In this document: piece after piece, positions 1 to 62,771 of the stretch | Position numbering within the stretch: the stretch's first letter is position 1 | Layout of the letters: each line of letters starts with the position of its first letter | Source of the DNA: Psammoneis japonica | Taxonomy: Eukaryota | DNA: 62,771 bases | NCBI GenBank assembly: GCA_008632985.1 | Contig: QPGO01000268.1 | Location: 1 to 62,771, forward strand | Reading direction: 5' to 3' | Program-made: the position numbers and the translations under genes | Notes under the pieces: generated by a model | Told to the model about the DNA's origin: nothing | Databases searched by the model: none | Seen by the model: only the letters and a program-made list of their open reading frames with translations

Positions 1-379
1 GTCGCACTGTACCGCATGGTCGACCAAAGCGCAGTCAATGCCTTGTGTCTGGAAGGATTTTTTTTAACATGAAAGCCGTTAAGGATATTCTCTTCACGTC
101 AGAGCTTTTTCACGCCATGCAGTTTGGTGTAGGTAGATGGCAGTGAATGCGTTGCGAACCTCCGTTGCGAACTCGAGAACCTAAGCCTACTACTGGAGGT
201 GGACGGAACGCGCGACATGTTGGTTTCGCGTCTTAACGGGGCGCAGAACAAGGAGAATTTCGAATGATGTGGTATGGTACATATTTCGATCTTACTAAGT
301 ACCATGTAGGTATATGCTTCTAAAACTTCGTTGCGCCTATTGCAAAGCAGATAATAGCCAAACTGAAAAGACCTCAGGC

Positions 380-2406
380 TCAAGCGGCACCGCTGCATTC
401 GGCATCAGCGCAGTGACGATATTCAGAATACGCAATCATTTCACTGGCAGCCTCTTTGCCGGCCAATGAATGCAGAAGCCCACGACCAAACAATTGCGCT
501 TCCTCATCGTATGGATGCTTTGTTACTCCACCCCAAACGCAATCAATAGCTCGCTGAAAGAGTTCCCTGTCTTCAACATTCCATTCAACCGCTTCCACAG
601 CGGATTCGAGTGTCACGCAGCCCTTCAAGTAGAGCCCCGCCGAGTCTTTGTAGAAGTCCATTGACGTCACCGTGCTCTCGATAATAGATGTTGAAATCTC
701 TTTGTGCTTTGCGCTGGCAAAACGATGAAGCAAGCTTAAAGCTGACTCTTGAATGTCCGTGACTTCTGCAAATTAATGCATCAAGTCAAGAAGGCTTTCA
801 AGTCCGCCGAGCTCAAGAATCTGCTCCGTGTAATCTCGTTCCTGACTCATACAAGCTAAGAGAATCCCGCAGAGGTCGCCGTAGAAAGCGGGAGGCTGAA
901 CAGTTTCTTTCATAGCATTGATGATACTTTCAAACAAACCAGCATCAACAAGGGTTTTGAAACTTCGTCACGAATGGCAGGAAGAAGAGCCTTGGCTGCT
1001 ATTCGCGCCTTAACCGGATTGCGAGACGGGTTTCGTACTTCCTCCAGTTGGGAGACTTGACGTGACAATGAAAGGTCGGAAATCATCTCCGTGGCTGCTC
1101 CAACACCTAACAATCCTTCCAGTACCAATTGACTGCTCTCGATTGCGATCTCGTTGATATTCCAAAGATTTGTGAGTCCGTAAGAAATGCAATCGATGCA
1201 CCGGGCGCTGGTATTGTTATCAACAGCATGGGAAAACCCCTGCAAGCAAAGCGCATCATGGAGTACGACTGTGCCTTGCAAAAACAGAATGTCTGAGTCT
1301 TGATGGCTCTCCATTGTCTTGAGCGAACTTTCAACAATGGTGCTTGTGATTGCTGCCCTCTTTGCGCAGAAAACGCCCAATAATCCCATGCCGGCTACTT
1401 GTACACCCTCGTCCGAAGGATATCGATTCATAAAACAAGTTACACCATCAAGTCCCTCGGCATCAAGGATTGCTTCAGTATAATCTCGACCCCTTTCATC
1501 ATGCATCATGAAGGTCGCGAGCATCTGGCAGACTCGATGGTAGACCACCGGAGTTTGTCCGTTCGCTTTCAAGACAGTAATGGCGGTCGCAAACACGCCT
1601 GCATCGATAAGAGAAGTAAACCAGCCCGCATCAAGTAACCTGATCAATACATTGAGAGCTTTGTCCGCCTCTTCGGCGCTGCAAGACGGACTACGGAGCA
1701 ATTCCGTTGCGGAACGTATGTCGGACAGTGCGGCGAACAACACAAGCAATATCGAAACTCTTTCTTGAGCATTTTCTTCCAAAATGTGTCTTGAGTTACC
1801 GTAGGTGATACAATTCTCGCATCTTTGGATGAAATGCTCATCACCAAGTCTCCTTTCCAGAAGAACCGCAGCTATGATTAGACCTCGGCAGCCCAAGGAA
1901 AAGACAAGGACGGAGTCTTTGTGCGTTTCCATCGCCTTGACTATGCTTTGAACGACGCTCCGGCAAATTTCTTCTGAAGTCTCTTGAGGGGAATCTTTCA
2001 TGAATACACGAAGAACAGCCACTCCAAGCATACAAATATCCTCGTCGGCGGCGCGCGAATCCATGATACCAACAATACCTTCGTGGCCGCCCATTGCGAG
2101 GATTGTTTCGGTGTAGCTCTTGTGTAAAAGTAGGCATTGGCTCATCGTCATGAGTAGAGCGAGGTAAAAACGAAAGGTTTGATCGTCGTGTTTCAAGGCA
2201 ATGACAATTGCTTCAAGTAGCCCGGATTCGACATACAACTCCATCGCGGCGTTGCCGTTCTCCCCGCGAATCGCTTTGTAAATGCCAATCGCCGCTTTTT
2301 CTGCCTCCTCGACACTCGAGGGACTACGGAGCTCCTCGGCCGTAGACTGGATCAACTGCGTCGAGGCGTCGGGAGGCGTGGTCATGATGATGTTTGATGG
2401 TGTCAT
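380..2406 (-). pseudogene. ARM/helical-repeat protein with three internal repeats; third repeat disrupted
   Basis: ORF 910-2427 (first ATG 2406) has repeats starting STAEELRSPSSVEEAEKA, SATELLRSPSCSAEEADKA and SQLEEVRNPSRNPVKA. The third repeat continues after a frameshift near 965 (FKTLVDAGLFESIINAMK..RDYTEQILELGGLE) and an in-frame TAA at 773-775 into ORF 380-733. It could be a truncated but functional gene. TpA content is normal. Confidence 0.6.
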
Positions 2407-2795
2407 TGTTCGATCGCCGCGACGCAAAAGTGCGACGCAGATTGAGATTGGATCGGGATGCGCGCCGTTGCGCGCGATTTTCAGCTCGTGACTTGGATGG
2501 TCGTGACTCGAGCTCTGACGCTCCGCATTGTTCGAACTCTTCGGTTCTTCAGAGAGGCGGGTTTACTGATCTGATCTGCTCTACGAGTGGGGACTAAAAT
2601 GGCTGTCGCAAGACTCTCTTAGTCTATTGGAAGTTGTCTTGGTCACATCGATGTAGCGAAGCCAGTATTACTGACAGCAATATAGCGTTGAGCTGCAACA
2701 TACCGTAAGAATTTTGAGCGAACTTTGATGGTGATTTGACTTATTCAATGATACAAAGCATTTTCTGTGCAATCATATATCCAACTCAATCCTCT

Positions 2796-3824
2796 CTATA
2801 GTAATACACAGTGAAAGATGGTGTGAGAAATGACTGGTCGGATTATACAAAGGGAAACAGACGATGTGTAGCGCTGTTTACCTCGAAAGCGCTGGTTGTC
2901 CCTGCGGCTATCTTTGCCCTCCTCAAGGTTTCCACTCAATGAAACCTTTTGTAAAAAGGGTAGAGTCGACAAGCCCATGAACCAATAATCTATATCAATG
3001 CCATTGCCTCGCAAATTCAATTCCTGCAAATACGAGAGTGAACACCACTCTTGAGCAAAGTAAGATCCATCATGCAAGCCATTGTTGGATAGATCAATGG
3101 CCGTAATGACATTGCAAATTTCATTCGATTTGCCCTTGCCTGAAAGAGCCAATTCATCTCGTGACTGGTGTGACTGAGTCAGCGGTGGTAGTTCGACACA
3201 TGCACAGGTGACGCCATACCACTCGCATTCATCAACCGACGGAGACAACCAATTCGTCGGAGTGTGCCATCTCGATCCATGGTAATGAAAATAAATGTTT
3301 GCTAGCGCATATCTCTCCATGATTCGATCCTTTTTTGAGACATGATTTATGTACAGAGTCCAGTGAGGTGCTTGCATGACTGGATCGTTGTCAAGGAGCG
3401 ACAAGTGTTGGGGGAAAATATCCGGTAGTACATCAGCGTGATGATCAATAGGCCACAGATTGCCTGTAACTTATAGGATATAGTCAAGTCTTTCCTGAGG
3501 TGTAACCAAGAATATATTTGGATATCTCGGTCGGGGAGGCTCCGTTGTAGAAGCTCCCCAAACGGTTTCTGTACAGATCTGCGCGCCAACATTCGGTGTC
3601 GTTGCGTTGAAGATTTCTTCATGAGTCGCCGTCAGCATAAAAATACCCGAGGCTACCAATACGACAAGAAACAATCGAATACAAAACATTGAAGGAGCCT
3701 CGTCGGTGTCTTCAAACCCTCCAATGTGAATGTTTTCATCGTCTTCATGACTCCTGTTGTCTTCTTCTGACGAGTCTTCGGAGGCGTTTCTCAGGTCATC
3801 ATGCAGCGCCATTGTCGAAAACAT
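2796..3824 (-). pseudogene. Diatom-type membrane-anchored LRR receptor-like protein with premature stop
   Basis: ORFs 3471-3869 and 2796-3404 are in the same frame, separated only by TAA at 3471-3473. Acidic N-terminus, TM helix (IRLFLVVLVASGIFML), LRR N-cap ERYALANIYF..WLSPSVDECEWYGVTC, LRRs ITAIDLSNNGL and LQELNLRGNGI. Confidence 0.7.
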
Positions 3825-4310
3825 TGAAGACGAGGCATCTGAGCGTGAGAGAAAAAGAAAAAATCTCAACGCACCAGTGAATAATCTCTACACCATGGAG
3901 ACTATTGCTGTTTGCAGATCAAGTTTTTGCAAATCTTCTGAACATTGAACTCCAGTGCGACAGCCAATTGATGGAGGACACAAATGATGAGACTTGCGCG
4001 CGCATGCGACATCCAACATGCGATGCGTGATTTGCTCGATGCCGCGGGGAATTTGATGGACTTTTGGCGCCAAATGCATGCACGCAATTGGTGGTTTGTT
4101 GTGGAGGGCCGCGTGATCAATGCAGGGTGTTGCAACAGAGTCTCATCTTGAACAAAGCACTGCACCAACATTTGGCTTGAGTTGGAACTTGCCGCACAAA
4201 ACACAGAGGCAGAGGTGGTGTGACACCGCAGCGAGCGAGTGCGTTGTAAAACAGGGACCGCGACTGTTCAAAAGTTCGCCTGGATCGTGGAGCATTGCAC
4301 ATTGATGCAT

Positions 4311-5310
4311 TCATTCACATGCGCACATCATGCACTTGCAAGTGACAGCGCCATTTTCAATAAAACCCAAATCATTGCCCTTTCCCTTTTGGACCGCCGA
4401 TGTTTGTTCTTGTGGTGCCGCCTGCAAGACCGGTTGTGGTTGCTGCTCGGCAGTCGCAGCAGCAGCAGCAGCAGGTTGTTGTTGTTGTTGTTGCGTGGGT
4501 GCTGGAGGATGTCCCGGTGGAGATGCACCCCAATGCCCATGGTGGGCTGCATGGTGGGGTGGTGGAGGAGGTGGGTGCAAGTGTTGTGGTGGTGCAACAG
4601 CAGCTCCAGGAGGCTGCTGTGGGGGGCTGGTGGCGACTGCTGCAAGAGGAGCAGGTGCTCCGCCTGCACCTGGTGTGCCAGCAGCTGCAGCAGTCGCAGT
4701 TGCACCAGGAGCAGCAGCTGCAGTTGGTGGAGCACACTGTTGTGGTGGCGGCGGTGCCATGTGCGGATGAGGCTGTGCTGGACAACATGCCGGCGGTCCT
4801 TGCGGTGGAACCCCTGCTTGTCCCGGTGGTGGTGGTGGTCCCGTGGCTGCCGCAGACAATCCAATGGGCTGCATGGCACAAAAGTTGGGCTCCGTGTCAG
4901 GATCACACTTGGCCTTGTTGGCAAGTCCCTTGACCTTGGTGCGCTTCATGTTGACGCACAATCCCGGGCGTCCCTTCAAGAACAATTTGTGGCAACAGCC
5001 GCCGTTGTCTGAGCCTTGACTGATGCGACAGAATTCTGAAAAAGAAAAAAAGCAAGTGAGTGTGAATGGTGTCAGTGCAAAAGACAGAGCAGCAACCACA
5101 ATGAAAACCAACAATGAGCAACAGTTGAAAAAAACACACCACATAAATTCAATTGTCGCTGAAAGGACGTGAGTCTTGTTTGTTGAAAAAACCATGGCAC
5201 AATCTCCGCCACAAACCGCCGTGGCTTGTGAATGGCAAAGGCCCATCCATGCGGAAAGAACGAAACCACGTCTGCCTTTCCCTGTTGTTTGGCAAACTCC
5301 AGGAACACTG
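4311..5310 (-). pseudogene. Heat-shock transcription factor (HSF DNA-binding domain), hypermutated and 5'-truncated copy
   Basis: ADVVSFFPHGWAFAIHKPRRFVAEIVPWFFQQTRLTSFQRQLNLCG, intron (about 5037-5137), then FCRISQGSDNGGCCHKLFLKGRPGLCVNMKRTKVKG..DPDTEPNFCAM. This matches the diatom HSF consensus SFQRQLNLYGF..GGYYHELFL..PNFY with Tyr>Cys. P/Q/A-rich tail with (gca)n/(gtt)n runs at 4456-4492. Confidence 0.85.
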
Positions 5311-5536
5311 ATGAAAATGTCGCCAACACAAAAAAATGCGACATTTTGCACCTTTGAGAGACATGTTGACACATTCTTTAATTGTCTTTGGTTCATTGTG
5401 ACTCAGTCAAATGACATGTGCTTGCCATTGTTTGCATGAGACTCCAACAATGTCGCCAAAATCTCCAACAGCACCCAAGCATTCAAGCTTCCTTCCTGTG
5501 TTAACATGCGAGTGTTGACAACAAGTTTTGGCAGAG

Positions 5537-5690
5537 GGAGACACATGGAGACAAACAGAGACAAACGGAGACACATGGAGACAAACGGAGACACATGGAG
5601 ACAAACGGAGACAAACAGAGACAGTGCATTGAGGAGACAAATGTGGAGACTTTTTAGCAAGAATTTGGAGACACAAACAGAGACATTCAT
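5537..5690. repeat. 10-bp minisatellite (ggagacacat / ggagacaaac / agagacaaac)
   Basis: About nine near-perfect units at 5537-5623 and degenerate units to about 5690. Confidence 0.9.
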
Positions 5691-6129
5691 TTGTGATTGT
5701 TCCATTGTAGAGATTGCAATTGTCAGCATGTTTGTCAAAACATGTGTGTTGCTTTTAAAGAAGACATTTTGATGACTGTCGACAAGACACATCATCGAAA
5801 AATCCAAAAAACACTGGGTTGATGATGAGTGCATCAAAAATGCCTCTACGGTGTGGGGATCTTACTTCACACCACACCAGTGCCGGGGCTGCTGCTGATC
5901 GGTCCGTTGAACATTGTGTTGGACATGACCTTCTCCAACGTCCATCCTCCCCTTCTCGGCAATCATCCATGTGGCGACAGCACCCTTGCCAGGAAGCAGG
6001 TTGCCATTCTCTTTGAAAGAGACTGCCTTGCAGTCGATCACAAAATTGTGTGCTGTGGAAAGAGTGTGATTGTCCAATCGCTCTGAATTCAAAAGGAAAA
6101 GAAGAAGAGCAAATTTGTGGCAAGTCTCA

Positions 6130-7020
6130 CAACAGCAATGAGAGCTTTGGACAGCTTGCAAGCAGTGTTGACCGAAACGAACCCAAGTGAGGTAAATTTC
6201 ATTGCCATCTTTGCTGAAGAAATTGATGTCGAAGTTGTCAAGCAATTGTGCCGAGCCCCTCTTTGATTGCAGCATTGCAACATTGGTTCAGATGGAATGG
6301 TCCATTTGTCTCAAGCCCTTTTGTTGCTCCCAATGCTGTCTCTCCTTGATGTAAGTGGCAACAAGATTGGGGACGACGGTGTCTAAACGGCATTGGCCCT
6401 GAGGGTGTAAAATCTTTGGGCAAAGTGCTGGAGCAGAACACAGAAATTGATGTGGCCCACCTTGCATGCAATGCAATTGGCTGTTGAAGTGCAGAATGCA
6501 TTGGAAAGATGTTGCCAAAAAATTGCAAACTGATGATGTTGTGGTTGACGAATTGTTGCACAGGGCCAAAGGGAGCCACAGGGAGCCATTGCAGTGGCCA
6601 GGAGCTTGAAAGAAAGCTCATCCATTGATGCTCTTTATCTTGACAACAACTGCATTGGAGATGGTGGCGCAAGAGCCCTTGGACAAATGCTTGTGCGAAA
6701 TGACAAAATCACGTGCGTGCGTGTGATGCGTGCCTCTTTTGGAGATGATGGGGAGGCGGCCCCAGTGGACGGCGTGAAGCAAAATGTGAGCGTCAATCCT
6801 CGCCTTTTATGGAATGGCATTTGTGAGGAGCTTGTGTCTGAGATTGAAAGGGACCGTGAGCTGTTGCGGCGCATTTTGCTGTTGTTGCATCGTGACTCCG
6901 TTCCCAACAGCATTTGGGCCAAGGTGTTGGCACTGGTTGGCGAAAACCCCAGCCTCTGTTGCCTTGTCATCAAGGCCAAACCTGAGCCAGTCAAGAAACA
7001 AACGGCACTCTCTTTACATG
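6130..7020 (+). pseudogene. RNI/NLRC3-like LRR protein pseudogene (same family as 47347-48255)
   Basis: LRRs LQHCNIGSDG, LLDVSGNKIGDDGV, NGIGPEGV, LYLDNNCIGDGGARALGQML. C-terminal SVPNSIWAKVLALVGENPSLCCLVIKAKP aligns with IPIGLWPLVLGRIKDRPSLIYFFLISKP. Contains stops and frameshifts. Confidence 0.75.
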
Positions 7021-7889
7021 ATGTTCAGAACAGCGGGTTGGCTCTGAATTCGAGGAGTGTGGGATGTGTGGCACATGAGACACAACCACAGTGTCACTTT
7101 GTTTTTGTTGTTTTCGCAAATGACCGACAACAATTTAGTAAAACAAACCACCTGTGTTTTTGTTTCCACCAAAGCCCACTCTTCGTACAGCACAGCTAGA
7201 CCAGTCTCTAGCAACCGACACTCTGTTCTTCCACGCGAACAAACCGACCTCTGAGTCGACTTGACTCATTGGCTTTGCGGCTTGTTGCAGGCATTCTATT
7301 TTTTGAATGCTCCCACAAGGCCTCTTGTTCACATGGAGTTGAAATGGTTGCTTTTCCAGTGAGACACTGCAACACACTGGCAGTTTGAAATGGAGACCAC
7401 AAGTGGGCCATGCGCAATCTAACCACACAATGGTGGAAACAAGGACAATTTTTAACAGCATTCTGATGGAGTGCACACTCTTGATCGTTTCTTGTAGATG
7501 GGTGCCTCCGGTTTCCCAAATCATTCTTCACATAAAAGAGATCAGAAACGCAGCTGATGCAACACGAACGCACCTTCTCCCTCTTTCCAGCGATGCAATC
7601 TCTACCTCCCATTCTTCTTCATTGCTCCTTGTTCAATCCATTCTGCACTTCAGCCTCTTGCAGTCAAGCTTCATTGTCTTTTTCTCAATGCTTGCACACA
7701 CTGGCCATGTGCTGATCCAACAGTTTGCACTGGACACATGCACAATTGGCAATGCTCTCACAGGCAACCCTTAGAGCGGCAAGAAAGAAACGACTCCAAA
7801 AGGTTGATCTCCTTCAACTCGACAATTCAACAGACACACCGGCATGCAGGTGACTTCTTCAATTGATCAACGAATCCATTCTTGGGATT

Positions 7890-8900
7890 CATTTCAGGTC
7901 CTTGAAGGAATCAACCATCACAGACTTCATTGTGTCTCGTGAGATGACCAGGCCGCCCTTCTTGCACTGAAGAGCGTGTTTCATTGCTAATTTGCATCCA
8001 CATCCATTGCAGTGCTCCGGGAGGTCAGGTGGAGCACAGTCACACCGCAGGAAGAGCACGTCACAGAACTCTTGGCATGAAAGTTTGGCGCCATTCAGTG
8101 TTGAAGGGCATGCTGAAAGCCACGCGCCAGTCTTGGTGCTGCGCTTGACAGCTCTGGTCTGGAGGTTGGGTGGGGTCCTGAGGATTGTTTTGAGGGTCTC
8201 CCCTTGCATCACAACTTTTTGATTGGCTGCTTCTTGCTTCACTTTTTGCACGGTGTCCTTGTGGGCTGCAGAGAAGAACTGGGAGTGGCTGCACAGTGAG
8301 TTGATCATGTGGGAACACATGAGAGTGCCTGCTCCACAGTTGTGAGCTGCGGACTCAGTTGGACAAGGGACAGACAGTCCCAAAAATTTGATTGGGAGGG
8401 CGGATGGGGCTGGTCTTGGGTCATCATCGGCTGGGGTCTCGCCTGCAATCTGCACCAGCGAACGACTTGCCACAGTCCTTCACTGCACGTTGGACATGTT
8501 GCCGCTGGTGTTGCAGGGACTTCTGCAGACCAGCACAGGCAGTCTGAGGTTGATGAATTGCAATTTTGGCATGTCTCTGGACAACCAAGGTCCACGACAC
8601 TTGGCTTTTTCTGCTGGCCATCAGTCGCGTGCATTGGTCTCTCCAATGAAGCCTCCGCAAGACAGTGGCTGCCAGACTTGATGGTAAAGCCTGGATCTCC
8701 AAAGCAGGCTCCAGCATTTTCCAGGTTGCGTTCTGGGACTGCTGGGATGTTCTTGGAGTTGTCGGCAGGGCAGCAGCTGTGTTTGGGGCTTTCAGCTTGG
8801 AGAGTGAGGAAAAATTCTCGCAGGGTGGTGAATTTCCCTGCTGCTGTGGAGTTGGAGTCATTGGCACACCAAGGCATGGGTGCATTTCACGGACCAGTGG
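7890..8900 (-). mobile_element. Degenerate non-LTR retrotransposon fragment (CRE/SLACS-like RT and Cys-His region)
   Basis: PWCAND (8857-8868, for YADD), ESPKHSCCP (GPKYGYYP-like), SGSHCLA (RYLG-like), KTGAWLSACPSTLNGAKLSCQEFCDVLFLRC..CNGCG..HALQCKKGGLV. Several frameshifts. Confidence 0.75.
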
Positions 8901-9398
8901 AAGAAGTCCTGGCCCGCATGCTGTGTTCGGATCTGCAAACAAGGGAGGGGATGCAAACCTGAAGCACACCAGAGGAAGCTGTGAAAGTGCAAGCAAAATC
9001 CATGCCCCAATCTTCAAGATCCCAGCACTCATTTTCTAATTTGTTCATTGAAATTCATGCAAAAATGTAGAATCTAAAGTGCACGATGTTTTGATGAAGA
9101 ATCTCACGTGGCATTGACACCCGACACCAACGCTCGAGATGGCAAAGAGATGCTGTTTGTGAACAAGCAAAACAGGAAGGTCTTTCACAAGCACAGAGAC
9201 AACAGTTCAAAGCTCGTTGGAAGATCGCAATCGACAGCACCAAAATGAAAAAGCTCAAAAACATCAAAACACAGTGAACACGCGCATCTCACACATCAAG
9301 GATGGACGGACGATGTTCTTCAGACGGCCGGTCGACGCACGGGCATCGATTTTCTGGGTTCGGCCGGGTTGTCATTGATGTGATCATACATCAACACC

Positions 9399-10024
9399 AT
9401 GATTGTCTACAAGTGCCACTTTGCCAGAGATGAAATGCTCTCCGATGCCTTCAAGCCTCATCCTGCTGTAGATGAAGAAGGTGACGAGGTTCCTGGATTG
9501 TTTGAGATTGATTCCACAAAGGTGAACAAGGTGCAGCATGCTTGTGTTTGGTCCTCTCTCTTTTGTTTCCTTTTGCGCAAGTCAAAGCTCACAAACTCAA
9601 GAAAACTAAAATCAGGACTCTGGTGGCTCCGTTGACATTGGTTGTGGAAACGAATTTGGTGGAGGAGACGCTGATCTCGATGACGGGGCCGAGCTCGTCA
9701 ACAATGTTGTGGATGAAACGATTGGATTCGATTTGCACGAGATCCCCTTGAGAAAGAAGGATCTCAAAGAGCACTTGGGAGCACACTGCAAGGCACTTCG
9801 ATTGAAACTGAAGGAGGACGAAAATGTTCCGGGACCACAAGTCAAGGCTTTCACACAAGCCGCTCCAGTCTTTTGCAAGCATCTGCTCAGCATGCACTCG
9901 GAGCTTGAATTTTGTGCATCTGCCTCAATGGACCCCGACGGATCCATGGCCTTTGGACTGTGTGAGGAGTGCCAACCCCACTTTTGTTCACATCAAGGCC
10001 GGGCTTCTCGAAGAGAAGTGCTAG
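9399..10024 (+). pseudogene. TCTP: Translationally controlled tumour protein (TCTP), hypermutated intron-containing copy
   Basis: Exon 1 9399-9530 (MIVYKCHFARDEMLSDAF..), intron 9531-9615, exon 2 DSGGSVDIGCGNEFGG..VNNVVD..LKEHLGAHCK..LEFCASASMDPDGSMAFG, frameshift near 9965, ANPTFVHIKAGLLEEKC*. Positions normally Tyr are His/Cys. Confidence 0.9.
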
Positions 10025-10496
10025 ATTCACCCTTTCATTTCTCAGATTCATTTTTGATGCTGCAACACGGTTTCCTCTCGCATGACTTGCTGTGGTTTGG
10101 GTTTTCGGTTTTGTAAATGATGTGACTCGCGACTGTGAAAGACTTTTGCATGAATTCTGTTTCGACTGTTTGCCAATTCATGCCTGTCTTTTGCATGCAG
10201 AGAGCCAACATTTAGAATGCAGTCCTTTGCTTTGCTGGGAGAAAGCTAGAAGTTGTGCGTTGATCATGAAGAAGACTGCTTCATCCTGGAAAGGAACAAC
10301 ACCAGCTCACTCACAAGAAGTGCCCCAAACAATGCCAATGTTCAAGAGCATGTCAACGTTCGAAAGTCTTCAGAATCAACAGTCTGAAGTCAACAGGCAA
10401 CAGAATCTAATCCAGCTCGTAGAATTTACACCGGTCTGTCAATGGCAGCGAAGTTTTTTTTGCTCTTCAAAAATCTCGACACTGAAAACACTTGTC

Positions 10497-10561
10497 GAAA
10501 ATCGGCTTTCGTCACCCACTACATGACACCAAGTTGCAGTGGGTGACGAAAGCCGATTTTC
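10497..10561. repeat. 27-bp inverted repeat with 11-nt spacer
   Basis: gaaaatcggctttcgtcacccactaca (10497-10523) and tgcagtgggtgacgaaagccgattttc (10535-10561) are 26/27 complementary. Confidence 0.9.
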
Positions 10562-11799
10562 AATGTCGGCCATTGTGGAGGCTCCAGAACAACAGCAAAG
10601 TCTAGAAAAAAACTGTCCCTGAGTAATTTGTGCAGCATCCAAATCTGTGTGACCTTTCCGAACTCCGGATTAAATGTCATGTTTTTTATACATTAAATGA
10701 TGGAACACAAACACAAATGTTAATTGGGGACAATCGAACACAACAGTCATTTTTTCTTGAGCAGCCAACAAGTTTTCAATGAAAAACATTCGCTTTCTAG
10801 TCACCCCGACCGATGCAACATGCGTTGGACCTTGTTCAGCTCGTCACGAGCTTTAGATCGACACATGGGTTATGGGGTCTGCGAGGTCATCCTAAAAAAA
10901 CTTCTCAACCATTGACAGACTGTCGGCACCGAACAGGAACGCGACTCATTTAACGGCGGCTTTCAAGAAGTGCGTGCAAGCATCTTTTTTCCACTGGCTA
11001 GAGCACTGTAGCCTCTGCCGGTGCTGCAGAGTCTTTGCACTGCATCATCCAGTCCCGCGGCTGCCGGCACTTGCAACCCACCACTCAATGCGCACAAATT
11101 GTGCCGAGTGAGAACGCGAATTATTTGGTGGCTTTCTGCAGCATCATTTTTTAGTCCCGCGGTGCCGCGGAATCCCTTTGCTGATTCCCGGCAACCGCAT
11201 CAGCTGATCGATCAGCACCTCGATGGCGTGCAACAGCAATCCACAGCACTGGATCTGTCCAGAGAGGGTGCACAATGGACAGCAGTGTTTTTGCGCCATG
11301 GAAGTGGCAGCCAACAGAGGCACTGATTTGTTGTGACCATGTGCGACTTTCCCCCTTCAAGAAAGGAAGGTTGTTGAGTTGGCTGCAAACTCAGGAGCAA
11401 GGAGCGTCCCTGACTGTGGGCCTTTGGGTTCAATCCATGCAAGTTCTGGACCACCTGCGTGGCTCCAGCATCATGGTTGACTGCTCTCCCAGCTGCTTGG
11501 TTCCTTCCAACGTGCCTCCAGCCCCCTGACCAGCAGCCACCTCACTGAGCATCACCCCATCAAGTCATGCGCTGGCAGCAGCACTGCAGAAGTGCCCCAG
11601 CTCTAGGTGGGACCTCGCATCACTGAACTGTGACATCAACAATTTTTGGATCCTGCTGTGCATGCACACAACTGAGTGACTTTGGTGGAATTTTGCACCA
11701 TTTGCAGTGCAACTGTTCGGCAACCTGTTCAACAACATTCAATGTTTTCTTCTTCCGCGCCATTCAAAAATGCCTTGAGAGCGGTGCAGGGCAGGCAGA

Positions 11800-13400
11800 T
11801 TTTCAAAAACTTTGACTGTGGACAGGCACACATGCACTGCTGACTTGGCTGTTCATTGTTTGATGTTGAAGACAAAATTGTCCATTGACAAAATTGTCAC
11901 ACTGCAGGGCTTGCACATGGAGCTCTGTGGGCACAATGCCAAAAATGCCCCACCCAGGCAACTCAAGGGTGCATGGAGTCCATGAGACAAACCATGGCTG
12001 CAACCCCACCCCCTTGCTGTGGATTCACATTGTGCTGACACTGCACCCACTGCAGTCACTGTTGATGCTGTGACAACTGCCCACCCATCACTGCACACTT
12101 CAACTCTGATGTCCTAGAGCTCATCTCTTTGATCAAGTGCATTGTGGCCTGCATCTCTGTTCATCATCATGGGGCTCACTCCCACTCTGGTTGAGAGGGA
12201 GAATGCAAAGCCAAGAAGAAGAAGAAGAAGAATCTGCAGCACTTCCACTCCAGATGGAACCAAATGCAAGCTGGCCCTTGTTGCCCTTTCCTTTGTTGTT
12301 GCACTTCATTTGAGAGGCAACCAAAGCAAAAGCATGCGCTGTTGGGGCCAACTGAATCACAATTGGAGGCACCATGCTCTCTCCCATTGCCAAGGCTTGC
12401 CTTGCTTCTGCCACAAGATCCAAGACCACCTGCGCAGATTGTTGTCACTGTTCAAGGATGCCTTCCATGGAGCCAGCAGCAGTCATCACAAAATGGACCA
12501 CTTCTCCATCATTTGGGACTCTGGTGCCAGTGTCTTCATCTCCACATGCCATGCAGATTTCAATTGTCCCGCTGAAAAGCCTGCTTGGTCAACCCACCAT
12601 CAGCAAGGGTGCCAAGGTTGCAGGCACGGGGCACATTGTGCGGTCCTTCATTGACTGCACCAGCATGATCTGCACCATCAAGATTCCAGCCTGCCACACA
12701 CTGGATGCAAACATTCAACTGTTGAGTGCTGCAAGTCTTTTGAAGACATGCGACAAAGAGATGATCCAATTTGGCCCACAGTGCCCTGCCTTGGTTGGTG
12801 GCCCACATCCAGATGATGGAAACAATCCGACCAGCCCAACTGGCATCCTGTGTGCATCTCGAAGATCCCAGAAAATCAATTTTTGGATGCAGTTGCCCTT
12901 GCTGCCACACTCACCACCACATCCAAGCACAACAGCAAATCAATGTGTCAATGATTGCCAATGGAAAAAGGGCATTTGTGCAAGTGCACAAACACATCCA
13001 TGGTTGAAGTGCGTTGCATTTCTTGCTTGACCAGGTGCACTCTTCAGACATTGAAGAACACTCCTGGCACATTGTTGTGTCCCCTGCAAATGTCTTGCAT
13101 GAGAAGTTCTCTTGTGCTTGGCAAAACAAGGAGTTTGAAACAATTCTTTGGAAGAGAACAAGTGGAAAAGCATGTGCAACAATGCACATGACAAATGACA
13201 AAAAACAATTGTGCCATGCTGGCTTTTGCAAGGCCCAGCTTCTCATGAGAACTGGAGCACTGGCACACTCTGAGAGCACCCGCTGTCTCCAGATGGCCAC
13301 CTGCAAGATGATGAAAGGGGTCCCACATGTGTGCCAAGTGCCAGCGCAAAACAATGTTGCTGTCCCAGCCAAGGCAAGTTGTTGAATGTTGCACGCAATT
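11800..13400 (+). mobile_element. Heavily degenerate Ty1/copia (CoDi-like) remnant: protease and GAG-pre-integrase
   Basis: FSIIWDSGASVFIS (aspartic protease DSG, about 12500-12540), AKVAGTGHIVRSFID..TIKIPACH..IQLLS, LCHAGFCKAQLLMRTGALAHSESTR (pre-integrase). Frameshifted, boundaries approximate. Confidence 0.65.
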
Positions 13401-14539
13401 GACAGGGATGAAACATTCATGGCATTGATGGTTTGGCGGGCATCTTAAAGACAGGCTGCAGATTTTGGGGCTTTCCCACTGCTCAGATCTCCCACAAACA
13501 CTCAGGCATTCCTGTCAAATGGAGAGGGCGCCACACCCACTGGCACCATGTGTTGTGCTGTGTGGTGATGAATGGATGTGCTTTGTGCCTGGGTGATCTG
13601 CCTGAGCATTGGGCTCCTCAGCCAGGCTCTTGTTTTGCAGTTGCTCACAGGTCCACTTGGTGCCTGTGCTGTTGAAGGTGTGAATGCTGCTGGGGGGCAA
13701 TGTGATCATGAAAAAATTGTGCTGGCATTGAATTTTTTTTTTGCCAAACCTTTTCTCTCTGGTGTTTGACAACTTTGACTGGGAGAGGGAAAGCACACAG
13801 CGCCACCTTGTCAGTGACAGCAGTGTTGACAATTCCAACAAGAAAGCACCCTGTTGTGCATCCAGAATTGGGAATTTGCTGAGGAATCACCTCCAAGCAC
13901 AGAGAGTCGCAACGTCGGAAAACTTGGTCACACTGTCCGTCCATCACCAGGCATCAGAGGTCAAAATCTGCGGCGATGCTCTTTTCGATTCACAAGGCCA
14001 GTGGCGGCTGTCTCAAAACCAAGCTTCAAGCTGCTAGAGAGTAGAACCGATCGTCATCTCCAAGTTGTCTCCCACGCTCAGCATGTCAAACACAACTGTG
14101 GGGAAACATGTCTGTCCACTGTGCCCCCATTCCGGCATCAACACATCGAGGTGTGCTGTCGACACCAAGGTGGCATGCGTGCATCGCAGTCTCTGGACCA
14201 GGCACTTTCCAAGAGGAGACTAGACAAGTGTGTCACAGGTTCATCATCAACATGGATGATCAGGGAAATCTGTTTGACGACATGGAATCAGAGCGGATTC
14301 CCACGTTTGCAGAAGCGCAGAGAACTGAGCACCAGGAACAACAATGGAACGACTTGCTCTTGTCTTGGAACAGAAGCAAGAAGACAACAGTTCAACAAGA
14401 TTCAGATGCCGAGGACTCTGACGATGAAGGTCTTTCAGGCTTGTGTGATGCTGAAGCATCTTCTTGGATTGCCAAACTCGAAAAGCATGACTCTGCAGAA
14501 GGGCCAAGGAATTGCGAAAACTCCGAAGTTACGCCCATC

Positions 14540-15200
14540 AACGCCACTCTAGCATGACGTGGACAAGCACAACTGCGACGAGTCCTGTGAGCCTGCAGCA
14601 CACACATGACACCAAGGTGAGGCATTGTCAAGGAATGAATTTCATTGCTGCCACTTTTTTCACCTTCATGTGCGAAGATGAAGCACTGTGGTTGTTGGCT
14701 GGCATGTCAGTTTTTGTTGGCATTTGCTCTTTTTCCGATGCATTGTTTCTTGCCATTTTTGTTCCTTCTCAAACCGCAGCCACTGTGAATGATCCACCCA
14801 ACCAGATGTGAGGAATGTTCGGCAGGGATGTGCAAGCAGCGCACCAGGTGTTGTGTGTGGCTGACAAACATTTTCATCAGCTTCTACTTCGTCTTGCCCG
14901 GCATTTGGAGAAGGAGAACGTCTACATCATCACATGTGCAACGCAATGGTCGTTGACATTGTACACGAGCTCTTTTCACCTTGATTTAGTGAGTCGCGTG
15001 TGATTTTGTATTCTTGCCGAGGGATGGAAGGTCATCTGCCGCATCATGCTAGCGCTCATGACATGTTCCAACAAACCTTGGAGACGCTTTAGCTTCGAAG
15101 ACATTTTGGCTTGCCTTCACCATCTTTCCGATGTGGTTTCCAGTGAGAAATAAAATCTCAATCGCAAACACACTGCCAGGCATGAGAAGGAGTGGGTGAC
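14540..15200 (+). pseudogene. Rab-GAP TBC-domain gene, C-terminal half, hypermutated
   Basis: HDTKVRHCQGMNFIAATFFTFMCEDEALWLL (GYCQGMNF motif), intron about 14702-14779, LARHLEKENVYIITCATQWSLTLYTSSFHLDLVSRV, LAEGWKVICRIMLAL, FEDILAC..RKHTARHEKEW. Contains stops and frameshifts. Confidence 0.8.
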
Positions 15201-15735
15201 GAATGATGCGGTCCTCAATTCGATCCATTCGTCTCACGGCAGCATTTTGACGCAATCAAGGCCAGCTTCAAAGACATGCTCGAGAATTCTGGGGGTGTGA
15301 TCCGCTTGGCACACAACTTGGAGCTGCCATGTGTGAGAAGGAGTGGGTGAAGATTGTGCGGTCCTCAATTTGACTCATTCGTCTCACTGCGGCATTTCAA
15401 CACGATCAAGGCCAGCTTCGAAGACATGCTCGAGAATTCTGGGGTGTGATCCGCTTGGCGCATTGCTTGGAGCTGCACTGGGTGAAGCACTTGGTGCTGG
15501 ACTCAAACTTGAAGAAATTTTGGCTCACTTTTGCCATCTTTCCAGTGTGATTTCCAGCGAGAAAATAAATCTCAAGCGCAAACACACTGCCATGTATGAG
15601 AAGGAGTGGGTGAAGATTGTGCGGTCCTCAATTCGATTCATTCATCTCACTGCATCTGCTGGACCCTGACACCTGCATGTCGACGCAAGATCAAGGCCAG
15701 CTTAAAAGAAATGCTCGAGAATTCTGATTGGAGAC
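15095..15735. repeat. Imperfect triplication of the TBC 3' end and downstream sequence
   Basis: Core gagaaggagtgggtga..gcggtcctcaatt..caaggccagctt..atgctcgagaattctg starts at about 15184, 15335 and 15598. The TBC coding part is duplicated at about 15097-15195 and 15511-15609. Confidence 0.85.
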
Positions 15736-15739
15736 TTGT

Positions 15740-16850
15740 TGTTCAGCTGCTGCCAGGTGCTGGACTTGCACTTGAAATCGTGGATGGACTGCTGGGCCCT
15801 GCTGCGCAGGTTCTGGCCTCTTGCTTGGTGTTGCCAATGGTGTTGCTTGGAGCAGGACTGGCACCAGGGGGTGATCCACTTGGTGCATCACTTGGAGCTG
15901 CACTGGGTGAAGCACTCCATGCTGGACTCAAACTTGGAGGCAGCATCATCTGCATTGGTGCGTCACTTGTTGCTGATCTTGCGCTGGGAGCATTGCTCGG
16001 TGTGGAATTCAGAGCAGGGCTTGCACTGCCAGGTGATCCACTTGGTGCATCGCCATGAGCTAGACCGCAACTTGGTGACACACTCAAAGCATCGCTTGGT
16101 GCTGGACTTGAACTTGTGCTGCTTGGTGCTGGACTTGTGCTGGGAGCATTGCTTGGTGCAGAACTCGGAGCATGACTTGAGCTCGGTGACTTGCTTGGCA
16201 CCGGACTGCTGCTTGGAGCTGCACTGGGTGCCTCACATGGCTCCGGACTTGAACTTGGAGGCACCGTTGTGTGCGTTGGTGCATCAGTTGGTGCTGGACT
16301 TGTGCTGGGAGCATTGCTTGGCGTGGAACTTGGAGCAGGACTTGCGCCAGGTGATTGACTCGGCGAATCACTTGGCGCCGAAGTGCTGCTTGGAGATGCA
16401 CTGGAAGTCTGCTCTGTGGAGGACTGCGACTCGGTGGTCGGGTGAACTCCAAGCAAGGCACCAACTCCTGCCAAGCCTCAGTCTAGCACCGAGTGACTCG
16501 CCCAACGAGTCTTGAAGCAGCAGCCCCATCCAACGCGAGTCACAAACGCGCGCGACCGGCCTCCAAGTGTGAGTCCTGCCAGCGAAACATCCAGTTCTGT
16601 CCTGAGCAGCAGCACTGCACCGCTGAGGGTTCTGAACTCGGAGATGAACTTGGTGCTGGACTTGCACTGGGAGAATTGCTTGGTGCCAAACTGGGAGCAC
16701 GGTCTGCACTTGGTGTTCCACTCGGGGCTTCACTTGGAGCAGGGCTGTTTGATGGAGCACTCCTTTCGTTTGATGTAAAGATTGAGCGCAAGGCCCAAGA
16801 ACATGCCAATGAGATGAGCAACAGAATTCCTGACGGCATTGTCTGCCGCA
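15740..16850 (-). pseudogene. Pro/Ser/Thr-rich (APSxxPS repeat) secreted or cell-surface protein remnants
   Basis: ORFs 16540-16926 (signal-like MPSGILLLISLACSWA, then APSNSPAPSEAPSGTPS) and 15743-16474 (SPSQSPGASPAPSSTPSNAPS). A further fragment lies at about 17380-17560. Disrupted and TpA-depleted. Confidence 0.6.
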
Positions 16851-18312
16851 TGCTTGCCAGAAAGAAAAAGAGCAGTGTGGTGTGAAAACAGAAACCATCA
16901 CATTTAAGTGCGCAATGACATCGCAAGTGCTGCGGCCGTCATCGCAGTCCATTGACGCACGCACAGAAAATGAACAACACACCAACAAAGATTGCTGTGC
17001 TGCACTTTTAGCATTTCTACTTCTATCGTAAAAGTTCAAAGCATGTTGCAAAAAATTGAAACACGCCAATGTCAAAAGCAGCTGTTAAAATCGGTTGCGC
17101 AGGATGACATTGCCTCAAAAGCGCCATCAGAAGATGGATCTAAAGCTTTTTCATGTCTTCAGGTGATGGGGATGGAGTGAAAAAGTGCAGCCTGAAAACA
17201 ACATACGAGAACAGATGCCTCAGTCAAAATGATGAGGAAAGAGATGGCTCGCGGTCCAGTGGCTCTTGGCAATGGCAAATCCCATCGAAGTGCATCTTTG
17301 GTCGATTCTCTGTTTCTTTCCTTGTGCATCTTACGAGATTCATCATTCATGTTCATCGTCACAGCACGAATTGCTTCCAAACATTGCTTGGTTCTGCTGA
17401 TGGTGCTTTTGATGGCACGTCACTGTGAGCTGCACTTGGCATTGCAGAGGGAAATGCCGAGGGCTCCGTCAAAGGGTTGGTCGTCACATCACCAGCTGGC
17501 CGAGTGGAAGGATCAGTCAATGGGACTTTGCTGATTGGCAAAATCGGGACAGCTGACAGGCAGGAGCAACGTTGACTCCAGGCCGGAGACACGCATTCGA
17601 CCGGCCTCCGGCCTCAACTGGCAACACCTGCGCCGCCGAGACAACACTTCGTGCAAGCAAATGAGTTGCATGACTGCCAAACAAGAGAAGACTTTCTATC
17701 ATCCAGAGGAAGGGCAAGCCATCCTCGGCGATCGCCTGCATTCCTGCTTGGCAAACAACAACACATCGTGCGAGACACGAGACGTCGAGTTGAATGTGAT
17801 CCAGAACGAAAACGAGCGCGAAAGAAGAAAGCTGCTTTCGGGGAGAAGTTGTGTCGTGACCGTTGCTAAATTTCTCAATCACTATCATTTTTGTGTAATA
17901 TTGTAGTATTAATACCATCATGTCGTATGTAGAACATGGGTCGGAAGTTGGTAGGCACTTTCAAAATGAAGTCATCGGGTCATCAGCTCAGTCTCTCCAC
18001 GTAAAACATGCGGAGAAAAGACAAAATTGATTAATCAACAGTATCCTGCTATTTATCACAGTCATTATCCCATCAGAAACAAATAACAACAGAATCCAAT
18101 TGAGGCAATGGTTCCTTGAATGTCATTTCGGGTCATAATGTCCATCAAAGTTGGTCACGATTTTTGGAAGCAAACTCAGGTCGAAATTATGCGCATCCTA
18201 CATGTTGTGTTGCTTCCCTTTCGAATCCATTACACCTACATGTTAATTAAAAGCATTTATACTTATTTTGTATCATTACATGCTCATCAGTGCCTCTGTT
18301 GTAAAAAACACA

Positions 18313-18810
18313 ATGCCCCCATCGTCACAACGCCGCGTCCGCTTCTCGAAATCTTCACCCCAGGTGCACCTTGTGCGAAATGTGGATGAGGCAGACTACG
18401 CCCAGGTGTGGTACAGAAAACCTGAAATGATTCAAACTCTTCAAGAGACAAAGGCTACTGTAAAGGCGCTGCGGAAAATCAAGCCCCGCGACTACCACTA
18501 CCCTCACGAAACCAACATGAGCGACGGTCGTGGTTTGGAAACATTTGTATCACCTCGCTTTCGAGACGAAATTATTCGCGAACGACGATTTCTGTACGAT
18601 TTGGTGTTTGCCGAGCAAAAACTTCAAAAGCTCGAGAGAAAATCGGACCCTTCCTCTATTGAGGTGCTGTCTGCCGAGTGCTCGAGATGGGCCAAAAACC
18701 GTGCTCTTGCATGTGCCGAGCAAGACGCAATCCAAGTTGCCGGCCCAATAAACGACAGAGGGTCGCAAAAGCAAAAGAGTTCCACCACCAACAATGCCAG
18801 AAGCGAATAA
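18313..18810 (+). CDS. Diatom-specific hypothetical protein (RRVRF..WY..RGLE family)
   Basis: Open 165-aa frame from ATG 18313 with RRVRFS, QVWYRKPEM, GRGLE, VFAEQ and SRWAKNRAL..AEQDA motifs typical of an expanded diatom family. Confidence 0.75.
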   Translation: MPPSSQRRVRFSKSSPQVHLVRNVDEADYAQVWYRKPEMIQTLQETKATVKALRKIKPRDYHYPHETNMSDGRGLETFVSPRFRDEIIRERRFLYDLVFAEQKLQKLERKSDPSSIEVLSAECSRWAKNRALACAEQDAIQVAGPINDRGSQKQKSSTTNNARSE

Positions 18811-18996
18811 AAACATCAAGTCCATGAACGCTGTCAAAAGCCTAAGCACAAAACCGATCTAATGGCTATGCCTATCAAGGCTGGCAAGCTCGTATGAAAG
18901 TAGAGCGAAGGAGTGTTGTCGACGAGACAAAGGATACTAGTAGTCTATACTAATTTCATGACTTTACGTATCACCAGCCCCTGAAAGCGACTTTTT

Positions 18997-21900
18997 TTAC
19001 GTTTCTGGAAAAAATTCACTGGTTAGCAATGCCCTTTGTCGTGATAAGGCACAAGGAAACGGATGAGCAACCGTGTGCTCAACCAAGTTCGAGGCAAGTG
19101 CTGGAAGAAGCTCGTGCAGCTGTAGGCCGGGTTCAGCATTGTTGGTCGCATCTGACGCTCTCTTTCGATAAAAGAAACGCTTTGCACTCAAATTTTCTCC
19201 CGCGGGTCGGCTCCGAGTTAAATCGGGACTGGTGCTTACCGCTGGCACGTCAGTGTAAACTATGCTTACGTCAAGCGACGTTGCTTCTGTATTAATTGAT
19301 ATACCATCTGACCTCTCTCCAATCCGCAAAACCAACAAAGCAGCATCGCATTCTGCAAGAAGCGCCTGTTGAAGAGGTTGCGCAAATTCTGAGCACGCCC
19401 TTTCTTCAAATCCTTTGTCTCTGCGACCGACCCCAGAAGCCGCAGACGCCAATATTCTGGATGGAAGGCGGCAAATACTTGGTGTTCCCCACTCGAGGAA
19501 AGTTGGAATCGTTGTACTTTCCATGAAGCGATCGGGCTTCTTCCCCGAAAGAAGTACTCGCACGTACTGAGGGCCTGTCAATATTTCCTTCTTCGACTTT
19601 CCTTTCTCTACCGTGTGTTCACTTCTTGAATCAAAAGGCTCATCTTGTTCAACTAGCAGCATTTTACGTGCCAGCCGCGTAACCTCAGCGTTCAGACTAG
19701 CAGACACGTTTCGCAGCGATGCATTTTCTTCGACAAACTGCGTTCTGCTCATGGAACGTATTCGACTCTGACTCGAACTGAATGCATTGCTATCATCGAC
19801 TGCATCCATTACCAGCTTTAGCAATGATAAAAGTCGTGAGTACGCTAGCTCTTCCATTCCATCTTCCTTGAGATAATTTGAGACCGCTTGCTTCGCAAGA
19901 TTGGTTAGCATCGCACACATGACGGGAACCGTCGGCTGAGGTAGCCTCCCGCTTACTTGCGTGGCTGATGCAGGGAATACAGCCGACGGTTCCAAAAAGC
20001 TGTCCGCGAAATCCATTACTTGAATATTATCCCGCCCGTTCCCAATTGACGATATCCACAGAGACCTTCGTTCGTCATACCAAAGAGGAAACTTGGAGGG
20101 CCTCCACACATTCTTTAAGTGAGGGATAGCATCAGATATCGTACGGGCACAGAGGATTAACGTCTCTGCAGCTTCAACCATCTGACCTTTTGATTCGTGT
20201 AGGCATTTCAACGTATGCAACCAGCGTAATCGCTGAAGTGGGGCCGTTTCGGAAAGAAAGAAATTTGCCGCTTCAAAGAGTGATTCCTCGTCAGCGTCAA
20301 ATAGATAAGACGTGTCTGGTTTCATTGCAATCCTTGTACCGACGACATTGAAGTTATCCCCCCTCAATCTCATTTCGATTAGTACTCCATCAACAACCGC
20401 TTGGCAAGCTCTGCAGAAGGTAGACAACGTCGGAGCCAGCTGTGGATCAATGCGGTTATCATCCTCTGGACTAGCTTCCTCTATATCTGCCACTGACCTT
20501 CGAAGTGGCCAGACAGCACTCTCAACACCATCCATCTTTGACAATAGGCTAGATACCCCAAACAAGGCAATCTCACGACCGACTACTTCTGGTAGCACCG
20601 TCAGGAAAACGGTTGCAACGCCATCAACATTTCCATAATGACTGAAAATAGAGCCGAACAGTGATACGACAAAGTCTGTTGAAATTGTTCGTACCGACAA
20701 CGACAAGCTGTTCATCAGCGTTAGAACAACCCGAGCCCAGTGTTGCAAACCATCTTTTGCGGCCTCCAAAAATAGCCCCGCACCAAACTTCTCGAGTGCC
20801 TGCAATGCGCCACCAATTGCCCGAAGGTGAGCTACCGACGACTGAGGCGTGGTTATAATATGGAGAAGGAGGTCCAATACACTTTGAGCCATTTTGATTT
20901 GTTCCTTTGGGTGTGATTCCGTTGGTACCACGCATTGGTCAACAACCATAATGGTGGCAGCGCATAGAGTGTTGAAACTTTCTTGCATAAGCCACGAGGA
21001 GATCTTATCCAATGACGGAGGGAGTACGCCATTCGCCTCTGTATCAGCAAAGCATTGAAAAGTAGCACTGCTTAGTCTCAGAAGGCGTACGAAGCGATGA
21101 AGGAGAAAATTCTGCATGGGACGGGGCATTCAGTAGCTGAGATCGTGAAAAAAAATTGAAAAATAAAGTAGCTTTGCCATCATTGAGAATAATCAAGGTA
21201 CGTACCGGCGGAGAGCAGTATGACAATAATCGCTCTCGCATCATTCCCTCCGGGGCCTCTTGAAGGACATAAGCAAAGCAGATGAGCCAAAGAGACCGAA
21301 CCTTGTGCGTCGCGTCCATACTCGCAAGCCAGCGCACACTACCGAGGGCGTTGTCTAAGATGGCAGGGGCGATGACTGACGCAACACGGCAACGGGATTG
21401 CGCAGTTTGATACCTCGAATCCATGGCATGCCGTCTCACCAAAAGTTCATAGACGCAAGCAATTGCTTGTATCGCCGTTTCCTGTAATTGTAGCAGATCT
21501 TTTCTTTTCAACGATGCTTTGGGTCGACTTTTAGAAGTTGTTTCAACTGATTCGATCTGTGCCACCGCCTCGGAAACAACAGCCTCACAAGCAAGCGAGG
21601 ATATAAGGAGGCATTCGTCGATAAGCAGGCCGGATAACCAGCCAGTAACCGGCAAGCGCGTCGTAGCGCCCTGGCTTGAAAAATCAGGATTCCCATCCCC
21701 TAAAGAGGCACGTTTACTGGAAACAGCCTGAAGCGTCCACGAAATCTTTTCTGTCTCCTTTCGCTCTTTCCACTCTAAAAATCGTTTTGGGTAATTCAGA
21801 GCAACGAAGTTGGGAATCGTCGCCAACAATTCAACAGAGTTAAGTCTCACTTGTCTTGAACACCTGACAGAGAAAAGGTGATCGTCTGTCCACGTCAATC

Positions 21901-24900
21901 CTGCTTTAGCGGCGTGTGCGTCACTTTCGCTCGCCGTTGACGGGTTTTCGAACTTTCGAAGGATAGCAAAGTATTTCGATACAAGCTGCAAGAAATGTTC
22001 AGGATGGATGATTGCGAGAAGCCCGATGAGGAATTCTATAACCAGCTGCGATGATGAGAGGGCTCTAAACAGAGCAGAGTCTCTTTCACCGTCGGTTTTC
22101 CATTCTGACAGCGCCTCCGTCATTACTCCATATGCCAACATTTCCACGAAGGCCAAAAATATCTGTAAATGACCACTGTCGAGCTCTCTTCTCTCCACAG
22201 AAGAATCTTGACGGCTTGGATGACATCTAAGGACCACTGACTTAAGGCATAAAGGAAGAAGAAAGTCCATATGCGTAAAAAAGGAGGAAATTGGCTTCAA
22301 AGCGGGCAGCGAAAAATCTATCTCGGGGATTGAGGATGCTTCTATTTCGATCGATATCATTGAGCCATCTAACCCAGGCCCATTCTGACTGAACGTCTTC
22401 ATGTGTTCCACCCATGTCTTCAGCCACGTGATCATTACTGATTCGTAAATGTAAGGTGATCTATCAACCTGATTGGGACTGATGAATGCTGCGGAGAGCA
22501 GAAGCAACTGTGCGGAGCCACGAAGATGGCTTTCAGTCAGCGCTTCGTCCTCAGTATCTGTGCCGGGGCTAAATGGGTTTGAACAAACTGTGACGGTCTG
22601 AAGAAAAGCAGATTACTGATAAGTGAGACAGGCACAGAAATGGAAAGAAGTCAATATGTACACATGGCAAACAAATGTAAAGCTCACCTTGGCCTCTGGC
22701 TCCGTCTCATCTACAATATGAGAACCATACATTGCGGAGCCAAGCCTTTGTGCTGCACTGTGCTTCAAATCTTTCAAGTCAGCGGCATCCTTCTCTTGAC
22801 TTCTCACGGGACTAGTCGTCCCGGTTGCTAGCACGGTTGACAATGCTGGGGCCATGCATGGAGCAATCATGACCTGAGCGGCCGTTCTTACCCGCTTCGC
22901 AAATCCATACTCAGCAACGTGAGCATTTGAGTCCGAACTAGCTCCTTTTGGACATCGCTCACCATCCGGATACGACGTAAAATCAACGACAGAATCATTG
23001 TCTGCGGGATCCCACACTTTTGAATCCGTGCTTGTGAGTGGATCTTGATGACTGCGTTCAAAGGTCCGGCTCGTCAGGAACGTTGCAACAGTTGCATCGT
23101 CGTCAAATAGCTGGTGCGTTGCGCCCTGAAATATTTCCGCCTCCAGTCGCATGCGATCTGTTTTACTGGCACCATACGCAACACGAGAAAATGGCGCCCC
23201 ACTGGCGCTGATCGCAGATGGCAGCGTCTGGTATCTTTTGGCATTCGCATTGCCACAGCTAAGGGACTCTTGTTTTTTATGACTGCACCGGAATCAGGAT
23301 CGTTTTCTAAATCGTTTGAGGCGTCACCTGTGTCTTCGGAGCTTCGTCTCGGCAGTGACTTTTCTGTTGCCTCGGTAGAGGCACGGGACTGAGATCGCTC
23401 AAGATGGGAAGTCTTGAGAGATGCGCTCTCGTCGCTGGAATGGCAGAGCAAAACACGTTCGTCGAAAGTATCCAGGAAATTCTTGAGAAAGAACTCAATT
23501 TTCTTGCTAGAACCATCAGTTGAGCGCTCTAATTTCAATTTGGTTTTCTCAAGTACCTCCAACAAGCTATGCACATTGTCCAACACAAACTGTTCACCAT
23601 CTGAACCAACATGTTCACTACCTGTGCCATTTGCAGAGCCAAATGATCTTGTTGACAGATTGAGATGTTGTCGACCGCCACCGACAAGGTTGCATAGATG
23701 CATGTGCATCAGGGTTGTAAAACAGCTGAAAATCGCGCTCTCTGATGCAGCAGCAAACACATTGCGAAAGGGAATTTTGGTCTCTATAGAGGCTTCGGCA
23801 TTCGCGCTCGTCGCAATGCTGCTTCTCGACGGCGCCAAAACTAAATCCATGCGGCTCTTGTTGTCGTTGAGTTCGCCTTTGTCGTACGGAAACTCACGCA
23901 AGGCGGTCGCGACAGTTGTATCATTCGTGTGAATGGAGCTGACAAGACGGGTTTCCACCTGAAGTTGGTAATTGCCGATTGCGACACGATGGTTGCCATC
24001 AGGAATAACTGTTGCAACACGTACACCTGAAGTTGTTTCTCGTAGAGACGTGTTGCTGAGAGGGATCAATGATTCTCCAACCATATCAAGTGAGATCCCG
24101 CAGTGCGGGCCATCTAAATGACTTTCAGAATCCATATCCATTTCAAATAGGGTGAACTCCAAAAAGTACGTCCCATCCAGTATCATCGGCAAATTCAGCT
24201 TCAATTCATCACGTAGGGCGATCTCCATACCACCACTTTCGAGGATGGACGACTCTCGCGGGACTTTGGTATACACGGCCTTAAGAAGAGAAGATCCTGC
24301 CCATGATGCAGGTTATGAAATGCATCTATCGCATCATGGACCCCAGCACTGCTAGTTCCTTCGTCCGCTGGAGCAGAACTCTGCAAAAGACGTATCCTTA
24401 TCGTGAAATGTCGACCCGCGCGTTTCTTCTGACTACGTCTGGATCTTTTGCCGTTCTTATGGTTTTTGTCCGGCAAGAAGCGAACAAGACGTGGGTACAA
24501 GTAAAGCAAATTGATGACCGATCTCGATGAACCTGAAACGTCGATCCCGTAGTGCTTGTCTGCCCCTGGTGGTATGTAGAGTATTTCTCTAATCTCAGCA
24601 GCATCGATGTAACCTGAGGGATTGCTGGCTTGCGGGAGACGAACCAGACTGGAGCGTTTCTTCGCATCATCATTCCCAGTGGTTAAACACGGCTGCTGAG
24701 GATCCATCGCGATAGCGCAATCACCCGAAACGTCTACAAGTACCCGGGAAAGCCGGTTTTGCCCCGTTGGTTTCAAGGAATGAGGCGTCGAAAGCATGGA
24801 CTGGAGAAAGTCGACCCCAAGCAACGAGGTGAAAACGCAAGCGGTACCACCGATAGCATTCGACACTGCCTGCGATTTCGCTGCAACATACTTCTTGGAC

Positions 24901-26998
24901 GAAGACCTGAATATTCTAGAGGACTTGTGCTTACGTTCTCTCCCAAGGGGCGTCACCAGGGCCATTCTAGATGGTGATTTAGTCTTCTCGTCTGTAGCCG
25001 CAGTGTTCACAGAACTTGCTGTATCAAAAGATGGAGCGTTTCTAATATCTGCTATCCCAACCTTGCTTAACCGCGAATCCTGGTTTTCATCTTCCGCCAT
25101 CAATGACGTAAGACGGTCTATAAATTCGTCATCTGATTCGGATTTGAGAGGAAACTCGTAGAGTTGCATTTGCTGTTCGACTCCGTGGGGCCATTCTGTC
25201 TCGTTCAACAAATCGGTGCCCGTAGACCCTTTCACAAGAGTATGTCGCGGCAACAGTGGAACAATACCAAAGCACAGCGGTGTCAAGAATTGAGTGCCAA
25301 ACACACTATAGACTTGCTTGGATTCCTTGCCAGTATCTTTTTCAGTTCTTTCTTCTTCCGTGTATTGTTTCAGGTCTCGAGTACTACTGCCCCCGACCTT
25401 GAGCTTGCCTTTCCCGAGGCTCTTGATGCGTCCACCAAGACGTCTCTTCGCACCAGGCGAGGATTTTGCAGATGGATCGCTTGTAACACGATAGGGTTCG
25501 ATGCTTCCGCGCGAGAGACCTGGTGCACCTGCATCACGACATAAAGACTGGAAGTATCGTCCTTTCCAATATCCAACGGATCGTATGAGAATATGGCCTT
25601 GTGCTTCTGGTTGCGCCACGATTCTTCAACTTCCGTTACCGAAGTTCCACTTGCCAAAGCACATGCAGCATCGAGTTGAAGCGATAGGCCTTCCCAATCC
25701 CCTGCAGGGAACCAAAATTCTTCACTGATCTTTCCAGCAACGTTCGAACTCGTACCCGGCAAATAGTACAAGGCCAGACTGCACACTAGTGGTTCAACAT
25801 TTCCGATATCGAACTGCACCTGCATGGGACAAGCTAAATAGTGGATTCGCCCAGGTGGTCGGTCGTGAAATGGCCTTGGACGCCACCCCACCGTCGACGA
25901 GTAAGACGCATCCAGTGGCGGCGCCAACATGGAAGTACGATTTGGCTCAAATCTCTGCGCATGCCACCTTTTCTTTTCACTTGCCGGAGCAAATAAGCGT
26001 TTGTTTCTTTCCATGGCCATTAACAAGTTACGTCCAGCCAATGGCATGCCGGCAAGACCTCCGTTGTTCCATTTAATGTTTTCTTGTAAGAGCGGTCGAG
26101 TGGGTTCATCCACGATAGCTGTTCCCAAAAAGTTTGAAGCAACCAGCACAGCTAAACGAGGACTCGCCTCTTCCCATGTTGTTTCCAACAGGATTTCCTC
26201 TTGCTTCAATTCTATTTCTTTTTGAGATGCGTTAGGAAAGCCGACATCAGATCTCATGGGCAAACGTCGCTTTACGTTCGACAAAAGCGGGGGTTTGCTA
26301 GGCAGTACCGCCATGGTTGCAGCAAGGGGATCAATAGACCGATATCGCCCATCACGCTTATGAGACTTGGTTCGAGATGTCCGACAAACGCGGCGCTCCT
26401 TGGGTTGTAAATCATCATCCCACGGTACGAAGACGTCGCTGCTGAGGCCCAACGAGGGTGCAAAGTCTAATTGACGAATTTGTGATGCGTTCTGCATTCT
26501 ATGAAGTAGCTCCAAATATTGAAGAGACGGAGACATCTTTTTCCGCACTGACGTTCTACCGGCGCGTTCTGCCTCTTGCACATGCTGTTGCCACTCCTGT
26601 GTGGATACTAAGCGAATGGGTTCGAATGCATACCGCTCATTCAGATCAATCGTACGCACTGAAACTCTTATGGCGTCCTCTTCATGTTGAAAATCACGTC
26701 GGGTTGATTTCGGCCTTGATTTATGACCAGAAGCAACACTATGGGAGTGAGATTTGTTGTTTGGGGGACGAGGAGGTACCTTGTTATTGCTGCTGGTACG
26801 CGGATGAGATGGGACGAGTCGTCGCCCAGAAATTTGCTGTGAACGAGAAAGTTTTTGGTGTGAAGGTTCATCGAGAGTATCAACTGTAGGGGCCGCGTAG
26901 ATACTCAAGGGATCGCGATTAGCAGGGACTGGTGGTTCGGTGGATGGGGTTGCCTCCTTAGTGCTACGAGAGCGTTTCGCTCCGCTGCCTTTCCTCAT
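18997..26998 (-). CDS. DOCK (dedicator of cytokinesis)-like protein
   Basis: EPLVCSLALY..KISEEFWF (DOCK N-terminal region), NLLYLYP (DHR-1/C2), RLRWLHTLKCLH..EAAETLI (DHR-2 lobe A), HPFPCALSRQR (end of lobe B). Introns 22598-22687 and 21112-21205 (GT-AG, frame-consistent). Three apparent 1-nt frameshifts (about 25500, 24311, 23250) join the track ORFs and are probably assembly indels. Confidence 0.75.
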
Positions 26999-27560
26999 GG
27001 TGGCTCATCTTTTTTGTACGGTATGATGATGTGCTGTCTGCTGTCCGGTGCTCTGTCCGTCTGTTGTCTCGCGCGCTCATTTTGCGCAGGACTGGCGTGG
27101 GAAATGCATGCGCGACGCTGCGCGTTTTTTAATGGATATATACAATGATTAGGAACGTAAAACAGATTTCACAAGACTCTTCCATTATAAAAATTTCGAA
27201 GATTTAACAACCTCTAAGATCCTATTGCCCTTCTCGATCCAACGCAAAACCAACGACACAAAGGTGGAAGCAACACTCGCTTCGGCTCAAAAAGACACTG
27301 CAGCGCAGTGTAGCTCATTCTTCACCAAAGACATTCATATTGACGCGAACAAGTGAAGGTAGGTTCAAGTGACAACGTCGTCATGCATGCAACCGCGATG
27401 AATCGACCGAAGTCCCTGCTCGATACCACAAACGAGGGTTTCCTCTAAAGGTCGTAGCAAGAATGCCAGTTGCATCCACGTGCTTTTTCTCACAATGACG
27501 CTATGTTCTCACGCTGTGCCTTCACCTCCTCCTGTATCTCTGGATAAAGTAGAAGAAGCC

Positions 27561-28867
27561 ATGGGTGGCACCAAACGTGATAACCGAAACAAAGGGGCGC
27601 AGGACAAGGCGCCGCCCAAAGCCAAACGAACGAAACAAATCTGGACCATCGAGGTAAGTCAAAAAGTACCGAGTCATACCATGAACATGAGAAGGCCTCT
27701 CACGGTTCCCTTTGTTTGCTTCTATACAGGAGGATACACTTCTTCGGACGCTCGTTGAAGCGGAGAAGGCAAAAGGAGTCACCAATTACAAGTGGTCCAC
27801 CATTGCTACGCAGGTACAAGGCCGTTCCGGAAAGCAGTGCCGCGAAAGGTGGTTCAATCAGTTACACCCCGATAAAAAGAGTGGTCCGTGGACGATGGAA
27901 GAGGACGCTACTCTTTTCGTCCTTCAAAAGGAACTGGGGAACCAGTGAGTATATCTTGTTTGTTTCGCGGAGAAAGTACTGCAACAAAACAACTCGAGTA
28001 CTAACACCTACCCTTCGTGTCGTTCCCAAATAAAGGTGGACCCACATCGCACGTGAATTTTCGGGACGGACGGACAACGACGTCAAGAACAGATGGTACT
28101 CTGTCATGCGGACGAAGAACAAGAAGGAGAAGAAGAAACGGCGAAAGGAAACGTCTGCTTCAAACGGAAAAGGCAGGACAAAGTCGCTTACAGCTGTCAC
28201 GAAGGACAGCAACCAAGTGTCAACTTCCAAACATCATCCATATGCGAAATCCGCACCGGAATTGGCCGATGCTCCACTTCGAACGCTAGCTGAAGCCGCC
28301 TCCAACACCGCGATGTACGGCATGATTTCCACCGACCCGTCAACCAAGGCGAAGAATATTTTCCATGAAGAAGTAACGGACATGGAGTCATTGAACTTTG
28401 TATTTGATGAAAATAGTCTGCCGGAGAAACATATTTCGTTCCACGAGAACACAAAGAAAGGTTCCGAAGAATCGGCGGAAGCCCACTTTGAAAACGGAGT
28501 AGCTCCACCCTTTGACGAGAACGCATTGCTAACCGAAGCCATTGGGGATACTATTACTCCAATTGTTAGGAAGAAAAGCGCTATGCTCAAGAAGAGGGCG
28601 GAGCATGCGACCCACACCACTTGCATGTCCCATTGCTGGCCGAACTGGTCTCCGTCGCTTACCCCGTACAACGTGCATTACGGAACAAACGCCTCGATTG
28701 ATACCAACATCGAGATCCAGGAGAGCGAGAAATTGTCCACACCAACTAAGATTCATACATCTTTGAAGTTTGAATACCCAAGACGGGGTCAATGCGAGAC
28801 AGCAATGCTTCGAAAGAGTCTAGTTGACTTGCCAGGAATCCTTTCAAAAGAGAGCTCCTTTTATTGA
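27561..28867 (+). CDS. R2R3-type Myb transcription factor
   Basis: Exons 27561-27653, 27730-27944 and 28036-28867 splice to WTIEEDTLL..WSTIATQVQGRSGKQCRERWFNQLHP..WTMEED..GNQWTHIAREFSGRTDNDVKNRWY. The start could be upstream ATG 27495. Confidence 0.92.
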
Positions 28868-28958
28868 TGTATGAATCGGATATCAATCATACAGAGTTGC
28901 AGCCCTACTAGAGAATATATCAACGGATTCGATAAATAAAATTCAATTCAATTCAAGC

Positions 28959-31072
28959 TCAAGCGTTCGAAAATTGCAATCTGCTGCCTTGTTCGTGTCG
29001 TGCATTCACTTCCGCCATCGTCTGGTTGCTTTCCGGGGTATAGACAGCTGGCGGAGCTTCACCATCATCAAAGATATGGCTGGATACTATATCCTCGAGC
29101 ATATCTCTGCAGTTAATGACACGCCTAGCTTGATACATAGCATGTATGCTCCTGCAAGCTTTCGATGAAGCGTATAGATTTCTTCGGGAGGAGGCCTGTG
29201 ATAAGCAATCAAGACGGTCAGCTGTGTACATGAAACAAAACAACGAATGTGTATAGTTCTCAGTCACAAAGACGTACGTAAGACGATGCTCCAAGAACGC
29301 GGATGTCTCTCGTGATAGCCTTGAAGTAATGTTGGATCCTCTAAAATCAAAAGGTTTGTGAGATCGGAAGGGTTCGCCAACTGTAAAGCCACTCGCCTTA
29401 TGCGCTTCCACCATGATTTCATTTTCATCTCCTGTTAAGAATCCCAATTTGTGAGAGTAGTGCATAATGGTTTCGGCATCTTGATTTGCAGCTGCCCAGA
29501 CAATTCTCAGATAGCCATCGACAAAGTCTTTGGAGTATTCTCTAGCAGCTCCAAAGTCAATCAAGTAGGTTGTGCCAGTTCCAACGTCATACAAGAAATT
29601 CCCCCAGTTCGGATCCGTTTGCTTTAGAAAAATAAGCAAGCGCAGTCAGTATTGTTGCGTTGTTTACCGACAGTCTCAAAGACGAGGTGGGCCTAATTGC
29701 CAGAGTTACTCACCATGAAGCGCCACACAAACAACTCCTGCATCGTGAGATACATGATTGTACGCCCAATTCGATTCTTTTCCTCTTGATTCAAGTTTGA
29801 CACTTTGTCAATGGTCCCTCCTGGTGCGTATTCACTCGTCAAGATTTGTGCAGTTGAAAGCTCCGGTATGACATTTGGCACGGCAAATCGATTTTCTTGC
29901 AAAACCTCATCTTGATGAACGAGTTGTCGAAACCGTTGTTGGTTCTCCGCTTCTCGCGTATAGTCACATTCTTGCTTCAGCTCTCCTCGTCCGACTCGGA
30001 TCACGTTTCCGAGAAAGAGCCCTGGTGGTGCCAAACCCGTCATGCCAATAAGAGTCTGAAGGTTGTTTAGATCGGAATCAATGGAATCGGCGACACCGGG
30101 ATACTGCACCTTTAATACCACCCGTTTACCACTGTCTTTCAAGGTTCCCAAATGCACCTGCCCCACCGAAGCTGCCGCAAACGGCTTTTCATCAAACATT
30201 TCCAAATGCAATTCCCGCTTGTTTCCAAGGTGTGTTTCCAACTGTTCCTGTAGTTGGTGTAGAGGCATTGCATCTGCACCTTGTCGAACTTGTTTCAAGG
30301 CCCGAGAGAGTGCAGGTGGTAGCATGGATTCATCTTGAATACTAAGCATTTGTCCAAGCTTCAAGGCTGCACCACGCATCCGGCACAGCGTAGCAGAGAG
30401 GCGATCCGCATTGGCATCCGTAACAATAACCGATGAATCCGGCGAAGGCGATTTCTGAAACAATCTCGAGGCTGCTTCAGCAGCTGTTCCTACAACCAAT
30501 CCTACTCCCAAGGAGGCAAAGCCCATGGCGCGTCCGACCCGTGTTGATGGAACGGGACGACCCTCCTCAAGCCGTCGATGAATGGGCTCTTTGATATGAT
30601 TTGCATTATTGGAAGCGACATTTGTCGTGTCATCCTTTTCCGTGTCGGCCTGGGCCAGAGGAGCTTCTTGATCGCCGGGTGCTTTTCGAATTGCGTCAGT
30701 GTTCGTTGCGCCATTCACACCTTTGAAACTTTCAGTACTTTCGAGCGGCATATCACCATTTGCTGATTCATTCGTTGACCGCAACTCGCCCGGTGGTGCT
30801 TCCCTTGTCAATTCCTTGCTAGCAATGTTATGTTCATCAAACCCTTTCTCTGCTTTTGTTTTCAAAGTTTTGAGATCATCATCACTAGTCATGACATTGA
30901 CTGCTTTTGTAGCTGCACGAATGTTTGCCAATAGCTCAACAGCATGCTGTGCCCCCCGACTGGACGCATCGGTCACTTGGGTGGCAGAAAGAGTGGATAC
31001 TTCGGATGCAACCAGTTTCAAGCCCGTAGCAACACGCATCCAACCCGCAGTCGCAGCTTTTTTCGAAGCCAT
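28959..31072 (-). CDS. COQ8: ABC1/UbiB atypical kinase COQ8/ADCK3-like
   Basis: LCRMRGAALKLGQMLSIQD, PFAAASVGQVH, VVLKVQYPGV, FMQTDPNWGNF, LIDFGA, TPPPEEIYTLHRKLAGAYMLCIKLG. Introns 29622-29713 and 29196-29277. 1-nt deletion near 29121. Confidence 0.92.
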
Positions 31073-33106
31073 TTCCTATCAACGGAGGAATGAAAGTCTT
31101 GTTATACTATTGCAACAGCAACTTGGAGCGGAGCGGTTTGAGAATGTGCGCCGCCTATCGTCGTTTTGTGCGTGGTGCGTGGTCGTGTTGTTGCGTGGCG
31201 GGAAGCATGCAAGACTCAGAGATGATGAGTCATCAGGTAATGGGCTCAAAAATAGTTTCTTGTCACCTTCCGTCGGTCCGACAGCAAGGCCCTAACTGTT
31301 GGTGCTCAGCACACAGCATCTTTGCATCTTGTTTCTTTGAAGGCCAACTCATCCAAGTGATGATGACTTGCAAACACCCCGTTGCACAAATCTGGCTGCA
31401 AAGCATCAAACGAAAGGCGTGCCAACAAATGACCCCCAGTTTGCGTCGATGGCTCTCGGCAAGTTGTGGATCCCATGATGAAGATGGGCTGTGGCCTTGT
31501 GGCATGTTGCCACAGCACCAGTGTGTGCAGTTCATTTGGCAGCCACTTTCTTTTTTCTTGCCAGATTGTTTTTCCCAGAAGAGTTTGCATCAACAAGCTG
31601 CTGCAGCGACATCCTCATGGGGCAGCTGCGCCAACGATGCTTCACAAGAAAAGTGTGTCTTGCAGGATGATGCTGAATGCCACAGCATGGCTGTCAATGT
31701 TGGCAACACACTTGTCACAAAGAAAAAGCACATGAAGGTTGATTTGGTGTGTCTTTTGACTTGCAATGTGGGTGGGGCAAATGTGAACTTTGAAGGGAGA
31801 AGAAGAAGATGTGCTGTTGGGTCCAGACAATCCGGTTGTCTTTGTTGTTCATGGGGGTGTTGGAGGAGCAATGTAGACATGAGATGCAAAAGCAAGAGTG
31901 TTGTCAGCAAAGTCAACAAAGCGTGCATTGAGGTGCAGATCGAAGATGTGCAAGTGGAAGAGCACAATGAGTGGGGGGTGGAAAATGCAAGAGAAAGGGC
32001 TGGGTGAGTGCACAGCTGCAAGCATTTGCTTTGATTCCATCTGTCTGTTTTGCTGTGCTCACATTTTTGATTTTCACAATGCAAAGCAAAACAGATCCTC
32101 TGCAGCTGGGAAAAATCAAGCTGAGCTGCATTGAATGGCATGTTTGAATCAGCTCTTCATCAAAAGCTCTCATGGCAAGTCCAAAGGCCGCCACAATTCA
32201 GTCAATCCCCACATTGAGAGCCGTTTTTGTGAATGATGTGTTTTTATTTGTTCTTGCTCATGACACTGGCATTTTGCCATTCACTTTTGGAGTGTGCCAT
32301 GGAGCAAATTTCTGCCTTGCACCAGACAAAATTTCTGCCTTGCGCCGCACATTGAAGCAGGTCCACCCAGGCTGTCTGGGATCAGCTGTTGATTGGGATC
32401 TCTTGTGCATGCTCTGAGATGAAGAGCAAAAGAGGAAAAAAGGGGAAGAAAAGATGATGCACATGGTGAGGAACAGCTGTTGGAGGTGACAAATGGCCTT
32501 GCCAATTGTGGTGTTGTCACTGAAGAGGGCAGAACATCAGCCTCTCCACATGGTTGTCAGGCCCACACCAACACCAATGAGCACACCAATGCCGCCACAA
32601 ATGGAGCCTGGGGTGGCTTCCATTTGCATCAGATTTCACCTTGGTGCTCATTGGCTCACCCATTGAGTTGCTTCTCATGCTGTGGGGTGCTCACGCTGTC
32701 TTTAACAAAATGGCAACATTGGCCAACAAGAGCAAAGCCAATGAGGACAAGGATGATGTTTGCTGTGATGACTGCATTGTTTTGCCTTTCACATTGCCAC
32801 CAGGAGGTGTTTTTAACATTTTTTCATCCTGGCAGTGATTCTTTGGTGCACTGAACTGCACTTTTTCTTTTGGCTGCAAAGTGCAAAACAAATGTTTGCA
32901 TTCTGCCTCCCAAATGTCTGATTCTAGAAGGGTCAGATGCTCATTTTCAGGTGAAGGCTTGCACATTGACAGGGGCATTTGCCAAGAAAACAAACTGTGC
33001 CTGGTCCTTCCTTGGTGACTCAGGTTGCAGAACAGGCTTTGGCCTTGTCATCAGAGCTCACTCAGGACCTGGCTGATGTTAAAGCCAGTCCAAAGATGAT
33101 GTGCTT

Positions 33107-33684
33107 CACCCAAAAAGGTTCCCATTGGGAGGACAAGCCACCATGTTGATTGGCGACTGCAGCCAGGAGCAATTGAGAGTGAGCACATTTTGGCTGTCAT
33201 GGCTCACTCAATCTGCTGCTTTGTCAATGTGGATGTCTTGGACTTTTTTCTGATTCTTGCAGCAGAGAAGAACAAAAGCAAGGTGTTGGAAGTGGCGCCA
33301 TCAATGCCCAAGCACTTTTTGATGACAAACAGCTGACTTCATTGCCAACGCTGCAGTCGTTGGTGCTTTGCACCTTTGCCACAAGAGTCAGTTGTCACCC
33401 AAAAAGCTTCTCATTGGGAGGACAAGCCACCATGTTGATTGGCGACTGCAGCCAGGAGCAATTGAGAGTGAGCACATTTTGGCTGTCATGGCTCACTCAA
33501 TCTGCTGCTTTGTCGGTGTGGATGTCTTGGACTTTTTTCTGATTCTTGCAGCAGAGAAGAACAAAAGCAAGGTGTTGGAAGTGGCGCCATCAATGCTCAA
33601 GCACTTTTTGATGACAAACTGCTGACTTCATTGCCAACGCCACAGTCGTTGGTGCTTTGCACCTTTGCCACAAGAGCCAGCTGT
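33107..33684. repeat. 289-bp tandem duplication
   Basis: Unit starting cacccaaaaag at 33107 and 33396, with about ten differences by eye, mostly transitions. Confidence 0.95.
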
Positions 33685-33889
33685 TTAAGAAAAACAACAT
33701 TTCATCCTGAAAGGGCATTTTCCCCATTTTCACCCAGCACCCCAACAGCATGCAGGGCCAACTGCGTTCTGCTCACTTTTGCAGCTTGGAGGCAAGGATG
33801 CACACAGCTGCTTGTGCAAAGCACAACAACTCTGATGCAATTCATCATGCCTTTTCTCTTTGGCTTGACCGCTTTCACTTTTCACATTG

Positions 33890-35300
33890 CAAAAAAGCCC
33901 TTCCTTGCCATCTTGAACTTCAAAGGCAGCAGACCACATCAACACCACATTGGCTCTGGCAAAAGAAAGTTTGGCTGCGCCAATGCTTGGGTGCTTTGCC
34001 ATGAGACATTGCATCAAAGCATTGCATTGAATGGCAATTTCATTGGAGTTGATCTTTCTTGTTTGGTGCAGAAACAATCTGCATTGAAGATGCAGCATGG
34101 CGTGATTGCAGAAGGGATGCAACGTGCTGTGCAGCAACTCCAGCCACCACTTCTGCAGCACCACATCTGCCAATCAACAGGTTGGGTGTTTCACCACAGC
34201 AAGCAACAGTGCCTTGGCCCAATTGACAACAAGCAGTTTCAACTCCACCAGGTGCATCCACAAGAAACCATGCCAGAAGTGTCAAATGTGGCATGACTGC
34301 ATTGAAAAAGCTGTTGGAATCACAGACACCTGGCACAGGTGATGCATCGTTTCACTTGAGGGTTTTGTTTCAAACACTGCTTTGGCCCCTCTTTGGAAGC
34401 TTCACAAGATGGGAATGGCCAGCAAGTTTGGACAAACAGAAAAATCACAAGAAATGCATCTTGCATGCCATGGGATGCTGGTCAAAAAGATGTCAACAAA
34501 AAGCCAGTTGGTGCTGGCACAACTTGAGCTCACCTTTCCCACAGATTTGCTTGGATTGACAGCTGTTGAGCAAATCCCTGCCACCCCTGCTGCCATGGAG
34601 ACATGTCCCAATTCCCAATCCACCAGCTGAATCATTCTCCCCAGAAGACAACCTGAGCTCAAGAGCTGAGTGGCTTGTTTGAACAAGGCTGTGTTCTCAT
34701 CAAGAGCTGTCCCTTCCTGCCAAGAAGTGAAGCCCAGATTTGCAGGCCATCACTCTCTGCTTCTCATGCTGCTGCACTGTTTTCCACATTGCCAGCCCAT
34801 GATCTGACCTCACACTTGTTTGCTCAAGCCTCTGCTGTGTTCTTGTGGTTCTTGCAAGACTGCAAATCATTCACATGTGTTGTTTTCTTGTGCTTGAGAC
34901 TGGGCTCTATTTTGGCCGGCACATCATCTGCTGTGAAAGTGCTCAATTTTTTGTTCTCTTCTTTTTTGTGGCTTTGATTGTTTTGCAATGTTTTGGCGCT
35001 GGATCGTGCGCCCCAGCATCACATGACAACTCTCGCCAAGATGCAAAACAGACCACGCAAAGAGAGAAAAGGACAGAGGGCCCATGGGCAAAGAGAGCAA
35101 AGTCAGTGATGAAGCAACAACAGCCAAGAGATCATGGCCGCAGGTGCCAAAAATCAAAACTTGGAAAGCAACATGAGATTGGAAGCCACAATTGCCGGGT
35201 TTGTGCTTGTTGAGAAAAAAAAAACAAATCCAGCCACCAGTGCACTCCAGCCAATGTAGACAACCACCACCAATGAGATGGGCTTGGGTGCGCTCACACA
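33890..35300 (-). pseudogene. Hypermutated paralogue of the methyltransferase-like gene at 37522-38989
   Basis: ATQLLSSG..ELGHVSMAAGVAGICSTAVNPSKSVGK vs AIQFLNSG..GSGHVSMAMGMAGIQSTVVDPRESVGK, and CNALMQCLMAKHPSIGAAKLSFARANVVL vs YIDLLQYLMAKHPSIQASKLPFDGANVVL. Same intron position. The 5' limit is approximate. Confidence 0.85.
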
Positions 35301-36226
35301 AAAGCAAACCATGTCGTCAGTGCTTTGTTGATGTGTGTGCTTGTCAAGAAGAGTGACAACAAACAAGACAACATGTTTCACTCACTGTCATTTCCTGCTT
35401 TGCTGACTTCACTGGAGCTGCAAACACACAGACAGACATGTTGACAATTGTTGCACTGCAAATGTGTGCAAAAATCATCTTGCTGAGAACACGTGCACTG
35501 CAAGACACAGTCTGCCAGAGATGCGGTGAGAGGTGAGAGGTGGGAGGAGGGAAGACACATTTGAAAGCCTCAACATTTGCAGGAAAGTCACCATGCAAGT
35601 TGAAGCTCTGACATGCAAATGTGCAAAACTGAAAATGGTTTGACAGGCAAACAATCAAACTGCTTCCAAGGTGATCTGAGCATGCCAAGGCTTGAACAAA
35701 GCTTTGTTCGCCCCAAAAGAACGAGTTGCAGCCCGCCAGGCATTTCACAACAGATCAACACAGCCAGGGAACTCGTGAACTCAAACGTGAGTGACTCGGG
35801 GGACAGAAGGACAGACACTCCCGACCCTGCTTGATCGATTTATTCATGGATCGCTCCCCCATGTTCGTTGGTGCTTCTTTGTGCTTTGGCAATAGATGTT
35901 GTCTTTTGGTCTGACAATGCGGGATGCTGAATACTCTGTATAGAAGACAGGAACACTTTCGTTAAAAACGGGAGTGGAACACATTTCGCGACAATGCAGT
36001 GCAAACACGACCAAAATTATCGTTGCGGGCAACATTGCGTGCAGTTATCAGCCCTCTATCGATAACGCGAAATGTCGCGCGAATTTGCTGCATGATGCGA
36101 AAAGGTTCATTTTTCGCGCATGCGGCATTGGCTTATTTCGATTTTCGGAAAGGCTCACAATCTAAAGAGAAGCAAAACAACAAAGGACTATTCACATCAG
36201 CTAAACAACAACAAAAGAAAAAAAGC

Positions 36227-37378
36227 ATGAAGATTATAATTCCGATTCCTCTCTTGGCCGCTTGCTCTCACGCCTTCTCAACTACAAACGCTCCAAGCAT
36301 GAGCCAACGACCCTACGTGATCTACTCTCGCACTCCTCAGCAGCTCCCTCGAGAAAGCATGGTCGTCCTCGAACCAGCGGTTATCAACAAGAAAATCGAA
36401 CCATTGGCTGACTGTGCCATTATTGATGTCAATCCCAATGCGGTCCCTATCAACTGGCAAAAGCTGCTCCGTGAACGCGTATCCGCATTTGGAAAGGCCA
36501 CCAAGCGCGAGGCCAAACTCACGTGGGGCGTTATGCAGTCCGACGTACTGAGTACCGTAATGCTTGGAATGTCCTGCACCACCGCCTTCTGCTTTGCCCA
36601 ATCATCCACTGGACTTGGAGCGGCAAAAGTTGCCTCCACCATGATCAAGTCCTTTGTCTGGTTTTGCTTGTACGGATATCACTTTGACATTGCAAACCAA
36701 ATTGACGGGGTAGAGGAAGATGCTCTCAACAAAGACATTCCAACCAAGAAGAATCGACCTCTTGCGTCTGGTGCCATGTCCATTCAAGGTGGAAAGGTCC
36801 GTTACGGAGTGTCGGGTGCGCTGTATCTTGTCGCGTCTTTGGCGATGGGAGGCACGCCCCTTGCCCTACAAGCAGCTTGGTGGATGCTATCAGTCTATTT
36901 GTACAATTTTGCCGGGTGGGGTAGCCACTTTGCAACCAAGAACTACTATGGCATGTCGGCTGGCTCTGCAGCAATGTTGTTGGGAGCTCGAGTTTTGTCT
37001 GGAGACGTCCTTTCCAGTGTTGTACCTCCAATTCTGGCTGCATGCTACATTGGCATGATAATGGATATTCAAGACTTTCGTGATGAGAGAGGTGATCGCG
37101 CCAGTGAACGCAAGACAACTGCTGTCATACTTGGCGTCAAGAAGGCTAGGAAGGTTTGGGGGGTTCAGATGGTGGCCATGACAGCTCTAGGTGCACGCTT
37201 GGTTCGCAAGAGCCTCTCCGTCTGGCCCGACAGCCTAATTGGTGCTGGTGGATTGGCTCTCCTCATCAGTACCTTGCGAGGAAAGACAGTGAAGGACGAC
37301 AACAAGTCGTACAAAAACTTGATCTTGTATGGCTTCCTGGTGTACTTTCGCTCTGCCTTTTGGGCCCAAGCTTTTTGA
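36227..37378 (+). CDS. UbiA-superfamily membrane prenyltransferase / terpene cyclase-like protein, probable plastid targeting
   Basis: Intronless, 383 aa. Motifs NQIDGVEED..NRPLASG and QDFRDERGD..RKT, multiple TM helices, N-terminus MKIIIPIPLLAACSHA-FSTT (signal peptide followed by Phe). Confidence 0.85.
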   Translation: MKIIIPIPLLAACSHAFSTTNAPSMSQRPYVIYSRTPQQLPRESMVVLEPAVINKKIEPLADCAIIDVNPNAVPINWQKLLRERVSAFGKATKREAKLTWGVMQSDVLSTVMLGMSCTTAFCFAQSSTGLGAAKVASTMIKSFVWFCLYGYHFDIANQIDGVEEDALNKDIPTKKNRPLASGAMSIQGGKVRYGVSGALYLVASLAMGGTPLALQAAWWMLSVYLYNFAGWGSHFATKNYYGMSAGSAAMLLGARVLSGDVLSSVVPPILAACYIGMIMDIQDFRDERGDRASERKTTAVILGVKKARKVWGVQMVAMTALGARLVRKSLSVWPDSLIGAGGLALLISTLRGKTVKDDNKSYKNLILYGFLVYFRSAFWAQAF

Positions 37379-37521
37379 ATCTTGATGAATTCCGGGGTTC
37401 TTGAGAGTTAGAGTTTAAAGTGAACAAAACGAATTTTGTGATTTTCCGTTATTCACCCAAAACCTTAGGCGCCCAGCAATCTTCGTCGTTCCACCTTGTA
37501 GAACATGTTACTACCTTGCTT

Positions 37522-38989
37522 TTATTCGCTTTCAGATCCATGTATTTCAAAGGTAGACCATAGTACCACGTTGGCTCCGTCAAATGGAAGTTTGGATGCT
37601 TGGATACTTGGGTGCTTCGCCATGAGATATTGTAGCAAATCAATGTATGTACTAACCGTTTCGTTGGAGTTGGTCTTTTTTCTGTGAGGGAACAATCTAC
37701 CGAAGACGCAGCACGGCACGATTGCAAAAGGGATACGACACCGTACCGCAACGTCAACCACCGCGTCTGTAGCTTCGTCGGGGTGGAGAGCGACAATGGC
37801 GCTGCATCTACTAATCAACGAGTCAGATGTTTCGCCACAGTAAGCAACAGAGCCTTGGTCTAACTGACGAAACTTTGTATCAACTCCGACAGGCATGTCC
37901 CCAAACCATGCCCGTAGTGTTGAATACGGCACGACTGCGTTGTCAGACTTGTCGGAATCGGATGTATCTACAGGAAAAGTATTATTTCGTTTGAGGGCTT
38001 TACTCCAAATCTTTCGATCCCTCTTTGGAAGCTGTGTAAGGTGGGAAACGACAACTTGCGTGCTGTGAGACACGGGTCAAAGACGGTAACAATACGTGTT
38101 GGTGCCGGGCACAACTTGAACTTGCCTTGCCCACAGACTCTCTTGGATCAACAACTGTCGACTGAATCCCTGCCATTCCCATTGCCATGGAAACGTGTCC
38201 TGATCCACCAGCGGCGTCAATCACCCCAGAACCCGAGTTCAAGAATTGAATAGCTTGTCTGCGCAAGTCTATATTCTCAACAAGAGCCGTTCCTTCCCAT
38301 GCCGGAATGCAATTTAAATACAAGTCAGCACTGTCTCTTGTCATCGGATACTGGGTATTGTATAGTTTTTCCATGATGATATGAATCAAAAAGTTTGTAA
38401 TGATCTCGCCCCGTATTCGTTTGCTCAAGCCTCCACCATGTTGTGGTGACGAGAGTGAATCGTCCGCATGTTGATTTCTTTTTTTCTTGCTTTGAGATTT
38501 TGTTCCATTTTCAGTTTGTGAATTATCTGCTGTGAGAGCTTTTGATTCGTTCTGCTTTGCGCTTTTATTTGTAATGGAAAGGTACTTTTCTTGCCACGTT
38601 TGGCACTGGGTCATGTCCCAACATCTCGTATCGATCGCTTGTATTTTCCCCTTTGTTTGTGAAATAGTATTTAACTTCAGGACGTATCGATCTTGCTTCC
38701 ATTCAGTCGCACACCCTTCACTGAGACTTGTCCACGTGCCGTCCTTTATATGAAGCAAAACACCCAGCTTAAAGAGGCGCCTACACCACGAGCGGAGTTC
38801 TTTGTGTTGTTCGTCCGCTTGCTGCTCAAACTGAAGTCGCACAATCACGTGCCTCCTCTCGGCTTTTCCAGATTCTTCTGATGACAAGTGAAGAATTGCA
38901 TAGTGTGCTCGTATTGATCTGCTAAACAATACACCTCGAATAGAACAAGCTGTCTCTGCGGCGTTTGATAAGTGCGAAGATGATGCCAT
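37522..38989 (-). CDS. Conserved hypothetical SAM-methyltransferase-like protein
   Basis: VIDAAGGSGH (SAM motif I-like), STVVDPR, IVALHPDEATD, PFAIVPCCVF. GC-AG intron 38032-38125 joins VGK to LPKRDRK in frame. Confidence 0.75.
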
Positions 38990-39216
38990 GGTTAATAGTG
39001 TATAGAACAACTTCGCAACGTAATATGAGCAAACTCTTTATACAGTAGTTACGGAGTGGTACCTACTAGAGAGCACTGCGTCTCGCACGCCATGGTGGTG
39101 CGTCGTTTTTTGGTGCCAAAGTTGAATGTGCTTGACAAATTGAAAATCACCGGACGACGGTCATTACACGGTATGGTAGAGACTTTCAGTTAGTCCGGCC
39201 GTTCGCAGATCCCAAA

Positions 39217-39377
39217 AAGAAACCCGGATGTTGGTTATTTTCAATCCGGGTTTCTTGTTGGGTGAGGTTCGTGCTCGCGCGCACGCACGTTTGGGGCTAT
39301 GGTGACGTCATTCTTCTGAGTCATGGATGGGAGGAGCGGCGCGCGACTGTCGCGTCTCTCACGAGCTCGCGCGAGCT
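39217..39377. promoter_or_regulatory. Divergent promoter region with inverted repeat and bZIP-type sites
   Basis: Lies between head-to-head starts 38989(-) and 39615(+). Perfect 13-bp IR 39217-39229/39244-39256, TGACGTCA 39303-39310, TGAGTCA about 39317, 14-bp palindrome 39364-39377. Function is inferred only. Confidence 0.35.
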
Positions 39378-39614
39378 ATCTACTACCGGTACGTAGACGT
39401 AGAGGCCACGACCATGGACGACCCCATGACGGAAGCGGCGGCGGAAACAAACGACCGCAGAGAATACTCAATACAACTACTCTTCATCAAAGAGTGAATT
39501 GATATCCATATTCTTCCGTCCTTTCCGCATTCCGTCTATTCTGGTTGCTGGTGTTAACTCAACAAAGTTCGGACAGCACACAACACCACAACGCATACCT
39601 GCTGTCGACTAGAA

Positions 39615-42600
39615 ATGGGAGTGCACGGTTTGACTCGCTTGCTGCAAGAGGAAGGTTGGCTGTTGCAACCTCAGGACAAAAGTCGTATTTCGCTATGGCG
39701 CAGTGACAATATGCTAGAAATTGGTCCGAGTGTTCAGGAGAGAATTCAAATCATTCCACCCTTTTCTACTCTGGCTATCGACGGGAATGGGTTAGCCTTT
39801 CAGATCTATCTCGTCGCTTATTCTCGATACTACAACGACGCAGCACCTCTTTCTCGGGATCGAGACATCATCGCTTTAATGCCACATTGTATGCCACTGT
39901 CGTACTTGGACCAAGTGACGACCGAGTTTGTGAATCGCCTGCAACGCAACGCGAATATGAAGTTGCACGTGTTTTGGGACGGACCGACTCATCGACTAAA
40001 GTCTGAAACGATGGAGACACGAAGAAAGGCAAGAGACAAAGAGTGGTCTGCCTTGAAGAATTACTGTCATTTCGGAGCATTGCCTTTTGATTCATCACCT
40101 ACTTGTATCGACTTTCTAGACAACTTTCCTCGGTCCAAGCTTTGGTTGGCGCAAATTAGGCATTCACTGAAACAGTGTGGAGGAGTCGACATGGAGTTTT
40201 GTACAGAAGAGGCAGATGCCCAAATCGCTCAAGCATCAGCCAATCAACATGATACGTATGCTGTCGGTAACGATTCGGATTACTGTATCTACGCTGAAAG
40301 CAAGTACATACCACTCGATTCACTACAAGTCTCAGACAACGGTACAGTTACGGGAATCGTCATTACTCGGAGTGCGCTTGCAAATCATTTTGATTTACCA
40401 TCCTCTCAGACAATGGTTGAACTGGCAGTGTGGATGGGTAATGATCATATTTCGCAGTCCATGATGTATCAATTAGACAACCATGTTGCGTTCCAAGAAG
40501 AGGACGATGGCGCAGTAAGAAAACACAAGAACAACAATAACGTGCGTGACAAGATTCAATACATTCAAAATGCAGGACCTGAATTTCGAATCGAGTCATC
40601 AACTCCACAAGTACAACTGGCCGTGGACTTTTCTCGGGCCTTGTATAATTTGCAAGACGTGAGTGGCTTTCCTCTGGACAAACCATTCGACGACACTGAT
40701 GAAATTTCAGGTTCGAGCACACCGACCGTCAAGCTTTCTCCAATGGACATGTCGCTGAAGGCGGTGGCGTTTAGGTATCTGCAGGATCATCTAGATACGG
40801 TACATGATCAACACGACGAAAATGACGGAAGCTTCTCGCTTCTTCACTTGGAGGCCTTTCGACAAATGCACGAATCTAGCCACGACGTGCAACATCAGAC
40901 CCAAACTGTATTGACGCATAGACCGGCGTGGAGTCATGTCGCTGCTGCTTTTACTATTGAACAATGCTTGGCCAAGATTATTCGTTCCAAAAGACAAGCG
41001 CCGGTCGTCTCACACAGCCTTCCAGCCTGTTTAACCATTTGAAATACTATTCTGTGTTGGCGTCCATGGATGTTTCCACGGATGTCGAGCAATCCACAAT
41101 TGACAAACAGCCCAAGCAGCATACATTGCCCATTGATGAATTTGAAAAAGAGATTCTTGAAACCGTGAGCAAACAACGAGTTACAATCATTCAAGGGGCT
41201 ACGGGGTGCGGCAAGTCATCGCGGGTTCCCGCAATGCTTCTGAGAGCACCCCCGCCACCACCGTTGGATTCCTGTACTACCCCAGTTAGGGAAGTCAAAT
41301 TATTCATATCCCAACCAAGGCGAATCGCTGCAAAGTCATTAGTGGAACGGGTGCGCTCTTGCGAACCAGATCTCAAGGACGACATCGCACTCCGCATGGG
41401 TCATGGTGTACGCGAGTACGAATCTCCCGCTACCCGGGCCTGGTTTGTTACAACTGGATATCTTGTACGTCTATTGGCAAGCCATCCCGAAAGATTTAAT
41501 GATATATCTCATCTTGTCGTCGATGAAGTTCATGAAAGATCGGTTGATACGGATGTCCTTTGTCTGCTTTGTCGTCGGCTACTCGTTACGAATGAAAGAA
41601 TACGTTTGGTTCTCATGTCAGCGACAATGGCAGCCACTCTCTATCAGCAATATTTTGGTGTTCCAGAAGATCCCATATTTGTCGGGGCTCGGCGTTTTCC
41701 CATTCAGGAATACTTTGTAGAGGACTTAGCTACTGCTCTCTCGACGCCGTTGCCACCAAACATTGAACGGGCAGTTGCCTCAATTGCAAATTTGAGCGCA
41801 AAGGGGAAATGCCAAGTCGTTCCACGAGCTACGGAGATGGAGCAGCTCTACCAGCTTGCTGTTCATATTATAATGTGTGCAGGGCGACCCGGGTCGTCCA
41901 TCCTCGTGTTTGTACCCGGCATGTCTGACATTGTCTCGATTGTGGAGTCGGTGGAGAGATTGAATGTGCCACCAATCCGTTACGTCTGTTATCCCATTCA
42001 TTCTGATGTCCCGTTTGAGGAGCAGTTGATTGCTTTTGATACGCCGGATGCGAACGAGGCAAAAGTGGTTGTGGCGACGAACGCGGCGGAGTCGTCTGTA
42101 ACCCTTCCGGACGTAGACGTGGTGATTTGTCTGGGGCTCTGCAAGCAGATTGTATACAACCCAAGAAGTCACCGGCAGGCTTTGGAGTGCTGCTGGATCT
42201 CACGAGCATCTGCTACACAGAGAGCTGGGCGCACAGGGAGAGTGCGAGAGGGAAGTGTTTATCGGCTTTACCCACGTGTTGCTTTTGAACAATACATGCA
42301 AGAGTTTGAACCTGGTGAAATGGGGAGAATTCCCTTGGATTCAGTGATTTTATCATTAAAGGTGAGTTTCTTCGAGTGCGACTTGTAAGAAGTTAAAATT
42401 ATTTGCGCTCCTTTCTTACGCTGACGTATTGTTGCTGCCAATCGGCTTTTACGATCAGGAAATGCTCAAAGAAGAAGCGACTCCAAATCTGTTGCAATGT
42501 CTCGAGCCTCCTGATTTGTCAACTATCGATCGATCCTTCAAGAGTCTCTTTCAATCGAACTTTCTTACGCAGCCCAATGATGGCGGCGAAATTACGGAGC

Positions 42601-45446
42601 TGGGCACCTTTGTCATTGCCCTTGGAGTTGATTTGATGCTCGGTTCGTTAATTGGACTGGGAATGCAGTTTGGGGTTTTACCCGAGGCAATTGAATTGGG
42701 TGCGGTTTTATCCTTTCCAAAGTCACCATGGCTAATGACGAACCCCCTATATCATGATCCGGCCGATTACAATGGTGAGTAGTTGCCACGTTTGTGTTGT
42801 ATTTGAAAAAGAACTCTGTACTGAACAGTTGTTTCTCTCCTACACTACGTGGATTCCAATTATGACGTAGACATAACCGCTCGAACCTTCGTTTCCAAGT
42901 GCCATTTTGACGCTGCTACGAGATCCGAGCCCTTCGCAATCATGAATTTGCTTTGGGAGTATGAGCACATTGGCAACAAGAGTGGATGGTGCCGTTACTA
43001 TGGCGTATCAGCTCAGCGTGTACGCCACTTGGAAGCAACAAAGAAGAGCATTCGAGGTCGTGTCGCTGATTACATCGGGATCGATCCGACATTATTGAAC
43101 GTCGATGGCCCTCCGGTTCGAATGCATCATTCAAAGCTAACGATATTGAGAGTTCTTCAAGTCTGGGTGTTCTCCGCAGGAATCATCGAGTGTAAACCGC
43201 TTTACAAAGAAGGTGCTGATGAAATAACCTGGCCACTCGGTGGCGCAACCGTAACTGAATCACATTTAGAGGAGGTGCTAGACAAAGAACGCCACCCATA
43301 TGAATTGAAAAGCGTTCAAAACATTGAACAGTGCGGTCGGTTTACTCCGGTGGAAGGCCCTTTTACTCCGAAAGACTTCCAAGACTCATTTCTGGACGGA
43401 TTTGAGCTTCGGTTCGTCTCCTATGCCATTGAAAAAAAGTTTGACGTCTTTTGGATTCAGACAGACGCTTCGATACGTGTGTATGCCATGAGTTACGTTG
43501 TAGCATCACCAGAGTTTGACTCTGTTCGAAACGAGTTGCTTCAGAAATTTGAAGAAGCTCGCCTTTCCGCTGTCCATTCATCGAGTTGTTCAAGTCAAAG
43601 GGGACGAAGAGGACGGGCCTGCGGATTATGGCATGTTGGCGGCATGGACGCATCTGGAACTGACTCTGTTCACTTCACCAAGTGGACAACTACAATGCCC
43701 ACCAGAGCAAAGAAACTTCAAAAGCTGAGACGGCTGCTTCGTGGCATTCCAAAAGCTGAGTCGGTAATGTCTTGCACATTCTCAAGATATTCAAACAGCC
43801 AAGATAGTCCAAACTTCGCGTTGTTCCTCCAAGGAAACTGTGATAAGGTCTCAGACACTGACGCACAAGACTTACTCGCGACACCACATGTTGAATGTCG
43901 CACCCGACAAGTCAATAACACGAGGCAGTCCATTACGTTCCACGATGGCCTTCAGCGACCTTTGCCCGCCTATGAGGGGAAAGACGAAGCCGGTGATGAT
44001 GTTGATTCGAGTTGGAATCGTCCTTTGGTTAAGGATATACCCGAAGGAGCGCGTCTTTTATCGGTTCTTGCTTCCGGTAGACGTAATGACCACTTGATCC
44101 GGCTAAATTCTGTCGAAATGGACGCTAGCGCTGACTCTGACGATATGTTTGATACTGCATCTTGCACTACCTTCGATATCTCCATTCCAACAAAAGAAAC
44201 AAAAATTTCACAGCGATGGCGACAATTCGGCACAAACCTTGGAGTTTTTGTCTCCGAAAACAGCGTACCCGCGGCTACAGTCGCGATGAAAGACCCAGCT
44301 GAGCTCTTTGCATGCTGCGCCAACATTCTTGAATTGCGTGGGGGGAATGTGAAAGCAGAAGGAATGACGCTTCTACCAAAAGGTCGTTTGTTTGTGTTGC
44401 TCTCTCTTGTTTCGTTTGGCCTGCAACCCGCCGTCGGACAAGGAACAGATTTTGACGAAAAGAAGGAAGAAATTCTGGATATGTTTGAGGAGGACGATCC
44501 TGTAACGTGCCGCCTATTATCTTGGCTACACGATGGGGACATCAGGCACGGTATGGAGGAAGACGATGAGGCGGACCTTGATGCGCTTATTCGTATCAAC
44601 AAAGCGCAAAAGTTTCATAGGTCTTGTGAGGCTCTTGGGGAATCGTTGGTTTGCTATCCCGATAAAGTGCTGCTACTGTTGCAAATTTTTGACACTGTCG
44701 ATGGCTATCGCACACTTCCGTGGGACAAGTTGGACGAAAGCCCCTTCACCGCCGCAAACATTCAGAAATTCAAGGACGAATACCGTTCGAAGCGTCGTGT
44801 TTCATTATCATCGAAAGGGACGTCGGAGACTAGAGCAAGACAGGTTGCTTCCTCAACGTACACCAAGACAAACGCAAAGAAGAACTTTACTCGAAAGCTA
44901 CCCCTCAAGGCAACAGCGATTGATATTTTTCATCCTGGGGAGATGGCATCTTTTGATCGTCTTTTCGTTGTGGATTTGCCCCAGGGCGAATCTGTAGGCG
45001 AGAACGAACTGCCCTCCACCAACATCCAATGTATACTATGGAACTATTACTGCGTGAATAGTGGAGAACTTCGCTTGCGAGACGATAGTATTGAATTTAG
45101 CGCAAAGTATTGGAGAGTCTGGTCTGTGAGAGACTCCAAAGGTTGCGATTGGTTCAAGGCTGACTTTGTGAATGACACCGTTCCTCTTCCCACACAGTCC
45201 CATCCGAAATGTGTGAAGGATGCGTTGAAGTGTGTTCCGCCTAGCATTTCCAACATCCGTATGATTGATGCTAACGTTGTTTTCCCGGGTAATGATCGCT
45301 CAGTGGTGGTTCTGTTCAGCACAGTCGAAAGCGCGCTTAGGATGGAATCCGCGATGTGGCTCGAACTCCATTTCGGTGAAGGCGATGTCCACTGGTACCA
45401 GCAGACGCTGAAAGAGCTAATGGAGAAGGCAGTGGCCTTGCAATGA
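39615..45446 (+). CDS. XPG/Asteroid-like PIN nuclease domain fused to a DEAH-box (RHA-type) RNA helicase
   Basis: PIN motifs MGVHGL, AIDGNG, VFWDG, EEAD, NDSDY, GND. Helicase motifs GATGCGKS, SQPRRIAA, DEVH, MSAT, ATNAAESSVT, QRAGRTGR, then HA2-like region. Introns 42362-42458 and 42775-42870. The two halves are joined by a frameshift near 40990 with no room for an intergenic region. Confidence 0.8.
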
Positions 45447-45727
45447 TAGCAGTATGATCGATCCGCACTCGTCGCTCGTCACGGTCGTTCATTTTATAGG
45501 CTGTACGCGCGTGTTCGTACGTCATGTCAAATGTAGAAGTAACTATCTACAGTAAATTCGGCCAGTACGCTACTCTAGCTAGGTGGTCTCTCTCGTTGCT
45601 AGCGGAAAGAAATCAACCATTTACAGGAAGAAAGCCAGCAGGAGGGGCAAACTTAAGTTCCGTGAAATGTTTTTGGTGATTATAATCTACAAGCTAAAAG
45701 ACACATGAGAGGGCCCACATTTTAACA

Positions 45728-46779
45728 TCAGACCACTGATTCCTCTTGTGCCGAGGGCGATTCTTCCAAATCGTAATTACATAGGGACAACGCACGTGGT
45801 TGCTTGTCCAAGACATGACGCAATCTTCGTGGTACAGGTGACCACAAGGTAGACAAACGAGTGTTTCTCCATCCTCGTATTCGCAGAGACAGATGGAACA
45901 AGAAGGTTCTTCGTCAAGTCCTTGTTCCAAATCTCCTTTGACTGGTTCTTCATTTTGCGACAGAGCTCCATACGATTCTTTTTCGGCCTTGCGTTTATAA
46001 CGCTCCCACTCCTGCCGAATCGACTCCGATACACCTTCGCTACGTTGATGACCGTCAGGGTGTCCATACCCGCCTTGCATCATTTGCATTTGTGACTCCA
46101 TAATGGCAAGAGCCAGTTGTGCCTGAAAGGAGAGCCCACGCAAGTCTCGGCGCTGCTCCTCATCTTCTTCTTGTCCGTTCTCACCATTGGAATTCCAGTG
46201 CTCGGCAATACGTTGATCGAGTTCTTCTTCGTATTCTCTATTCGCGCGAATGAATCGAACAACCCAACTTGTAAAGACGAGGCAGACACAAAGCATAGGA
46301 AAGTTCTGTGACTGAATCGCAATGATCCATAATCGAAATAAAACAAAGACACCAATCAGCACACATCCACTCGTGCGGCGTCGAACTAATTCTCGTTCCT
46401 CCTCCAATTCAACTAGCGTCAACGTACGGCGCACGCCTACACGTTCATTCGTAGTAGCGTCTGCTTGTGCATCTTCAAATAATTCGTCATCGGCACTGTT
46501 GTTCTCAACGTCACTGCTGTTCTCAACGGCAGGCATGTCTTCTTGCGATAATGCCACTTCCTCCATGTCTTCGTCCTCTTCCTCATTTTCTTCTTGTGAT
46601 ACCGCCTGTGCAGTCAACGCGTTGTTGTTGTTGCTGTCTGCTTGAGTAGAAACGGTATGTTCGGTTGATTCTTCGTGTTCGTCCCTTTCTGTCGTTTCCA
46701 AGCGCTCGTGTTGACCACGTGGAGGTCGTTGACGATGATGCAACGACCTTAGGTTACCCAGAGCCGTCGAAATGGGCAT
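45728..46779 (-). CDS. Transmembrane RING-H2 E3 ubiquitin ligase
   Basis: Two TM helices, then CSICLCEYEDGETLVCLPCGHLYHEDCVMSWTSNHVRCP. Restoring one C near 45785 gives LCNYDLEESPSAQEESVV* (stop 45728-45730). Confidence 0.85.
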
Positions 46780-47346
46780 GGTTACTAGTAAATAAAACTA
46801 TTCGCTGCTCCCGGTGTTGCAGCAAGTGCGGTGGCTGTTGCTTTTTCTGACACGACATCGCGTTTACTGTATTTCTCCGTTGCTTTCGTTGGCTGGCTTC
46901 GCGAATTCATCATACCACATCCACCGTACGGTTCTACATACGTACAAATATACACACTTTTGCTACCCATACCGGAACGAATTCCGTTGTGCTCCTGCTG
47001 ACGACACCATGACGTCGTCACAATACGATACAGTCGACTAGCTTCAAGACGACGAGATGGACGAGCGAGACGGTGAGTCGTGTACTACTAGAGAGCTAGA
47101 GTCTAATAATAGTGAACTATCTCTAGTTGTTTGATACTATTCGATGTCTTCTTTATTCTCTATTGCTTGCATATATCTAGTTAGAAAGTCAAGAATAAAT
47201 AGCTGGGATGGTATTGAGTCGCTCAGCAAGACAGACACCCGACAACAAAATTGTTCAGCTTTGCGACAAACACTGTTTTCATCCGCTGTCTCATCTATTC
47301 CATAAGGGTTCAGTTAATCTGATTCTACGCTAGATTTCTCCTCTGT

Positions 47347-48255
47347 CTAGCTTGGAAGCGGTTCTAACAACGCAAAAGCTCCGCACTCGAAAAGTCGCCC
47401 CGTGCCCTGCAGCATTGTTCTCCTGTGCTGTTTGACGCAATCTAAACTCATTGTTGGCTTCTTGCACAAGTCTGGTTTGGAGATCAAGAAGAAATATATC
47501 AAGCTTGGACGGTCCTTTATTCGCCCAAGCACGAGCGGCCACAAGCCGATTGGAATCCGATCATCATCTTGTGACAGTAGGTACCGTCCAGATTGATTTG
47601 CCCCGAGATAAAAACTTATTTTGTCGAGTGTTTCAGTATCTATTCCGTTACCATTCAAATTCATTCTCTTCAACGTTAGATTCCTCCCTGCCTCTAGCGG
47701 TTCCAACAAGGCACGGCCTCCATTCACTCCAATCGAATTCCTCCCCAACCCCAACGTATGAAGAGACGTATTCAAAGTAAGTAGTCGGCCCATTTCATAC
47801 GCTCCCACGTCTGAAATAGAATTACAATCCAACATCAACACCTTTAGTTCATGGTTTTGAAGGACGCCCGAAACCAAACTAGCTGCGCCCTGAGGACCTA
47901 TCGAATTAAAATCCAAATGCAACTCGATTAACGCTGTACCTTGCTGCGACAAGGCTAGTCCGAACGACGCAGCACCATCATCCGTAATCTGGTTGTAGCT
48001 AAGATACAAACGTCGTAGTTTCGTTTGTGATAAGACCTGAGCAATCTGGGTTTCGGCAAAACGTGTCGTGATGCTGTTGACTAGATTGAGAACCTCGAGA
48101 CTAGTGTTCCCAACTAGAGCTGTAGCAAGTACCTGCATCTTGTCACTGTTTAATCGGCGCAGATTTAGATTCAAGTTTCGCAACTCGGCATCATTTTCCA
48201 ACAGACGCATACAGAGATCCTGGAGCCATGGAGGCGGAGGAGCCGAATTTGACAT
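47347..48255 (-). CDS. RNI/NLRC3-like leucine-rich repeat protein
   Basis: Repeats LYLSYNQITDDGA, LHLDFNSIGPQGA, LMLDCNSISDVGA, LGLGRNSIGVNGG, with the diatom-type C-terminal NQSGRYLL..IPIGLWPLVL..IYFFL..KP motif. Confidence 0.85.
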   Translation of the reverse strand: MSNSAPPPPWLQDLCMRLLENDAELRNLNLNLRRLNSDKMQVLATALVGNTSLEVLNLVNSITTRFAETQIAQVLSQTKLRRLYLSYNQITDDGAASFGLALSQQGTALIELHLDFNSIGPQGAASLVSGVLQNHELKVLMLDCNSISDVGAYEMGRLLTLNTSLHTLGLGRNSIGVNGGRALLEPLEAGRNLTLKRMNLNGNGIDTETLDKISFYLGANQSGRYLLSQDDDRIPIGLWPLVLGRIKDRPSLIYFFLISKPDLCKKPTMSLDCVKQHRRTMLQGTGRLFECGAFALLEPLPS

Positions 48256-48412
48256 GCAGGATAACACGCGTTTCCGCCTACAAAACAATCTCAAGTGCTT
48301 TCCAAAAGCCAGTTTCTTTATCCATACAAAATACAATAGAGCTTGAGTTTAATGCCTCTTCTTAACAGTTCTTCTCCATGCCGGTGTTGCATCTCGCTTT
48401 GTTATTATCGAT

Positions 48413-48436
48413 GTCTCCGGTCTCGAGACCGGAGAC
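48413..48436. repeat. Perfect 24-bp palindrome
   Basis: gtctccggtctcgagaccggagac is its own reverse complement, with imperfect outer arms ttgcatc/gatgcaa. It lies about 160 bp upstream of the LRR gene. Confidence 0.9.
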
Positions 48437-49479
48437 GCGATGCAACTTCGGCTGGGGCTTGGGGTTCGCATGCGGCTCAGAACCTGTTGTTCGCCCCATT
48501 TTCGCGCGATTTATCACTCCCCATCGTTCGTGAAACACTTGATACGCGTTGGAACGCCTTGGAACGCTTGTCCACGAATGGCTTAGTACTTAGGAACACC
48601 CTGGCTACACAGTGTCCCGTTTGTCCACAGGTGTCAAAAAAAATTCAAAGCAAAACGATGGAGAGTATAGCTCGAGGACCGAACCGGACCTCGCCGACTA
48701 GAGAGATCTCACGATACCGCCCGGTAGGAATACCTTACTCCAAGAATAGCAGAGAGAGCGGAGGTAGGTCGGAGGTCGTTGATGCTCTTGCTATGTTGCT
48801 TGCTTGTTGGTTGTTGGTGCTGTTTCTGGCTAGAGATGCGGTACTCGACAACAACTGTAAAATACATTAAACGAGTATTTTGTTTGAAGCCTCAAGATGT
48901 ATCATCGCTCAATCAAACGGCCAAGGTCAGAGGCGGCCGCGACAGTGGATGAGCAGGTATTTTCCAACTTCCAACGATGTTGAATGTGCTTACACGTCGC
49001 CTCACTTTCTCTTACATCCTTAATATCTGTCGCTTCAATCTATAGAATCGGAGAAAGGATATCGCAAGTGTCCAGAGGGAATATCATGCCTTGCCTAAAA
49101 CTTTAATCTTTGGATGTGCTGATGCTTCATCTCCTCTCTGCACCTTGTATCGGTATTCAGCATGGCAACAACAGACGGGCAAGCAATGGCTCAAGTGCTG
49201 AGTACGTTCAATCGCATGGAACGGGTTCGTTTTGAACCTTATAACATCTGAATCTCCAATCCCTCACAAAATTCAACGCGACTCAAATACTCAACAACTT
49301 TTCTCAAAAGACACAACCCACACGATGCATAATACAGCAAAACTTCAATTTGACTCATGGCACCGCAATATTGCAACAAGAGAGTCCCTATGACGAGGTG
49401 GAAATCAGCAATGAAATAATGATGTCTTTGTAAACAAGTCTACTACTCTGCACCAGCATTCGAAAACAACGCGACTATG

Positions 49480-50629
49480 AGACACCGCTAGTTTCGCATC
49501 ATCGCCGTCATACTCACCGCCGTCGTGGCGATTGTGATTGGAGTTGTCGTCATTTTAATGGGTAATACTAATCCCAAAGCTCTCTTTGTTCCCGTCGATC
49601 CACCCGGCAAGGAAGAAGCGGATCGTTGGGATGCCACGTTGACGTTGGGATTGCGTTTGCGTGTCTTAAATGCGTGCAGTGACGGCGAATGGACGGCTCT
49701 GTTTGATGCTTCCCTCAGTGATTGGAACTCAAGTCCATCGCTGCAATTGACGCTGATTCGTTCAACACAGGATCTGGGTTGTCAACCGGTAATGAAATGA
49801 CTCAAGGTTTGCAGTGGCAATTATGGCAATACCGATTGGCAAGGACTCAACATGATTCTGTTGAGACGAGAAGTCATTGTGTGGAGCACGGCGCGACTCA
49901 ATGAAGATCAATCCATGGATAGTGATCGGAAGCACTATGCAATGTGAGTGTTAATACTGTGCTCAGTCTTTATTTTGTTGTTTGTGTGTTGTTGCTGTTG
50001 GGGTGGTATATTTTGGTGCTTGATTGGCGAAGTGTTGGTATTCTTTCGTCTCTCAAAACGCGCACCTCTCCCATCTATTACTCGATAATCCAGCCATTTG
50101 TAATATTGTTTTTAGGTGCCACGAATTGGGTCACGGATTTGGTTTGCCACATCATTCCGACGAAAATCATTTCAACATTAACCGAGGGGATTGCATGGAT
50201 TACACAACCCGGGCCCGTTCCAACCAGCTGCCGGGACAGCACAATTGTCATAGTCTAAAAAAGCTCTACGGAACGCCCGACGAGCCACTTGTGTTTGGTA
50301 GTTCCGCCACTGACGTGAGTGGTACTACTTCTGGAAACTTACGTCCCAATCGAAATGGCAGTACTCGACGAATGGAAAACAATGTGTTTCATGGTGACAA
50401 TTCCAACCTTATGGACGAATCCGTGAACAATAGCACCACCAGCACTATTCTACAAGAATCATCCGAAGAAGAAGAGTCAGAAGAAGAATCAAGTGACGAG
50501 GAGCCTGTTCCAATGGATATCCAACAAATGGCACTTGAACAAGTAGGTTGGCAAATCTGTATGACTGCCCCCGACTTGTGCGCCGCCATGACATTGACCC
50601 TAATAGTCCAATTCGTGAGAGTGCCCTAG
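49480..50629 (+). pseudogene. Membrane-anchored metzincin-like zinc metalloprotease pseudogene
   Basis: TM helix, GLRLRVLNAC..LSDWNSSPSL, in-frame TGA 49798-49800, VCSGNYGNTDWQGLN, intron 49944-50115, MCHELGHGFGLPH..CMDY (HExxHxxGxxH plus Met-turn). A further in-frame stop lies near 49490. The 5' end is not defined. Confidence 0.75.
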
Positions 50630-50639
50630 TGTTGATGAC

Positions 50640-51240
50640 GCTTCGGGTTGTTATGGTCCCAGCTCGCCTGGATGGATTACAGTCACGGAACAGCGAATTT
50701 GACCGAATTATGATTTGACGCGTGTTATTTTCAACAGAAGCAATATCGCCGAGAGTATTTGATTTGGAAATGAACTGGTGCAAGAGGGTGATTTGGTGCT
50801 GGATATGTACGCTGGTATTGGCTATTTTACTCTTCCGGCCCTGATCTAGTGCAAGGCATTTCGTGAGTGGAACCCACATGTTGCGTTCGCCCTAAAGTAC
50901 AACCTTCGACAAAACGGTGAGGCGGATATAGGGCAACAGTACACGCAGGGGATTGTCTTCATATGGCTCGACAACATGAGGTTGTCGACAAGTTTGATCG
51001 AGTCAGTCTTTGACTACTCCCGAGCAGTGAGGGCGGTTGGAGAACAGCTATCAGGGCCTTGTGTCATGATACCGAAGGTTGTCTTCATGTCCACCGGAAT
51101 GTACGAGACTCTTGAAGTAGCTCAATGGCAGCAATGGATGTGTTGTTGTCTTGGTGCTCTACTAGTTGGGAAGGATACTGCCAATCCAAATCGAGATGAG
51201 AAGAGCATCTTAGTGGGTGCTCAGCAGCCACAACAAAGTC
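50640..51240 (+). pseudogene. TYW2: tRNA wybutosine-synthesising protein 2 (TYW2/Trm12)-like pseudogene
   Basis: PGWITVTEQ, DLTRVLFS, ELVQEGDLVLDMYAGIGYFTLPAL, EWNPHVAFALKYNLRQNG, DKFDRVSL*LLPSSEGGWRTAIRAL, LHVH, broken by stops and frameshifts. Tyr codons are intact. Confidence 0.75.
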
Positions 51241-51394
51241 GGGATGGATATTCTTGTGATGTTCACTGCACATCATCCTGTAGTATTCTGTGCCTTCCCT
51301 CCAAACTGCGCGTTTACGGGATGGATATTCTTGTGATGTTCACTGCACATCATCCTGTAGTATTCTGTGCCTTCCCTCCAAGCTGCGCGTTTAC
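51241..51394. repeat. 77-bp tandem duplication
   Basis: gggatggatattc..gcgcgtttac at 51241-51317 and 51318-51394, one mismatch (aaactg/aagctg). Confidence 0.95.
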
Positions 51395-54300
51395 TTTGAA
51401 CAGCCCATTTCGTGGGGAGGCATTGCTAGGCTTCTGTATAATGCTTTGTGGACTCCATACTTCTCGTCTTTTCCTCCTTTATTTATTTGAATGCACTTAC
51501 ACTCGGCGGCGTCACGACCGCCTCCCTTATGTGGAGGGGAATGCGATTCGAAACCGTTGGTTTTTTTGCGTGTGGCGTTTCGAGTCGCCGGAAATCTGAA
51601 ATGGACTTGAAAACCACAAGAAAAACGATGGAACAGCACAATGTAAAAGGTATGTTCAACGCTGTCTTAAAATGCGTACAGCTTTCAAGTTGTGCGCCGG
51701 TCACTCATTTTGTCGCTGATCTAGTAGGCTACCACTTGTTTTGCAGGACCAGTTGCTGCTGTTAGCCACGGCTGCTGGAGACGGCTGATTGCGCTCTTAG
51801 GAACCTAGCTTCTTCTTCCGTCTTGCTGCGAGTCGTCTGCGCCGTGGATCTGAAGGGTGCATTATTTGAGATTCCCACGGCGTAGCAGAAACCGCCATGC
51901 TTCGTTCTAGGGAAAGACTCTAGAGGCAACCAAGCAACTCTAGAAGTCTAGTGTACTCGGTGGCATCAGAGCAAGAAGATCAAACATCAAGATCCCGATA
52001 GTGTTGCTGCTCAGCTACAGACGACAAGCTCTACAAGTTTCTACACAGGTCAGAAGTTGCCACCAGCATCTCACACGCAACGTCAGAATCCCCATACTAC
52101 ATATTCCTATCAACTGAAATCTTGATTCAGTGACAAAGTTGTCTCTTGCTAACGTCAAGTATCACACTTTGACTGTTCTGTTGTTGGCTCCTTTTCACCT
52201 TCGCTGTACCGGCGTGAGACAGCCGGTGCTTTCTCCGCTTTGTCAAGTGTCGCACTCATGGAAAGTCAAGAGGCAAGCCGATTTGACATAAGGCTGTTGA
52301 AAACGGTATTCATACTCCGAAGCTTCGGAGGGCAAATATTTGAATACTGCGGGTGTTCGACAATCTTCATGTGACCCTTGGTGGAGAGCTCAACCGTCAA
52401 GTTGGCTCATGTGATATGGTACACATGATTGAGTTCGGAACTAAGCAAATCGTTCGCACCTGTACGATATTGCGCAAACAGAGAACACTCGACGTTAGGA
52501 CAAACACCATTGCTGCGTCGTAATTTTTGTCTCAAGAGTCGATAGACCTAGTTTAAATTTTTTTCCAGGCGTTGTCTTGCTGTCGTCCAAAAAATCTCTC
52601 CAACTTACGTAGCCCTGCTCTCAGCCGTAGAGGACTGGGCCCTGTGCCAGGTATAACTCGCTTCAAATCTAGAGTAGCACGCGGCCCTAATGCCAGCGGG
52701 ATAGCTGTGGCACCAGCAGCACTGGCTTTCCTGTTTGGGTTGGAGGAGGAAACTTGCTGGTGATGAATTTGATTGCTCGACTGACAGAGGACAGAAAAGA
52801 GCATGCCGGGCGACAAACTGAACCAGGGCAGATGCGCAACCCTCCGGGGCAATTCACATCAACGCGGCAATGCAGCTGACCAAACCGCCACTCTAGATCG
52901 TCATCTTTGCATTCCAAACTTGATCGCTGTCCATCGTGTCATGAACACTGACTCCTTTTTGCTTTGTCGCCCTTCCCATTTCTGCAGTTGGCCATCAGAA
53001 TGAGCCCCTTGTCTCTGGCCTCCTTCAACTCTTCCTTTGTTTTGCCACACATGTGCGCCAGATGCCTCATCGCTCTTGCAGATGCCAGCTTGTCCAAGCA
53101 ACATCTGGGTTTGAGAGAAAATGCTTCCACATCATCTTTCCTGCCACTGTTGGCAGGAACAAGTGTGGGGGGTGAGGGATTTTGGTCTGGGATGGTGTCC
53201 CTCCCATCTGGCATTTCCTCCAGAGATGGCATCTTGGCATTGTTTTCTGCTTGTGTGTTTCTCATGATCTGTGTGCTCTGCACACTTGCAAAACACCAAG
53301 CAGCATGTGCCAGTGCAGTCTTCCAGCACCCCACATGTTGCCCACTCCATTTTGATGCAGTGCTTGTGGAAAGATTCTTTCTTCAGTTCCCTGCTGGCAT
53401 TGTTCCTCCTCTTTCTCTTGTTGTTTGCCTTTGCACCTTGCCCTTCCACATTTCACAAATTTTGCCCTCTTTTTTCTTGGGGCATGTTGAGTGTTGAGTT
53501 TAGACCAGCACTGTCTTTGCAGCCCTGTCGTCGCTGTTGTCAAGGACCTTGTCATTCAGAAACTTGCACTGTCTGAACAAGACATTCTTGATGCATTCCA
53601 GCTCCAGGTGGGACCTTGCACCACTGCACTGTGACATCAATGGTTTTTTGGATCATGTTGCATGTTGCGCACATGCATTTCTACATGTGACATTCTACAA
53701 AATTGTTTCATGCCCCCCGTTTTGCGAAGCCAAAGGCTTTCTGTTTTCAACATTTGTGAGAATGAAAATGCACTGGGTGTGTTCTCGAATGCCTGCAGAA
53801 CATGCCCGGGCAAACTGTCAATGATGTGCTTCAAGCACAAAGGAGGAGATGCATTCGCAAAATTGCCTCTTTTTCTGTTGGCGATCATTCACATTTTCAT
53901 TGCAGCACAAATTTGCTGCGGAGCTCGCACGTCGAATTCTGTGGGCCCCCAATGTCACACGGAGTCCCACCCAGGACTGGAGCCCATCTCTTGCAGCAGT
54001 TCTGCAACACAATCTTGTCCCTGTTGTTCATTTTGTCACTGTGTTGATTCTTCTTTTGTTTCTTGCTTGTCATGTCACACACCCTTTTTCTCACATGAAA
54101 ATGAAAATTGCATGATGTGTTCATTGCAACAATTGTTTGCACCACAAATGTTGTTTTCACAACCAAAGCTCAAACAAAACAAGAAAAGGCAAAACAAAAA
54201 CAGCCATGGCTTTCATGGCACATGACGGCACCCTTTTTACAACCTTGTGGGCAATTGCAGGGCATTGCAAGGACCCCATCATTGGACACAGTCAACACAC

Positions 54301-55466
54301 AAACCGCGCATGACAAAAAAAAACTGCTGCAGTCTGAGGCACACTTTTGCATTTTGTCATGGTGACAACAAGCACAAGACTTTTGGAGTTGTTGACATCA
54401 AGAAAGCAGCAGGAAAGGGTGCAAAGTTGATGTCAATGCAGCGCTGGTGTTTTGTTTGTCTGTTGCACAATTTGCTGCTCAACAAAAATTTTTGGTGAGG
54501 CCGTTGAATCTCACAAGTGTCAAAATGTGTGCACAAAAAACATTGGCATCCATGCTGCATGACCTGGTTTGCACAAAAGAGTGTCCCACGCATGTTTCAA
54601 ATCAGCGCATCAATGTGAGCACACATTGCTCTCAAGGAAGTGCTGAGCTTTCATCTTGTTCAGCAACAATGAGCCCAGACAATCTTCAGAAACAACAACA
54701 CTGGTGCACAAACAAGACCTTTCTGCTGCATGCGCCCATGTCTGAACATTTGAGCGTCAACACATTTTTGTCAGAACAAGTCTGAAAACATGGCTCATGA
54801 CCAAATGAGAGCATGTTGGAGTTTGGCACTCACAACTGCCAATGTCAAAGGTGGGCTTTCTCTGAGACTCAATGAGTTCACAGAAATGATTGAGCCCACT
54901 GTTTGGGTCTAGAACACCCTGTGCAGCCAGCCAAGAAGGAGCTGAGAATGGCAAAAAAGCCAAGCCCACAACAGACCTGATTGTGCAAAATGACAAGATG
55001 CAAGATGCTGTGTGTGAGGACAAAAGGCAGGCACAAAAAGTTGATGTCACAACTCCAGCAGCAAGTCTCTCACCTCTGTCAGCATGGGGTGACACATGCC
55101 CATGTGGTGCTCTTCCCACTGTTCCACAAAAAAGAAGAGCTGCAAAGATGTCTGCATGACAGCCAAATGGTGCACTCCTCCTGTCATCAGATGGTGACTC
55201 ACAGAGGCCAAGTGCGCCATGTTGCATGGGCAATCAAATCCATGATCAAGCAGCTGTCCAACCAAGAGGTGCAACACTCCTGTCCGCCTTGCCCGCTTGT
55301 CATTCATGCAACCCATGATGGTGTGACAAACCACCATGCAGTCTCTGTTGAGAAATGCCATCACACAAAATGATGCATCAGCATCAAAGTTGGCCACTGC
55401 AGTGCCATGACACCCCACACACCAGCCACAATGATGCAACCTCCCAGTGTGGCAGCCATGTTGGGC

Positions 55467-58400
55467 AGTCACGACTCAACGTCATTCTGGTCACATCTCA
55501 CGACTGCAACCCAGACTCAGATTTTCTCTTCAAAATGGTTGGCTCATCACAAAATCGATTCAAACAGAAGCAACGACATTCGTCACAATTTTTAGACAAC
55601 GACTTTGAACAAGCGTCTGTTTGCCTCTGTTGCTGCTCACATTGCTGCCAACCTCCGAGGTCTTGTCCATCCTACCCAGCTGCAGGACTGCATCTCGACT
55701 GGCCACAGAGACCAATTTGCGCATTGACGAGAGCTCCTGACCGAGTCATCGTCACGGACGCTTTCGGTTTTTGATTTTGAAGCAAACCCGGGAAACAGCT
55801 GAGTCTCTCTCGCTTCTCTCGTCTTCACTCTAACAAGAGCCTCTCATGCTGCACTCTCTGTCATGGCTGCCATCGATCCGGCTGTTCTGGCGAAGGCGTT
55901 TGCCGACGCAATGGCCGCCAACGCCGCAGCGACCGCTCCTCCGGCTCCAACCAAGCCGTTGCATGGTGGAATTCACCCAACCCACGGGGTTTACATTGGT
56001 GGTTCCAAACTCAACAACAACTGCGAACAATCCAACGATGGAACCTGCCGACTCGCCTCTCAGTGCCGTCATCCCAAGGCTCTCGACTCGACAGAACGAT
56101 CTCTCCGCGATCAACAAGCTTCCGCAATGACTTCCAAGTTCAACGGTCGACTTGAGATTTTGGACGGTCCCATCAACGAGCTTGACAAGGACCATTTCGT
56201 CAAGATCATTCGAGATCTAGTAGAAGCCCACGGTCAGCAGACGTTCTGCCATGTCAAGAACAGCGACGACAAGGTTCAATGTATCTTCGACCATCTTCAC
56301 GAGTTCACTGTGACCGATCTCGTGAACAAGCACACGGTTGGGAAAGCAGCTGCTGATGACACCAAGCACGACGAGATCGAGCTCGACGACATCGGGCTCT
56401 CTCAACTTCTCGTTCACTCAAGAATCACTGACACCTTTCGCGAGAAAATCGAGACCAAGTTCAACCATCTCTCGGACTGCCAAGACTGCCCTGGATCTGT
56501 TCCATTCATGATGGCTCTCGACACTTGCAACACTGGCGCTCTGACGGACATTGAGACGGCTAAGAAGCAGCTAGAAGACCTCAGTTTGGTCAACTGTCCC
56601 GGCGAGGATTGCACGGACTTTGCTGCCGAAGCTCTTCGCATCGTGAAAATCATGCAGACCGACTGCGCGCTTCCGGCAAACACAAGCTCCAAGCTGCTCC
56701 ACAAGATCTCCTCTGCGTCCTCTGAATGCTTCAATCGCCAAGTCTGCAACAAGCTCGACGACGTCAAGGCTATGGAACGCAAGCACCGCCTCAAGAATCC
56801 TGCTGACATCGTGTCCGACAGCGATTGCAAAACGCTCAGACCGGTCGGCATCATTGCATGGATTCAGGAGCAACACAACGAACTCGTGAAGGACAGGGAG
56901 TGGCCTGCGTTGGTCGCCAAGCTACCCGAGAGTAATCTTTCGACTGCGGATGACCCTGGGAAGACAAAGCACTGTCATGGTTGCGGTCTCGAGGGGCACA
57001 CCAAGAAGACGTGCCCGAAGTGCAACGCCAAACCGCCGCGCGACGATCCTCCTCCCAATCCGCCGCCTGCAGACGACCCTTCCAAGAAGAAGAGGCGACC
57101 CATCGCTGCCTGGCGTGCTAAATTTGACGGAGAAACGAAGAAGGACAAGAATGGCAAGGAATGGAAGTGGTGTGCCACGTGCATGGCGAAGGGTGCCGAC
57201 AAACCTGGAATCTGCCAGAAGCACTCTACCGCGGAACATGCCGACGACCACAGGCACCCTCCCAAGGAGACCCCAGCCGGGAATTTGTCTTCCGTTGCTG
57301 ATCCGGACAGTGGCGTGCCCATGGGTCCGCCCGCTCAGACTGCCAAGGAACCAGAGGGAGACGAATCCGACCCCAACGAGTTGGTTTTCACGGGAATGTG
57401 GTGCACGGCTGCGGATGCCGTTGCCGACCCGGAGTTCTGTTCCGCCCCTGTTGCTGCTGCATTTGTTGTTCCTCCGGCTTCTTCGGCCGAGAGGGAGAGC
57501 GACACAGTCGTTAGCACTGAGGTGGTTTGCAACGAAACGAGCCCACCTGCACTCACCTCAGTCGTGGATCCAGTCGTGTCTCCCATCGTGGTTGAGACTG
57601 TCACTCCCGAAGACGCCGATGACTTCTGCGAATGCTCCGACGCTTTCTCTACCTTTGAAAACGAACCACCAGCCATTGAGTTGTTTCCGGCCTTGAAGCT
57701 GCACTCTGTCAAGCATCCAGATGAGTTCTTTGACGCTCCCGCACATTTGACGGATGTGCTGTCAGACGACACAAAGTTGGGTCTCATCCTTGAACACGAC
57801 GTACACTTTGAAGACGCATGCTACGACTTGCCTCCGTGTGCCACATGTCGTGGCTTCGATTTCTACGATCCAGAGGTCCTGGACACGGATGATTGTCACG
57901 AGGACGTCGAAGACGAGCCCACTTCGCGTCGCTCACTTTTGGGACGAGTCAAGCCATTCACATTCTGGCTCGCCGCCATGTTTTGGGAAACGGCACTGCA
58001 TCTTTGCTTTGCTCTGATCCCTTGCATCCCTCGAGCTCTACGCCGCCAGTGCAAACTCCCAACTTTGCACGGGTTTCCAGCCTCCTGGATGGTCCTGTCC
58101 GTTGCAGTGATGGCATGGTCAGCAGTTTGCGCCGGTCAACAGCCCGAGCATCCATTCTCGAACGCACCAAGTCGTTTTTCGACCGCTGGCTCTCAAGTCC
58201 ACCACATTGTGGAAGAGCTAGATGACCGGATAGTGTCAGATGCGGGGTCACTGTTCGAATGTCACAGGATCAAAGGCACGCAAGCACTCACCGAGTTTGT
58301 CGCGCGCCATCCGTCACACGCACTGAGCACTCGTCTCAAGGCCTGCTGGGAGAGCCCAGAAGTCGCTGAACGGTCGGATGCGATAGACGAATCAGCCTTC

Positions 58401-61400
58401 TTTGACACCTGTGAGGAACTGGAACCTCTCAACGACTAGAAGCATTTCTTTGACGCTCTTGAGGACTTCAGCCCGGATTTCTTCCGGTTTGACGAGCTCT
58501 GTCTGCCGAATCACATCGTGGACACTGCCCAATTTCAAGATCCTGTGGAACTGTTGGAGGAAGCAAGTGTTAGACCAGTCGTCTACAATGCCTCCACCAT
58601 CCAACTGCTCACCGGACAATCACAAGCCGACCTCCTTGCATCCGATCCGCAGGCACTCATCGGTCTGTCAGACGAGGCTCTCACGGTCGTCATGGACACT
58701 GGTGCCACGTTAGCCATTGCCCCCGACAAAGATGATTTTACGGGGCCCATGACTGTTCCCAAGAAACCCTTGCAGATCAATGGGATTGCCAACGGTCTCA
58801 CCATCCAGGGTGCCGGTCCGGTTGCATGGGTGTTCACAACGCCGAGTGGGGCTGCCATCCAACTGAACACCATGGCATGCTACGTCCCTGGAGCCCGTCA
58901 GCGCCTGCTGTCGCCTCAATGCCTCTTCAACGAAGAAAAGGGGGTGCGTGGGAAGTGCGAGGGCGATGAAACCACTTTCCGTTTACATGTTGACGGGACA
59001 GGCAAGTTGGTCGTGCCATGTCATCCATCAAGCCACTTGCCCATTGCGTCGATGACCAAGGGCGTCTCTGCCGCTCCTCAAGTGAACCTGCAGATCCTCA
59101 ACGAGGAGAATCAAAACCTCACGGCAGGCCAAAAGCTTCTTCTCGAAATGCATGCCCGTTTTGGCCATTTGAACTTTGGTCGCGTCCAAGCACTTCTCCG
59201 CGCAGCTCCGTTCCTGTCGAACCGTTTCAAGTCCGCAGCGAAGTGTGACCACCCAAGATGCGAGGTGTGCGAACATGCTAAAGGTCATGGACACTCCCTT
59301 GGATCTACTCACAAGTCGACAGTCCCTGAACGCGACGGGGCCCTTCGAGCTGACCATCTTCGACCGGGTCAGGCTGTCAGCATTGATCATTTTGAGTCGC
59401 GCCTTTTGGGCCGCACCTTCGACTCACATGGCAAAGCCACGTCCAAGCAATTCAAGGGCGGTTGTGTCTTTGTCGACCACGCCTCTGGCTATGTCCAGGT
59501 CAAGCACCAACTGGGTTTCTCCGCTGTTGAGACGATGCGAGCGAAGCAAGCGTTTGAGAAACATGCTTTGGACCACGGGGTCATCGTCCAAGAATTTCTT
59601 GCCGACAGTGGCGCTTTCAAGGCCAACGCTTTTGTGCAACACACACGAGACCATGAACAACGTCTCCGTTTCTGTGGAACCAACGCCCATCATCAGAACG
59701 ACGTTGCAGAGCGGGGCATCCGAAGCATCTCCAACATGGCGAGAGCGATGTTGCTTCATGCATCAATCCACTGGAAGGGGGGAATTGACAGCTCCCTGTG
59801 GCCCATGGCAGTTTCTCATGCCATGCACATCTACAATGTCACCCCAAATTCCAAAGGACATTGCCCAGCGGACATTTTCACTGGTTCGACAGTGCCAAGA
59901 CATCGGTTGCGCGACATTCACACATGGGGATGTCCAGCGTGCGCACTTGATCCGACCCTCGCTTCTGGGAAGAAACTCCCGCGTTGGGAGCCTCGCACTC
60001 GTCGCGCTTTGTTCGTGGGACTCAGCACCATCCATTCCAGTGAGGTTCCTTTGGTCCTCAATCTTCAAACTGGAAGTGTTGCTCCTCAGTGTCATGTGGT
60101 CTTTGACGATCTCTTCACTGCCGTGCCATCAATCGAGAGGGAGACGGATCCACCTGATCACTGGGAACACTTGTGCCTCAACCAATCGACATGCATCCCT
60201 CTGGAGAAGGATCAAGCAGTTCATTCACACGATGAGTGGCTTGCCCCTCCAGAGCGTCAACGTAAAGAGCGAGAACCAGCCAGAGCAACACGCACTCGCG
60301 GCCATTTTGAGCCTGCTCCATCGATTGCTGTGCCGGATTCACCCACTTCTCGTGACGACATTGCCGATCGAGTCGCACCTGCGACTCAGCAGCCAACGCC
60401 ACCAGCCCCATCTACAACTCAAACTCCTGCAGACTCTGCGGACTCTACACCAATTCAGCCACCTGAACCTCAAGACAGTGACGGACTTCCGCCACCCGAA
60501 GCGCCGACGGAACCAACAGCTCCTCCCCCAGTCGAGACACCTCCCACGACGAATCCAGAGGGAGTGCCAGGGCTGCGACGGTCTTCACGGTCAACCAAGG
60601 GACAGTTCAACTCTGCCAAGTTTGTAGATGAGGTCTGCTTCAGCTCCGTCGAGGAAATGCCGCTGCCGATCGGACACGAGGCTCAGCCAGCGCATCTGGC
60701 GACTCTCGAGACGGATTTGGACAGTGGTGCCATCAATGTCGGCGATCCACGAGCCTGCGCGGCTAGTGAGAAAACCAAGGACCCTGATGTGCCTTCGTTG
60801 CACAATGCTCTGAAAGGTCCGGACACCGACGAATGGATTGAGGCGATGAAAATTGAAGTCAATGCACTCATGCATCGTCGAGCCTGGAAAGCAGTCGAGC
60901 GTCAGCTGCACATGAATGTGCTTCCAGGCACATGGGCACTGAAGCTCAAGAGACTCCCAGATGGAGCCCCTCTCAAGCATGAGGCCCGACACTGCGTCCG
61001 CGGTGATTTGCAGAAAGAAGGAGTCGACCACTTCGAAACCTGCGCGCCGGTTGTGCAATGGTCCAGTGTCCGACTCATGCTCACTGCGGCATTAAAGGAG
61101 GGATGGACTGCACGTCAGGTGGACTGTGCCACAGCCTTTTGCCAAGCTGATGTCGCCGAGGAAGTTTGTGTCACACCGCCGAAGGGATTTGCGCCAAGGT
61201 CGGGACTCAATGTGGTTCTCAAACTTTTGAAAGGACTGTGCGGCCTAAAACAGTCTCCCAAGGGCTTCTGCGAGAAGCCACGAGCTGGTTTAACCGAGCG
61301 CGGATGGGTGCCTTCAGCCACAGATCCCTGTTTGTATTTCAAAGAGGGCATGATGTGTGTGGTGCACGTCGACGACACCGTTTTTGCTGGAGCTTCAGCT

Positions 61401-62510
61401 GAAGCTCTAGAAGCCGAAATTCGCAAGTCAGGAGTCTCCGACGACGAACATCGCCACGCATTTGAACTTAGAGACGAAGGAGAAGTCGGCAACTTTCTCG
61501 GCATCAAGATCGAAAAGCTCTCCGAGGGTCGATTTCTACTCACTCAACCCGGTCTAATTGACAAGGTCCTGCGTGCCGCACAGATGCAGGATTGCAATGG
61601 AGCATCTGCTCCAGCTCTGCCTGCGGCTGTTGGTGCCGACACGGACGGCCTGCCTTTTGATGAACCCTGCGATTGTCGCTCAGTTGTTGGAATGTTGATG
61701 CACTTGGCAGCAAACAGCCGGCCAGACATTGCGTGTGCCACACATCAAGCAGCTCGATTCTCGTTTGCACCCCGAGCGTCCCACACTGCTGCAGTGAAGC
61801 GGATGCTCCGATGCCTCAAAGCAACTGCCACTGAAGGTCTCATTCTCAAGCCTGCGCAAGATCATCGAGTTGATTGTTGCGTCGATTCTGACTTCGCGGG
61901 GTCATTTGGTGTGGAAGATGGTCAAGACCCAGTTTCTGTCAAGTCCAGGACTGGATGCCTTGTCCACTGCGCCGGCTGCCCGCTTGTCTGGGTGTCCAAG
62001 CTGCAGACTCTTGCAGCATTGTCGACTGTGGAAGCGGAGTGTGTCGCACTTTCTCAAGCTGTGCGCGATCTCATCCCCATTCGTGAAGTTCTCAAGGAGC
62101 TCAACCACCACGCACTCGGAAAGTCTGACCACCAAAACCCCATCACGACTCACTCCAAGGCTTTTGAGCTCGCAACCCAAGGCACCGATGACTCGCCTGT
62201 AGAGCAGAATGTCCCACCTGCGTCAGTTGTGTACGAAGATAACTCCGCGTGCCTCAAGTTCGCACGCATGCCCAAGTTGTCTCCGCGAACCAAACACATC
62301 GGTGTCCCGCACCACTGGTTTGGGACTAAAGTCGAACAACTGGAGATCGACATCCAACCTGTCAGCACTCTAGAGCAACCAGCCGATCAGCTCACGAAGG
62401 GACTACGGACCGATGCGTTCCGCACGGCCAGAAAGGCTCTCATGGGCTGGCAAGCTCTCTCGGTTGAGAGGGAGAGTCACGACTCAACGTCATTCTGGTC
62501 GCATCTCACG
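55467..62510 (+). mobile_element. Near full-length Ty1/copia (CoDi-like) LTR retrotransposon, TpA-hypermutated
   Basis: Domain order gag-PR-IN-RT-RH. A 36-bp LTR start is shared by 55467-55502 and 62475-62510 (one mismatch). PPT gagagggag at 62466-62474. The 3' LTR diverges after 36 bp. Confidence 0.93.
55863..62453 (+). pseudogene. Copia gag-pol polyprotein, inactivated
   Basis: ORFs 55863-58439 and 58518-62513 are in one frame, split by TAG 58437-58439. Zinc knuckle CHGCGLEGHTKKTC, protease VVMDTGA, integrase H..FGH..C..C with VSIDH/LADSG/AER, RT HVDD (61365-61376), RNase H VDSDFAG/EAEC/YEDN/ADQLTK. The ancestral stop after LMGW is probably at 62451-62453 (now CAA). Confidence 0.92.
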
Positions 62511-62771
62511 TGACAGGATTTGAACAGGATTTGGGTGCGCGCGAAGTGTCGCGCGCTGTTTAGTTTACCGTGCACAGTTTTGTGTGCTTTAGTTCCGCGC
62601 GTTCACGCGCGATGTAGTTTGCTTTCGAGCCACAAGGCTCACAAGAATGATGACAGCAGCCCGACCACACCGACTTGCACGTCTTTCGGCTCCTGCAACG
62701 GTCTCTGAGCGGAGACTCATCTGCCATTTAGACAGCAGTAAGGAGTCATTGTTTGAATTCTTGCCATTTGC
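62511..62771. mobile_element. Probable terminus of a second element inserted into the Copia 3' LTR
   Basis: Identity to the 5' LTR stops abruptly at 62510 and new sequence begins TGACAGG (LTR-like TG start). The other end and TSD are outside the window. Confidence 0.4.

Follow-up and report, generated by a model that had tools for sequence, protein, structure and literature searches.

We found that a repeat-rich island in the window (the whole 62,771-nt stretch of DNA that was analysed), flanked by two ordinary genes, is a TA-erased domain with sharp bounds. The island contains dead copies of HSF, TCTP, TBC and LRR genes together with multi-copy repeats, in mixed orientation (Table 1). The change at TA is derived, and it occurred on chromosomal DNA, on both strands and in exons, introns and spacers alike.

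The edges of the domain were set from TA positions. On the left, closely spaced TA ends at 3680, and dense TA is back from 17867. An initial annotation had described a mosaic with a TpA signature at 3905-17865; these bounds were about right, and the signature was borne out by the counts. There were 97 TA in the block compared to 573 expected at flanking density. That is, TA density was 6.8/kb in the block and 40.4/kb in the flanks (down 33.6/kb), CG density was 32.2/kb and 58.0/kb (down 25.8/kb), CA density was 99.6/kb and 72.1/kb (up 27.5/kb), and TG density was 105.2/kb and 72.4/kb (up 32.7/kb). The combined loss of TA and CG (59.4/kb) approximately balances the combined gain of CA and TG (60.2/kb), and the CA and TG gains are of similar size. 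Expressed as o/e, 3905-17865 had TA 0.11, CG 0.51, CA 1.64 and TG 1.66, compared to TA 0.57, CG 1.07, CA 1.12 and TG 1.18 in the left flank (1-3904). TA o/e was at most 0.37 in all 500-bp windows from 3751 to 17251. Depletion was strongest at 11181-13680 (TA o/e 0-0.04, CG 0.14-0.31) and weakest at 10181-11180 (TA o/e 0.24-0.39, CG 0.61-0.97). TA o/e and CG o/e co-varied across 28 windows (Spearman 0.53, p 0.004), which we read as dependence on time. Spacers, exons and genes of opposite orientation were all depleted of TA.

Table 1. Features located in the TA-erased island, by position in the window.
Feature	Position	Strand	Evidence
TA-erased domain	3681..17866	.	TA positions, dinucleotide densities
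Dead HSF copy	4311..5377	-	Pfam, alignment A2 with 10 homologues
Tandem array, 10-nt unit, 8 overlapping register copies	5522..5633	.	Repeat family D2
Dead RNI-type LRR fragment including C-terminal tail	6549..7196	+	BLASTP
Multi-copy repeat, family unconfirmed	7892..8479	-	X1 contig depth, Atlas lead
Dead, complete TCTP copy	9399..10024	+	Pfam, alignment A1, intron site, directional TA differences
Repeat-derived DNA	10276..13179	.	X1 contig depth
Dead TBC/RabGAP copy	14201..15210	+	Pfam, tblastn with 44 representatives, sequence
Local tandem duplications of TBC copy 3' end	15097..15726	+	Repeat families D7-D10
Pro/Ser/Ala-rich repeat ORFs, internal repeats	15746-17613	-	ORF list, repeat search

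Three of the gene copies were identified by a Pfam search of 107 ORFs of at least 70 aa each, and all three retain an intron. HSF_DNA-bind matched at 5075-5377(-) (E 5.8e-8). The exon encoding the DNA-binding domain ends at 5140, the second exon is at 5035-4314 and the stop codon is at 4313-4311. The intermediate intron (5139-5036, minus strand) has GT..AG ends and a polypyrimidine tract, has no TA, and its removal restores the frame. TCTP matched at 9384-9632(+) (E 1.2e-4) and 9610-10113(+) (E 1.8e-17). This copy spans the entire gene, from ATG through the stop codon (TAG, 10022-10024), with exon 1 at 9399-9530, a phase 0 GT..AG intron at 9531-9615, exon 2 from 9616 and a frameshift near 9967. 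Its intron site (Lys44|Asp45) is common to five of ten environmental TCTP loci (L003-L006 and L008), among which the pairs L003/L004 and L005/L006 may each be one sequence, and it is a native diatom TCTP intron site. RabGAP-TBC matched at 14491-14808(+) (E 5.7e-6), with a second TBC match at 14812-15003(+) (E 1e-5); tblastn gave a further match at 15508-15630, inside the tandem duplications. The TBC copy has a frameshift near 14603, TGA codons in frame at 14809 and 15002, and a 78-nt intron (14702-14779) whose donor now reads GC. This intron is missing from one run X2 contig, and one X1 contig aligns into it. Because all three copies retain spliceosomal introns, they are not retrocopies.

The LRR fragment is a further gene copy. 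It scored under the Pfam cut-off (LRR_6, E 0.013). It matched an intact LRR gene at 47350-48348(-) with 29% identity over 148 aa (BLASTP, E 5e-14), and is a distant paralogue of that gene. The Pro/Ser/Ala-rich ORFs are probably a host-gene duplicate too; a parent-like run X2 contig lies on 17279-17634. The initial annotation had listed HSF, LRR, TCTP, TBC and Pro/Ser-repeat fragments in mixed orientation, with introns kept in HSF, TCTP and TBC, and we recovered each of these. The peptides that it had cited as evidence of Tyr replacement (KEHLGAHC, KHLLSMHSE, EFCAS, FVHIK, NLCG, GGCCH and NFCA) were all present in the translations.

Two transposon families that it had named were not confirmed. 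Both pieces sit in DNA that is matched by many X1 contigs. The piece called CRE-like RT, at 7892-8479(-), had no Pfam match at E up to 5. It had a weak Atlas lead to clusters (scores 0.85-0.87) whose members carry zf-RVT in 20% of cases, and may represent the zinc-binding C-terminus of an ORF from a non-LTR retroelement; 38 run X1 contigs covered position 8158. The piece called Copia, at about 12.1-13.5 kb, had no match in Pfam or Atlas, and tblastn did not align it to the window's copia ORFs at 55.8-62.5 kb. By eye, an ORF in 12133-13027(+) has a DSGAS-like protease motif. Summed X1 contig depth across 10276-13179 was 388-12676 in most bins, whereas the contigs of the block itself gave about 31.

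Comparison to homologues demonstrates the direction of the change. We scored conserved columns, defined by at least 60% agreement among 6 or more homologues. Tyr was kept in 2 of 18 conserved Tyr columns, and was His in 7, Cys in 8 and Leu in 1. In contrast, other conserved residues were kept at 293 of 377 positions (Fisher p 1e-8). In the HSF copy, Tyr has become Cys at four invariant Tyr columns, and Arg has become Trp, Gln or Cys, via CpG decay. Conserved Arg was kept in 12 of 22 columns overall, and all 10 replacements were His, Cys, Gln, Trp or stop, as predicted by CpG decay. Sixteen residues of the TCTP copy were absent from all 10 homologues; 11 are explained by one TA>TG or TA>CA change, 1 by a CpG change and 3 by some other single change, and for 1 no single change suffices. 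In comparisons of the TCTP copy to eight intact environmental TCTP genes, CA or TG in the copy stood opposite TA in the intact gene 93 times, and the opposite arrangement occurred 0 times. The same directional count for the 28 intact-intact pairs was 169:138. There are only 4 TA across the 626 nt of the copy, compared to 16-51 per coding sequence in the eight intact genes. The nearest protein in the database, P0001 (79% identity), has many differences without a TA or CG explanation and is thus a relative, not the parent; among the sequences compared, we saw no TCTP parent as DNA from the same genome.

The change acted on DNA and on two strands. The similar numbers of Tyr to His (7) and Tyr to Cys (8) replacements indicate that both strands were affected, and the HSF, TCTP and TBC introns together contain 1 TA in 267 nt, compared to 17.8 expected from base composition. 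The TA deficit, the retained introns, the Tyr spectrum and the 93:0 TCTP count together indicate a change that is derived, chromosomal, two-stranded and region-wide. Two proposals of the initial annotation, that the mutation happens on chromosomal DNA and that gene duplicates other than transposons are hit, are thus supported.

The favoured site is 5'-TAY, which is a new detail. Survival of TA in the block relative to flank density was 7/193 for RTAY, 45/284 for RTAR and YTAY together, and 45/96 for YTAR, and the same order was repeated in three other depleted stretches. In a pair of related sequences in the window (33944-34717 and 37565-38297), RTAR became CA five times and TG once, and YTAY became TG four times and CA never; nine of the ten fit the TAY rule. 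The rule was not significant for Tyr codons alone (after a pyrimidine, Cys 6 and His 2; after a purine, His 5 and Cys 3).

We think it likely that the island has been rewritten in place, at the DNA level, at TpA and CpG, with the rewriting aimed by position. The island would have gathered transposon pieces, along with duplicates, unprocessed and made at the DNA level, of four or more host genes (HSF, LRR, TCTP and TBC), and after arrival all of its DNA, that is, exons, introns, spacers and transposon debris, would be rewritten by two transition processes. The fast process would convert TpA to TpG or CpA (A:T to G:C), on either strand, preferring A before a pyrimidine; the slower one would be CpG decay to TpG/CpA. 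The TpA process would make Cys or His codons out of Tyr codons and damage GTA-type splice donors. It would be unable to make stop codons, so long false ORFs would remain. Targeting would be set by place in the island, without regard to duplication as such. From the CpG loss alone, we infer that the island may be CpG-methylated and marked in its chromatin, and that such marks may guide targeting.

By analogy to Bigelowiella natans, the agent that we prefer, tentatively, is a TadA/ADAT2-type polynucleotide deaminase acting on adenine in DNA. A different enzyme, with in-place rewriting aimed by position retained, is less likely but deserves consideration: a TET/JBP-type enzyme could oxidise T at 5'-RTA in marked chromatin, giving a product that pairs with G and hence T>C. 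Oxidised thymine mispairs with G. The context rule reads equally well as thymine chemistry at 5'-RTA, since A>G at TAY and T>C at RTA are indistinguishable in the sequence pattern. In a dinoflagellate, 5hmU replaces thymine with a preference for TA and TC dinucleotides, and excerpts of the same paper link a TET/JBP enzyme to transposon silencing (PMC11572971). In contrast, the accessible text of a preprint on Bigelowiella natans favours an ADAT2-type deaminase, proposing an ADAT2 homologue as the agent (Mettrop et al., bioRxiv 10.64898/2026.01.13.699255).

The targeting of this rewriting looks positional, without a duplication trigger. Depletion runs without a break through spacers, genes in either orientation and every kind of sequence. 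In the pair of sequences described above, differences were 22:0 at TA and 28:2 at CG, and only 33944-34717, which is inside a depleted block, had changed relative to 37565-38297, which is outside. The changed member is a dead copy of the neighbouring gene and has kept Tyr at 0 of 8 positions. It seems improbable that a RIP-like mutator senses duplication, mutates duplicated DNA and polices gene duplication genome-wide, as the analogy drawn in the initial annotation would have it. Most identifiable pieces of the block are duplicates or repeats, which speaks for such a mutator. However, depletion runs through spacers and introns, its edges ignore unit borders, the in-window pair changed on one side only, and the direction of change is opposite to that of RIP. 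In addition, sites that read TG in the copy are still TA or CG in parent-like contigs; for the TBC copy, TG and TG within 14777-14802 correspond to TA and CG in the 26 aligned letters of an X2 contig. Among the 40 of 1283 X1/X2 differing places that were listed, 36 are in the block; 21 of these are neither TA- nor CG-type, 12 are in the expected direction (6 TA and 6 CG), and 2 CpG and 0 TA are in the opposite one. Because the repeats in the block could have been duplicates at an earlier time, spacers that are unique today do not exclude past homology-based targeting. The proposal that the process limits gene duplication as RIP does is not supported as worded.

We also give little credence to capture by one large DNA element, which had been suggested for the mosaic. 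A Helitron, Pack-type or giant element could have captured host pieces and been mutated as a transposon, and gene pieces in mixed orientation do adjoin transposon fragments. However, we found no inverted repeat of at least 40 nt and no LTR-like pair in 3000-18500, and nothing matching the block in the rest of the window. Summed run X1 contig depth was 70-100 in gene-bearing bins and hundreds to thousands in repeat bins, and the TCTP copy is whole and not a captured piece.

It is very improbable that transcripts underwent ADAR-like A-to-I editing followed by reverse transcription and integration. A>G beside a 5' U/T matches the ADAR neighbour preference, given as 5'UAG in Table 1 of PMC10661471. 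This reading is already contradicted by the introns kept in three genes and by the equal effect on the two strands; in addition, one continuous domain spans spacers and genes of opposite orientation, and a pyrimidine, not G, is favoured on the 3' side. Just as improbable is the absence of any mutation process (foreign DNA composition, codon-use selection, or an assembly or sequencing artefact), for which the unusual composition itself speaks and nothing further, and against which stand diatom-type genes with native intron sites, breakage by frameshift and stops, changes polarised relative to homologues, and five X1 contigs that match 6039 block bases with 0 differences, an agreement that is not independent since run X1 may be the assembly's own sample.

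Several known systems resemble parts of this pattern. Unprocessed (duplicated) pseudogenes accumulate in repeat-rich heterochromatin, and the island likewise has intron-bearing copies with frameshifts and stops amid transposon debris. In ordinary pseudogenes, decay has a balanced spectrum, whereas 11 of the 16 odd TCTP residues are TA-type. RIP makes dense transitions on chromosomal DNA that inactivate repeats, can reach duplicated genes and leave dinucleotide-skewed islands, all of which have a counterpart here. RIP also makes TpA from CpA, is triggered by homology, marks both copies and creates stop codons. In contrast, the process in the block destroys TpA, has changed only the island copy and is unable to create stop codons. 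Going by excerpts of PMC7296669 and PMC3318451, RIP in Neurospora and other fungi is one of the closest known systems. ADAR hyper-editing and APOBEC, as described in parts of PMC10661471, PMC4866542 and PMC5224506, also give clusters of deaminase-type transitions that have a fixed neighbour preference and disable mobile elements. However, they act with strand bias on RNA or reverse-transcription intermediates, whereas here both strands of resident chromosomal DNA were affected, introns and spacers included, and ADAR prefers a 3' G where the process in the block prefers a 3' pyrimidine.

A full-text literature search gave only one report of TpA hypermutation of this kind, the 2026 B. natans preprint (10.64898/2026.01.13.699255). 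Its accessible text describes two integrated viral regions in which de novo mutations (A>G/T>C) fall at TpA alone, and TpA-poor, CpA- and TpG-rich coding sequences that are enriched for transposon domains. The host there is a chlorarachniophyte and the targets are viral inserts; here it is a diatom-like stramenopile, and the target is a transposon island with intron-bearing host gene copies. CpG decay accompanies the change here, and the word CpG is absent from the main text of the preprint. We saw no 3'-pyrimidine preference like the one that we measured stated in the accessible text. The preprint reports de novo events, whereas the island holds only a long-term footprint. Still, in both the integrated NCLDV and virophage DNA of B. 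natans, as described in that text, and the island described here, near-exclusive A>G/T>C change at TpA yields TpG/CpA and is limited to bounded, non-host-like regions.

We found that TpA (TA) was nearly erased from a bounded block of 14,186 bp. By dinucleotide profiles, the window contains four stretches with TpA near zero, of which the block is the first. The block had 97 TA dinucleotides, compared to 573 expected from the TA density in its unaffected surroundings in the window (40.4 per kb). TA occurred about every 22 bp up to position 3680 and was dense again from 17867, placing the edges at ~3681 and ~17866. Every 500-bp window between these edges was depleted, whatever its content. The flanks had a TA observed/expected ratio (o/e) of ~0.5-0.7 and long open reading frames (ORFs) with Pfam domains. 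At both edges (3681-4250 and 17181-17866) TA o/e was already 0.07-0.12 and CpG was near normal (0.72-0.91), indicating that the TA-erased zone extends a few hundred bases past the CpG-depleted core. The flanking LRR gene has a possible start codon (Met at ~3689, minus strand), and the left edge fell within ~10 bp of it.

Features of the TA-erased block and of other sequences in the window that were compared with it
Feature	Position	Strand	Remarks
Left flank gene			LRR gene; ordinary
TA-erased block	3681-17866
HSF copy	4311-5377	minus	104-nt GT..AG intron, 5139-5036
Tandem array	5522-5633		10-nt unit (family D2), just upstream of HSF copy
LRR piece	6549-7196	plus
"CRE-like RT" piece	7892-8479
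TCTP copy	9399-10024	plus	ATG 9399; 85-nt GT..AG phase-0 intron, 9531-9615; frameshift ~9967; stop 10022
Repeated segment	11597-11647		51 nt
"Copia" piece	12356-13027
TBC copy	14201-15210	plus	78-nt intron, 14702-14779
Right flank gene			DOCK-like (DHR-2); ordinary
In-window pair, inside copy	33944-34717		in second depleted block; dead
In-window pair, outside part	37565-38297		within gene 37525-39037 (minus), function unknown
RNI-type LRR gene	47350-48348	minus	intact
Copia-type element	55803-62510	plus	at window end

The loss of TA was accompanied by a loss of CG (32.2 vs 58.0 per kb in the unaffected parts of the window) and by gains in CA (99.6 vs 72.1 per kb) and TG (105.2 vs 72.4 per kb). 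That is, a combined loss of TA and CG of 59.4 per kb was matched by a combined gain of CA and TG of 60.2 per kb. This is the signature of TA>TG/CA changes plus CG>TG/CA changes, rather than of an unusual composition. The two processes cancel, which kept GC content at ~0.50. Lesser shifts (AT, -10.2 per kb; GC, +14.1 per kb) are the neighbor effects expected of TA changes within RTAY (R, purine; Y, pyrimidine). The erasure was restricted to TpA, with a separate decay of CpG alongside. TA loss was ahead of CpG loss (survival of 0.17 vs 0.56), and the two co-varied along the block (Spearman 0.53, p = 0.004, 28 windows). The least depleted part (10181-11180) adjoined the most depleted part (11181-13680), which suggests that the block consists of pieces with different residence times.

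Because TAA and TAG were scarce (together 4.8 per kb per strand vs 15.8 in normal DNA; TGA, 21.8 vs 19.0), the six frames of the block contained 135 ORFs of at least 60 aa. TA-erased DNA thus has many long false ORFs, which gene callers may annotate. The copia-type element at the end of the window appears intact, but is not. Its two open frames are very long (878 and 1357 aa; RVT_2, E = 1e-31) and stayed open after the death of the element because TA>TG/CA changes cannot make stop codons. Tyr made up 0.3-0.4% of the residues in these frames, His 4.3-4.6% and Cys 2.9-4.2%, and the reverse-transcriptase motif was HVDD. TA o/e in this element was ~0.15, with CpG near normal.

The block contains pieces of several host genes. 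We searched all 107 stop-to-stop ORFs of at least 70 aa against Pfam and found matches to HSF_DNA-bind, TCTP and RabGAP-TBC, plus a second TBC piece. The LRR piece, which was under the Pfam cut-off, aligned over 148 aa with the intact RNI-type LRR gene at 29% identity (E = 5e-14), and the alignment included the C-terminal tail of that family. Pro/Ser/Ala-rich repeat ORFs were present on the minus strand, and there were local tandem duplications at the 3' end of the TBC copy. The mixed orientation described in the initial annotation was borne out: HSF and the repeat ORFs are on the minus strand and LRR, TCTP and TBC on the plus strand. Two of its transposon labels could not be confirmed. The "CRE-like RT" piece had no Pfam match at E up to 5, and its one lead in Atlas, to clusters with zf-RVT, was weak. 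The "Copia" piece had no Pfam match at E up to 5, was blank in Atlas, and had no match by tblastn to the copia ORFs at the window end. Both pieces were matched by many contigs assembled from sequencing run X1, possibly the sample of the assembly itself (38 contigs over position 8158), and their summed depth in X1 was hundreds to thousands, compared to ~31 for the block's own contigs. Both are therefore likely of transposon origin, and we name no family for either. An Rfam search over 3000-18500 gave no match. The 51-nt repeated segment was matched by very many X1 contigs (bin depth 12,676) and by a contig from X3, a small run, that has loose ends to either side; it too had no Rfam match.

The host gene copies are DNA-level duplicates. 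As had been proposed, the HSF, TCTP and TBC copies keep their introns. The TCTP copy is a whole gene, and we compared its intron site to 11 environmental loci from metagenomes, ten of which span both sides of the site. An intron was found exactly at Lys44/Asp45 in five of the ten (L003-L006 and L008, with L003/L004 and L005/L006 as possible duplicates), two had none, and three were interrupted elsewhere. Use of the same site in environmental loci indicates that the TCTP intron is native. The HSF intron has a polypyrimidine tract and lies between NLC(G/E) and FCRISQG; HSF homologues are continuous across this point, and the frame is restored once the intron is removed. The 78 nt of the TBC intron were absent from one contig of run X2, in which 26 replacement letters align to 14777-14802, and an X1 contig aligns into those 78 nt. 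The TBC donor is now GC, presumably derived from a GTA-type donor by TA>CA. The three introns, with the native site in TCTP, rule out retrocopies (processed pseudogenes). Together they had 1 TA in 267 nt, compared to 17.8 expected from base composition. A foreign or viral origin of the block was dropped because its genes have native diatom introns.

We determined the direction of change by aligning homologues (80 TCTP, 10 HSF and 44 TBC) to the block by tblastn, keeping columns with at least 60% agreement among at least six homologues and dropping off-frame duplicates. Only 2 of 18 conserved Tyr were kept; the others were replaced by His (7), Cys (8) or Leu (1). Other conserved residues were kept at 293 of 377 positions (Fisher p = 1e-8 vs Tyr). 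Conserved Arg was kept at 12 of 22, and all ten replacements (His, Cys, Gln, Trp, stop) were products of CGN>TGN/CAN. In TCTP, 16 residues occurred in none of ten homologues. Eleven of these are explained by a single TA>TG/CA change (several over codon borders), one by a CpG change, three by another single change, and one by no single change; the remaining 163 residues agree with some homologue. Relative to eight intact environmental coding sequences, the TCTP copy had CA or TG for their TA 93 times and the reverse zero times, counts that are not independent because the eight comparisons share one copy. The 28 comparisons between intact sequences gave 169:138. The eight intact genes had 16-51 TA each, compared to 4 in the copy. 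The changes at Tyr, these TCTP counts and those of the in-window pair (below) are all A:T to G:C transitions. On the coding strand His arises by T>C and Cys by A>G, and the two were equally common, that is, the process is strand-symmetric. This parity, the loss of TA from introns and the depletion of every window exclude both codon selection and editing of mature RNA.

TA loss depended on the flanking bases. Survivors relative to expected in the block were 7/193 for RTAY, 45/284 for RTAR plus YTAY, and 45/96 for YTAR. The three other depleted stretches gave the same order (0/61, 5/89 and 6/30; 0/37, 3/55 and 3/19; 4/99, 31/145 and 24/49). These values fit a single preferred target on each strand, 5'-TAY (an A with a pyrimidine after it), that would be ~4 times as mutable as TAR by our own arithmetic on the survival ratios. 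Products in the in-window pair followed the TAY rule in 9 of 10 cases (RTAR to CA, 5, and to TG, 1; YTAY to TG, 4, and to CA, 0). Tyr codons after a pyrimidine had become Cys in six cases and His in two, which is not significant by itself. An equally good reading is T>C at 5'-RTA, which leaves a route through thymine oxidation; 5-hydroxymethyluracil (5hmU) prefers TA and TC in a dinoflagellate (PMC11572971). If adenine is the target, the 3'-pyrimidine preference leans to a TadA/ADAT2-type enzyme rather than to an ADAR: the contexts in a review table are 5'ACG for TadA/ADAT2 and 5'UAG for ADAR (PMC10661471). ADAR-type hyper-editing is a strand-specific A>G change on transcribed RNA with a preference for 3' G. 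In contrast, the block is strand-symmetric, its introns and spacers are affected, and TAY is preferred over TAR, and we rejected this explanation.

The process appears to be aimed by place. The inside copy of the in-window pair derives from a gene 3.4 kb away in normal DNA, and the two are 65.6% identical. At TA in the outside sequence the inside copy had CA or TG 22 times, with no case of the reverse, and at outside CG it had TG or CA 28 times, with 2 of the reverse. None of eight outside Tyr was kept. Only the copy in the block was changed. A RIP-like trigger would have marked both copies, and the pair thus favors targeting by place. Among textbook processes, RIP comes closest in effect. RIP produces C:G to T:A transitions that enrich TpA, is triggered by duplication with both copies mutated, and depends on RID/DIM-2-type methyltransferases at a premeiotic stage. 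The block differs in direction, which is opposite, and in the duplication trigger: the in-window pair changed only inside the block, and parent-like contigs keep TA or CG. Destruction of ordinary host genes within the domain likewise indicates that the process is aimed by place. The process had been expected to limit gene duplication as RIP does; if aimed by place, it makes the landing site of a duplicate costly, and not duplication as such.

Contigs from the sequencing runs included parent-like sequences (~80-90% likeness) over 4392-5036 (the HSF tail), 8924-9199, 14391-15204 (TBC) and 17279-17634 (the Pro/Ser-rich end). Among the contig pieces listed, none that was parent-like covered the TCTP copy. 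Of 1283 differing places, 40 were listed and 36 of these were in the block: 12 were in the expected direction (six TA and six CG), two in the opposite direction (both CpG, none TA) and 21 of other kinds. As far as they go, these differences seem to agree with the reading of directional TA and CG loss. The segment at 8924-9199, ~200 bp upstream of the TCTP copy, matches the last 270 letters of an 8354-letter X2 contig (26 differing letters, 8 gaps), and the duplicated TCTP segment may have carried part of the neighbor of the parent locus. The best TCTP database protein, P0001, was considered as the parent and is a relative instead. The window is eukaryotic, and the proteins related to its TCTP come from diatoms; the best one with a name is from Cyclophora tenuis (74% identity; among 80 matches at E ≤ 1e-5). 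When 14812-15000 was used to look for a TBC parent among proteins, 0 of 18 candidates reached E ≤ 0.001, and the 44 matches from a search of representatives were all distant TBC relatives (best E = 4e-9). Five X1 contigs identical to the block (3711-13986) had a depth of 31-38, and the total in bin 12212-12695 was only 31.5; the contig of the adjoining flank and the parent-like contigs for HSF and TBC had a depth of 55-67. Contig depth is a poor measure, and the difference is no more than a hint that just one of two homologous chromosomes carries the island, or carries it in this version.

The block had also been suggested to reflect gene capture by a large DNA element. Gene-capturing DNA transposons (Pack-type, Helitron or giant elements) have defined ends (TIRs or hairpins), and the same mosaic recurs. 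Over 3000-18500 we found neither termini nor an LTR-like pair, and there were 0 inverted pairs of at least 40 nt; the mosaic did not recur within the window. The gene-bearing parts were matched by few X1 contigs, with no sign of multiple copies. Over this window, these results do not support capture by one element. On such limited data, the other suggestion, a duplication sink, is the better fit, with the sink placed in a repeat island. Multi-copy repeats are present in the island, and host gene copies with native introns were equally affected.

Diatoms are major primary producers with genomes shaped by copia-type elements. If the process is directed, they own a mutational means of killing mobile DNA. 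The block shows action on resident chromosomal DNA, and not on RNA or reverse-transcription intermediates, and the 5'-TAY preference is a measurable three-base property that can be compared with candidate enzymes. We tentatively suggest, as an idea somewhat short of probable, that diatoms defend their genomes with a TadA/ADAT2-like deaminase or some equivalent enzyme, which would be guided to domains of marked chromatin and there deaminate the adenine of 5'-TAY on the chromosome. This system would erase the Tyr codons and splice donors of all residents, including host duplicates that land there, and would make no stops, leaving ORF-rich "ghost" elements such as the HVDD copia. It would be shared with Rhizaria and so be old in SAR.

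A 2026 preprint on Bigelowiella natans (10.64898/2026.01.13.699255) describes de novo A>G/T>C changes at TpA only, in two integrated viral regions. It also describes an enrichment of transposon domains in coding sequences that are poor in TpA, and its candidate is an ADAT2 homologue. This was the one matching report in our full-text literature searches, which turned up no account of TpA erasure by mutation in diatoms. We file the block process under the B. natans kind, in another lineage, because no defining feature that we examined spoke against it; the B. natans type also targets DNA of foreign origin (viral inserts, transposons) and has an elevated de novo rate in mutation-accumulation lines, and the block is a long-term sequence pattern. 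The main text of the preprint makes no mention of diatoms, introns or CpG. Compared to that report, the block adds a three-base preference (a flanking-base preference may already stand in the figures or supplements of the preprint), a parallel decay of CpG, and an effect on duplicates of host genes.

Follow-up and report, generated by a model that had tools for sequence, protein, structure and literature searches.

The closest described system is known from the chlorarachniophyte Bigelowiella natans. In the available part of a single preprint, 231 of 302 new nuclear mutations in B. natans mutation-accumulation lines fell in two integrated viral regions, and the mutations were nearly all A>G or T>C and all on TpA (bioRxiv 10.64898/2026.01.13.699255). 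The same text reports 124 runs of TpA-poor, CpA+TpG-rich 1-kb windows in the B. natans genome, and a DNA adenine deaminase is proposed there (Mettrop et al. 2026, bioRxiv 10.64898/2026.01.13.699255). The stretch of DNA analysed here, 62,771 nt in full and called the window throughout, shares several features with B. natans as presented in that part of the preprint: TpA is changed to TpG or CpA according to strand, the change is confined to defined regions, TpA loss and CpA+TpG gain occur in runs of 1-kb windows, and reverse-transcriptase genes are found among the TpA-poor sequences. The preprint thresholds were passed by 19 of the 62 1-kb windows, including 10 of the 13 full ones between 4001 and 17000. 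Four runs of at least three passing 1-kb windows were found, at 4001-9000, 11001-17000, 31001-36000 and 53001-56000, and the second of these holds the three-copy site that is the subject of this work.

The window also differs from B. natans in several respects. Its best named protein relatives are from diatoms (ABC1 kinase, about 50% identity; TCTP, about 72% identity) and not from chlorarachniophytes. Among its targets are host genes present as duplicates, namely TBC, TCTP and a copy of the gene at 37.5-38.5 kb, and an unmutated partner copy was spared. The depletion is far deeper, with rho down to 0.01-0.15 compared with 0.45 for the viral region in the available preprint text, and CpG was lost in three of the four blocks of the window, while that text reports no CpG loss for B. 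natans. According to the same text the B. natans mutations arose in culture; in the window, no ongoing mutation was observed. Full-text literature searches, covering journals outside subscription, returned no report of TpA hypermutation in a diatom. The main block of the window would add a further lineage to a type of hypermutation so far described once, in one chlorarachniophyte preprint.

Four other known processes show partial resemblance. Fungal RIP converts CpA to TpA, raises TpA and AT content, and mutates both copies. Like RIP, the process in the window is regional, hits duplicated DNA and transposons, makes dinucleotide-directed transitions on both strands and leaves dead genes behind. 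Unlike RIP, it brings TpA close to zero and GC up, and a partner 3 kb away is normal; the RIP signature of raised TpA and lowered CpA/TpG was absent, with an observed/expected ratio (o/e) of 0.11 for TpA and 1.3-2.0 for TG+CA. ADAR hyper-editing acts on dsRNA, where it turns A into G and favours adenines that follow a U, and it reaches DNA only via reverse transcription. The change of A to G after T/U is common to both, but the TBC copy in the window retains an intron, indicating that it is not a retrocopy; for the Copia element of the window an ADAR route is possible. Errors of DNA polymerase eta at WA motifs replace A by G both at TA, whichever the strand, and at AA; they also give transversions and are sometimes coupled to repair of deaminated C. 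This differs from the window, where A>G at ApA was at background in the in-window gene pair (0.21, compared with 0.45 at TpA). Decay of methylated CpG matches the CpG half of the pattern, namely the CGA to TGA stops, a site with TG, CA and CG in the three copies, and a CpG o/e down to 0.06, but it is unable to remove TpA, unlike the process in the window. Diatoms methylate transposons through DNMT5a (PMC9998398).

As shown in Table 1, the main hypermutated block spans 13.5 kb, and its edges, at about 4000 and about 17500, are sharp. It contains 93 TA compared with 848 expected from base composition (o/e 0.11, sum of 500-nt rows), with a CpG o/e of 0.06-0.97 and a TG+CA o/e of 1.27-1.97. The corresponding values in the normal genic parts are 0.35-0.85 for TpA, about 1 for CpG and 1.0-1.3 for TG+CA. 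Two more blocks of this type extend over about 31.2-35.8 kb and about 53.0-55.6 kb. In the 656 nt from 15085 to 15740 there are only 5 TA, at 15090, 15151, 15566, 15595 and 15703, compared with 43 expected by base composition and 25 expected at the normal-part o/e of 0.58. Per kb, block and normal parts carry 5.0 and 15.8 TAA, 4.7 and 15.7 TAG, and 43 and 38 TGA, respectively. Because TAA and TAG are threefold rarer in the block, long ORFs are numerous on both strands, with 119 of at least 40 aa in 7 kb; only two of 68 block ORFs matched Pfam at E <= 0.01, the other 66 having no match, and one of these matches was weak, below the cut-off. Both strands are open at 15743-16938, where the minus strand carries Ser/Pro/Ala-rich open frames with a signal-peptide-like start.

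The targets comprise the Copia element, the host-type TBC and TCTP gene copies, and sequences that have no Pfam match. The Copia element, at 55.8-62.5 kb, has a TpA o/e of 0.08-0.22, a CpG o/e of 0.81-1.04 and a TG+CA o/e of 1.2-1.4. In its frames Tyr makes up 0.3-0.4% and His 4.3-4.6% of the residues, and the polymerase motif reads HVDD. Since this element is TpA-poor with normal CpG, the TpA and CpG processes are separable, and its lack of CpG loss suggests that TpA is lost first and CpG decays later in silenced DNA. GC-biased gene conversion was rejected as a source of the composition, since it would explain neither an excess restricted to TpA nor the accompanying loss of CpG.

Table 1. Coordinates of the features in the 62,771-nt window
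Feature	Position	Strand	Remarks
Hypermutated block 1	4001..17500	.	TpA near-absent, CpG about halved, TpG/CpA excess; dinucleotide profiles
TCTP gene copy, block 1	9610..10113	+	PF00838, E 1.8e-17
Decayed RabGAP-TBC gene copy	14252..15153	+	PF00566; start 14252 and end TAA 15151-3 putative
Intron, 78 nt	14702..14779	+	5' end GC (GCATGT) in the window
Copy A	15097..15322	+	divided into part X (15097-15172, carrying ILA-TGC) and part Y (15173-15322, carrying CAT-EKEW)
Two opposite TG/CA swaps	15112..15120 vs 15526-15534	+	TGC CTT CAC (A) vs CAC TTT TGC (C)
CAT, copy A	15181..15183	+	probable TA hit on minus strand
Copy B	15323..15476	+	part Y duplicated in an inner 150-nt tandem; TGT-EKEW; starts 151 nt after A
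TGT, copy B	15332..15334	+	probable TA hit on plus strand
Copy C	15511..15726	+	start of second 414-428-nt unit, ILA-CAC and TAT-EKEW
TAT, copy C	15595..15597	+	one of just 5 TA dinucleotides in 15085-15740
Hypermutated duplicate in block 2	33940..34949	+	duplicate of normal gene stretch 37561-38548
Copia-type element	55803..62513	+	TpA-poor, CpG-normal, long reading frames kept; RVT_2, E 1.1e-31

Two pieces of the RabGAP-TBC gene copy matched PF00566 with 26.6 and 25.7 bits at a cut-off of 25.2. The copy carries TGA at 14555-7, 14588-90, 14809-11 and 15001-3 and a 2-nt insertion at 14600-1. TBC proteins have a glutamine finger, YxQ, and an arginine finger, IxxDxxR. In the window YxQ reads HCQ, and IxxDxxR was not found by eye in the translations of the copy. 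Both the H of HCQ and the C at 14935-7 align with Tyr of solved TBC proteins. The gene copy is dead. No second TBC gene was found within the 62,771-nt window; none of 18 candidates passed as a longer-protein relative of the piece at 14812-15000; a metagenome scan with a TBC peptide gave 593 pattern matches and 0 confirmed, and one with a degenerate 32-nt DNA pattern gave 0 matches.

The initial annotation had counted on an intact TBC parent, and a nearly intact relative of the gene does exist. Contigs about 88-90% alike over 14136-15204 were found in two public runs of one sample, X1 and X2; run X1 also matches the stretch of the window exactly. This relative, about 89% alike, is represented by contigs of that one sample, which is possibly the source of the window itself; a third run, X3, yielded no aligned contig, and no RNA run was listed. 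One X2 contig skips 104 nt with 26 letters between, so exactly 78 nt are absent, which identifies the intron at 14702-14779; this contig may represent a transcript or a DNA copy that lacks the intron. The GC at the 5' end of the intron may have come from GT at a TpA. One X1 contig runs from 15186 into 15623-15687 and from there to 15406, indicating that the relative carries a single unit in place of three and that this unit includes 20 nt otherwise seen only in copy C.

Copies A, B and C arose by tandem duplication from the 3' end of the decayed TBC gene copy. A tandem of 414-428 nt consists of unit 1 (15097-15510) and unit 2 (15511-15939), and inside unit 1 lies a 150-nt tandem (15173-15322, then 15323-15476). 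Copy C lies 414 nt after copy A and in phase with it, and it has kept 20 nt that are absent from A and B. Copies A and C are 84% identical between 15097-15205 and 15511-15619 and 78.3% identical over 217 nt, A and B show 87% matches at the 150-nt period across 15183-15476 and 85.4% identity over 164 nt, and B and C are 94% identical between 15324-15390 and 15587-15653. Reading 14812-15726 in one frame meets six stops, and the copies differ by a 1-nt and a 20-nt gap, so there is no intact coding copy among the three. The 1-nt gap groups B with C and the 20-nt gap groups A with B; pairwise differences are star-like, and a star tree was therefore used. The copy-C peptide at 15505-15666, a weak query of 54 residues, had no protein relatives among 1.84 billion representatives.

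The codon directly before GAGAAGGAGTGG (EKEW) is CAT in copy A, TGT in copy B and TAT in copy C, and the codon after ATTTTGGCT (ILA) is TGC at 15112-15114 in copy A and CAC at 15526-15528 in copy C. All five codons adjoin GAGAAGGAGTGG or ATTTTGGCT at exactly the positions given by the initial annotation. The TGT of copy B is a codon by homology only, since B starts 151 nt after A. The opposite swap lies 6 nt downstream of the TGC/CAC site, with CAC at 15118-20 in A and TGC at 15532-4 in C. Among the 118 gap-free three-copy columns 19 are variable, and two dinucleotides show three states. The first is the CA/TG/TA site before EKEW, where the majority of the three copies is TA (first base C, T, T; second base A, G, A). 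The second reads TG at 15248-9 in A, CA at 15398-9 in B and a surviving CG at 15681-2 in C. The two are mirror images, one per process, and the second confirms, in the same copies, the earlier caveat that TG/CA pairs can come from CG. Of the nine A-C CpG sites, 5 were kept and 4 had decayed in one copy. T>C changes outside TpA are present in the copies too, at 15224 and 15225.

To give the direction of change, the window was compared with the relative, with a gene pair inside the window and with TCTP orthologues. For the relative, 37 differences were listed, all in 14172-14614, and the following figures are from these alone. Transitions accounted for 30 of the 37. At 11 sites CpG of the relative was TpG or CpA in the window, with 0 in reverse among the differences listed. 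The other 19 transitions listed were non-CpG; at 17 of them the window has G/C where the relative has A/T, and at 2 the reverse holds; at 11 of these 17, TA of the relative stood against TG (7) or CA (4) in the window. Set beside the nearly exclusive A>G or T>C change of B. natans, 17 of the 19 listed non-CpG transitions have this direction, but C>T at CpG was also frequent in three of the four blocks, and 106 transversions were found in the older in-window gene pair. The TGA of the window at 14555 and 14588 is CGA in the relative, and the TGC at 14513-5 and 14594-6 is TAC. The relative is open across the two stops and the frameshift of the window when the listed changes are applied and 2 nt are omitted. 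The covered intervals contain 3 TA in the window and about 14 in the relative, and 10 and about 21 CpG, respectively, a loss of about 79% of TpA and about 52% of CpG. These differences and counts indicate that the window copy lost TA and CG to TG/CA.

In block 2, the hypermutated duplicate is 65.6% identical to its normal partner, and 84-89% identical in purine/pyrimidine letters. Fates were counted between the block copy at 33900-35000 and the normal copy at 37520-38600, an old pair with 68.5% identity, 106 transversions, many gaps and some columns that may be misaligned. None of the 42 parental TA was kept; 19 became CA and 15 became TG (34 of 42), so that the changed base lay within TpA, as in B. 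natans. Only 1 of the 50 parental CG was kept, with 17 becoming CA and 16 TG (33 of 50); together with the 11 against 0 sites listed for the relative, this is the polarity of methyl-CpG decay. Per base, A>G was 0.45 at TpA and 0.16-0.21 after A, C or G, and C>T was 0.39 at CpG and 0.11-0.16 elsewhere; the per-base ceiling is 0.5, because one hit destroys the target. The split of products between strands was about even, with CA:TG at 19:15 from TA and 17:16 from CG, and TG:CA at 7:4 among the differences listed for the relative.

The TCTP copy was aligned with 33 orthologues of at most 75% identity, the best named one being from a diatom. At five positions with Tyr in 79-94% of the 33 orthologues the window has CAC, CAC, CAC, TGT and CTG, that is, His or Cys at four of the five, and the 168-residue frame contains zero Tyr. 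The three independent comparisons (relative, in-window paralogue and TCTP orthologues) polarise the change as TA to TG/CA, and the direction CG to TG/CA is likewise given by comparisons. Foreign DNA with a composition of its own was rejected by the comparisons with the relative, the TCTP orthologues and the paralogue.

The initial annotation had proposed that an ancestral Tyr codon was hit on opposite strands after duplication. Given the majority of the three copies, the TpA loss of the block and the three polarity comparisons, a TA origin is the best reading, and the three-copy site probably began as TA and was hit on both strands, an argument that leans on the block-wide process. That it was formerly a Tyr codon has about even chances or slightly better. 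In its favour, copies A and C hold the site in the reading phase of the TBC frame, and the 9-nt insertion that the relative has after 15141 is in frame; against this, there is a TAA at 15151, no protein relatives of the tail were detected, and each of the three copies is frame-broken. The strand symmetry claimed for the site is real but trivial, TpA being its own reverse complement.

Rough arithmetic on counts, which is not a fitted model, took the per-copy loss as about 0.24-0.29 at CpG and 0.3-0.8 at TpA, with about 0.02 for the remaining transitions. A TA ancestor came to at least 0.9 if the TpA process was active after the duplications and to about 0.3 if it had already stopped, and on the same rough basis the pattern favours continued activity by about 20 to 1 (0.19 against 0.009). 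A TA ancestor takes two fast hits, a TG or CA ancestor three events, and a CG ancestor two or three CpG hits and one slow change. Since the TA pattern is found in only 1 of the 118 three-copy columns, compared with about 5-7 TA expected per unit at normal density, most of the TpA loss preceded the duplications, and TpA activity after them rests on the three-copy site and the two ambiguous swaps.

These two swaps pair 15112-4 with 15526-8 and 15118-20 with 15532-4. The TGC/CAC pair after ILA had also been taken as derived from Tyr, a claim that is weakened by the CG surviving at the mirror site: TA and CG ancestry are about equally likely for the pair, which is the product of either the TpA or the CpG process. 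In the rough arithmetic, the posterior for the two-copy swaps was 0.3-0.6 for TA, 0.3-0.45 for CG and 0.1-0.3 for other states. That both swaps come from CGC, an Arg codon by position, and not from TAC, is a serious possibility, though somewhat short of even. A per-copy CpG loss of about 0.29, taken from the 5 kept and 4 half-decayed A-C sites, makes such swaps attainable and predicts 0.4 of them by CpG decay alone, but two were seen, and TpA is lost faster (about 79% against 52% in the relative; 0.45 against 0.39 per base in the pair).

For the three-copy site itself, copy C could instead owe its TAT to the recent creation of a TA. The ancestor would then have been TGT or CAT, with a recent G>A or C>T producing a TAT not yet hit, and the third copy would have reached the opposite state via a short-lived TA or CG; we regard this reading as improbable. 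TG/CA swaps are common in the blocks even at places where neither TA nor CG remains: 21, presumably through short-lived intermediates, were counted in the old pair, one is found among the 10 differences of a 96.6%-alike 290-nt tandem at 33106-33684, and comparison of the copies shows that the TA at 15703 was created by a C>A change. The new-TA reading nevertheless takes three events, with two falling in a single lineage, and majority rule favours TA.

A CpG route, in which deamination of methylated C on either strand turned an ancestral CGT into the CAT of A and the TGT of B, and a CpG hit and an ordinary transition produced the TAT of C, is more doubtful still. The block is CpG-depleted, the same copies show TG, CA and CG at 15248, 15398 and 15681, four of nine A-C CpG sites decayed in one copy, and two stops of the window are CGA in the relative, all of which would suit this route. 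It requires three or four events instead of two, including a G>A or C>T outside CpG at about 0.02 per site in the copies, and its likelihood by rough arithmetic on counts is about 3e-5 compared with 0.016-0.03 for a TA ancestor, before priors.

Least credible of all is that context-free transitions in three neutrally drifting copies merely fell on neighbouring bases: transitions do predominate everywhere, and a replacement transition in a Tyr codon yields only His or Cys, but the block-wide dinucleotide figures are impossible under context-free change, and the CAT/TGT/TAT pattern exceeds chance. In the simulation, the observed 8, 7 and 4 substitutions were scattered randomly over the 118 gap-free columns in 30,000 trials, with 12 of 19 as transitions and with the majority of the three copies as consensus, so that TA was already present at the CAT/TGT/TAT site. 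The share of trials that produced a {CA,TG,TA} site was 0.9%; for a {CA,TG,CG} site it was 3.9%, and for the two jointly 0.03%.

We therefore favour, as a likely explanation, a dead TBC 3' end and its tandem array lying inside a 13.5-kb block under two dinucleotide-directed mutation processes. The first would convert TpA to TpG/CpA and be almost complete in the block, and the second would convert CpG to TpG/CpA and be about half way. In the first process the A of TpA would become G, so that a hit on the plus strand reads TpG and a hit on the minus strand reads CpA; copy C would retain TA in TAT, B would have taken a plus-strand hit (TGT) and A a minus-strand hit (CAT). The chemistry may be adenine deamination in DNA, as proposed for B. 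natans, the CpG loss may be the decay of methylated cytosine in silenced DNA, and duplication or silencing may mark the block for attack.

A further and more tentative proposal, to which we give somewhat less than even weight, is a RIP-like defence of opposite chemistry, in which extra gene copies and mobile DNA are marked regionally and the adenines of TpA are turned to G. Both strands would be attacked until TpA is gone, with methylated CpG decaying more slowly. Because the original was spared at 3 kb, an epigenetic mark, and not homology alone, would set the limits under such a defence, and the dead elements would keep long open frames because the TpA change never creates a stop codon.

For annotation, TAA and TAG vanish in such blocks, giving long false reading frames on both strands. 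His or Cys stands in place of Tyr, and any splice site or motif with a TA in it disappears. CpG decay is not the default reading of TG/CA differences between copies. With the pairs of mutated copy and spared parent in the window, it can be tested whether the trigger is duplication, silencing or foreignness. If the RIP-like reading is true, this would be a second lineage with TpA hypermutation and the first in which it preys on host gene duplicates. The full signature in a genome near the diatoms would mean either an old defence shared across the SAR group or repeated invention.

Three blocks of dinucleotide depletion, each with sharp edges, were recognised in the window and together account for about one third of it. 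Their positions are given in the table. Observed/expected (o/e) dinucleotide ratios in the blocks were 0.00-0.3 for TpA, down to 0.06 for CpG and as much as 2.0 for TG+CA. Within the first block, a small island at 10501-11000 was less depleted of TpA, with an o/e of 0.37, and its CpG o/e was 0.93.

Blocks and genes located in the window
Feature	Coordinates	Strand	Remarks
Sharp-edged block 1	4001-17500		dinucleotide o/e
Sharp-edged block	31201-35800		dinucleotide o/e
Sharp-edged block	53001-55600		dinucleotide o/e
TCTP gene copy	9610-10113	+	within block 1
Copia-type element	55803-62513	+	contains two long ORFs of 878 and 1357 aa

The segment at 33940-34949 is a hypermutated copy of 37561-38548, part of a normal gene at a separation of 3 kb, and the normal copy was spared. 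A tandem duplication of 290 nt was present at 33106-33684, with copies 96.6% alike. The 10 differences between them included one TG/CA swap (33352-3 versus 33641-2) and one CAA/CGG pair, and TA was absent from both copies.

All of the conserved Tyr residues of the TCTP copy were replaced. Beyond about residue 120 of the frame this copy departs from its orthologues, owing to either a frameshift or an intron.

The intron of the decayed RabGAP-TBC copy has GC (GCATGT) at its 5' end, 14702-14703, which would be compatible with an original GT having been destroyed when a TpA was hit. A contig of the TBC locus from a relative, about 89% alike, carried one additional nucleotide after 15068 and lacked one at 15088, a compensated shift spanning 20 nt in the gene tail. 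It also carried 9 nt more after 15141, an in-frame indel in the same tail. Open frames rich in Ser/Pro/Ala occupied the minus strand of 15743-16938, with a signal-peptide-like start near 16846, and faced Leu/Gly/Ala-rich frames on the plus strand. The 12-nt periodic repeats of this region were arranged differently in the relative's contigs, as the joints in these contigs show.

Tyr was nearly missing from the frames of the Copia-type element, and HVDD was found in place of YVDD, the usual form of this motif. GC content was 55%, and TpA was low in this element, with CpG at a normal level. The element is apparently dead, yet its frames are still open because the change of TpA to TpG or CpA, according to strand, is unable to create a stop.

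Follow-up and report, generated by a model that had tools for sequence, protein, structure and literature searches.

The window analyzed here is the whole stretch of 62,771 nucleotides from contig QPGO01000268.1 of Psammoneis japonica (assembly GCA_008632985.1). Near its middle lie a COQ8/ABC1 kinase-like gene carrying an ABC1 domain (28959-31072, minus strand, in two reading frames) and a UbiA prenyltransferase-family gene (36227-37378, plus strand), both unmutated. Between these two divergently transcribed ubiquinone-pathway genes lies an unstranded island of silent, non-genic DNA from which the TA dinucleotide has been nearly erased (31294-35840). About a quarter of the island is recognizable, as a dead, DNA-level copy of the neighboring methyltransferase-like gene, and the remainder is of unrecognizable origin. 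The dead partial copy (33902-35036, minus strand) extends from codon 124 to the stop, keeps the intron region and has in-frame TGA stops, with a weak alignment continuing on to 33675. Its parent gene (37522-39010, minus strand) comprises exon 1 (38126-39010), exon 2 (37522-38031) and a GC-AG intron (38032-38125) placed by comparison with homologues, which occur in diatoms and in some cases carry PF13679. The island also contains a tandem duplication of a 289-bp unit (33106-33683, plus strand), whose two copies show 10 differences.

A Pfam search of the 41 open frames of the island yielded no family at cut-off and no viral or transposon domain, and neither a tRNA nor an Rfam family was found across the whole window. 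A transition-tolerant search of the rest of the island against the remaining window gave no similarity (tiles 160-206, shuffles 155-202), and the island edges displayed no terminal inverted repeat, long terminal repeat or target-site duplication as hallmarks of insertion. A COQ8 relative (45% identity) occurs at a single metagenome locus, L001, which lacks both a low-TA tract and any neighboring UbiA or methyltransferase gene; no ancestral intergenic state can be read there.

An earlier, sequence-only reading of this DNA had counted nine TA dinucleotides in 31321-35820, and the recount returned exactly nine (31874, 32245, 32703, 32814, 32925, 33080, 33686, 34908 and 35257), where about 178 would be expected. 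Over 31294-35840, T is followed by A at 9 of 1169 sites, compared with 15.25% in normal segments (178 expected; binomial log10 P -68.7). TpA is depleted about 20-fold, to 0.002 of dinucleotides, while CpA and TpG (fractions of 0.114 and 0.1125, against 0.072 each in the flanks) are enriched 1.6-fold; the G+C content of the island is unchanged at 0.475. The scarcity of CpG noted in that reading was also borne out, with a fraction of 0.0117 compared to 0.058 in the flanks (about 5-fold depletion), and an observed/expected ratio of 0.07-0.33 in the island core; the outermost 140-165 bp at either end are of normal CpG density.

The island edges are sharp and non-gradual, to the resolution set by the spacing of TA. 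As the sequence-only reading had described, the last flank TA stands at 31293 and TA resumes at 35841, followed by 35893, 35932, 35939 and 35941. Changepoint analysis of TA density favored a step over a gradient at both borders, with maximum-likelihood steps between 31293 and 31297 on the left (1.92-lnL support 31253-31352) and between 35840 and 35841 on the right (35755-35932). Relative to the step, sigmoids lost 2.2 and 1.5 lnL at a scale of 100 bp and 3.4 and 2.7 lnL at 200 bp. The gene starts, which had been called untouched, are so; the 221 and 386 bp that separate them from the island hold 8 and 14 TA, a normal density. Both the step-like limits and the normal TA density of genes 220-390 bp outside agree with the proposal that a mutator is confined to a defined domain. 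The 9-mer GTTGGTGCT, of which the window contains 8 copies (0.75 expected), lies close to both island edges. As an edge signal it was rejected and taken to be compositional, one copy being GTTGGTGCC in the parent gene and TG-rich words being expected in converted DNA.

To assess whether the edges could be contig joins, we used a public run (X1) with separately assembled contigs, which may be the same sample as the assembly and in which 86% of sampled words were present. X1 contigs are continuous over the left edge (29500-33152) and the right edge (35799-37500), so the edges are not joins peculiar to this assembly, and X1 pieces over the island are mostly at least 99% alike. No joint spanning the island, such as an empty-site allele would give, was found in the X1 contigs, the only joint being a 32-bp skip at 35766-35799. 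For four loose X1 contig ends the window offers no further match (best score 13/30), and they were therefore assigned to short repeats elsewhere. X1 contig depth is alike in island and flanks (56-59, figures that are not copy numbers), and two further runs (X2 and X3) contained next to none of the stretch.

Two other TA-erased islands occur in the window. The larger one (3689-17864, left edge at about 3680-3689) contains hypermutated HSF, TCTP and RabGAP-TBC remnants and is interrupted by a TA-normal patch bounded by inverted repeats (10408-11009), which is either young or a sign that position alone is insufficient for erasure. The third (52706-62771, the window end) has a Ty1/copia element in its right part, the gag and pol frames of which (55863-62513, plus strand) are TA-poor (0.0075) and CpG-normal (0.070). 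The search for copia long terminal repeats found only a 36-bp repeat (55467-55502 and 62475-62510), and as the window cuts the 3' end of the element, no dating from a repeat pair can be made. Two of the other edges proposed in the sequence-only reading, near 17865 and 52705, were recovered between 17864 and 17867 and between 52702 and 52706, while the one near 3905 was misplaced, as this edge begins at about 3680 and three stray TA follow at 3882-3903.

The losses of TA and of CpG do not share the same limits. With bounds chosen post hoc, the data already in view, the left margin of the island (31294-31460) has no TA against 6.8 expected and 6 CG against 9.6 expected, and the right margin (35700-35840) has no TA against 5.7 expected and 8 CG against 8.1 expected. 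Between them lies a core in which both are lost (31461-35699, 39 CG in 4.2 kb). Such TA-free but CpG-normal margins are present at all five edges in the window, and the overhang of TA loss past the CpG-poor core measures 140-165 bp at this island and 245-800 bp at the remaining three edges. Judged by these margins and by the TA-poor, CpG-normal copia element, TA loss and CpG loss are two separable processes.

Comparison of the dead copy with its parent provides a direct view of the changes. None of the 36 parent TA survives in the island copy (17 became CA, 12 TG and 7 other dinucleotides; 29 by a single transition), nor does any of the 50 parent CG (20 became CA, 18 TG and 12 other), against background transitions of 12-18% per site. 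The parent gene itself has normal TA and CG density, with 28, 16 and 22 TA per 500 bp. In a comparison with 30 homologues, 92 of the 137 differing codons favor the parent, 19 favor the island copy and 26 tie, and of 121 conserved columns, 107 agree with the consensus in the parent and 61 in the island copy. By this homologue comparison the island copy is the derived one. Because the intron region is present, the island copy is a DNA copy and not a retrocopy. Counted by hand along the pseudogene, the CA and TG outcomes form 15 strand runs, with about 15 expected and thus no clustering. This reference copy covers approximately 25-30% of the island, and elsewhere the direction of change rests on composition. 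Taken together, pyrimidine-purine steps amount to 0.2401 in the island and to 0.2394 and 0.2454 in the flanks, and the three island parts are identical in make-up by this dinucleotide mass balance. Given these equal totals inside and outside, the composition of the whole island is that of ordinary host DNA in which TA and CG have been converted to CA and TG.

The flanking bases influence which TA are lost. Surviving TA in low-TA DNA comprise 10 RTAY and 67 YTAR, compared with 462 and 231 in normal DNA; for A sites, the odds ratio of TAY versus TAR is 0.33 (p = 2e-19), and the order of 3' preference is T > C > A > G. Pseudogene outcomes are CA:TG 7:1 at RTAR, TG:CA 3:1 at YTAY and CA:TG 6:7 at RTAY, the test of RTAR versus YTAY being small (Fisher p = 0.067). 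Of the 29 conserved Tyr columns in the copia pol frame, 4 still read Tyr, 14 read Cys, 5 His and 6 other residues (Cys or His at 19/29). Over the pseudogene and copia data together, Tyr replacements amount to 17 Cys and 6 His, and a purine precedes in 4 of the 5 His cases in copia. As read from these sequences, TA erasure prefers T-A-pyrimidine, which equals R-T-A on the opposite strand; since TA is self-complementary, the pattern is blind to whether A or T is the targeted base.

Several observations bear on how long the process has acted. Swaps between CA and TG separate parent and island copy at 19 of 146 sites, whereas for other dinucleotides the count of double transitions is 22 of 719 (p = 6e-6); the excess of swaps points to long-lasting activity. 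One difference between the 289-bp copies is a TG/CA pair, which suggests independent hits after the duplication, and island TA 34908 is aligned to CA in the parent. In X1, the edge-most TA at 31293 reads CA, a single-site polymorphism that could run in either direction, and 6 of the 13 in-island differences from X1 are CG versus CA or TG. The edge variant and the excess of swaps are hints of present-day mutator activity.

We therefore favor, with a probability of roughly 0.8, a region-confined mutator that acted in place after the DNA came to lie there, converting TpA to TpG or CpA, together with CpG decay. In the proposed process, the mutator would make A:T to G:C changes at TpA on both strands, best at T-A-Y, and a slower decay of CpG to TpG or CpA would act beside it, as expected for methylated cytosine; the CpG half is probably attributable to cytosine methylation of the domain. 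The TA process would be the faster one, with a slightly wider reach and a step-like end spanning no more than a few tens of bases; its action would be long-lasting and would spare the parent gene and the flanking promoters. The most likely guide would be a silent-chromatin state rather than sequence repetition. The sequence-only reading had offered inserted or duplicated DNA, or a chromatin mark, as what defines the domain. Duplication is indeed found within the island, as the dead gene copy and the 289-bp repeat, but it is not a sufficient trigger, because TA and CG remain normal in the parent copy, which lies 3.5 kb away. This, together with the differing limits of TA and CpG loss and the edge TA that reads CA in X1, fits a chromatin-type domain with local spill better than a strict insertion limit.

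Among possible chemistries, adenine deamination in DNA by an ADAT2/TadA-like enzyme is somewhat favored. In tRNA editing, the edited A34 is, as far as known, always preceded by U33, and an enzyme of this kind would account for the TpA rule through that order. The same domain logic could act through another chemistry, in which a thymine of TpA modified or oxidized by a TET/JBP-type enzyme (5-hydroxymethyl- or 5-formyl-uracil) mispairs with G to give T-to-C changes. T-to-C after a purine would leave the same pattern as A-to-G before a pyrimidine. Nevertheless, 5-hydroxymethyluracil normally pairs with A, which counts against this chemistry, and we consider it unlikely. The available text of a report on dinoflagellates describes transposon silencing by this base (PMC11572971), a point in favor of modified thymine; against it, the sole study of de novo events, as far as its available text goes, proposes adenine deamination, as a proposal without proof (10.64898/2026.01.13.699255).

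Less probable still is a RIP-like sensing of repeats, in which duplicated DNA is recognized by homology and then mutated. The island does carry a duplicate of a nearby gene and a tandem duplication, and the other islands contain a retrotransposon and remnants of gene families. RIP, however, mutates both copies of a duplication, whereas the 1.1-kb parent copy is normal here; furthermore, no second copy of the margins, or of about 70% of the island, is detectable in the window, and the chemistry is opposite, as RIP makes TpA. Editing of RNA by an ADAR-like enzyme, or of cDNA before integration as in retroviral hypermutation, is very improbable even though one island is a retrotransposon. The mutated gene copy retains its intron region, both strands are affected (17 CA : 12 TG), the margins are mutated too, and such sites have come to differ, after integration, between the tandem copies and between the two alleles. 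ADAR also favors a 3' G, unlike the 3' preference observed here. A 5' U preference, given as typical of ADARs in the Discussion of 10.64898/2026.01.13.699255, would fit such editing. We give equally little credence to the absence of any mutational footprint, whether as foreign DNA natively poor in TA and CG, which the roughly 70% of the island without a reference copy would allow, or as a sequencing or assembly artefact, which is conceivable since base modifications can give systematic miscalls on some platforms, given that the pseudogene changes are polarized by homologues, the mass balance holds in all three island parts, and the X1 contigs, though possibly from the same sample, were separately assembled and resemble the island closely apart from the 13 differences.

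To our knowledge, there is hardly a known case in which chromosomal DNA is naturally edited, in a targeted way, from A:T to G:C. A saturated footprint in a diatom-like genome would widen such a defense system beyond a chlorarachniophyte, to a group of great ecological weight. The locus yields a testable motif (T-A-Y), a domain rule based on position instead of repetition, and a nesting with CpG decay, and the motif would narrow the search for the enzyme, with relevance to base-editing work. The footprint deletes TAA and TAG stops and makes no in-frame stop, so that dead elements retain long open frames, and conversion of TA and CG masks homology from DNA searches. Because the footprint hides homology in this way, the gene remnants here were revealed only by transition-tolerant alignment, by a chance match between the proteins of open frames and, for the other islands, by a Pfam search of their open frames.

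Among known systems, ADAR acting on double-stranded RNA and APOBEC3 acting on cDNA likewise produce clustered, context-specific transitions against selfish DNA, but they act on one strand before integration, whereas chromosomal DNA is affected here on both strands and in non-retro sequence. The CpG decay of methylated transposons explains 38 of the 50 lost CG, is confined to the island core and is still polymorphic (the 6 of 13 differences from X1), yet it accounts for the CpG half of the signature only and is slower and narrower than the TA process. RIP, known from Neurospora and other Pezizomycotina, resembles the present case in riddling mobile or duplicated DNA with dinucleotide-specific in-place transitions, and RIP domains are sharp-edged, with some spill into the flanks. 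RIP, however, turns CpA into TpA and thereby creates TA, which is destroyed here, and it mutates both duplicates, whereas the parent copy is untouched here. It also creates stop codons, while TA to TG or CA, because of the genetic code, cannot create an in-frame stop. With regard to chromatin, the available text of one report describes repressive histone marks on transposons of another diatom (PMC4504042).

The closest likeness is to Bigelowiella natans, for which a preprint, in the text available, describes de novo A:T-to-G:C hypermutation, restricted to TpA, in giant-virus and virophage DNA that is integrated and silent (Mettrop et al., bioRxiv 10.64898/2026.01.13.699255); a literature search for TpA hypermutation in diatoms found no report, and this preprint, in its available text, was the only one found in print. 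According to that text, mutation there likewise strikes TpA alone, on either strand, to give TpG or CpA; it keeps to defined silent regions and leaves the remaining genome normal, and low-TpA/high-CpA+TpG clusters and transposon domains are present also. The words 'CpG', 'trinucleotide', 'context' and 'diatom' are absent from the main text of the preprint, the supplements of which may bear on flanking-base preferences. The host there is a rhizarian and here a diatom-like stramenopile, the targets here include a host-gene duplicate and unrecognizable, apparently non-viral DNA, and erasure here is nearly complete (TA at 0.002 of dinucleotides, compared with 0.033 in their NCLDV region, as given in the available text). 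In addition, TA loss is nested here with CpG decay and shows a 3'-pyrimidine preference, and de novo events were measured there, whereas the present evidence is a footprint alone. As a tentative proposal, diatoms may carry a chromatin-guided T-A-pyrimidine DNA base editor, most likely an adenine deaminase derived from ADAT2/TadA, that is continuously active on silenced DNA. Such an editor would kill genes by missense alone and never by new stops, would reach at least a nucleosome past the methylated core, and could slowly annex neighboring host DNA and genes. Being common to a rhizarian, it would represent an old genome defense of the SAR lineage and the mirror image of fungal RIP.

The tract between the COQ8/ABC1 gene (28959-31072, minus strand) and the UbiA prenyltransferase gene (36227-37378, plus strand) is almost free of TA, and a recount returned exactly the nine TA dinucleotides in 31321-35820 that the sequence-only reading had reported, with the final left-flank TA at 31293 and TA back at 35841, as that reading also had it. 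Within this island (31294-35840), 9 of 1169 T residues precede A compared with 15.25% in normal segments, and 178 TA would be expected against the 9 observed (binomial log10 P = -68.7). Two-state segmentation over the whole window yielded four low-TA tracts (3689-10406, 11014-17864, 31297-35887 and 52706 to the window end) with normal DNA between them. A step model placed the left island edge between 31293 and 31297 (support 31253-31352) and the right edge between 35840 and 35841 (support 35755-35932), and the earlier description of sharp edges was borne out over a gradient, as gradual models were worse by 2.2 (left) and 1.5 (right) lnL units on a 100-bp scale and by 3.4 and 2.7 on a 200-bp scale. 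The edges are not assembly joins, because contigs assembled from X1, a public sequencing run that is possibly of the sample behind the assembly, cross both unbroken (29500-33152 and 35799-37500). One X1 contig, whose depth of 32 is about half that of its neighbors (58-64), skips 32 bp at 35766-35799, probably because of a heterozygous deletion located 40 bp inward of the right edge.

CpG is likewise scarce in the island, as had been noted, at about 5-fold below the flanks, and CA and TG each occur at about 1.6 times their flank frequency. Both neighbors are real genes of the ABC1/COQ8-type and UbiA-family, and they are untouched as described, with gaps of 221 bp and 386 bp between start codon and island containing 8 and 14 TA, a normal density. 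The two divergently oriented genes belong to ubiquinone-pathway families, and the island lies between them as if in a once-shared promoter region; the COQ8-UbiA pairing is absent from L001, a related metagenome contig with a COQ8 relative.

Self-comparison revealed a 289-bp tandem duplication in the island (33106-33683, 97% identity) and a match of 33944-34717 to 37565-38297 at 66% identity. A transition-tolerant alignment widens this match to 33675-35036 against 37301-38642, firm from about 33902, with transitions accounting for 274 of the 373 substitutions. The parent is a methyltransferase-like gene (37522-39010, minus strand) for whose product 88 relatives were found at E <= 0.001, the best at 42% identity; the named relatives are diatom records, and PF13679 is present in three relatives. 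Because the copy aligns through the parent intron, placed at 38032-38125 by alignment to relatives, it was made from DNA and not from mRNA. This partial copy (33902-35036, minus strand) is missing the first 123 codons and has in-frame TGA stops. With transitions forgiven, no similar sequence was found elsewhere in the window for the remaining parts of the island (31297 to about 33700, and 35040-35840), and Pfam searches of their 41 open frames gave no match at cut-off.

All 36 parental TA are lost from the island copy (17 to CA, 12 to TG and 7 otherwise), as are all 50 parental CG (20 to CA, 18 to TG and 12 otherwise), compared with 12-18% transitions at other sites. With 30 homologues as an outside reference for the polarity of these changes, the 137 differing codons favor the parent in 92 cases and the island copy in 19, with 26 ties, and at 121 conserved columns the consensus is matched by the parent in 107 and by the copy in 61. 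Conserved tyrosines changed from TAT to CAT, TAC to TGC and TAT to TGT, and conserved arginines from CGA to CAA and CGT to TGT. Since transitions leave the purine/pyrimidine pattern intact, the share of pyrimidine-purine steps should persist if the island is converted ordinary DNA; it is 0.2401 in the island versus 0.2394 and 0.2454 in two normal segments. The gain of CA and TG matches the combined loss of TA (0.040 to 0.002) and CG (0.058 to 0.012), and the left, pseudogene and right parts of the island have an identical make-up with G+C constant at 0.475. These measurements demonstrate that, within a step-edged domain, TA and CG were converted directionally and in place to CA/TG, with both strands affected.

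RIP senses homology and mutates both copies. Such a mutator is not seen here, because the parent gene, 3.5 kb from the island, has 28, 16 and 22 TA per 500 bp, normal CpG, and residues that agree with the family consensus. Of the proposed confinement to defined domains, the step-edged domain stands, but duplication as a sufficient trigger does not. Inverted repeats of 27 nt (10434-10460 and 10894-10920, 89% complementary) bound a TA-normal patch (10408-11009) within a low-TA island, and a 27-nt hairpin (10497-10561) lies inside it. The patch resembles an unmutated small DNA transposon, and either it is young or position alone is insufficient; in Bigelowiella natans, TpA hypermutation is active in some lines only, according to the preprint of Mettrop et al. 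(bioRxiv 10.64898/2026.01.13.699255).

The same 14-kb low-TA island contains a TCTP (translationally controlled tumour protein) remnant (9610-10113, plus strand, Pfam E = 1.8e-17), a copy of a host-type gene and not a transposon, with Cys or His at the Tyr positions of solved TCTPs. An HSF-type DNA-binding domain remnant lies over two frames at 4311-5402 (minus strand, E = 5.8e-8) and a RabGAP-TBC domain remnant at 14491-14808 (plus strand, E = 5.7e-6), so the islands contain several dead host-type genes. Degenerate tandem repeats at 15097-16750 in this island (units of about 150-400 bp, 74-88% identity) are open in several frames, Ser/Pro-rich on the minus strand.

TA loss has outpaced CpG loss and also extends further. 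A Ty1/copia element (55863-62513, plus strand) is poor in TA (0.0075) with normal CpG (0.070), and at 29 columns with Tyr in at least 70% of aligned homologues (41 in the alignment) it has Tyr at 4, Cys at 14, His at 5 and other residues at 6. Most other residue classes are at least 75% kept, those poorly kept besides Tyr being Ile (14/29), Thr (19/37) and Met (7/11). As this element is TA-poor yet CpG-normal with its conserved Tyr mostly replaced, TA loss came earlier and CpG loss later. Hypermutation, with Tyr at 0.3-0.5% of residues, has left its frames for gag (858 aa) and pol (1331 aa) open; conversion of TA to TG or CA makes no in-frame stop, and dead elements can therefore pass as intact genes in annotation. 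A 36-bp direct repeat (55467-55502 and 62475-62510, 97% identity) brackets the coding region; the sides diverge past it, and no ordinary LTR pair is discernible before the window end.

In space, too, TA loss runs ahead of CpG loss. Each of the window's five sharp edges has a margin that has lost its TA but keeps CpG at normal density: 3689 (801 bp; TA 5 observed and 32.5 expected, CG 43 and 46.1), 17864 (601 bp; 2 and 24.3, 36 and 34.6), 31297 at the island left (167 bp; 0 and 6.8, 6 and 9.6), 35840 at the island right (141 bp; 0 and 5.7, 8 and 8.1) and 52706 (245 bp; 1 and 9.9, 11 and 14.1), with P values for these margins indicative only, as their bounds were drawn after data inspection. The margins fit a TA mutator domain slightly wider than the presumably methylated domain, and they also fit a domain that creeps outward, the margins being newly annexed DNA. 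The outermost left-flank TA, at 31293, reads CA in X1 contigs, and 4 of the 18 differences between the window and X1 fall within 120 bp of the left island edge, which favors some creep of the domain.

A preference for a 3' pyrimidine is evident in TA loss. RTAY occurs 462 times in normal DNA and 10 times in low-TA DNA, compared with 231 and 67 for YTAR, and ATAT, found 109 times in normal DNA, accounts for none of the 153 surviving TA in low-TA DNA. With each strand's A counted separately, T-A-Y is rarer than T-A-R among survivors (odds ratio 0.33, p = 2e-19), and relative survival by 3' base is 0.30 for T, 0.77 for C, 1.48 for A and 1.81 for G. Unequal re-creation does not explain this bias, because the precursor words (NCAN plus NTGN) are similarly common in all four classes in old islands (1038-1206). 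Two smaller tests point the same way. Outcomes in the pseudogene are CA:TG 7:1 at RTAR and 6:7 at RTAY, and TG:CA 3:1 at YTAY (RTAR versus YTAY, Fisher p = 0.067 in a small, polarity-resolved test). Tyr codons, which are always T-A-Y, became Cys in 17 cases and His in 6 over the pseudogene and copia sets (p = 0.035; small test), and 4 of the 5 copia Tyr-to-His cases come after a purine.

CA and TG are swapped between parent and island copy at 19 of 146 sites, compared with 22 of 719 sites for double transitions in other dinucleotides (p = 6e-6). Most simply, an ordinary mutation would create a TA or CG afresh, and conversion of either strand would follow; one such transient is visible at 34908, where the island has TA and the parent CA. 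One TG/CA pair differs between the 289-bp repeat copies, and 6 of 13 in-island differences from X1 are CG versus CA/TG.

Diatom transposon CpG is methylated, and the CpG part of the process would be 5-methylcytosine deamination. We consider adenine deamination in DNA the most likely basis of the TA part; a less probable one is a modified thymine in R-T-A, from which an identical pattern would result. The tRNA A34 edited by ADAT2/TadA always lies 3' of U33, and the natural site of bacterial TadA is U-A-C; this context would be consistent with the TpA rule and also with the pyrimidine preference. Silent chromatin is the most likely guide, since position, not repetition, decides the targets. Transposons of another diatom carry H3K9me2/3 and H3K27me3 (PMC4504042).

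Our literature search on diatoms and TpA depletion found no report besides the Bigelowiella natans preprint, in which TpA-only A:T-to-G:C changes appear de novo in integrated viral DNA with a rate near 6e-7 per site and generation and an ADAT2-like enzyme is proposed (10.64898/2026.01.13.699255). Its main text makes no mention of flanking-base context (10.64898/2026.01.13.699255). The island described here lies in a different lineage, and its victim is a duplicate of a host gene whose parent was spared. To that precedent it adds near-complete erasure, TA loss nested with CpG decay, a T-A-Y preference, and signs of long-lasting action.

Follow-up and report, generated by a model that had tools for sequence, protein, structure and literature searches.

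The window, i.e. the whole stretch of 62,771 nucleotides from the diatom Psammoneis japonica analysed here, ends with a Copia-type retroelement and its 3' flank. The features of this part of the window are the following:

55467..62510, + strand: Copia-type retroelement copy, TpA-hypermutated (Pfam RVT_2, E 1e-31)
55467..55502, + strand: 5' terminal direct repeat, 36 bp (blastn against 62475-62510, 35/36 identical)
55803..58436, + strand: gag-like frame, 878 aa, 3 Tyr, one CX2CX4HX4C knuckle
58437..58439, + strand: one in-frame TAG separating gag from pol (CTAG, a resistant context)
58440..62513, + strand: pol frame, 1357 aa, 6 Tyr, stop codon TGA at 62511-62513
60882..61619, + strand: reverse transcriptase (RT) domain RVT_2, pol residues 815-1060 (Pfam)
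61365..61376, + strand: RT active-site motif HVDD (YVDD in 40 relatives), gag-pol residue 1855
62475..62510, + strand: 3' terminal direct repeat, overlapping the end of the pol frame
62511..62771, no strand: 3' flank, not clearly depleted, very deep in sequencing run X1 (TpA 6 versus 14.8 expected, O/E 0.41; CpG O/E 1.15)

The RVT_2 domain and the order gag - integrase - RT - RNase H place the element among the Ty1/Copia retroelements, and its frame can be aligned end to end with diatom-type Copia gag-pol polyproteins of 2100-2300 aa. The Pfam families gag_pre-integrs and SH3_retrovirus stayed under the cut-offs in the element, and the gag-like frame matched no Pfam family at E<=0.001. The letters shared by the two terminal repeats begin ~6 bp before 55467, giving ~42 bp in all. 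Beyond this repeat, an LTR search and blastn found no long terminal repeats, and no matching 5-bp flanks of the kind left by a target-site duplication were seen around the element. Possible reasons are a truncated 5' LTR or a 3' LTR that continues beyond the end of the window. The insertion edge was placed at 62510/62511 because one contig of run X1 joins 53826 to 62511. In searches for close copies, identity did not exceed 59% among 120 listed of 237 word-index matches (E<=0.001), nor among 150 listed representatives of a 50%-cluster library. No Rfam RNA family was found in the window, and no RNA data set was listed as containing the element.

Both frames are poor in tyrosine, as a preliminary description of this DNA had pointed out, and the counts (3 Tyr in 878 aa and 6 in 1357 aa) are borne out; the Tyr content of 120 listed relatives is 2.1-3.9%. 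At the DNA level, the retroelement contains 53 TpA steps versus 353 expected from base composition (O/E 0.15). CpG is kept, again as described (O/E 0.91). Of the 16 dinucleotides, TA is the only one to leave the range set by 38 related Copia pol genes (0.14 versus 0.38-0.92), and the pol frame has 29 TpA versus 188 expected from the tetranucleotide frequencies of 38 relatives.

Tyr columns and motifs were compared in a MAFFT alignment with 40 relatives. At the 42 columns where Tyr is conserved in these relatives, the retroelement carries Cys in 21, His in 8, Tyr in 4, Phe in 4 and other residues in 5 cases, while 20 control relatives retain Tyr in 81-100% of the conserved columns. The Cys/His motifs reported earlier correspond to Tyr motifs of the 40 relatives: YVDD>HVDD, ETYAPV>ETCAPV, LYGL>LCGL, MLMYL>MLMHL, PDIAYA>PDIACA, LRYLK>LRCLK and EAEY>EAEC. 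The Tyr of the RT active site (gag-pol residue 1855) is present in 0.9 of the relatives. The motif GVDHFETCAPV had been derived from Tyr as a whole; this stands for ETCAPV, but at GVDHFET the majority residue of the relatives is Phe (0.6).

Selection for TpA avoidance in an active element was considered and rejected, because the catalytic Tyr is replaced and non-coding parts are equally depleted. With conserved and catalytic Tyr residues lost, the earlier reading of the changes as mutations, not as the adapted state of an active element, holds. The absence of frameshifts also holds, though a TAG stands in frame at 58437-58439; where X1 contigs cover 58437, all 5 of them have a C, giving CAG instead of TAG. 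The intact frame had further been taken as a sign of youth. It is indeed open, but TA>TG/CA cannot generate stop codons, so that the intact ORF says less about youth than assumed.

Replacements not involving Tyr follow the same TpA rule, as had been proposed from single codons. Two tests of the rule were run without ancestral DNA, one for A>G at first and one for T>C at second codon positions. First-position A>G replacements (T>A, I>V, M>V etc.) are preceded by T in 29 of 41 cases (baseline 65/243; Fisher p 1e-7), and the reverse class comprises only 12 replacements versus these 41. Replacements of the types L>S/P, V>A and I>T end up in an NCA codon in 12 of 15 cases (baseline 35/178; p 3e-6). 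A direct DNA comparison is offered by a pair of paralogues elsewhere in the window:

33914..35020, + strand: depleted copy D of the pair (63% identical to 37541-38625)
37541..38625, + strand: copy N of the pair, of normal composition, outside the depleted block

The 38 TA sites of copy N read CA in 17 cases, TG in 11 and other letters in 10 in copy D, and TA is kept at none of them, in line with the proposed rule TpA>TpG/CpA. At the 49 CG sites of copy N, copy D has CA in 18 and TG in 17 cases.

The TpA effect is broader than the retroelement to which it had been assigned. Additional TpA loss, here together with CpG loss, is found at about 3.9-17.8 kb, 31.3-35.8 kb and 52.9-55.5 kb:

3904..17860, no strand: block 1, TpA-poor and CpG-poor, with tandem arrays and a TCTP-like ORF (edges from TA positions)
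9610..10113, + strand: TCTP-like ORF in block 1, 168 aa, 0 Tyr, 7 Cys, 10 His (Pfam TCTP, E 1.8e-17)
31294..35840, no strand: block 2, TpA-poor and CpG-poor (TpA O/E 0.00-0.18, bins 31501 to 35501)
52900..55466, no strand: block 3, TpA-poor and CpG-poor, directly upstream of the retroelement

In block 1, the TpA O/E of 500-bp bins is 0.00-0.39, and at most 0.27 except in 10501-11000 and the edge bin 17501-18000. The TCTP-like ORF carries Cys or His at positions where solved TCTPs carry Tyr. In block 3, 5 TpA are found in 53000-55466 versus 172.7 expected, with a CpG O/E of 0.21. The block edges are sharp to ~200 bp and the neighbouring genes are of normal composition; within this one 63-kb window, TpA O/E is about 0.00-0.2 in the blocks versus ~0.6 in genic DNA, and the loss is limited to foreign or mobile regions. 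A Pfam search of 60 ORFs, from the depleted blocks and the genic 36-39.6 kb stretch between them, gave only TCTP and UbiA above the cut-offs. Tandem units of the old blocks show TG/CA discordances, which could equally have been produced from CpG or from TpA.

The process had been described as targeted to repeats. This is not borne out by the read depth: the stretch 54160-55239 is of single-copy depth in run X1, yet fully depleted in TpA, and the very deep 3' flank at 62511-62771 (summed X1 depth 310,120) has a TpA O/E of 0.41. In principle, every depleted stretch may be transposon-derived, which limits the case for an in-place action on the chromosome.

The survival of TA depends on its neighbours. 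Window-wide, it is 0/216 in ATAT, 0.036 in ATAC/GTAT and 0.045 in GTAC, while the resistant contexts CTAG and TTAA reach 0.44 and 0.41. Compared with 38 relatives, TA retention in pol is 0.04 for RTAY, 0.13 for RTAR, 0.17 for YTAY and 0.31 for YTAR. The near absence of RTAY and the better preservation of YTAR would be consistent with the A of 5'-TAY being targeted on either strand. At sites with a single favoured strand, the product has the direction so predicted in 19 of 22 cases (p 9e-4).

TG and CA products are intermixed, as had been stated before (31 runs versus 29.6 expected in a runs test), and RTAY Tyr codons gave Cys and His at a ratio of 10:7, i.e. both strands are affected. Neither a strand bias relative to the sense strand nor strand-coordinated tracts were found; an excess of sense-strand events (50:20) is accounted for by their visibility in protein comparisons and by the TAY context.

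Among known processes, fungal RIP is similar in that dinucleotide-specific transitions riddle mobile DNA regionally, with sharp edges, and kill its coding capacity. RIP, in contrast, is C>T mostly at CpA, with CpG also a target, and raises TpA, whereas the diatom changes are A:T>G:C and bring TpA down to 0.15. Decay of 5-methylcytosine (5mC) has the same products, TG and CA, in the same regions, and the older blocks show CpG and TpA loss together. As the sole cause it would require CpG depletion with TG/CA gain, a pattern seen only in these older blocks; in the young retroelement, CpG is at 0.91 while TpA is at 0.15. APOBEC3 and ADAR likewise cause deaminase-type hypermutation in integrated retroelement copies, each copy independently. 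They are, however, strand-biased (cDNA or RNA stage) and prefer other contexts, whereas here no bias relative to the sense strand is seen, both strands are equally affected and non-retroelement DNA is included.

To our knowledge, mutagenic genome defence in eukaryotes has so far been known as C>T chemistry (RIP, APOBEC). A counterpart for A:T>G:C became known only in 2026, from a single rhizarian alga, and the earlier statement that no such system is known to be described is thus outdated. According to the available preprint text (Mettrop et al., bioRxiv 10.64898/2026.01.13.699255), integrated viral DNA in mutation-accumulation lines of Bigelowiella natans is hypermutated ~1000-fold, by A>G/T>C changes confined to TpA, with a rate of ~6e-7 per site and generation. 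As agent the authors propose an ADAT2-like deaminase, and as function a RIP-like defence; reverse transcriptase and DDE domains are enriched among low-TpA CDS.

Going by the same text, the two cases share nearly exclusive A>G/T>C changes, always at TpA, with TpG and CpA arising on the two strands, in particular foreign or mobile regions that are left as TpA-poor, CpA+TpG-rich windows. In P. japonica, almost only such changes are found as well (29 of the 42 conserved Tyr columns are Cys or His), with TpG and CpA from both strands. The systems differ in host (a chlorarachniophyte, i.e. rhizarian, versus a diatom, i.e. stramenopile) and target (integrated viral DNA versus a Copia retroelement and transposon islands). 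They also differ in degree, the NCLDV region of B. natans being at 0.45 and the diatom DNA near saturation (O/E 0.00-0.2). The available preprint text gives TpA only, whereas an extended TAY/RTA context is seen in the diatom. In the literature searched, TpA-directed hypermutation was not reported for any diatom, nor was a citation of the preprint found.

The depletion of TpA and the replacement of Tyr in the retroelement are real. The element is probably a defunct member of a multi-copy Copia family of diatoms, altered by a TpA-specific A:T>G:C process of the same kind as in B. natans. Such a process would have turned ~85% of the TpA steps of the retroelement into TpG or CpA, by A:T>G:C change at the A of 5'-TA on either strand. 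TA with a pyrimidine on its 3' side would be its preferred target (TAT first, TAC second, TAA/TAG far behind), and entire sharp-edged transposon islands would have been brought close to saturation. The process may also be much faster than CpG decay: the young retroelement is TpA-poor with its CpG kept and the older islands are poor in both, which suggests that the TpA process is faster and separable.

Chromosomal DNA in silenced chromatin is the likely site of action. Since non-coding and host-gene-derived DNA is depleted as well, a process at the level of DNA is more plausible than editing of the RNA of the element; with the two strands interleaved, RNA editing is disfavoured as had been argued before. 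The agent may be a TadA/ADAT-like adenine deaminase. Enzymes of this type naturally deaminate A34, which follows U33 in the anticodon loop of tRNAs; the product is inosine, which is read as G during copying. In the available text of a study on TadA, the enzyme acts on the A in TACG, turning the Tyr codon TAC into the Cys codon TGC (PMC5630033). As far as this text goes, TadA and ADAT2-3 resemble the diatom process in acting on an A that has U/T before it and a pyrimidine after it, with Tyr>Cys as the typical outcome. They differ in that RNA loops are edited and TACG is needed, whereas the diatom record lies in DNA, on both strands, and TAT is affected no less than TAC.

TpA reads the same on both strands, and all counts therefore fit 'T after purine' as well as 'A before pyrimidine'. 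Thymine chemistry, in which the T in R-T-A of silenced chromatin is modified and mispairs with G, leading to T>C, accounts for the counts equally well but is an unlikely alternative. Examples of the modified base are 5-hydroxymethyl- or 5-formyl-uracil made by a TET/JBP-type dioxygenase. 5-Substituted uracils such as 5-formyluracil promote A:T>G:C, and in dinoflagellates, which also belong to SAR, much thymine is replaced by 5-hydroxymethyluracil. A literature search found nothing linking dinoflagellate 5-hydroxymethyluracil with TpA, and the B. natans authors, in the available text, prefer an ADAT2-like deaminase, itself a proposal there (bioRxiv 10.64898/2026.01.13.699255).

Deamination could also occur during retrotransposition, with RNA or cDNA edited before integration and the chromosome merely recording the result. 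APOBEC3G deaminates C in retroviruses in this way, before integration. Two proteins of another Copia family, P0331 and P0389, differ at 27 of 2061 residues, and 13 of these differences are Cys/His swaps; the copies were thus mutated independently, as cDNA editing predicts. The TpA loss moreover ends near the 3' end of the element, with 6 TpA in the 261 bp beyond versus 2.2 at the element rate (p 0.026). Editing before integration is nevertheless improbable, given the absence of strand bias and of strand-coordinated tracts. The non-coding leader is depleted to an equal degree, whole islands of 4.5-14 kb are depleted, including the TCTP-like ORF, and a depleted duplicated gene fragment sits 3.6 kb from its normal partner. 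In B. natans, the available text describes integrated DNA viruses that mutate in place (bioRxiv 10.64898/2026.01.13.699255).

A long-read platform could have miscalled a modified base at heterochromatic TpA as G or C, and a regional, motif-specific signature does resemble methylation-type miscalls. Contigs of run X1, however, repeat the TpA-poor sequence (1437/7050 are at least 99% alike to the window); one of 588 letters matches 54103-54689 in block 3 with 7 other letters and 1 gap. X1 may be from the same sample as the window assembly and its platform is not on record, so that it is not an independent confirmation of the base calls. At nine variant places in the retroelement, among 40 listed of 850, all contigs differ from the window, and of these nine only 58437 falls on a TpA. 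Other Copia families from independent public assemblies show Tyr loss (P0331 with 1 Tyr in 2061 aa, P0360 and P0284) or TpA loss (L018 0.04, L049 0.19), and the B. natans result, in the available text, is based on Illumina reads (bioRxiv 10.64898/2026.01.13.699255), which leaves a sequencing artefact very improbable.

Error-prone patch synthesis (Pol eta with WA>WG, or Pol iota) and GC-biased gene conversion among repeats both increase A:T>G:C, yet they are hardly credible here. The Pol eta motif includes TA, but the preliminary suggestion of WA>WG does not fit: AA is not depleted (O/E 1.10 versus the relatives' median of 1.05), AT is within range (0.90), and Lys>Glu and Asn>Asp are rare (3 of the 41 first-position changes), while gene conversion is without any TpA rule.

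Returning to a TpA-specific A:T>G:C process shared with B. natans, a wider reading is offered tentatively. Diatoms might defend their genomes by TpA-specific editing of DNA, aimed at T-A-pyrimidine, a target resembling the U33-A34 loop context of tRNA adenosine deaminases. This defence would have a common origin with the Bigelowiella system and so be old in the SAR supergroup. It might saturate newly silenced retrotransposons long before methyl-cytosine decay shows, leaving long open 'zombie' frames. Saturation of a diatom retrotransposon would mean that the process is not peculiar to one species or to viral inserts, and would bear on the base composition and transposon turnover of diatom genomes. 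With TAY as the extended target motif, the circle of candidate enzymes becomes smaller. Some public diatom Copia copies are marked and most are unmarked, so that a comparison of lineages could reveal the enzyme, and since transformation and knock-out tools exist for diatoms, the mechanism is testable.

As TA>TG/CA makes no stops, long open 'zombie' frames are to be expected in assemblies and protein databases, and annotators should be prepared for long, open, Tyr-free 'genes' in such islands. Several such Tyr-poor proteins are already present in public protein collections.

The TpA-poor Copia-type element (55467-62510, plus strand) holds a single long plus-strand frame in which a gag-like part is followed by pol:

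55803-58436, plus strand, gag-like part, 878 aa
58437-58439, plus strand, in-frame TAG between gag and pol
58440-62510, plus strand, pol part, 1357 aa, with TGA at 62511-62513
55467-55502 and 62475-62510, terminal direct repeat of 36 bp, 35 of 36 identical (repeat length 36-42 bp)

The pol part contains a Pfam RVT_2 match (E 1e-31), while gag_pre-integrs and SH3_retrovirus scored below their cut-offs. In the closest relatives, gag and pol form one ORF, with proteins of about 2100-2300 aa and an identity of at most 59% among the matches listed; those that carry an organism name belong to the diatom Fragilaria crotonensis. The LTR search at the element returned no pair longer than the terminal direct repeat, and no matching 5-bp target sites were seen in the flanks. 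The 3' terminal repeat falls within the last part of pol. This structure may reflect a truncated 5' LTR or an R-to-R cDNA copy.

As claimed in the preliminary description, Tyr is scarce in both frames (3 of 878 residues in gag, 6 of 1357 in pol; 2.1-3.9% in all 120 related matches listed) and CpGs are kept (observed/expected ratio, O/E, 0.91). TpA is found 53 times where base composition predicts 353 (O/E 0.15). Dinucleotide controls were 38 pol genes of related Copia elements on metagenome contigs, hand-picked among the longer matches of 80 loci, none of them with a TpA O/E below 0.38. TA is the sole dinucleotide of 16 outside the control range (0.14 vs 0.38-0.92), and AA (1.10) and AT (0.90) are ordinary. 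In 42 conserved columns, defined by Tyr in at least 60% of 40 relatives, the element shows Cys at 21, His at 8, Tyr at 4, Phe at 4 and other residues at 5; a threshold of 70% leaves 34 columns with 19 Cys, 5 His and 3 Tyr. In twenty relatives analysed alike, 81-100% of these columns are still Tyr, and Phe is the usual replacement. Seven of the proposed motif changes were borne out by the 40 relatives (YVDD>HVDD, ETYAPV>ETCAPV, LYGL>LCGL, MLMYL>MLMHL, PDIAYA>PDIACA, LRYLK>LRCLK and EAEY>EAEC), but the His of GVDHFET was not, as the relatives mostly have Phe there.

The proposed TpA>TpG/CpA rule was examined by two replacement tests that are independent of the ancestral DNA. Replacements with A>G at the first codon base (Thr>Ala, Ile>Val, Met>Val, Ser/Arg>Gly, Asn>Asp, Lys>Glu) number 41, and T precedes 29 of them, vs 65 of the 243 codons that begin with G and are unchanged (Fisher p 1e-7); the reverse class numbers 12. 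Of 15 replacements with T>C at the second base (Leu>Ser/Pro, Val>Ala, Ile>Thr), 12 lie in an NCA codon vs a baseline of 35/178 (p 3e-6). The rule as well as its reading at the DNA level is largely right. According to the codon table, TA>TG/CA cannot make TAA, TAG or TGA in a frame without them. The open frame of 2235 codons thus indicates that few other mutations occurred, not that the element escaped the TpA process. This process is faster than CpG decay, since the young element has lost its TpA with CpG kept. The TAG at 58437-58439 is the sole stop in the 2236-codon gag-pol frame and has the most resistant context, CTAG. All five covering contigs of the sequencing run X1 have CAG at this site. 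Either this copy gained the stop by C>T, or TA>CA removed an ancestral read-through stop from other copies; a gap in the alignment of the relatives at this column means that neither origin is favoured.

The TpA loss is regional and extends beyond what the preliminary description covered. In 500-bp steps, TpA O/E is ~0.4-0.9 across genic DNA of the window and 0.00-0.2 in three blocks, with borders resolved to ~200 bp from the TA positions:

about 3904-17860, TpA-poor block 1
9610-10113, plus strand, TCTP-like ORF in block 1 (Pfam E 1.8e-17)
about 31294-35840, TpA-poor block 2
33914-35020, depleted copy of a paralogue pair, inside block 2
37541-38625, normal copy of this pair in normal DNA, 3.6 kb away, 63% identity
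about 52900 to the element end, TpA-poor block 3 and element

The older blocks are CpG-poor too (0.06-0.7), whereas the Copia is not. None of the 38 alignable TA sites of the normal paralogue is TA in the depleted copy (CA 17, TG 11, other 10); its 49 CG sites correspond to CA in 18 and TG in 17 cases. The TCTP-like ORF of 168 aa, which lacks the first ~40 profile positions, has no Tyr, 7 Cys and 10 His, with Cys/His at positions that are Tyr in solved TCTPs. The ORF is probably a captured gene or a pseudogene that was hypermutated. Non-coding DNA and host-type genes within the islands are thus also mutated. Tandem arrays in the depleted blocks (15093-16737, 33106-33684) comprise ~150-bp units of 77-94% identity and a 290-bp duplication of 96.6%, with several adjacent TG/CA double differences between units. 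Block 1 contains pockets with higher TpA and near-normal CpG (7001-7500, TpA O/E 0.27; 10501-11000, TpA O/E 0.37 and CpG O/E 0.93), which may have been inserted more recently or be protected.

The process is TpA-specific, favours TAY and changes A:T to G:C; it affects both strands and is regional with sharp borders. NTAN survival, counted on both strands in depleted vs normal parts of the whole window, rises from ATAT (0/216) through ATAC/GTAT (0.036), GTAC (0.045), ATAG/CTAT (0.057), ATAA/TTAT (0.09), GTAA/TTAC (0.16), CTAC/GTAG (0.24), CTAA/TTAG (0.37) and TTAA (0.41) to CTAG (0.44). In pol, where 29 TpA are observed and 188 expected from the 38 relatives, survival is 0.04 for RTAY, 0.13 for RTAR, 0.17 for YTAY and 0.31 for YTAR (R, purine; Y, pyrimidine). 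A process that strikes the A of 5'-TAY in either strand predicts this order, as RTAY offers two good targets and YTAR none. Tyr codons gave Cys and His at 10:7 after a purine and 11:1 after a pyrimidine; in the paralogue pair, RTAR yielded CA 5 times and TG once, YTAY TG 3 times and CA once. Pooling both sets, 19 of 22 products follow the predicted direction (p 9e-4). Sense and antisense events are intermixed (31 runs vs 29.6 expected), and Lys>Glu plus Asn>Asp, in TAA context, account for just 3 of the 41 position-1 changes.

X1 contigs aligned over 52000-62771 vary at 850 places, mostly by transitions, whose four directions are about equally common (161 A>G, 166 C>T, 170 G>A and 172 T>C, with 173 transversions in total). 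Such a pattern would be expected if each copy had taken TG or CA on its own, a non-specific fit. Summed word depth is ~3,300-7,600 over the element and 107-158 over 54160-55239, which suggests a multi-copy family, depth being no measure of copy number. The claim that repeats are the target is not supported: stretches of single-copy depth are depleted, and the 3' flank, at a depth of 310,120, has 6 TpA vs 14.8 expected. This flank (62511-62771) and 53440-54159, at a depth of 27,863-62,524, appear to belong to a single high-copy repeat split by 8.7 kb including the Copia; one X1 contig runs straight from 53826 to 62511, the two being separated by 7 other letters. Rfam gave no RNA family in either part.

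The mark is present in other Copia families and assemblies, yet not general. Tyr is below 1% in 4 of 148 RT-RNase H-related cluster representatives among the matches listed, namely P0331 (1/2061 aa), P0360 (2/611), P0284 (7/919) and P0251 (12/1423). The first three have mainly Cys/His at conserved Tyr columns; P0251 looks only partly affected. P0331 differs from P0389, a member of its cluster, at 27 of 2061 positions, 13 of them Cys/His swaps (4 in conserved Tyr columns), and 26 of the 27 fall into classes predicted by the TpA rule, some of which CpG decay can also reach. Among 80 metagenome loci, TpA O/E is strongly reduced in L018 (0.04) and L049 (0.19), mildly in L068 (0.30), and 0.34-0.92 in the other 77. 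The affected proteins and loci come from public collections (ENA, Logan, NCBI and GenBank WGS), where gene callers list them as long intact proteins.

The observation is confirmed and strong. The preliminary description regarded the system as undescribed, which has been overtaken by one 2026 preprint on another lineage, Bigelowiella natans (2026-04-14; bioRxiv 10.64898/2026.01.13.699255). In its mutation-accumulation lines, 231 of 302 new single-nucleotide mutations fell in one integrated NCLDV and one integrated virophage region, at ~6e-7 per site per generation; 230 of the 231 were A>G or T>C, all at TpA. RT and DDE domains were enriched in low-TpA coding sequences, and the authors likened the process to RIP and proposed an ADAT2-like deaminase (10.64898/2026.01.13.699255). 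The diatom case belongs to this newly described kind of TpA hypermutation; its additions to the B. natans case as reported in the preprint are the diatom host, the retrotransposon targets, the near-saturation and the extended motif. Our literature search retrieved no diatom report of TpA-directed hypermutation and no paper that cites the preprint.

By analogy with B. natans, and given that strand bias is lacking and that non-retroelement DNA is hit too, the target would be integrated chromosomal DNA in silenced chromatin. A TadA/ADAT-type adenine deaminase may be the agent. In E. coli mRNAs, TadA edits the A of TACG, turning Tyr TAC into Cys TGC (PMC5630033), a likeness of motif only and no proof of membership. 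Alternatively, the thymine in R-T-A could be modified and then mispair with G, or the changes could arise by cDNA-stage editing. A base-calling artefact is improbable, as X1 shows the same TpA-poor sequence, although X1 may be the assembly's own sample and its platform is unrecorded.

The window also contains a host gene and a putative second one:

29693-31075, minus strand, ABC1 kinase
18997-27004, minus strand, long overlapping open frames of 710, 522, 412, 474 and 544 aa

Among the 120 matches listed for the ABC1 kinase (top identity 69%), all legible organism names are diatoms (Fragilaria, Cylindrotheca, Nitzschia, Epithemia, 'Thalas...'). This makes the host a diatom that lacks a close sequenced relative in the collection searched. 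The overlapping frames resemble a single very large host gene whose introns are few and short.
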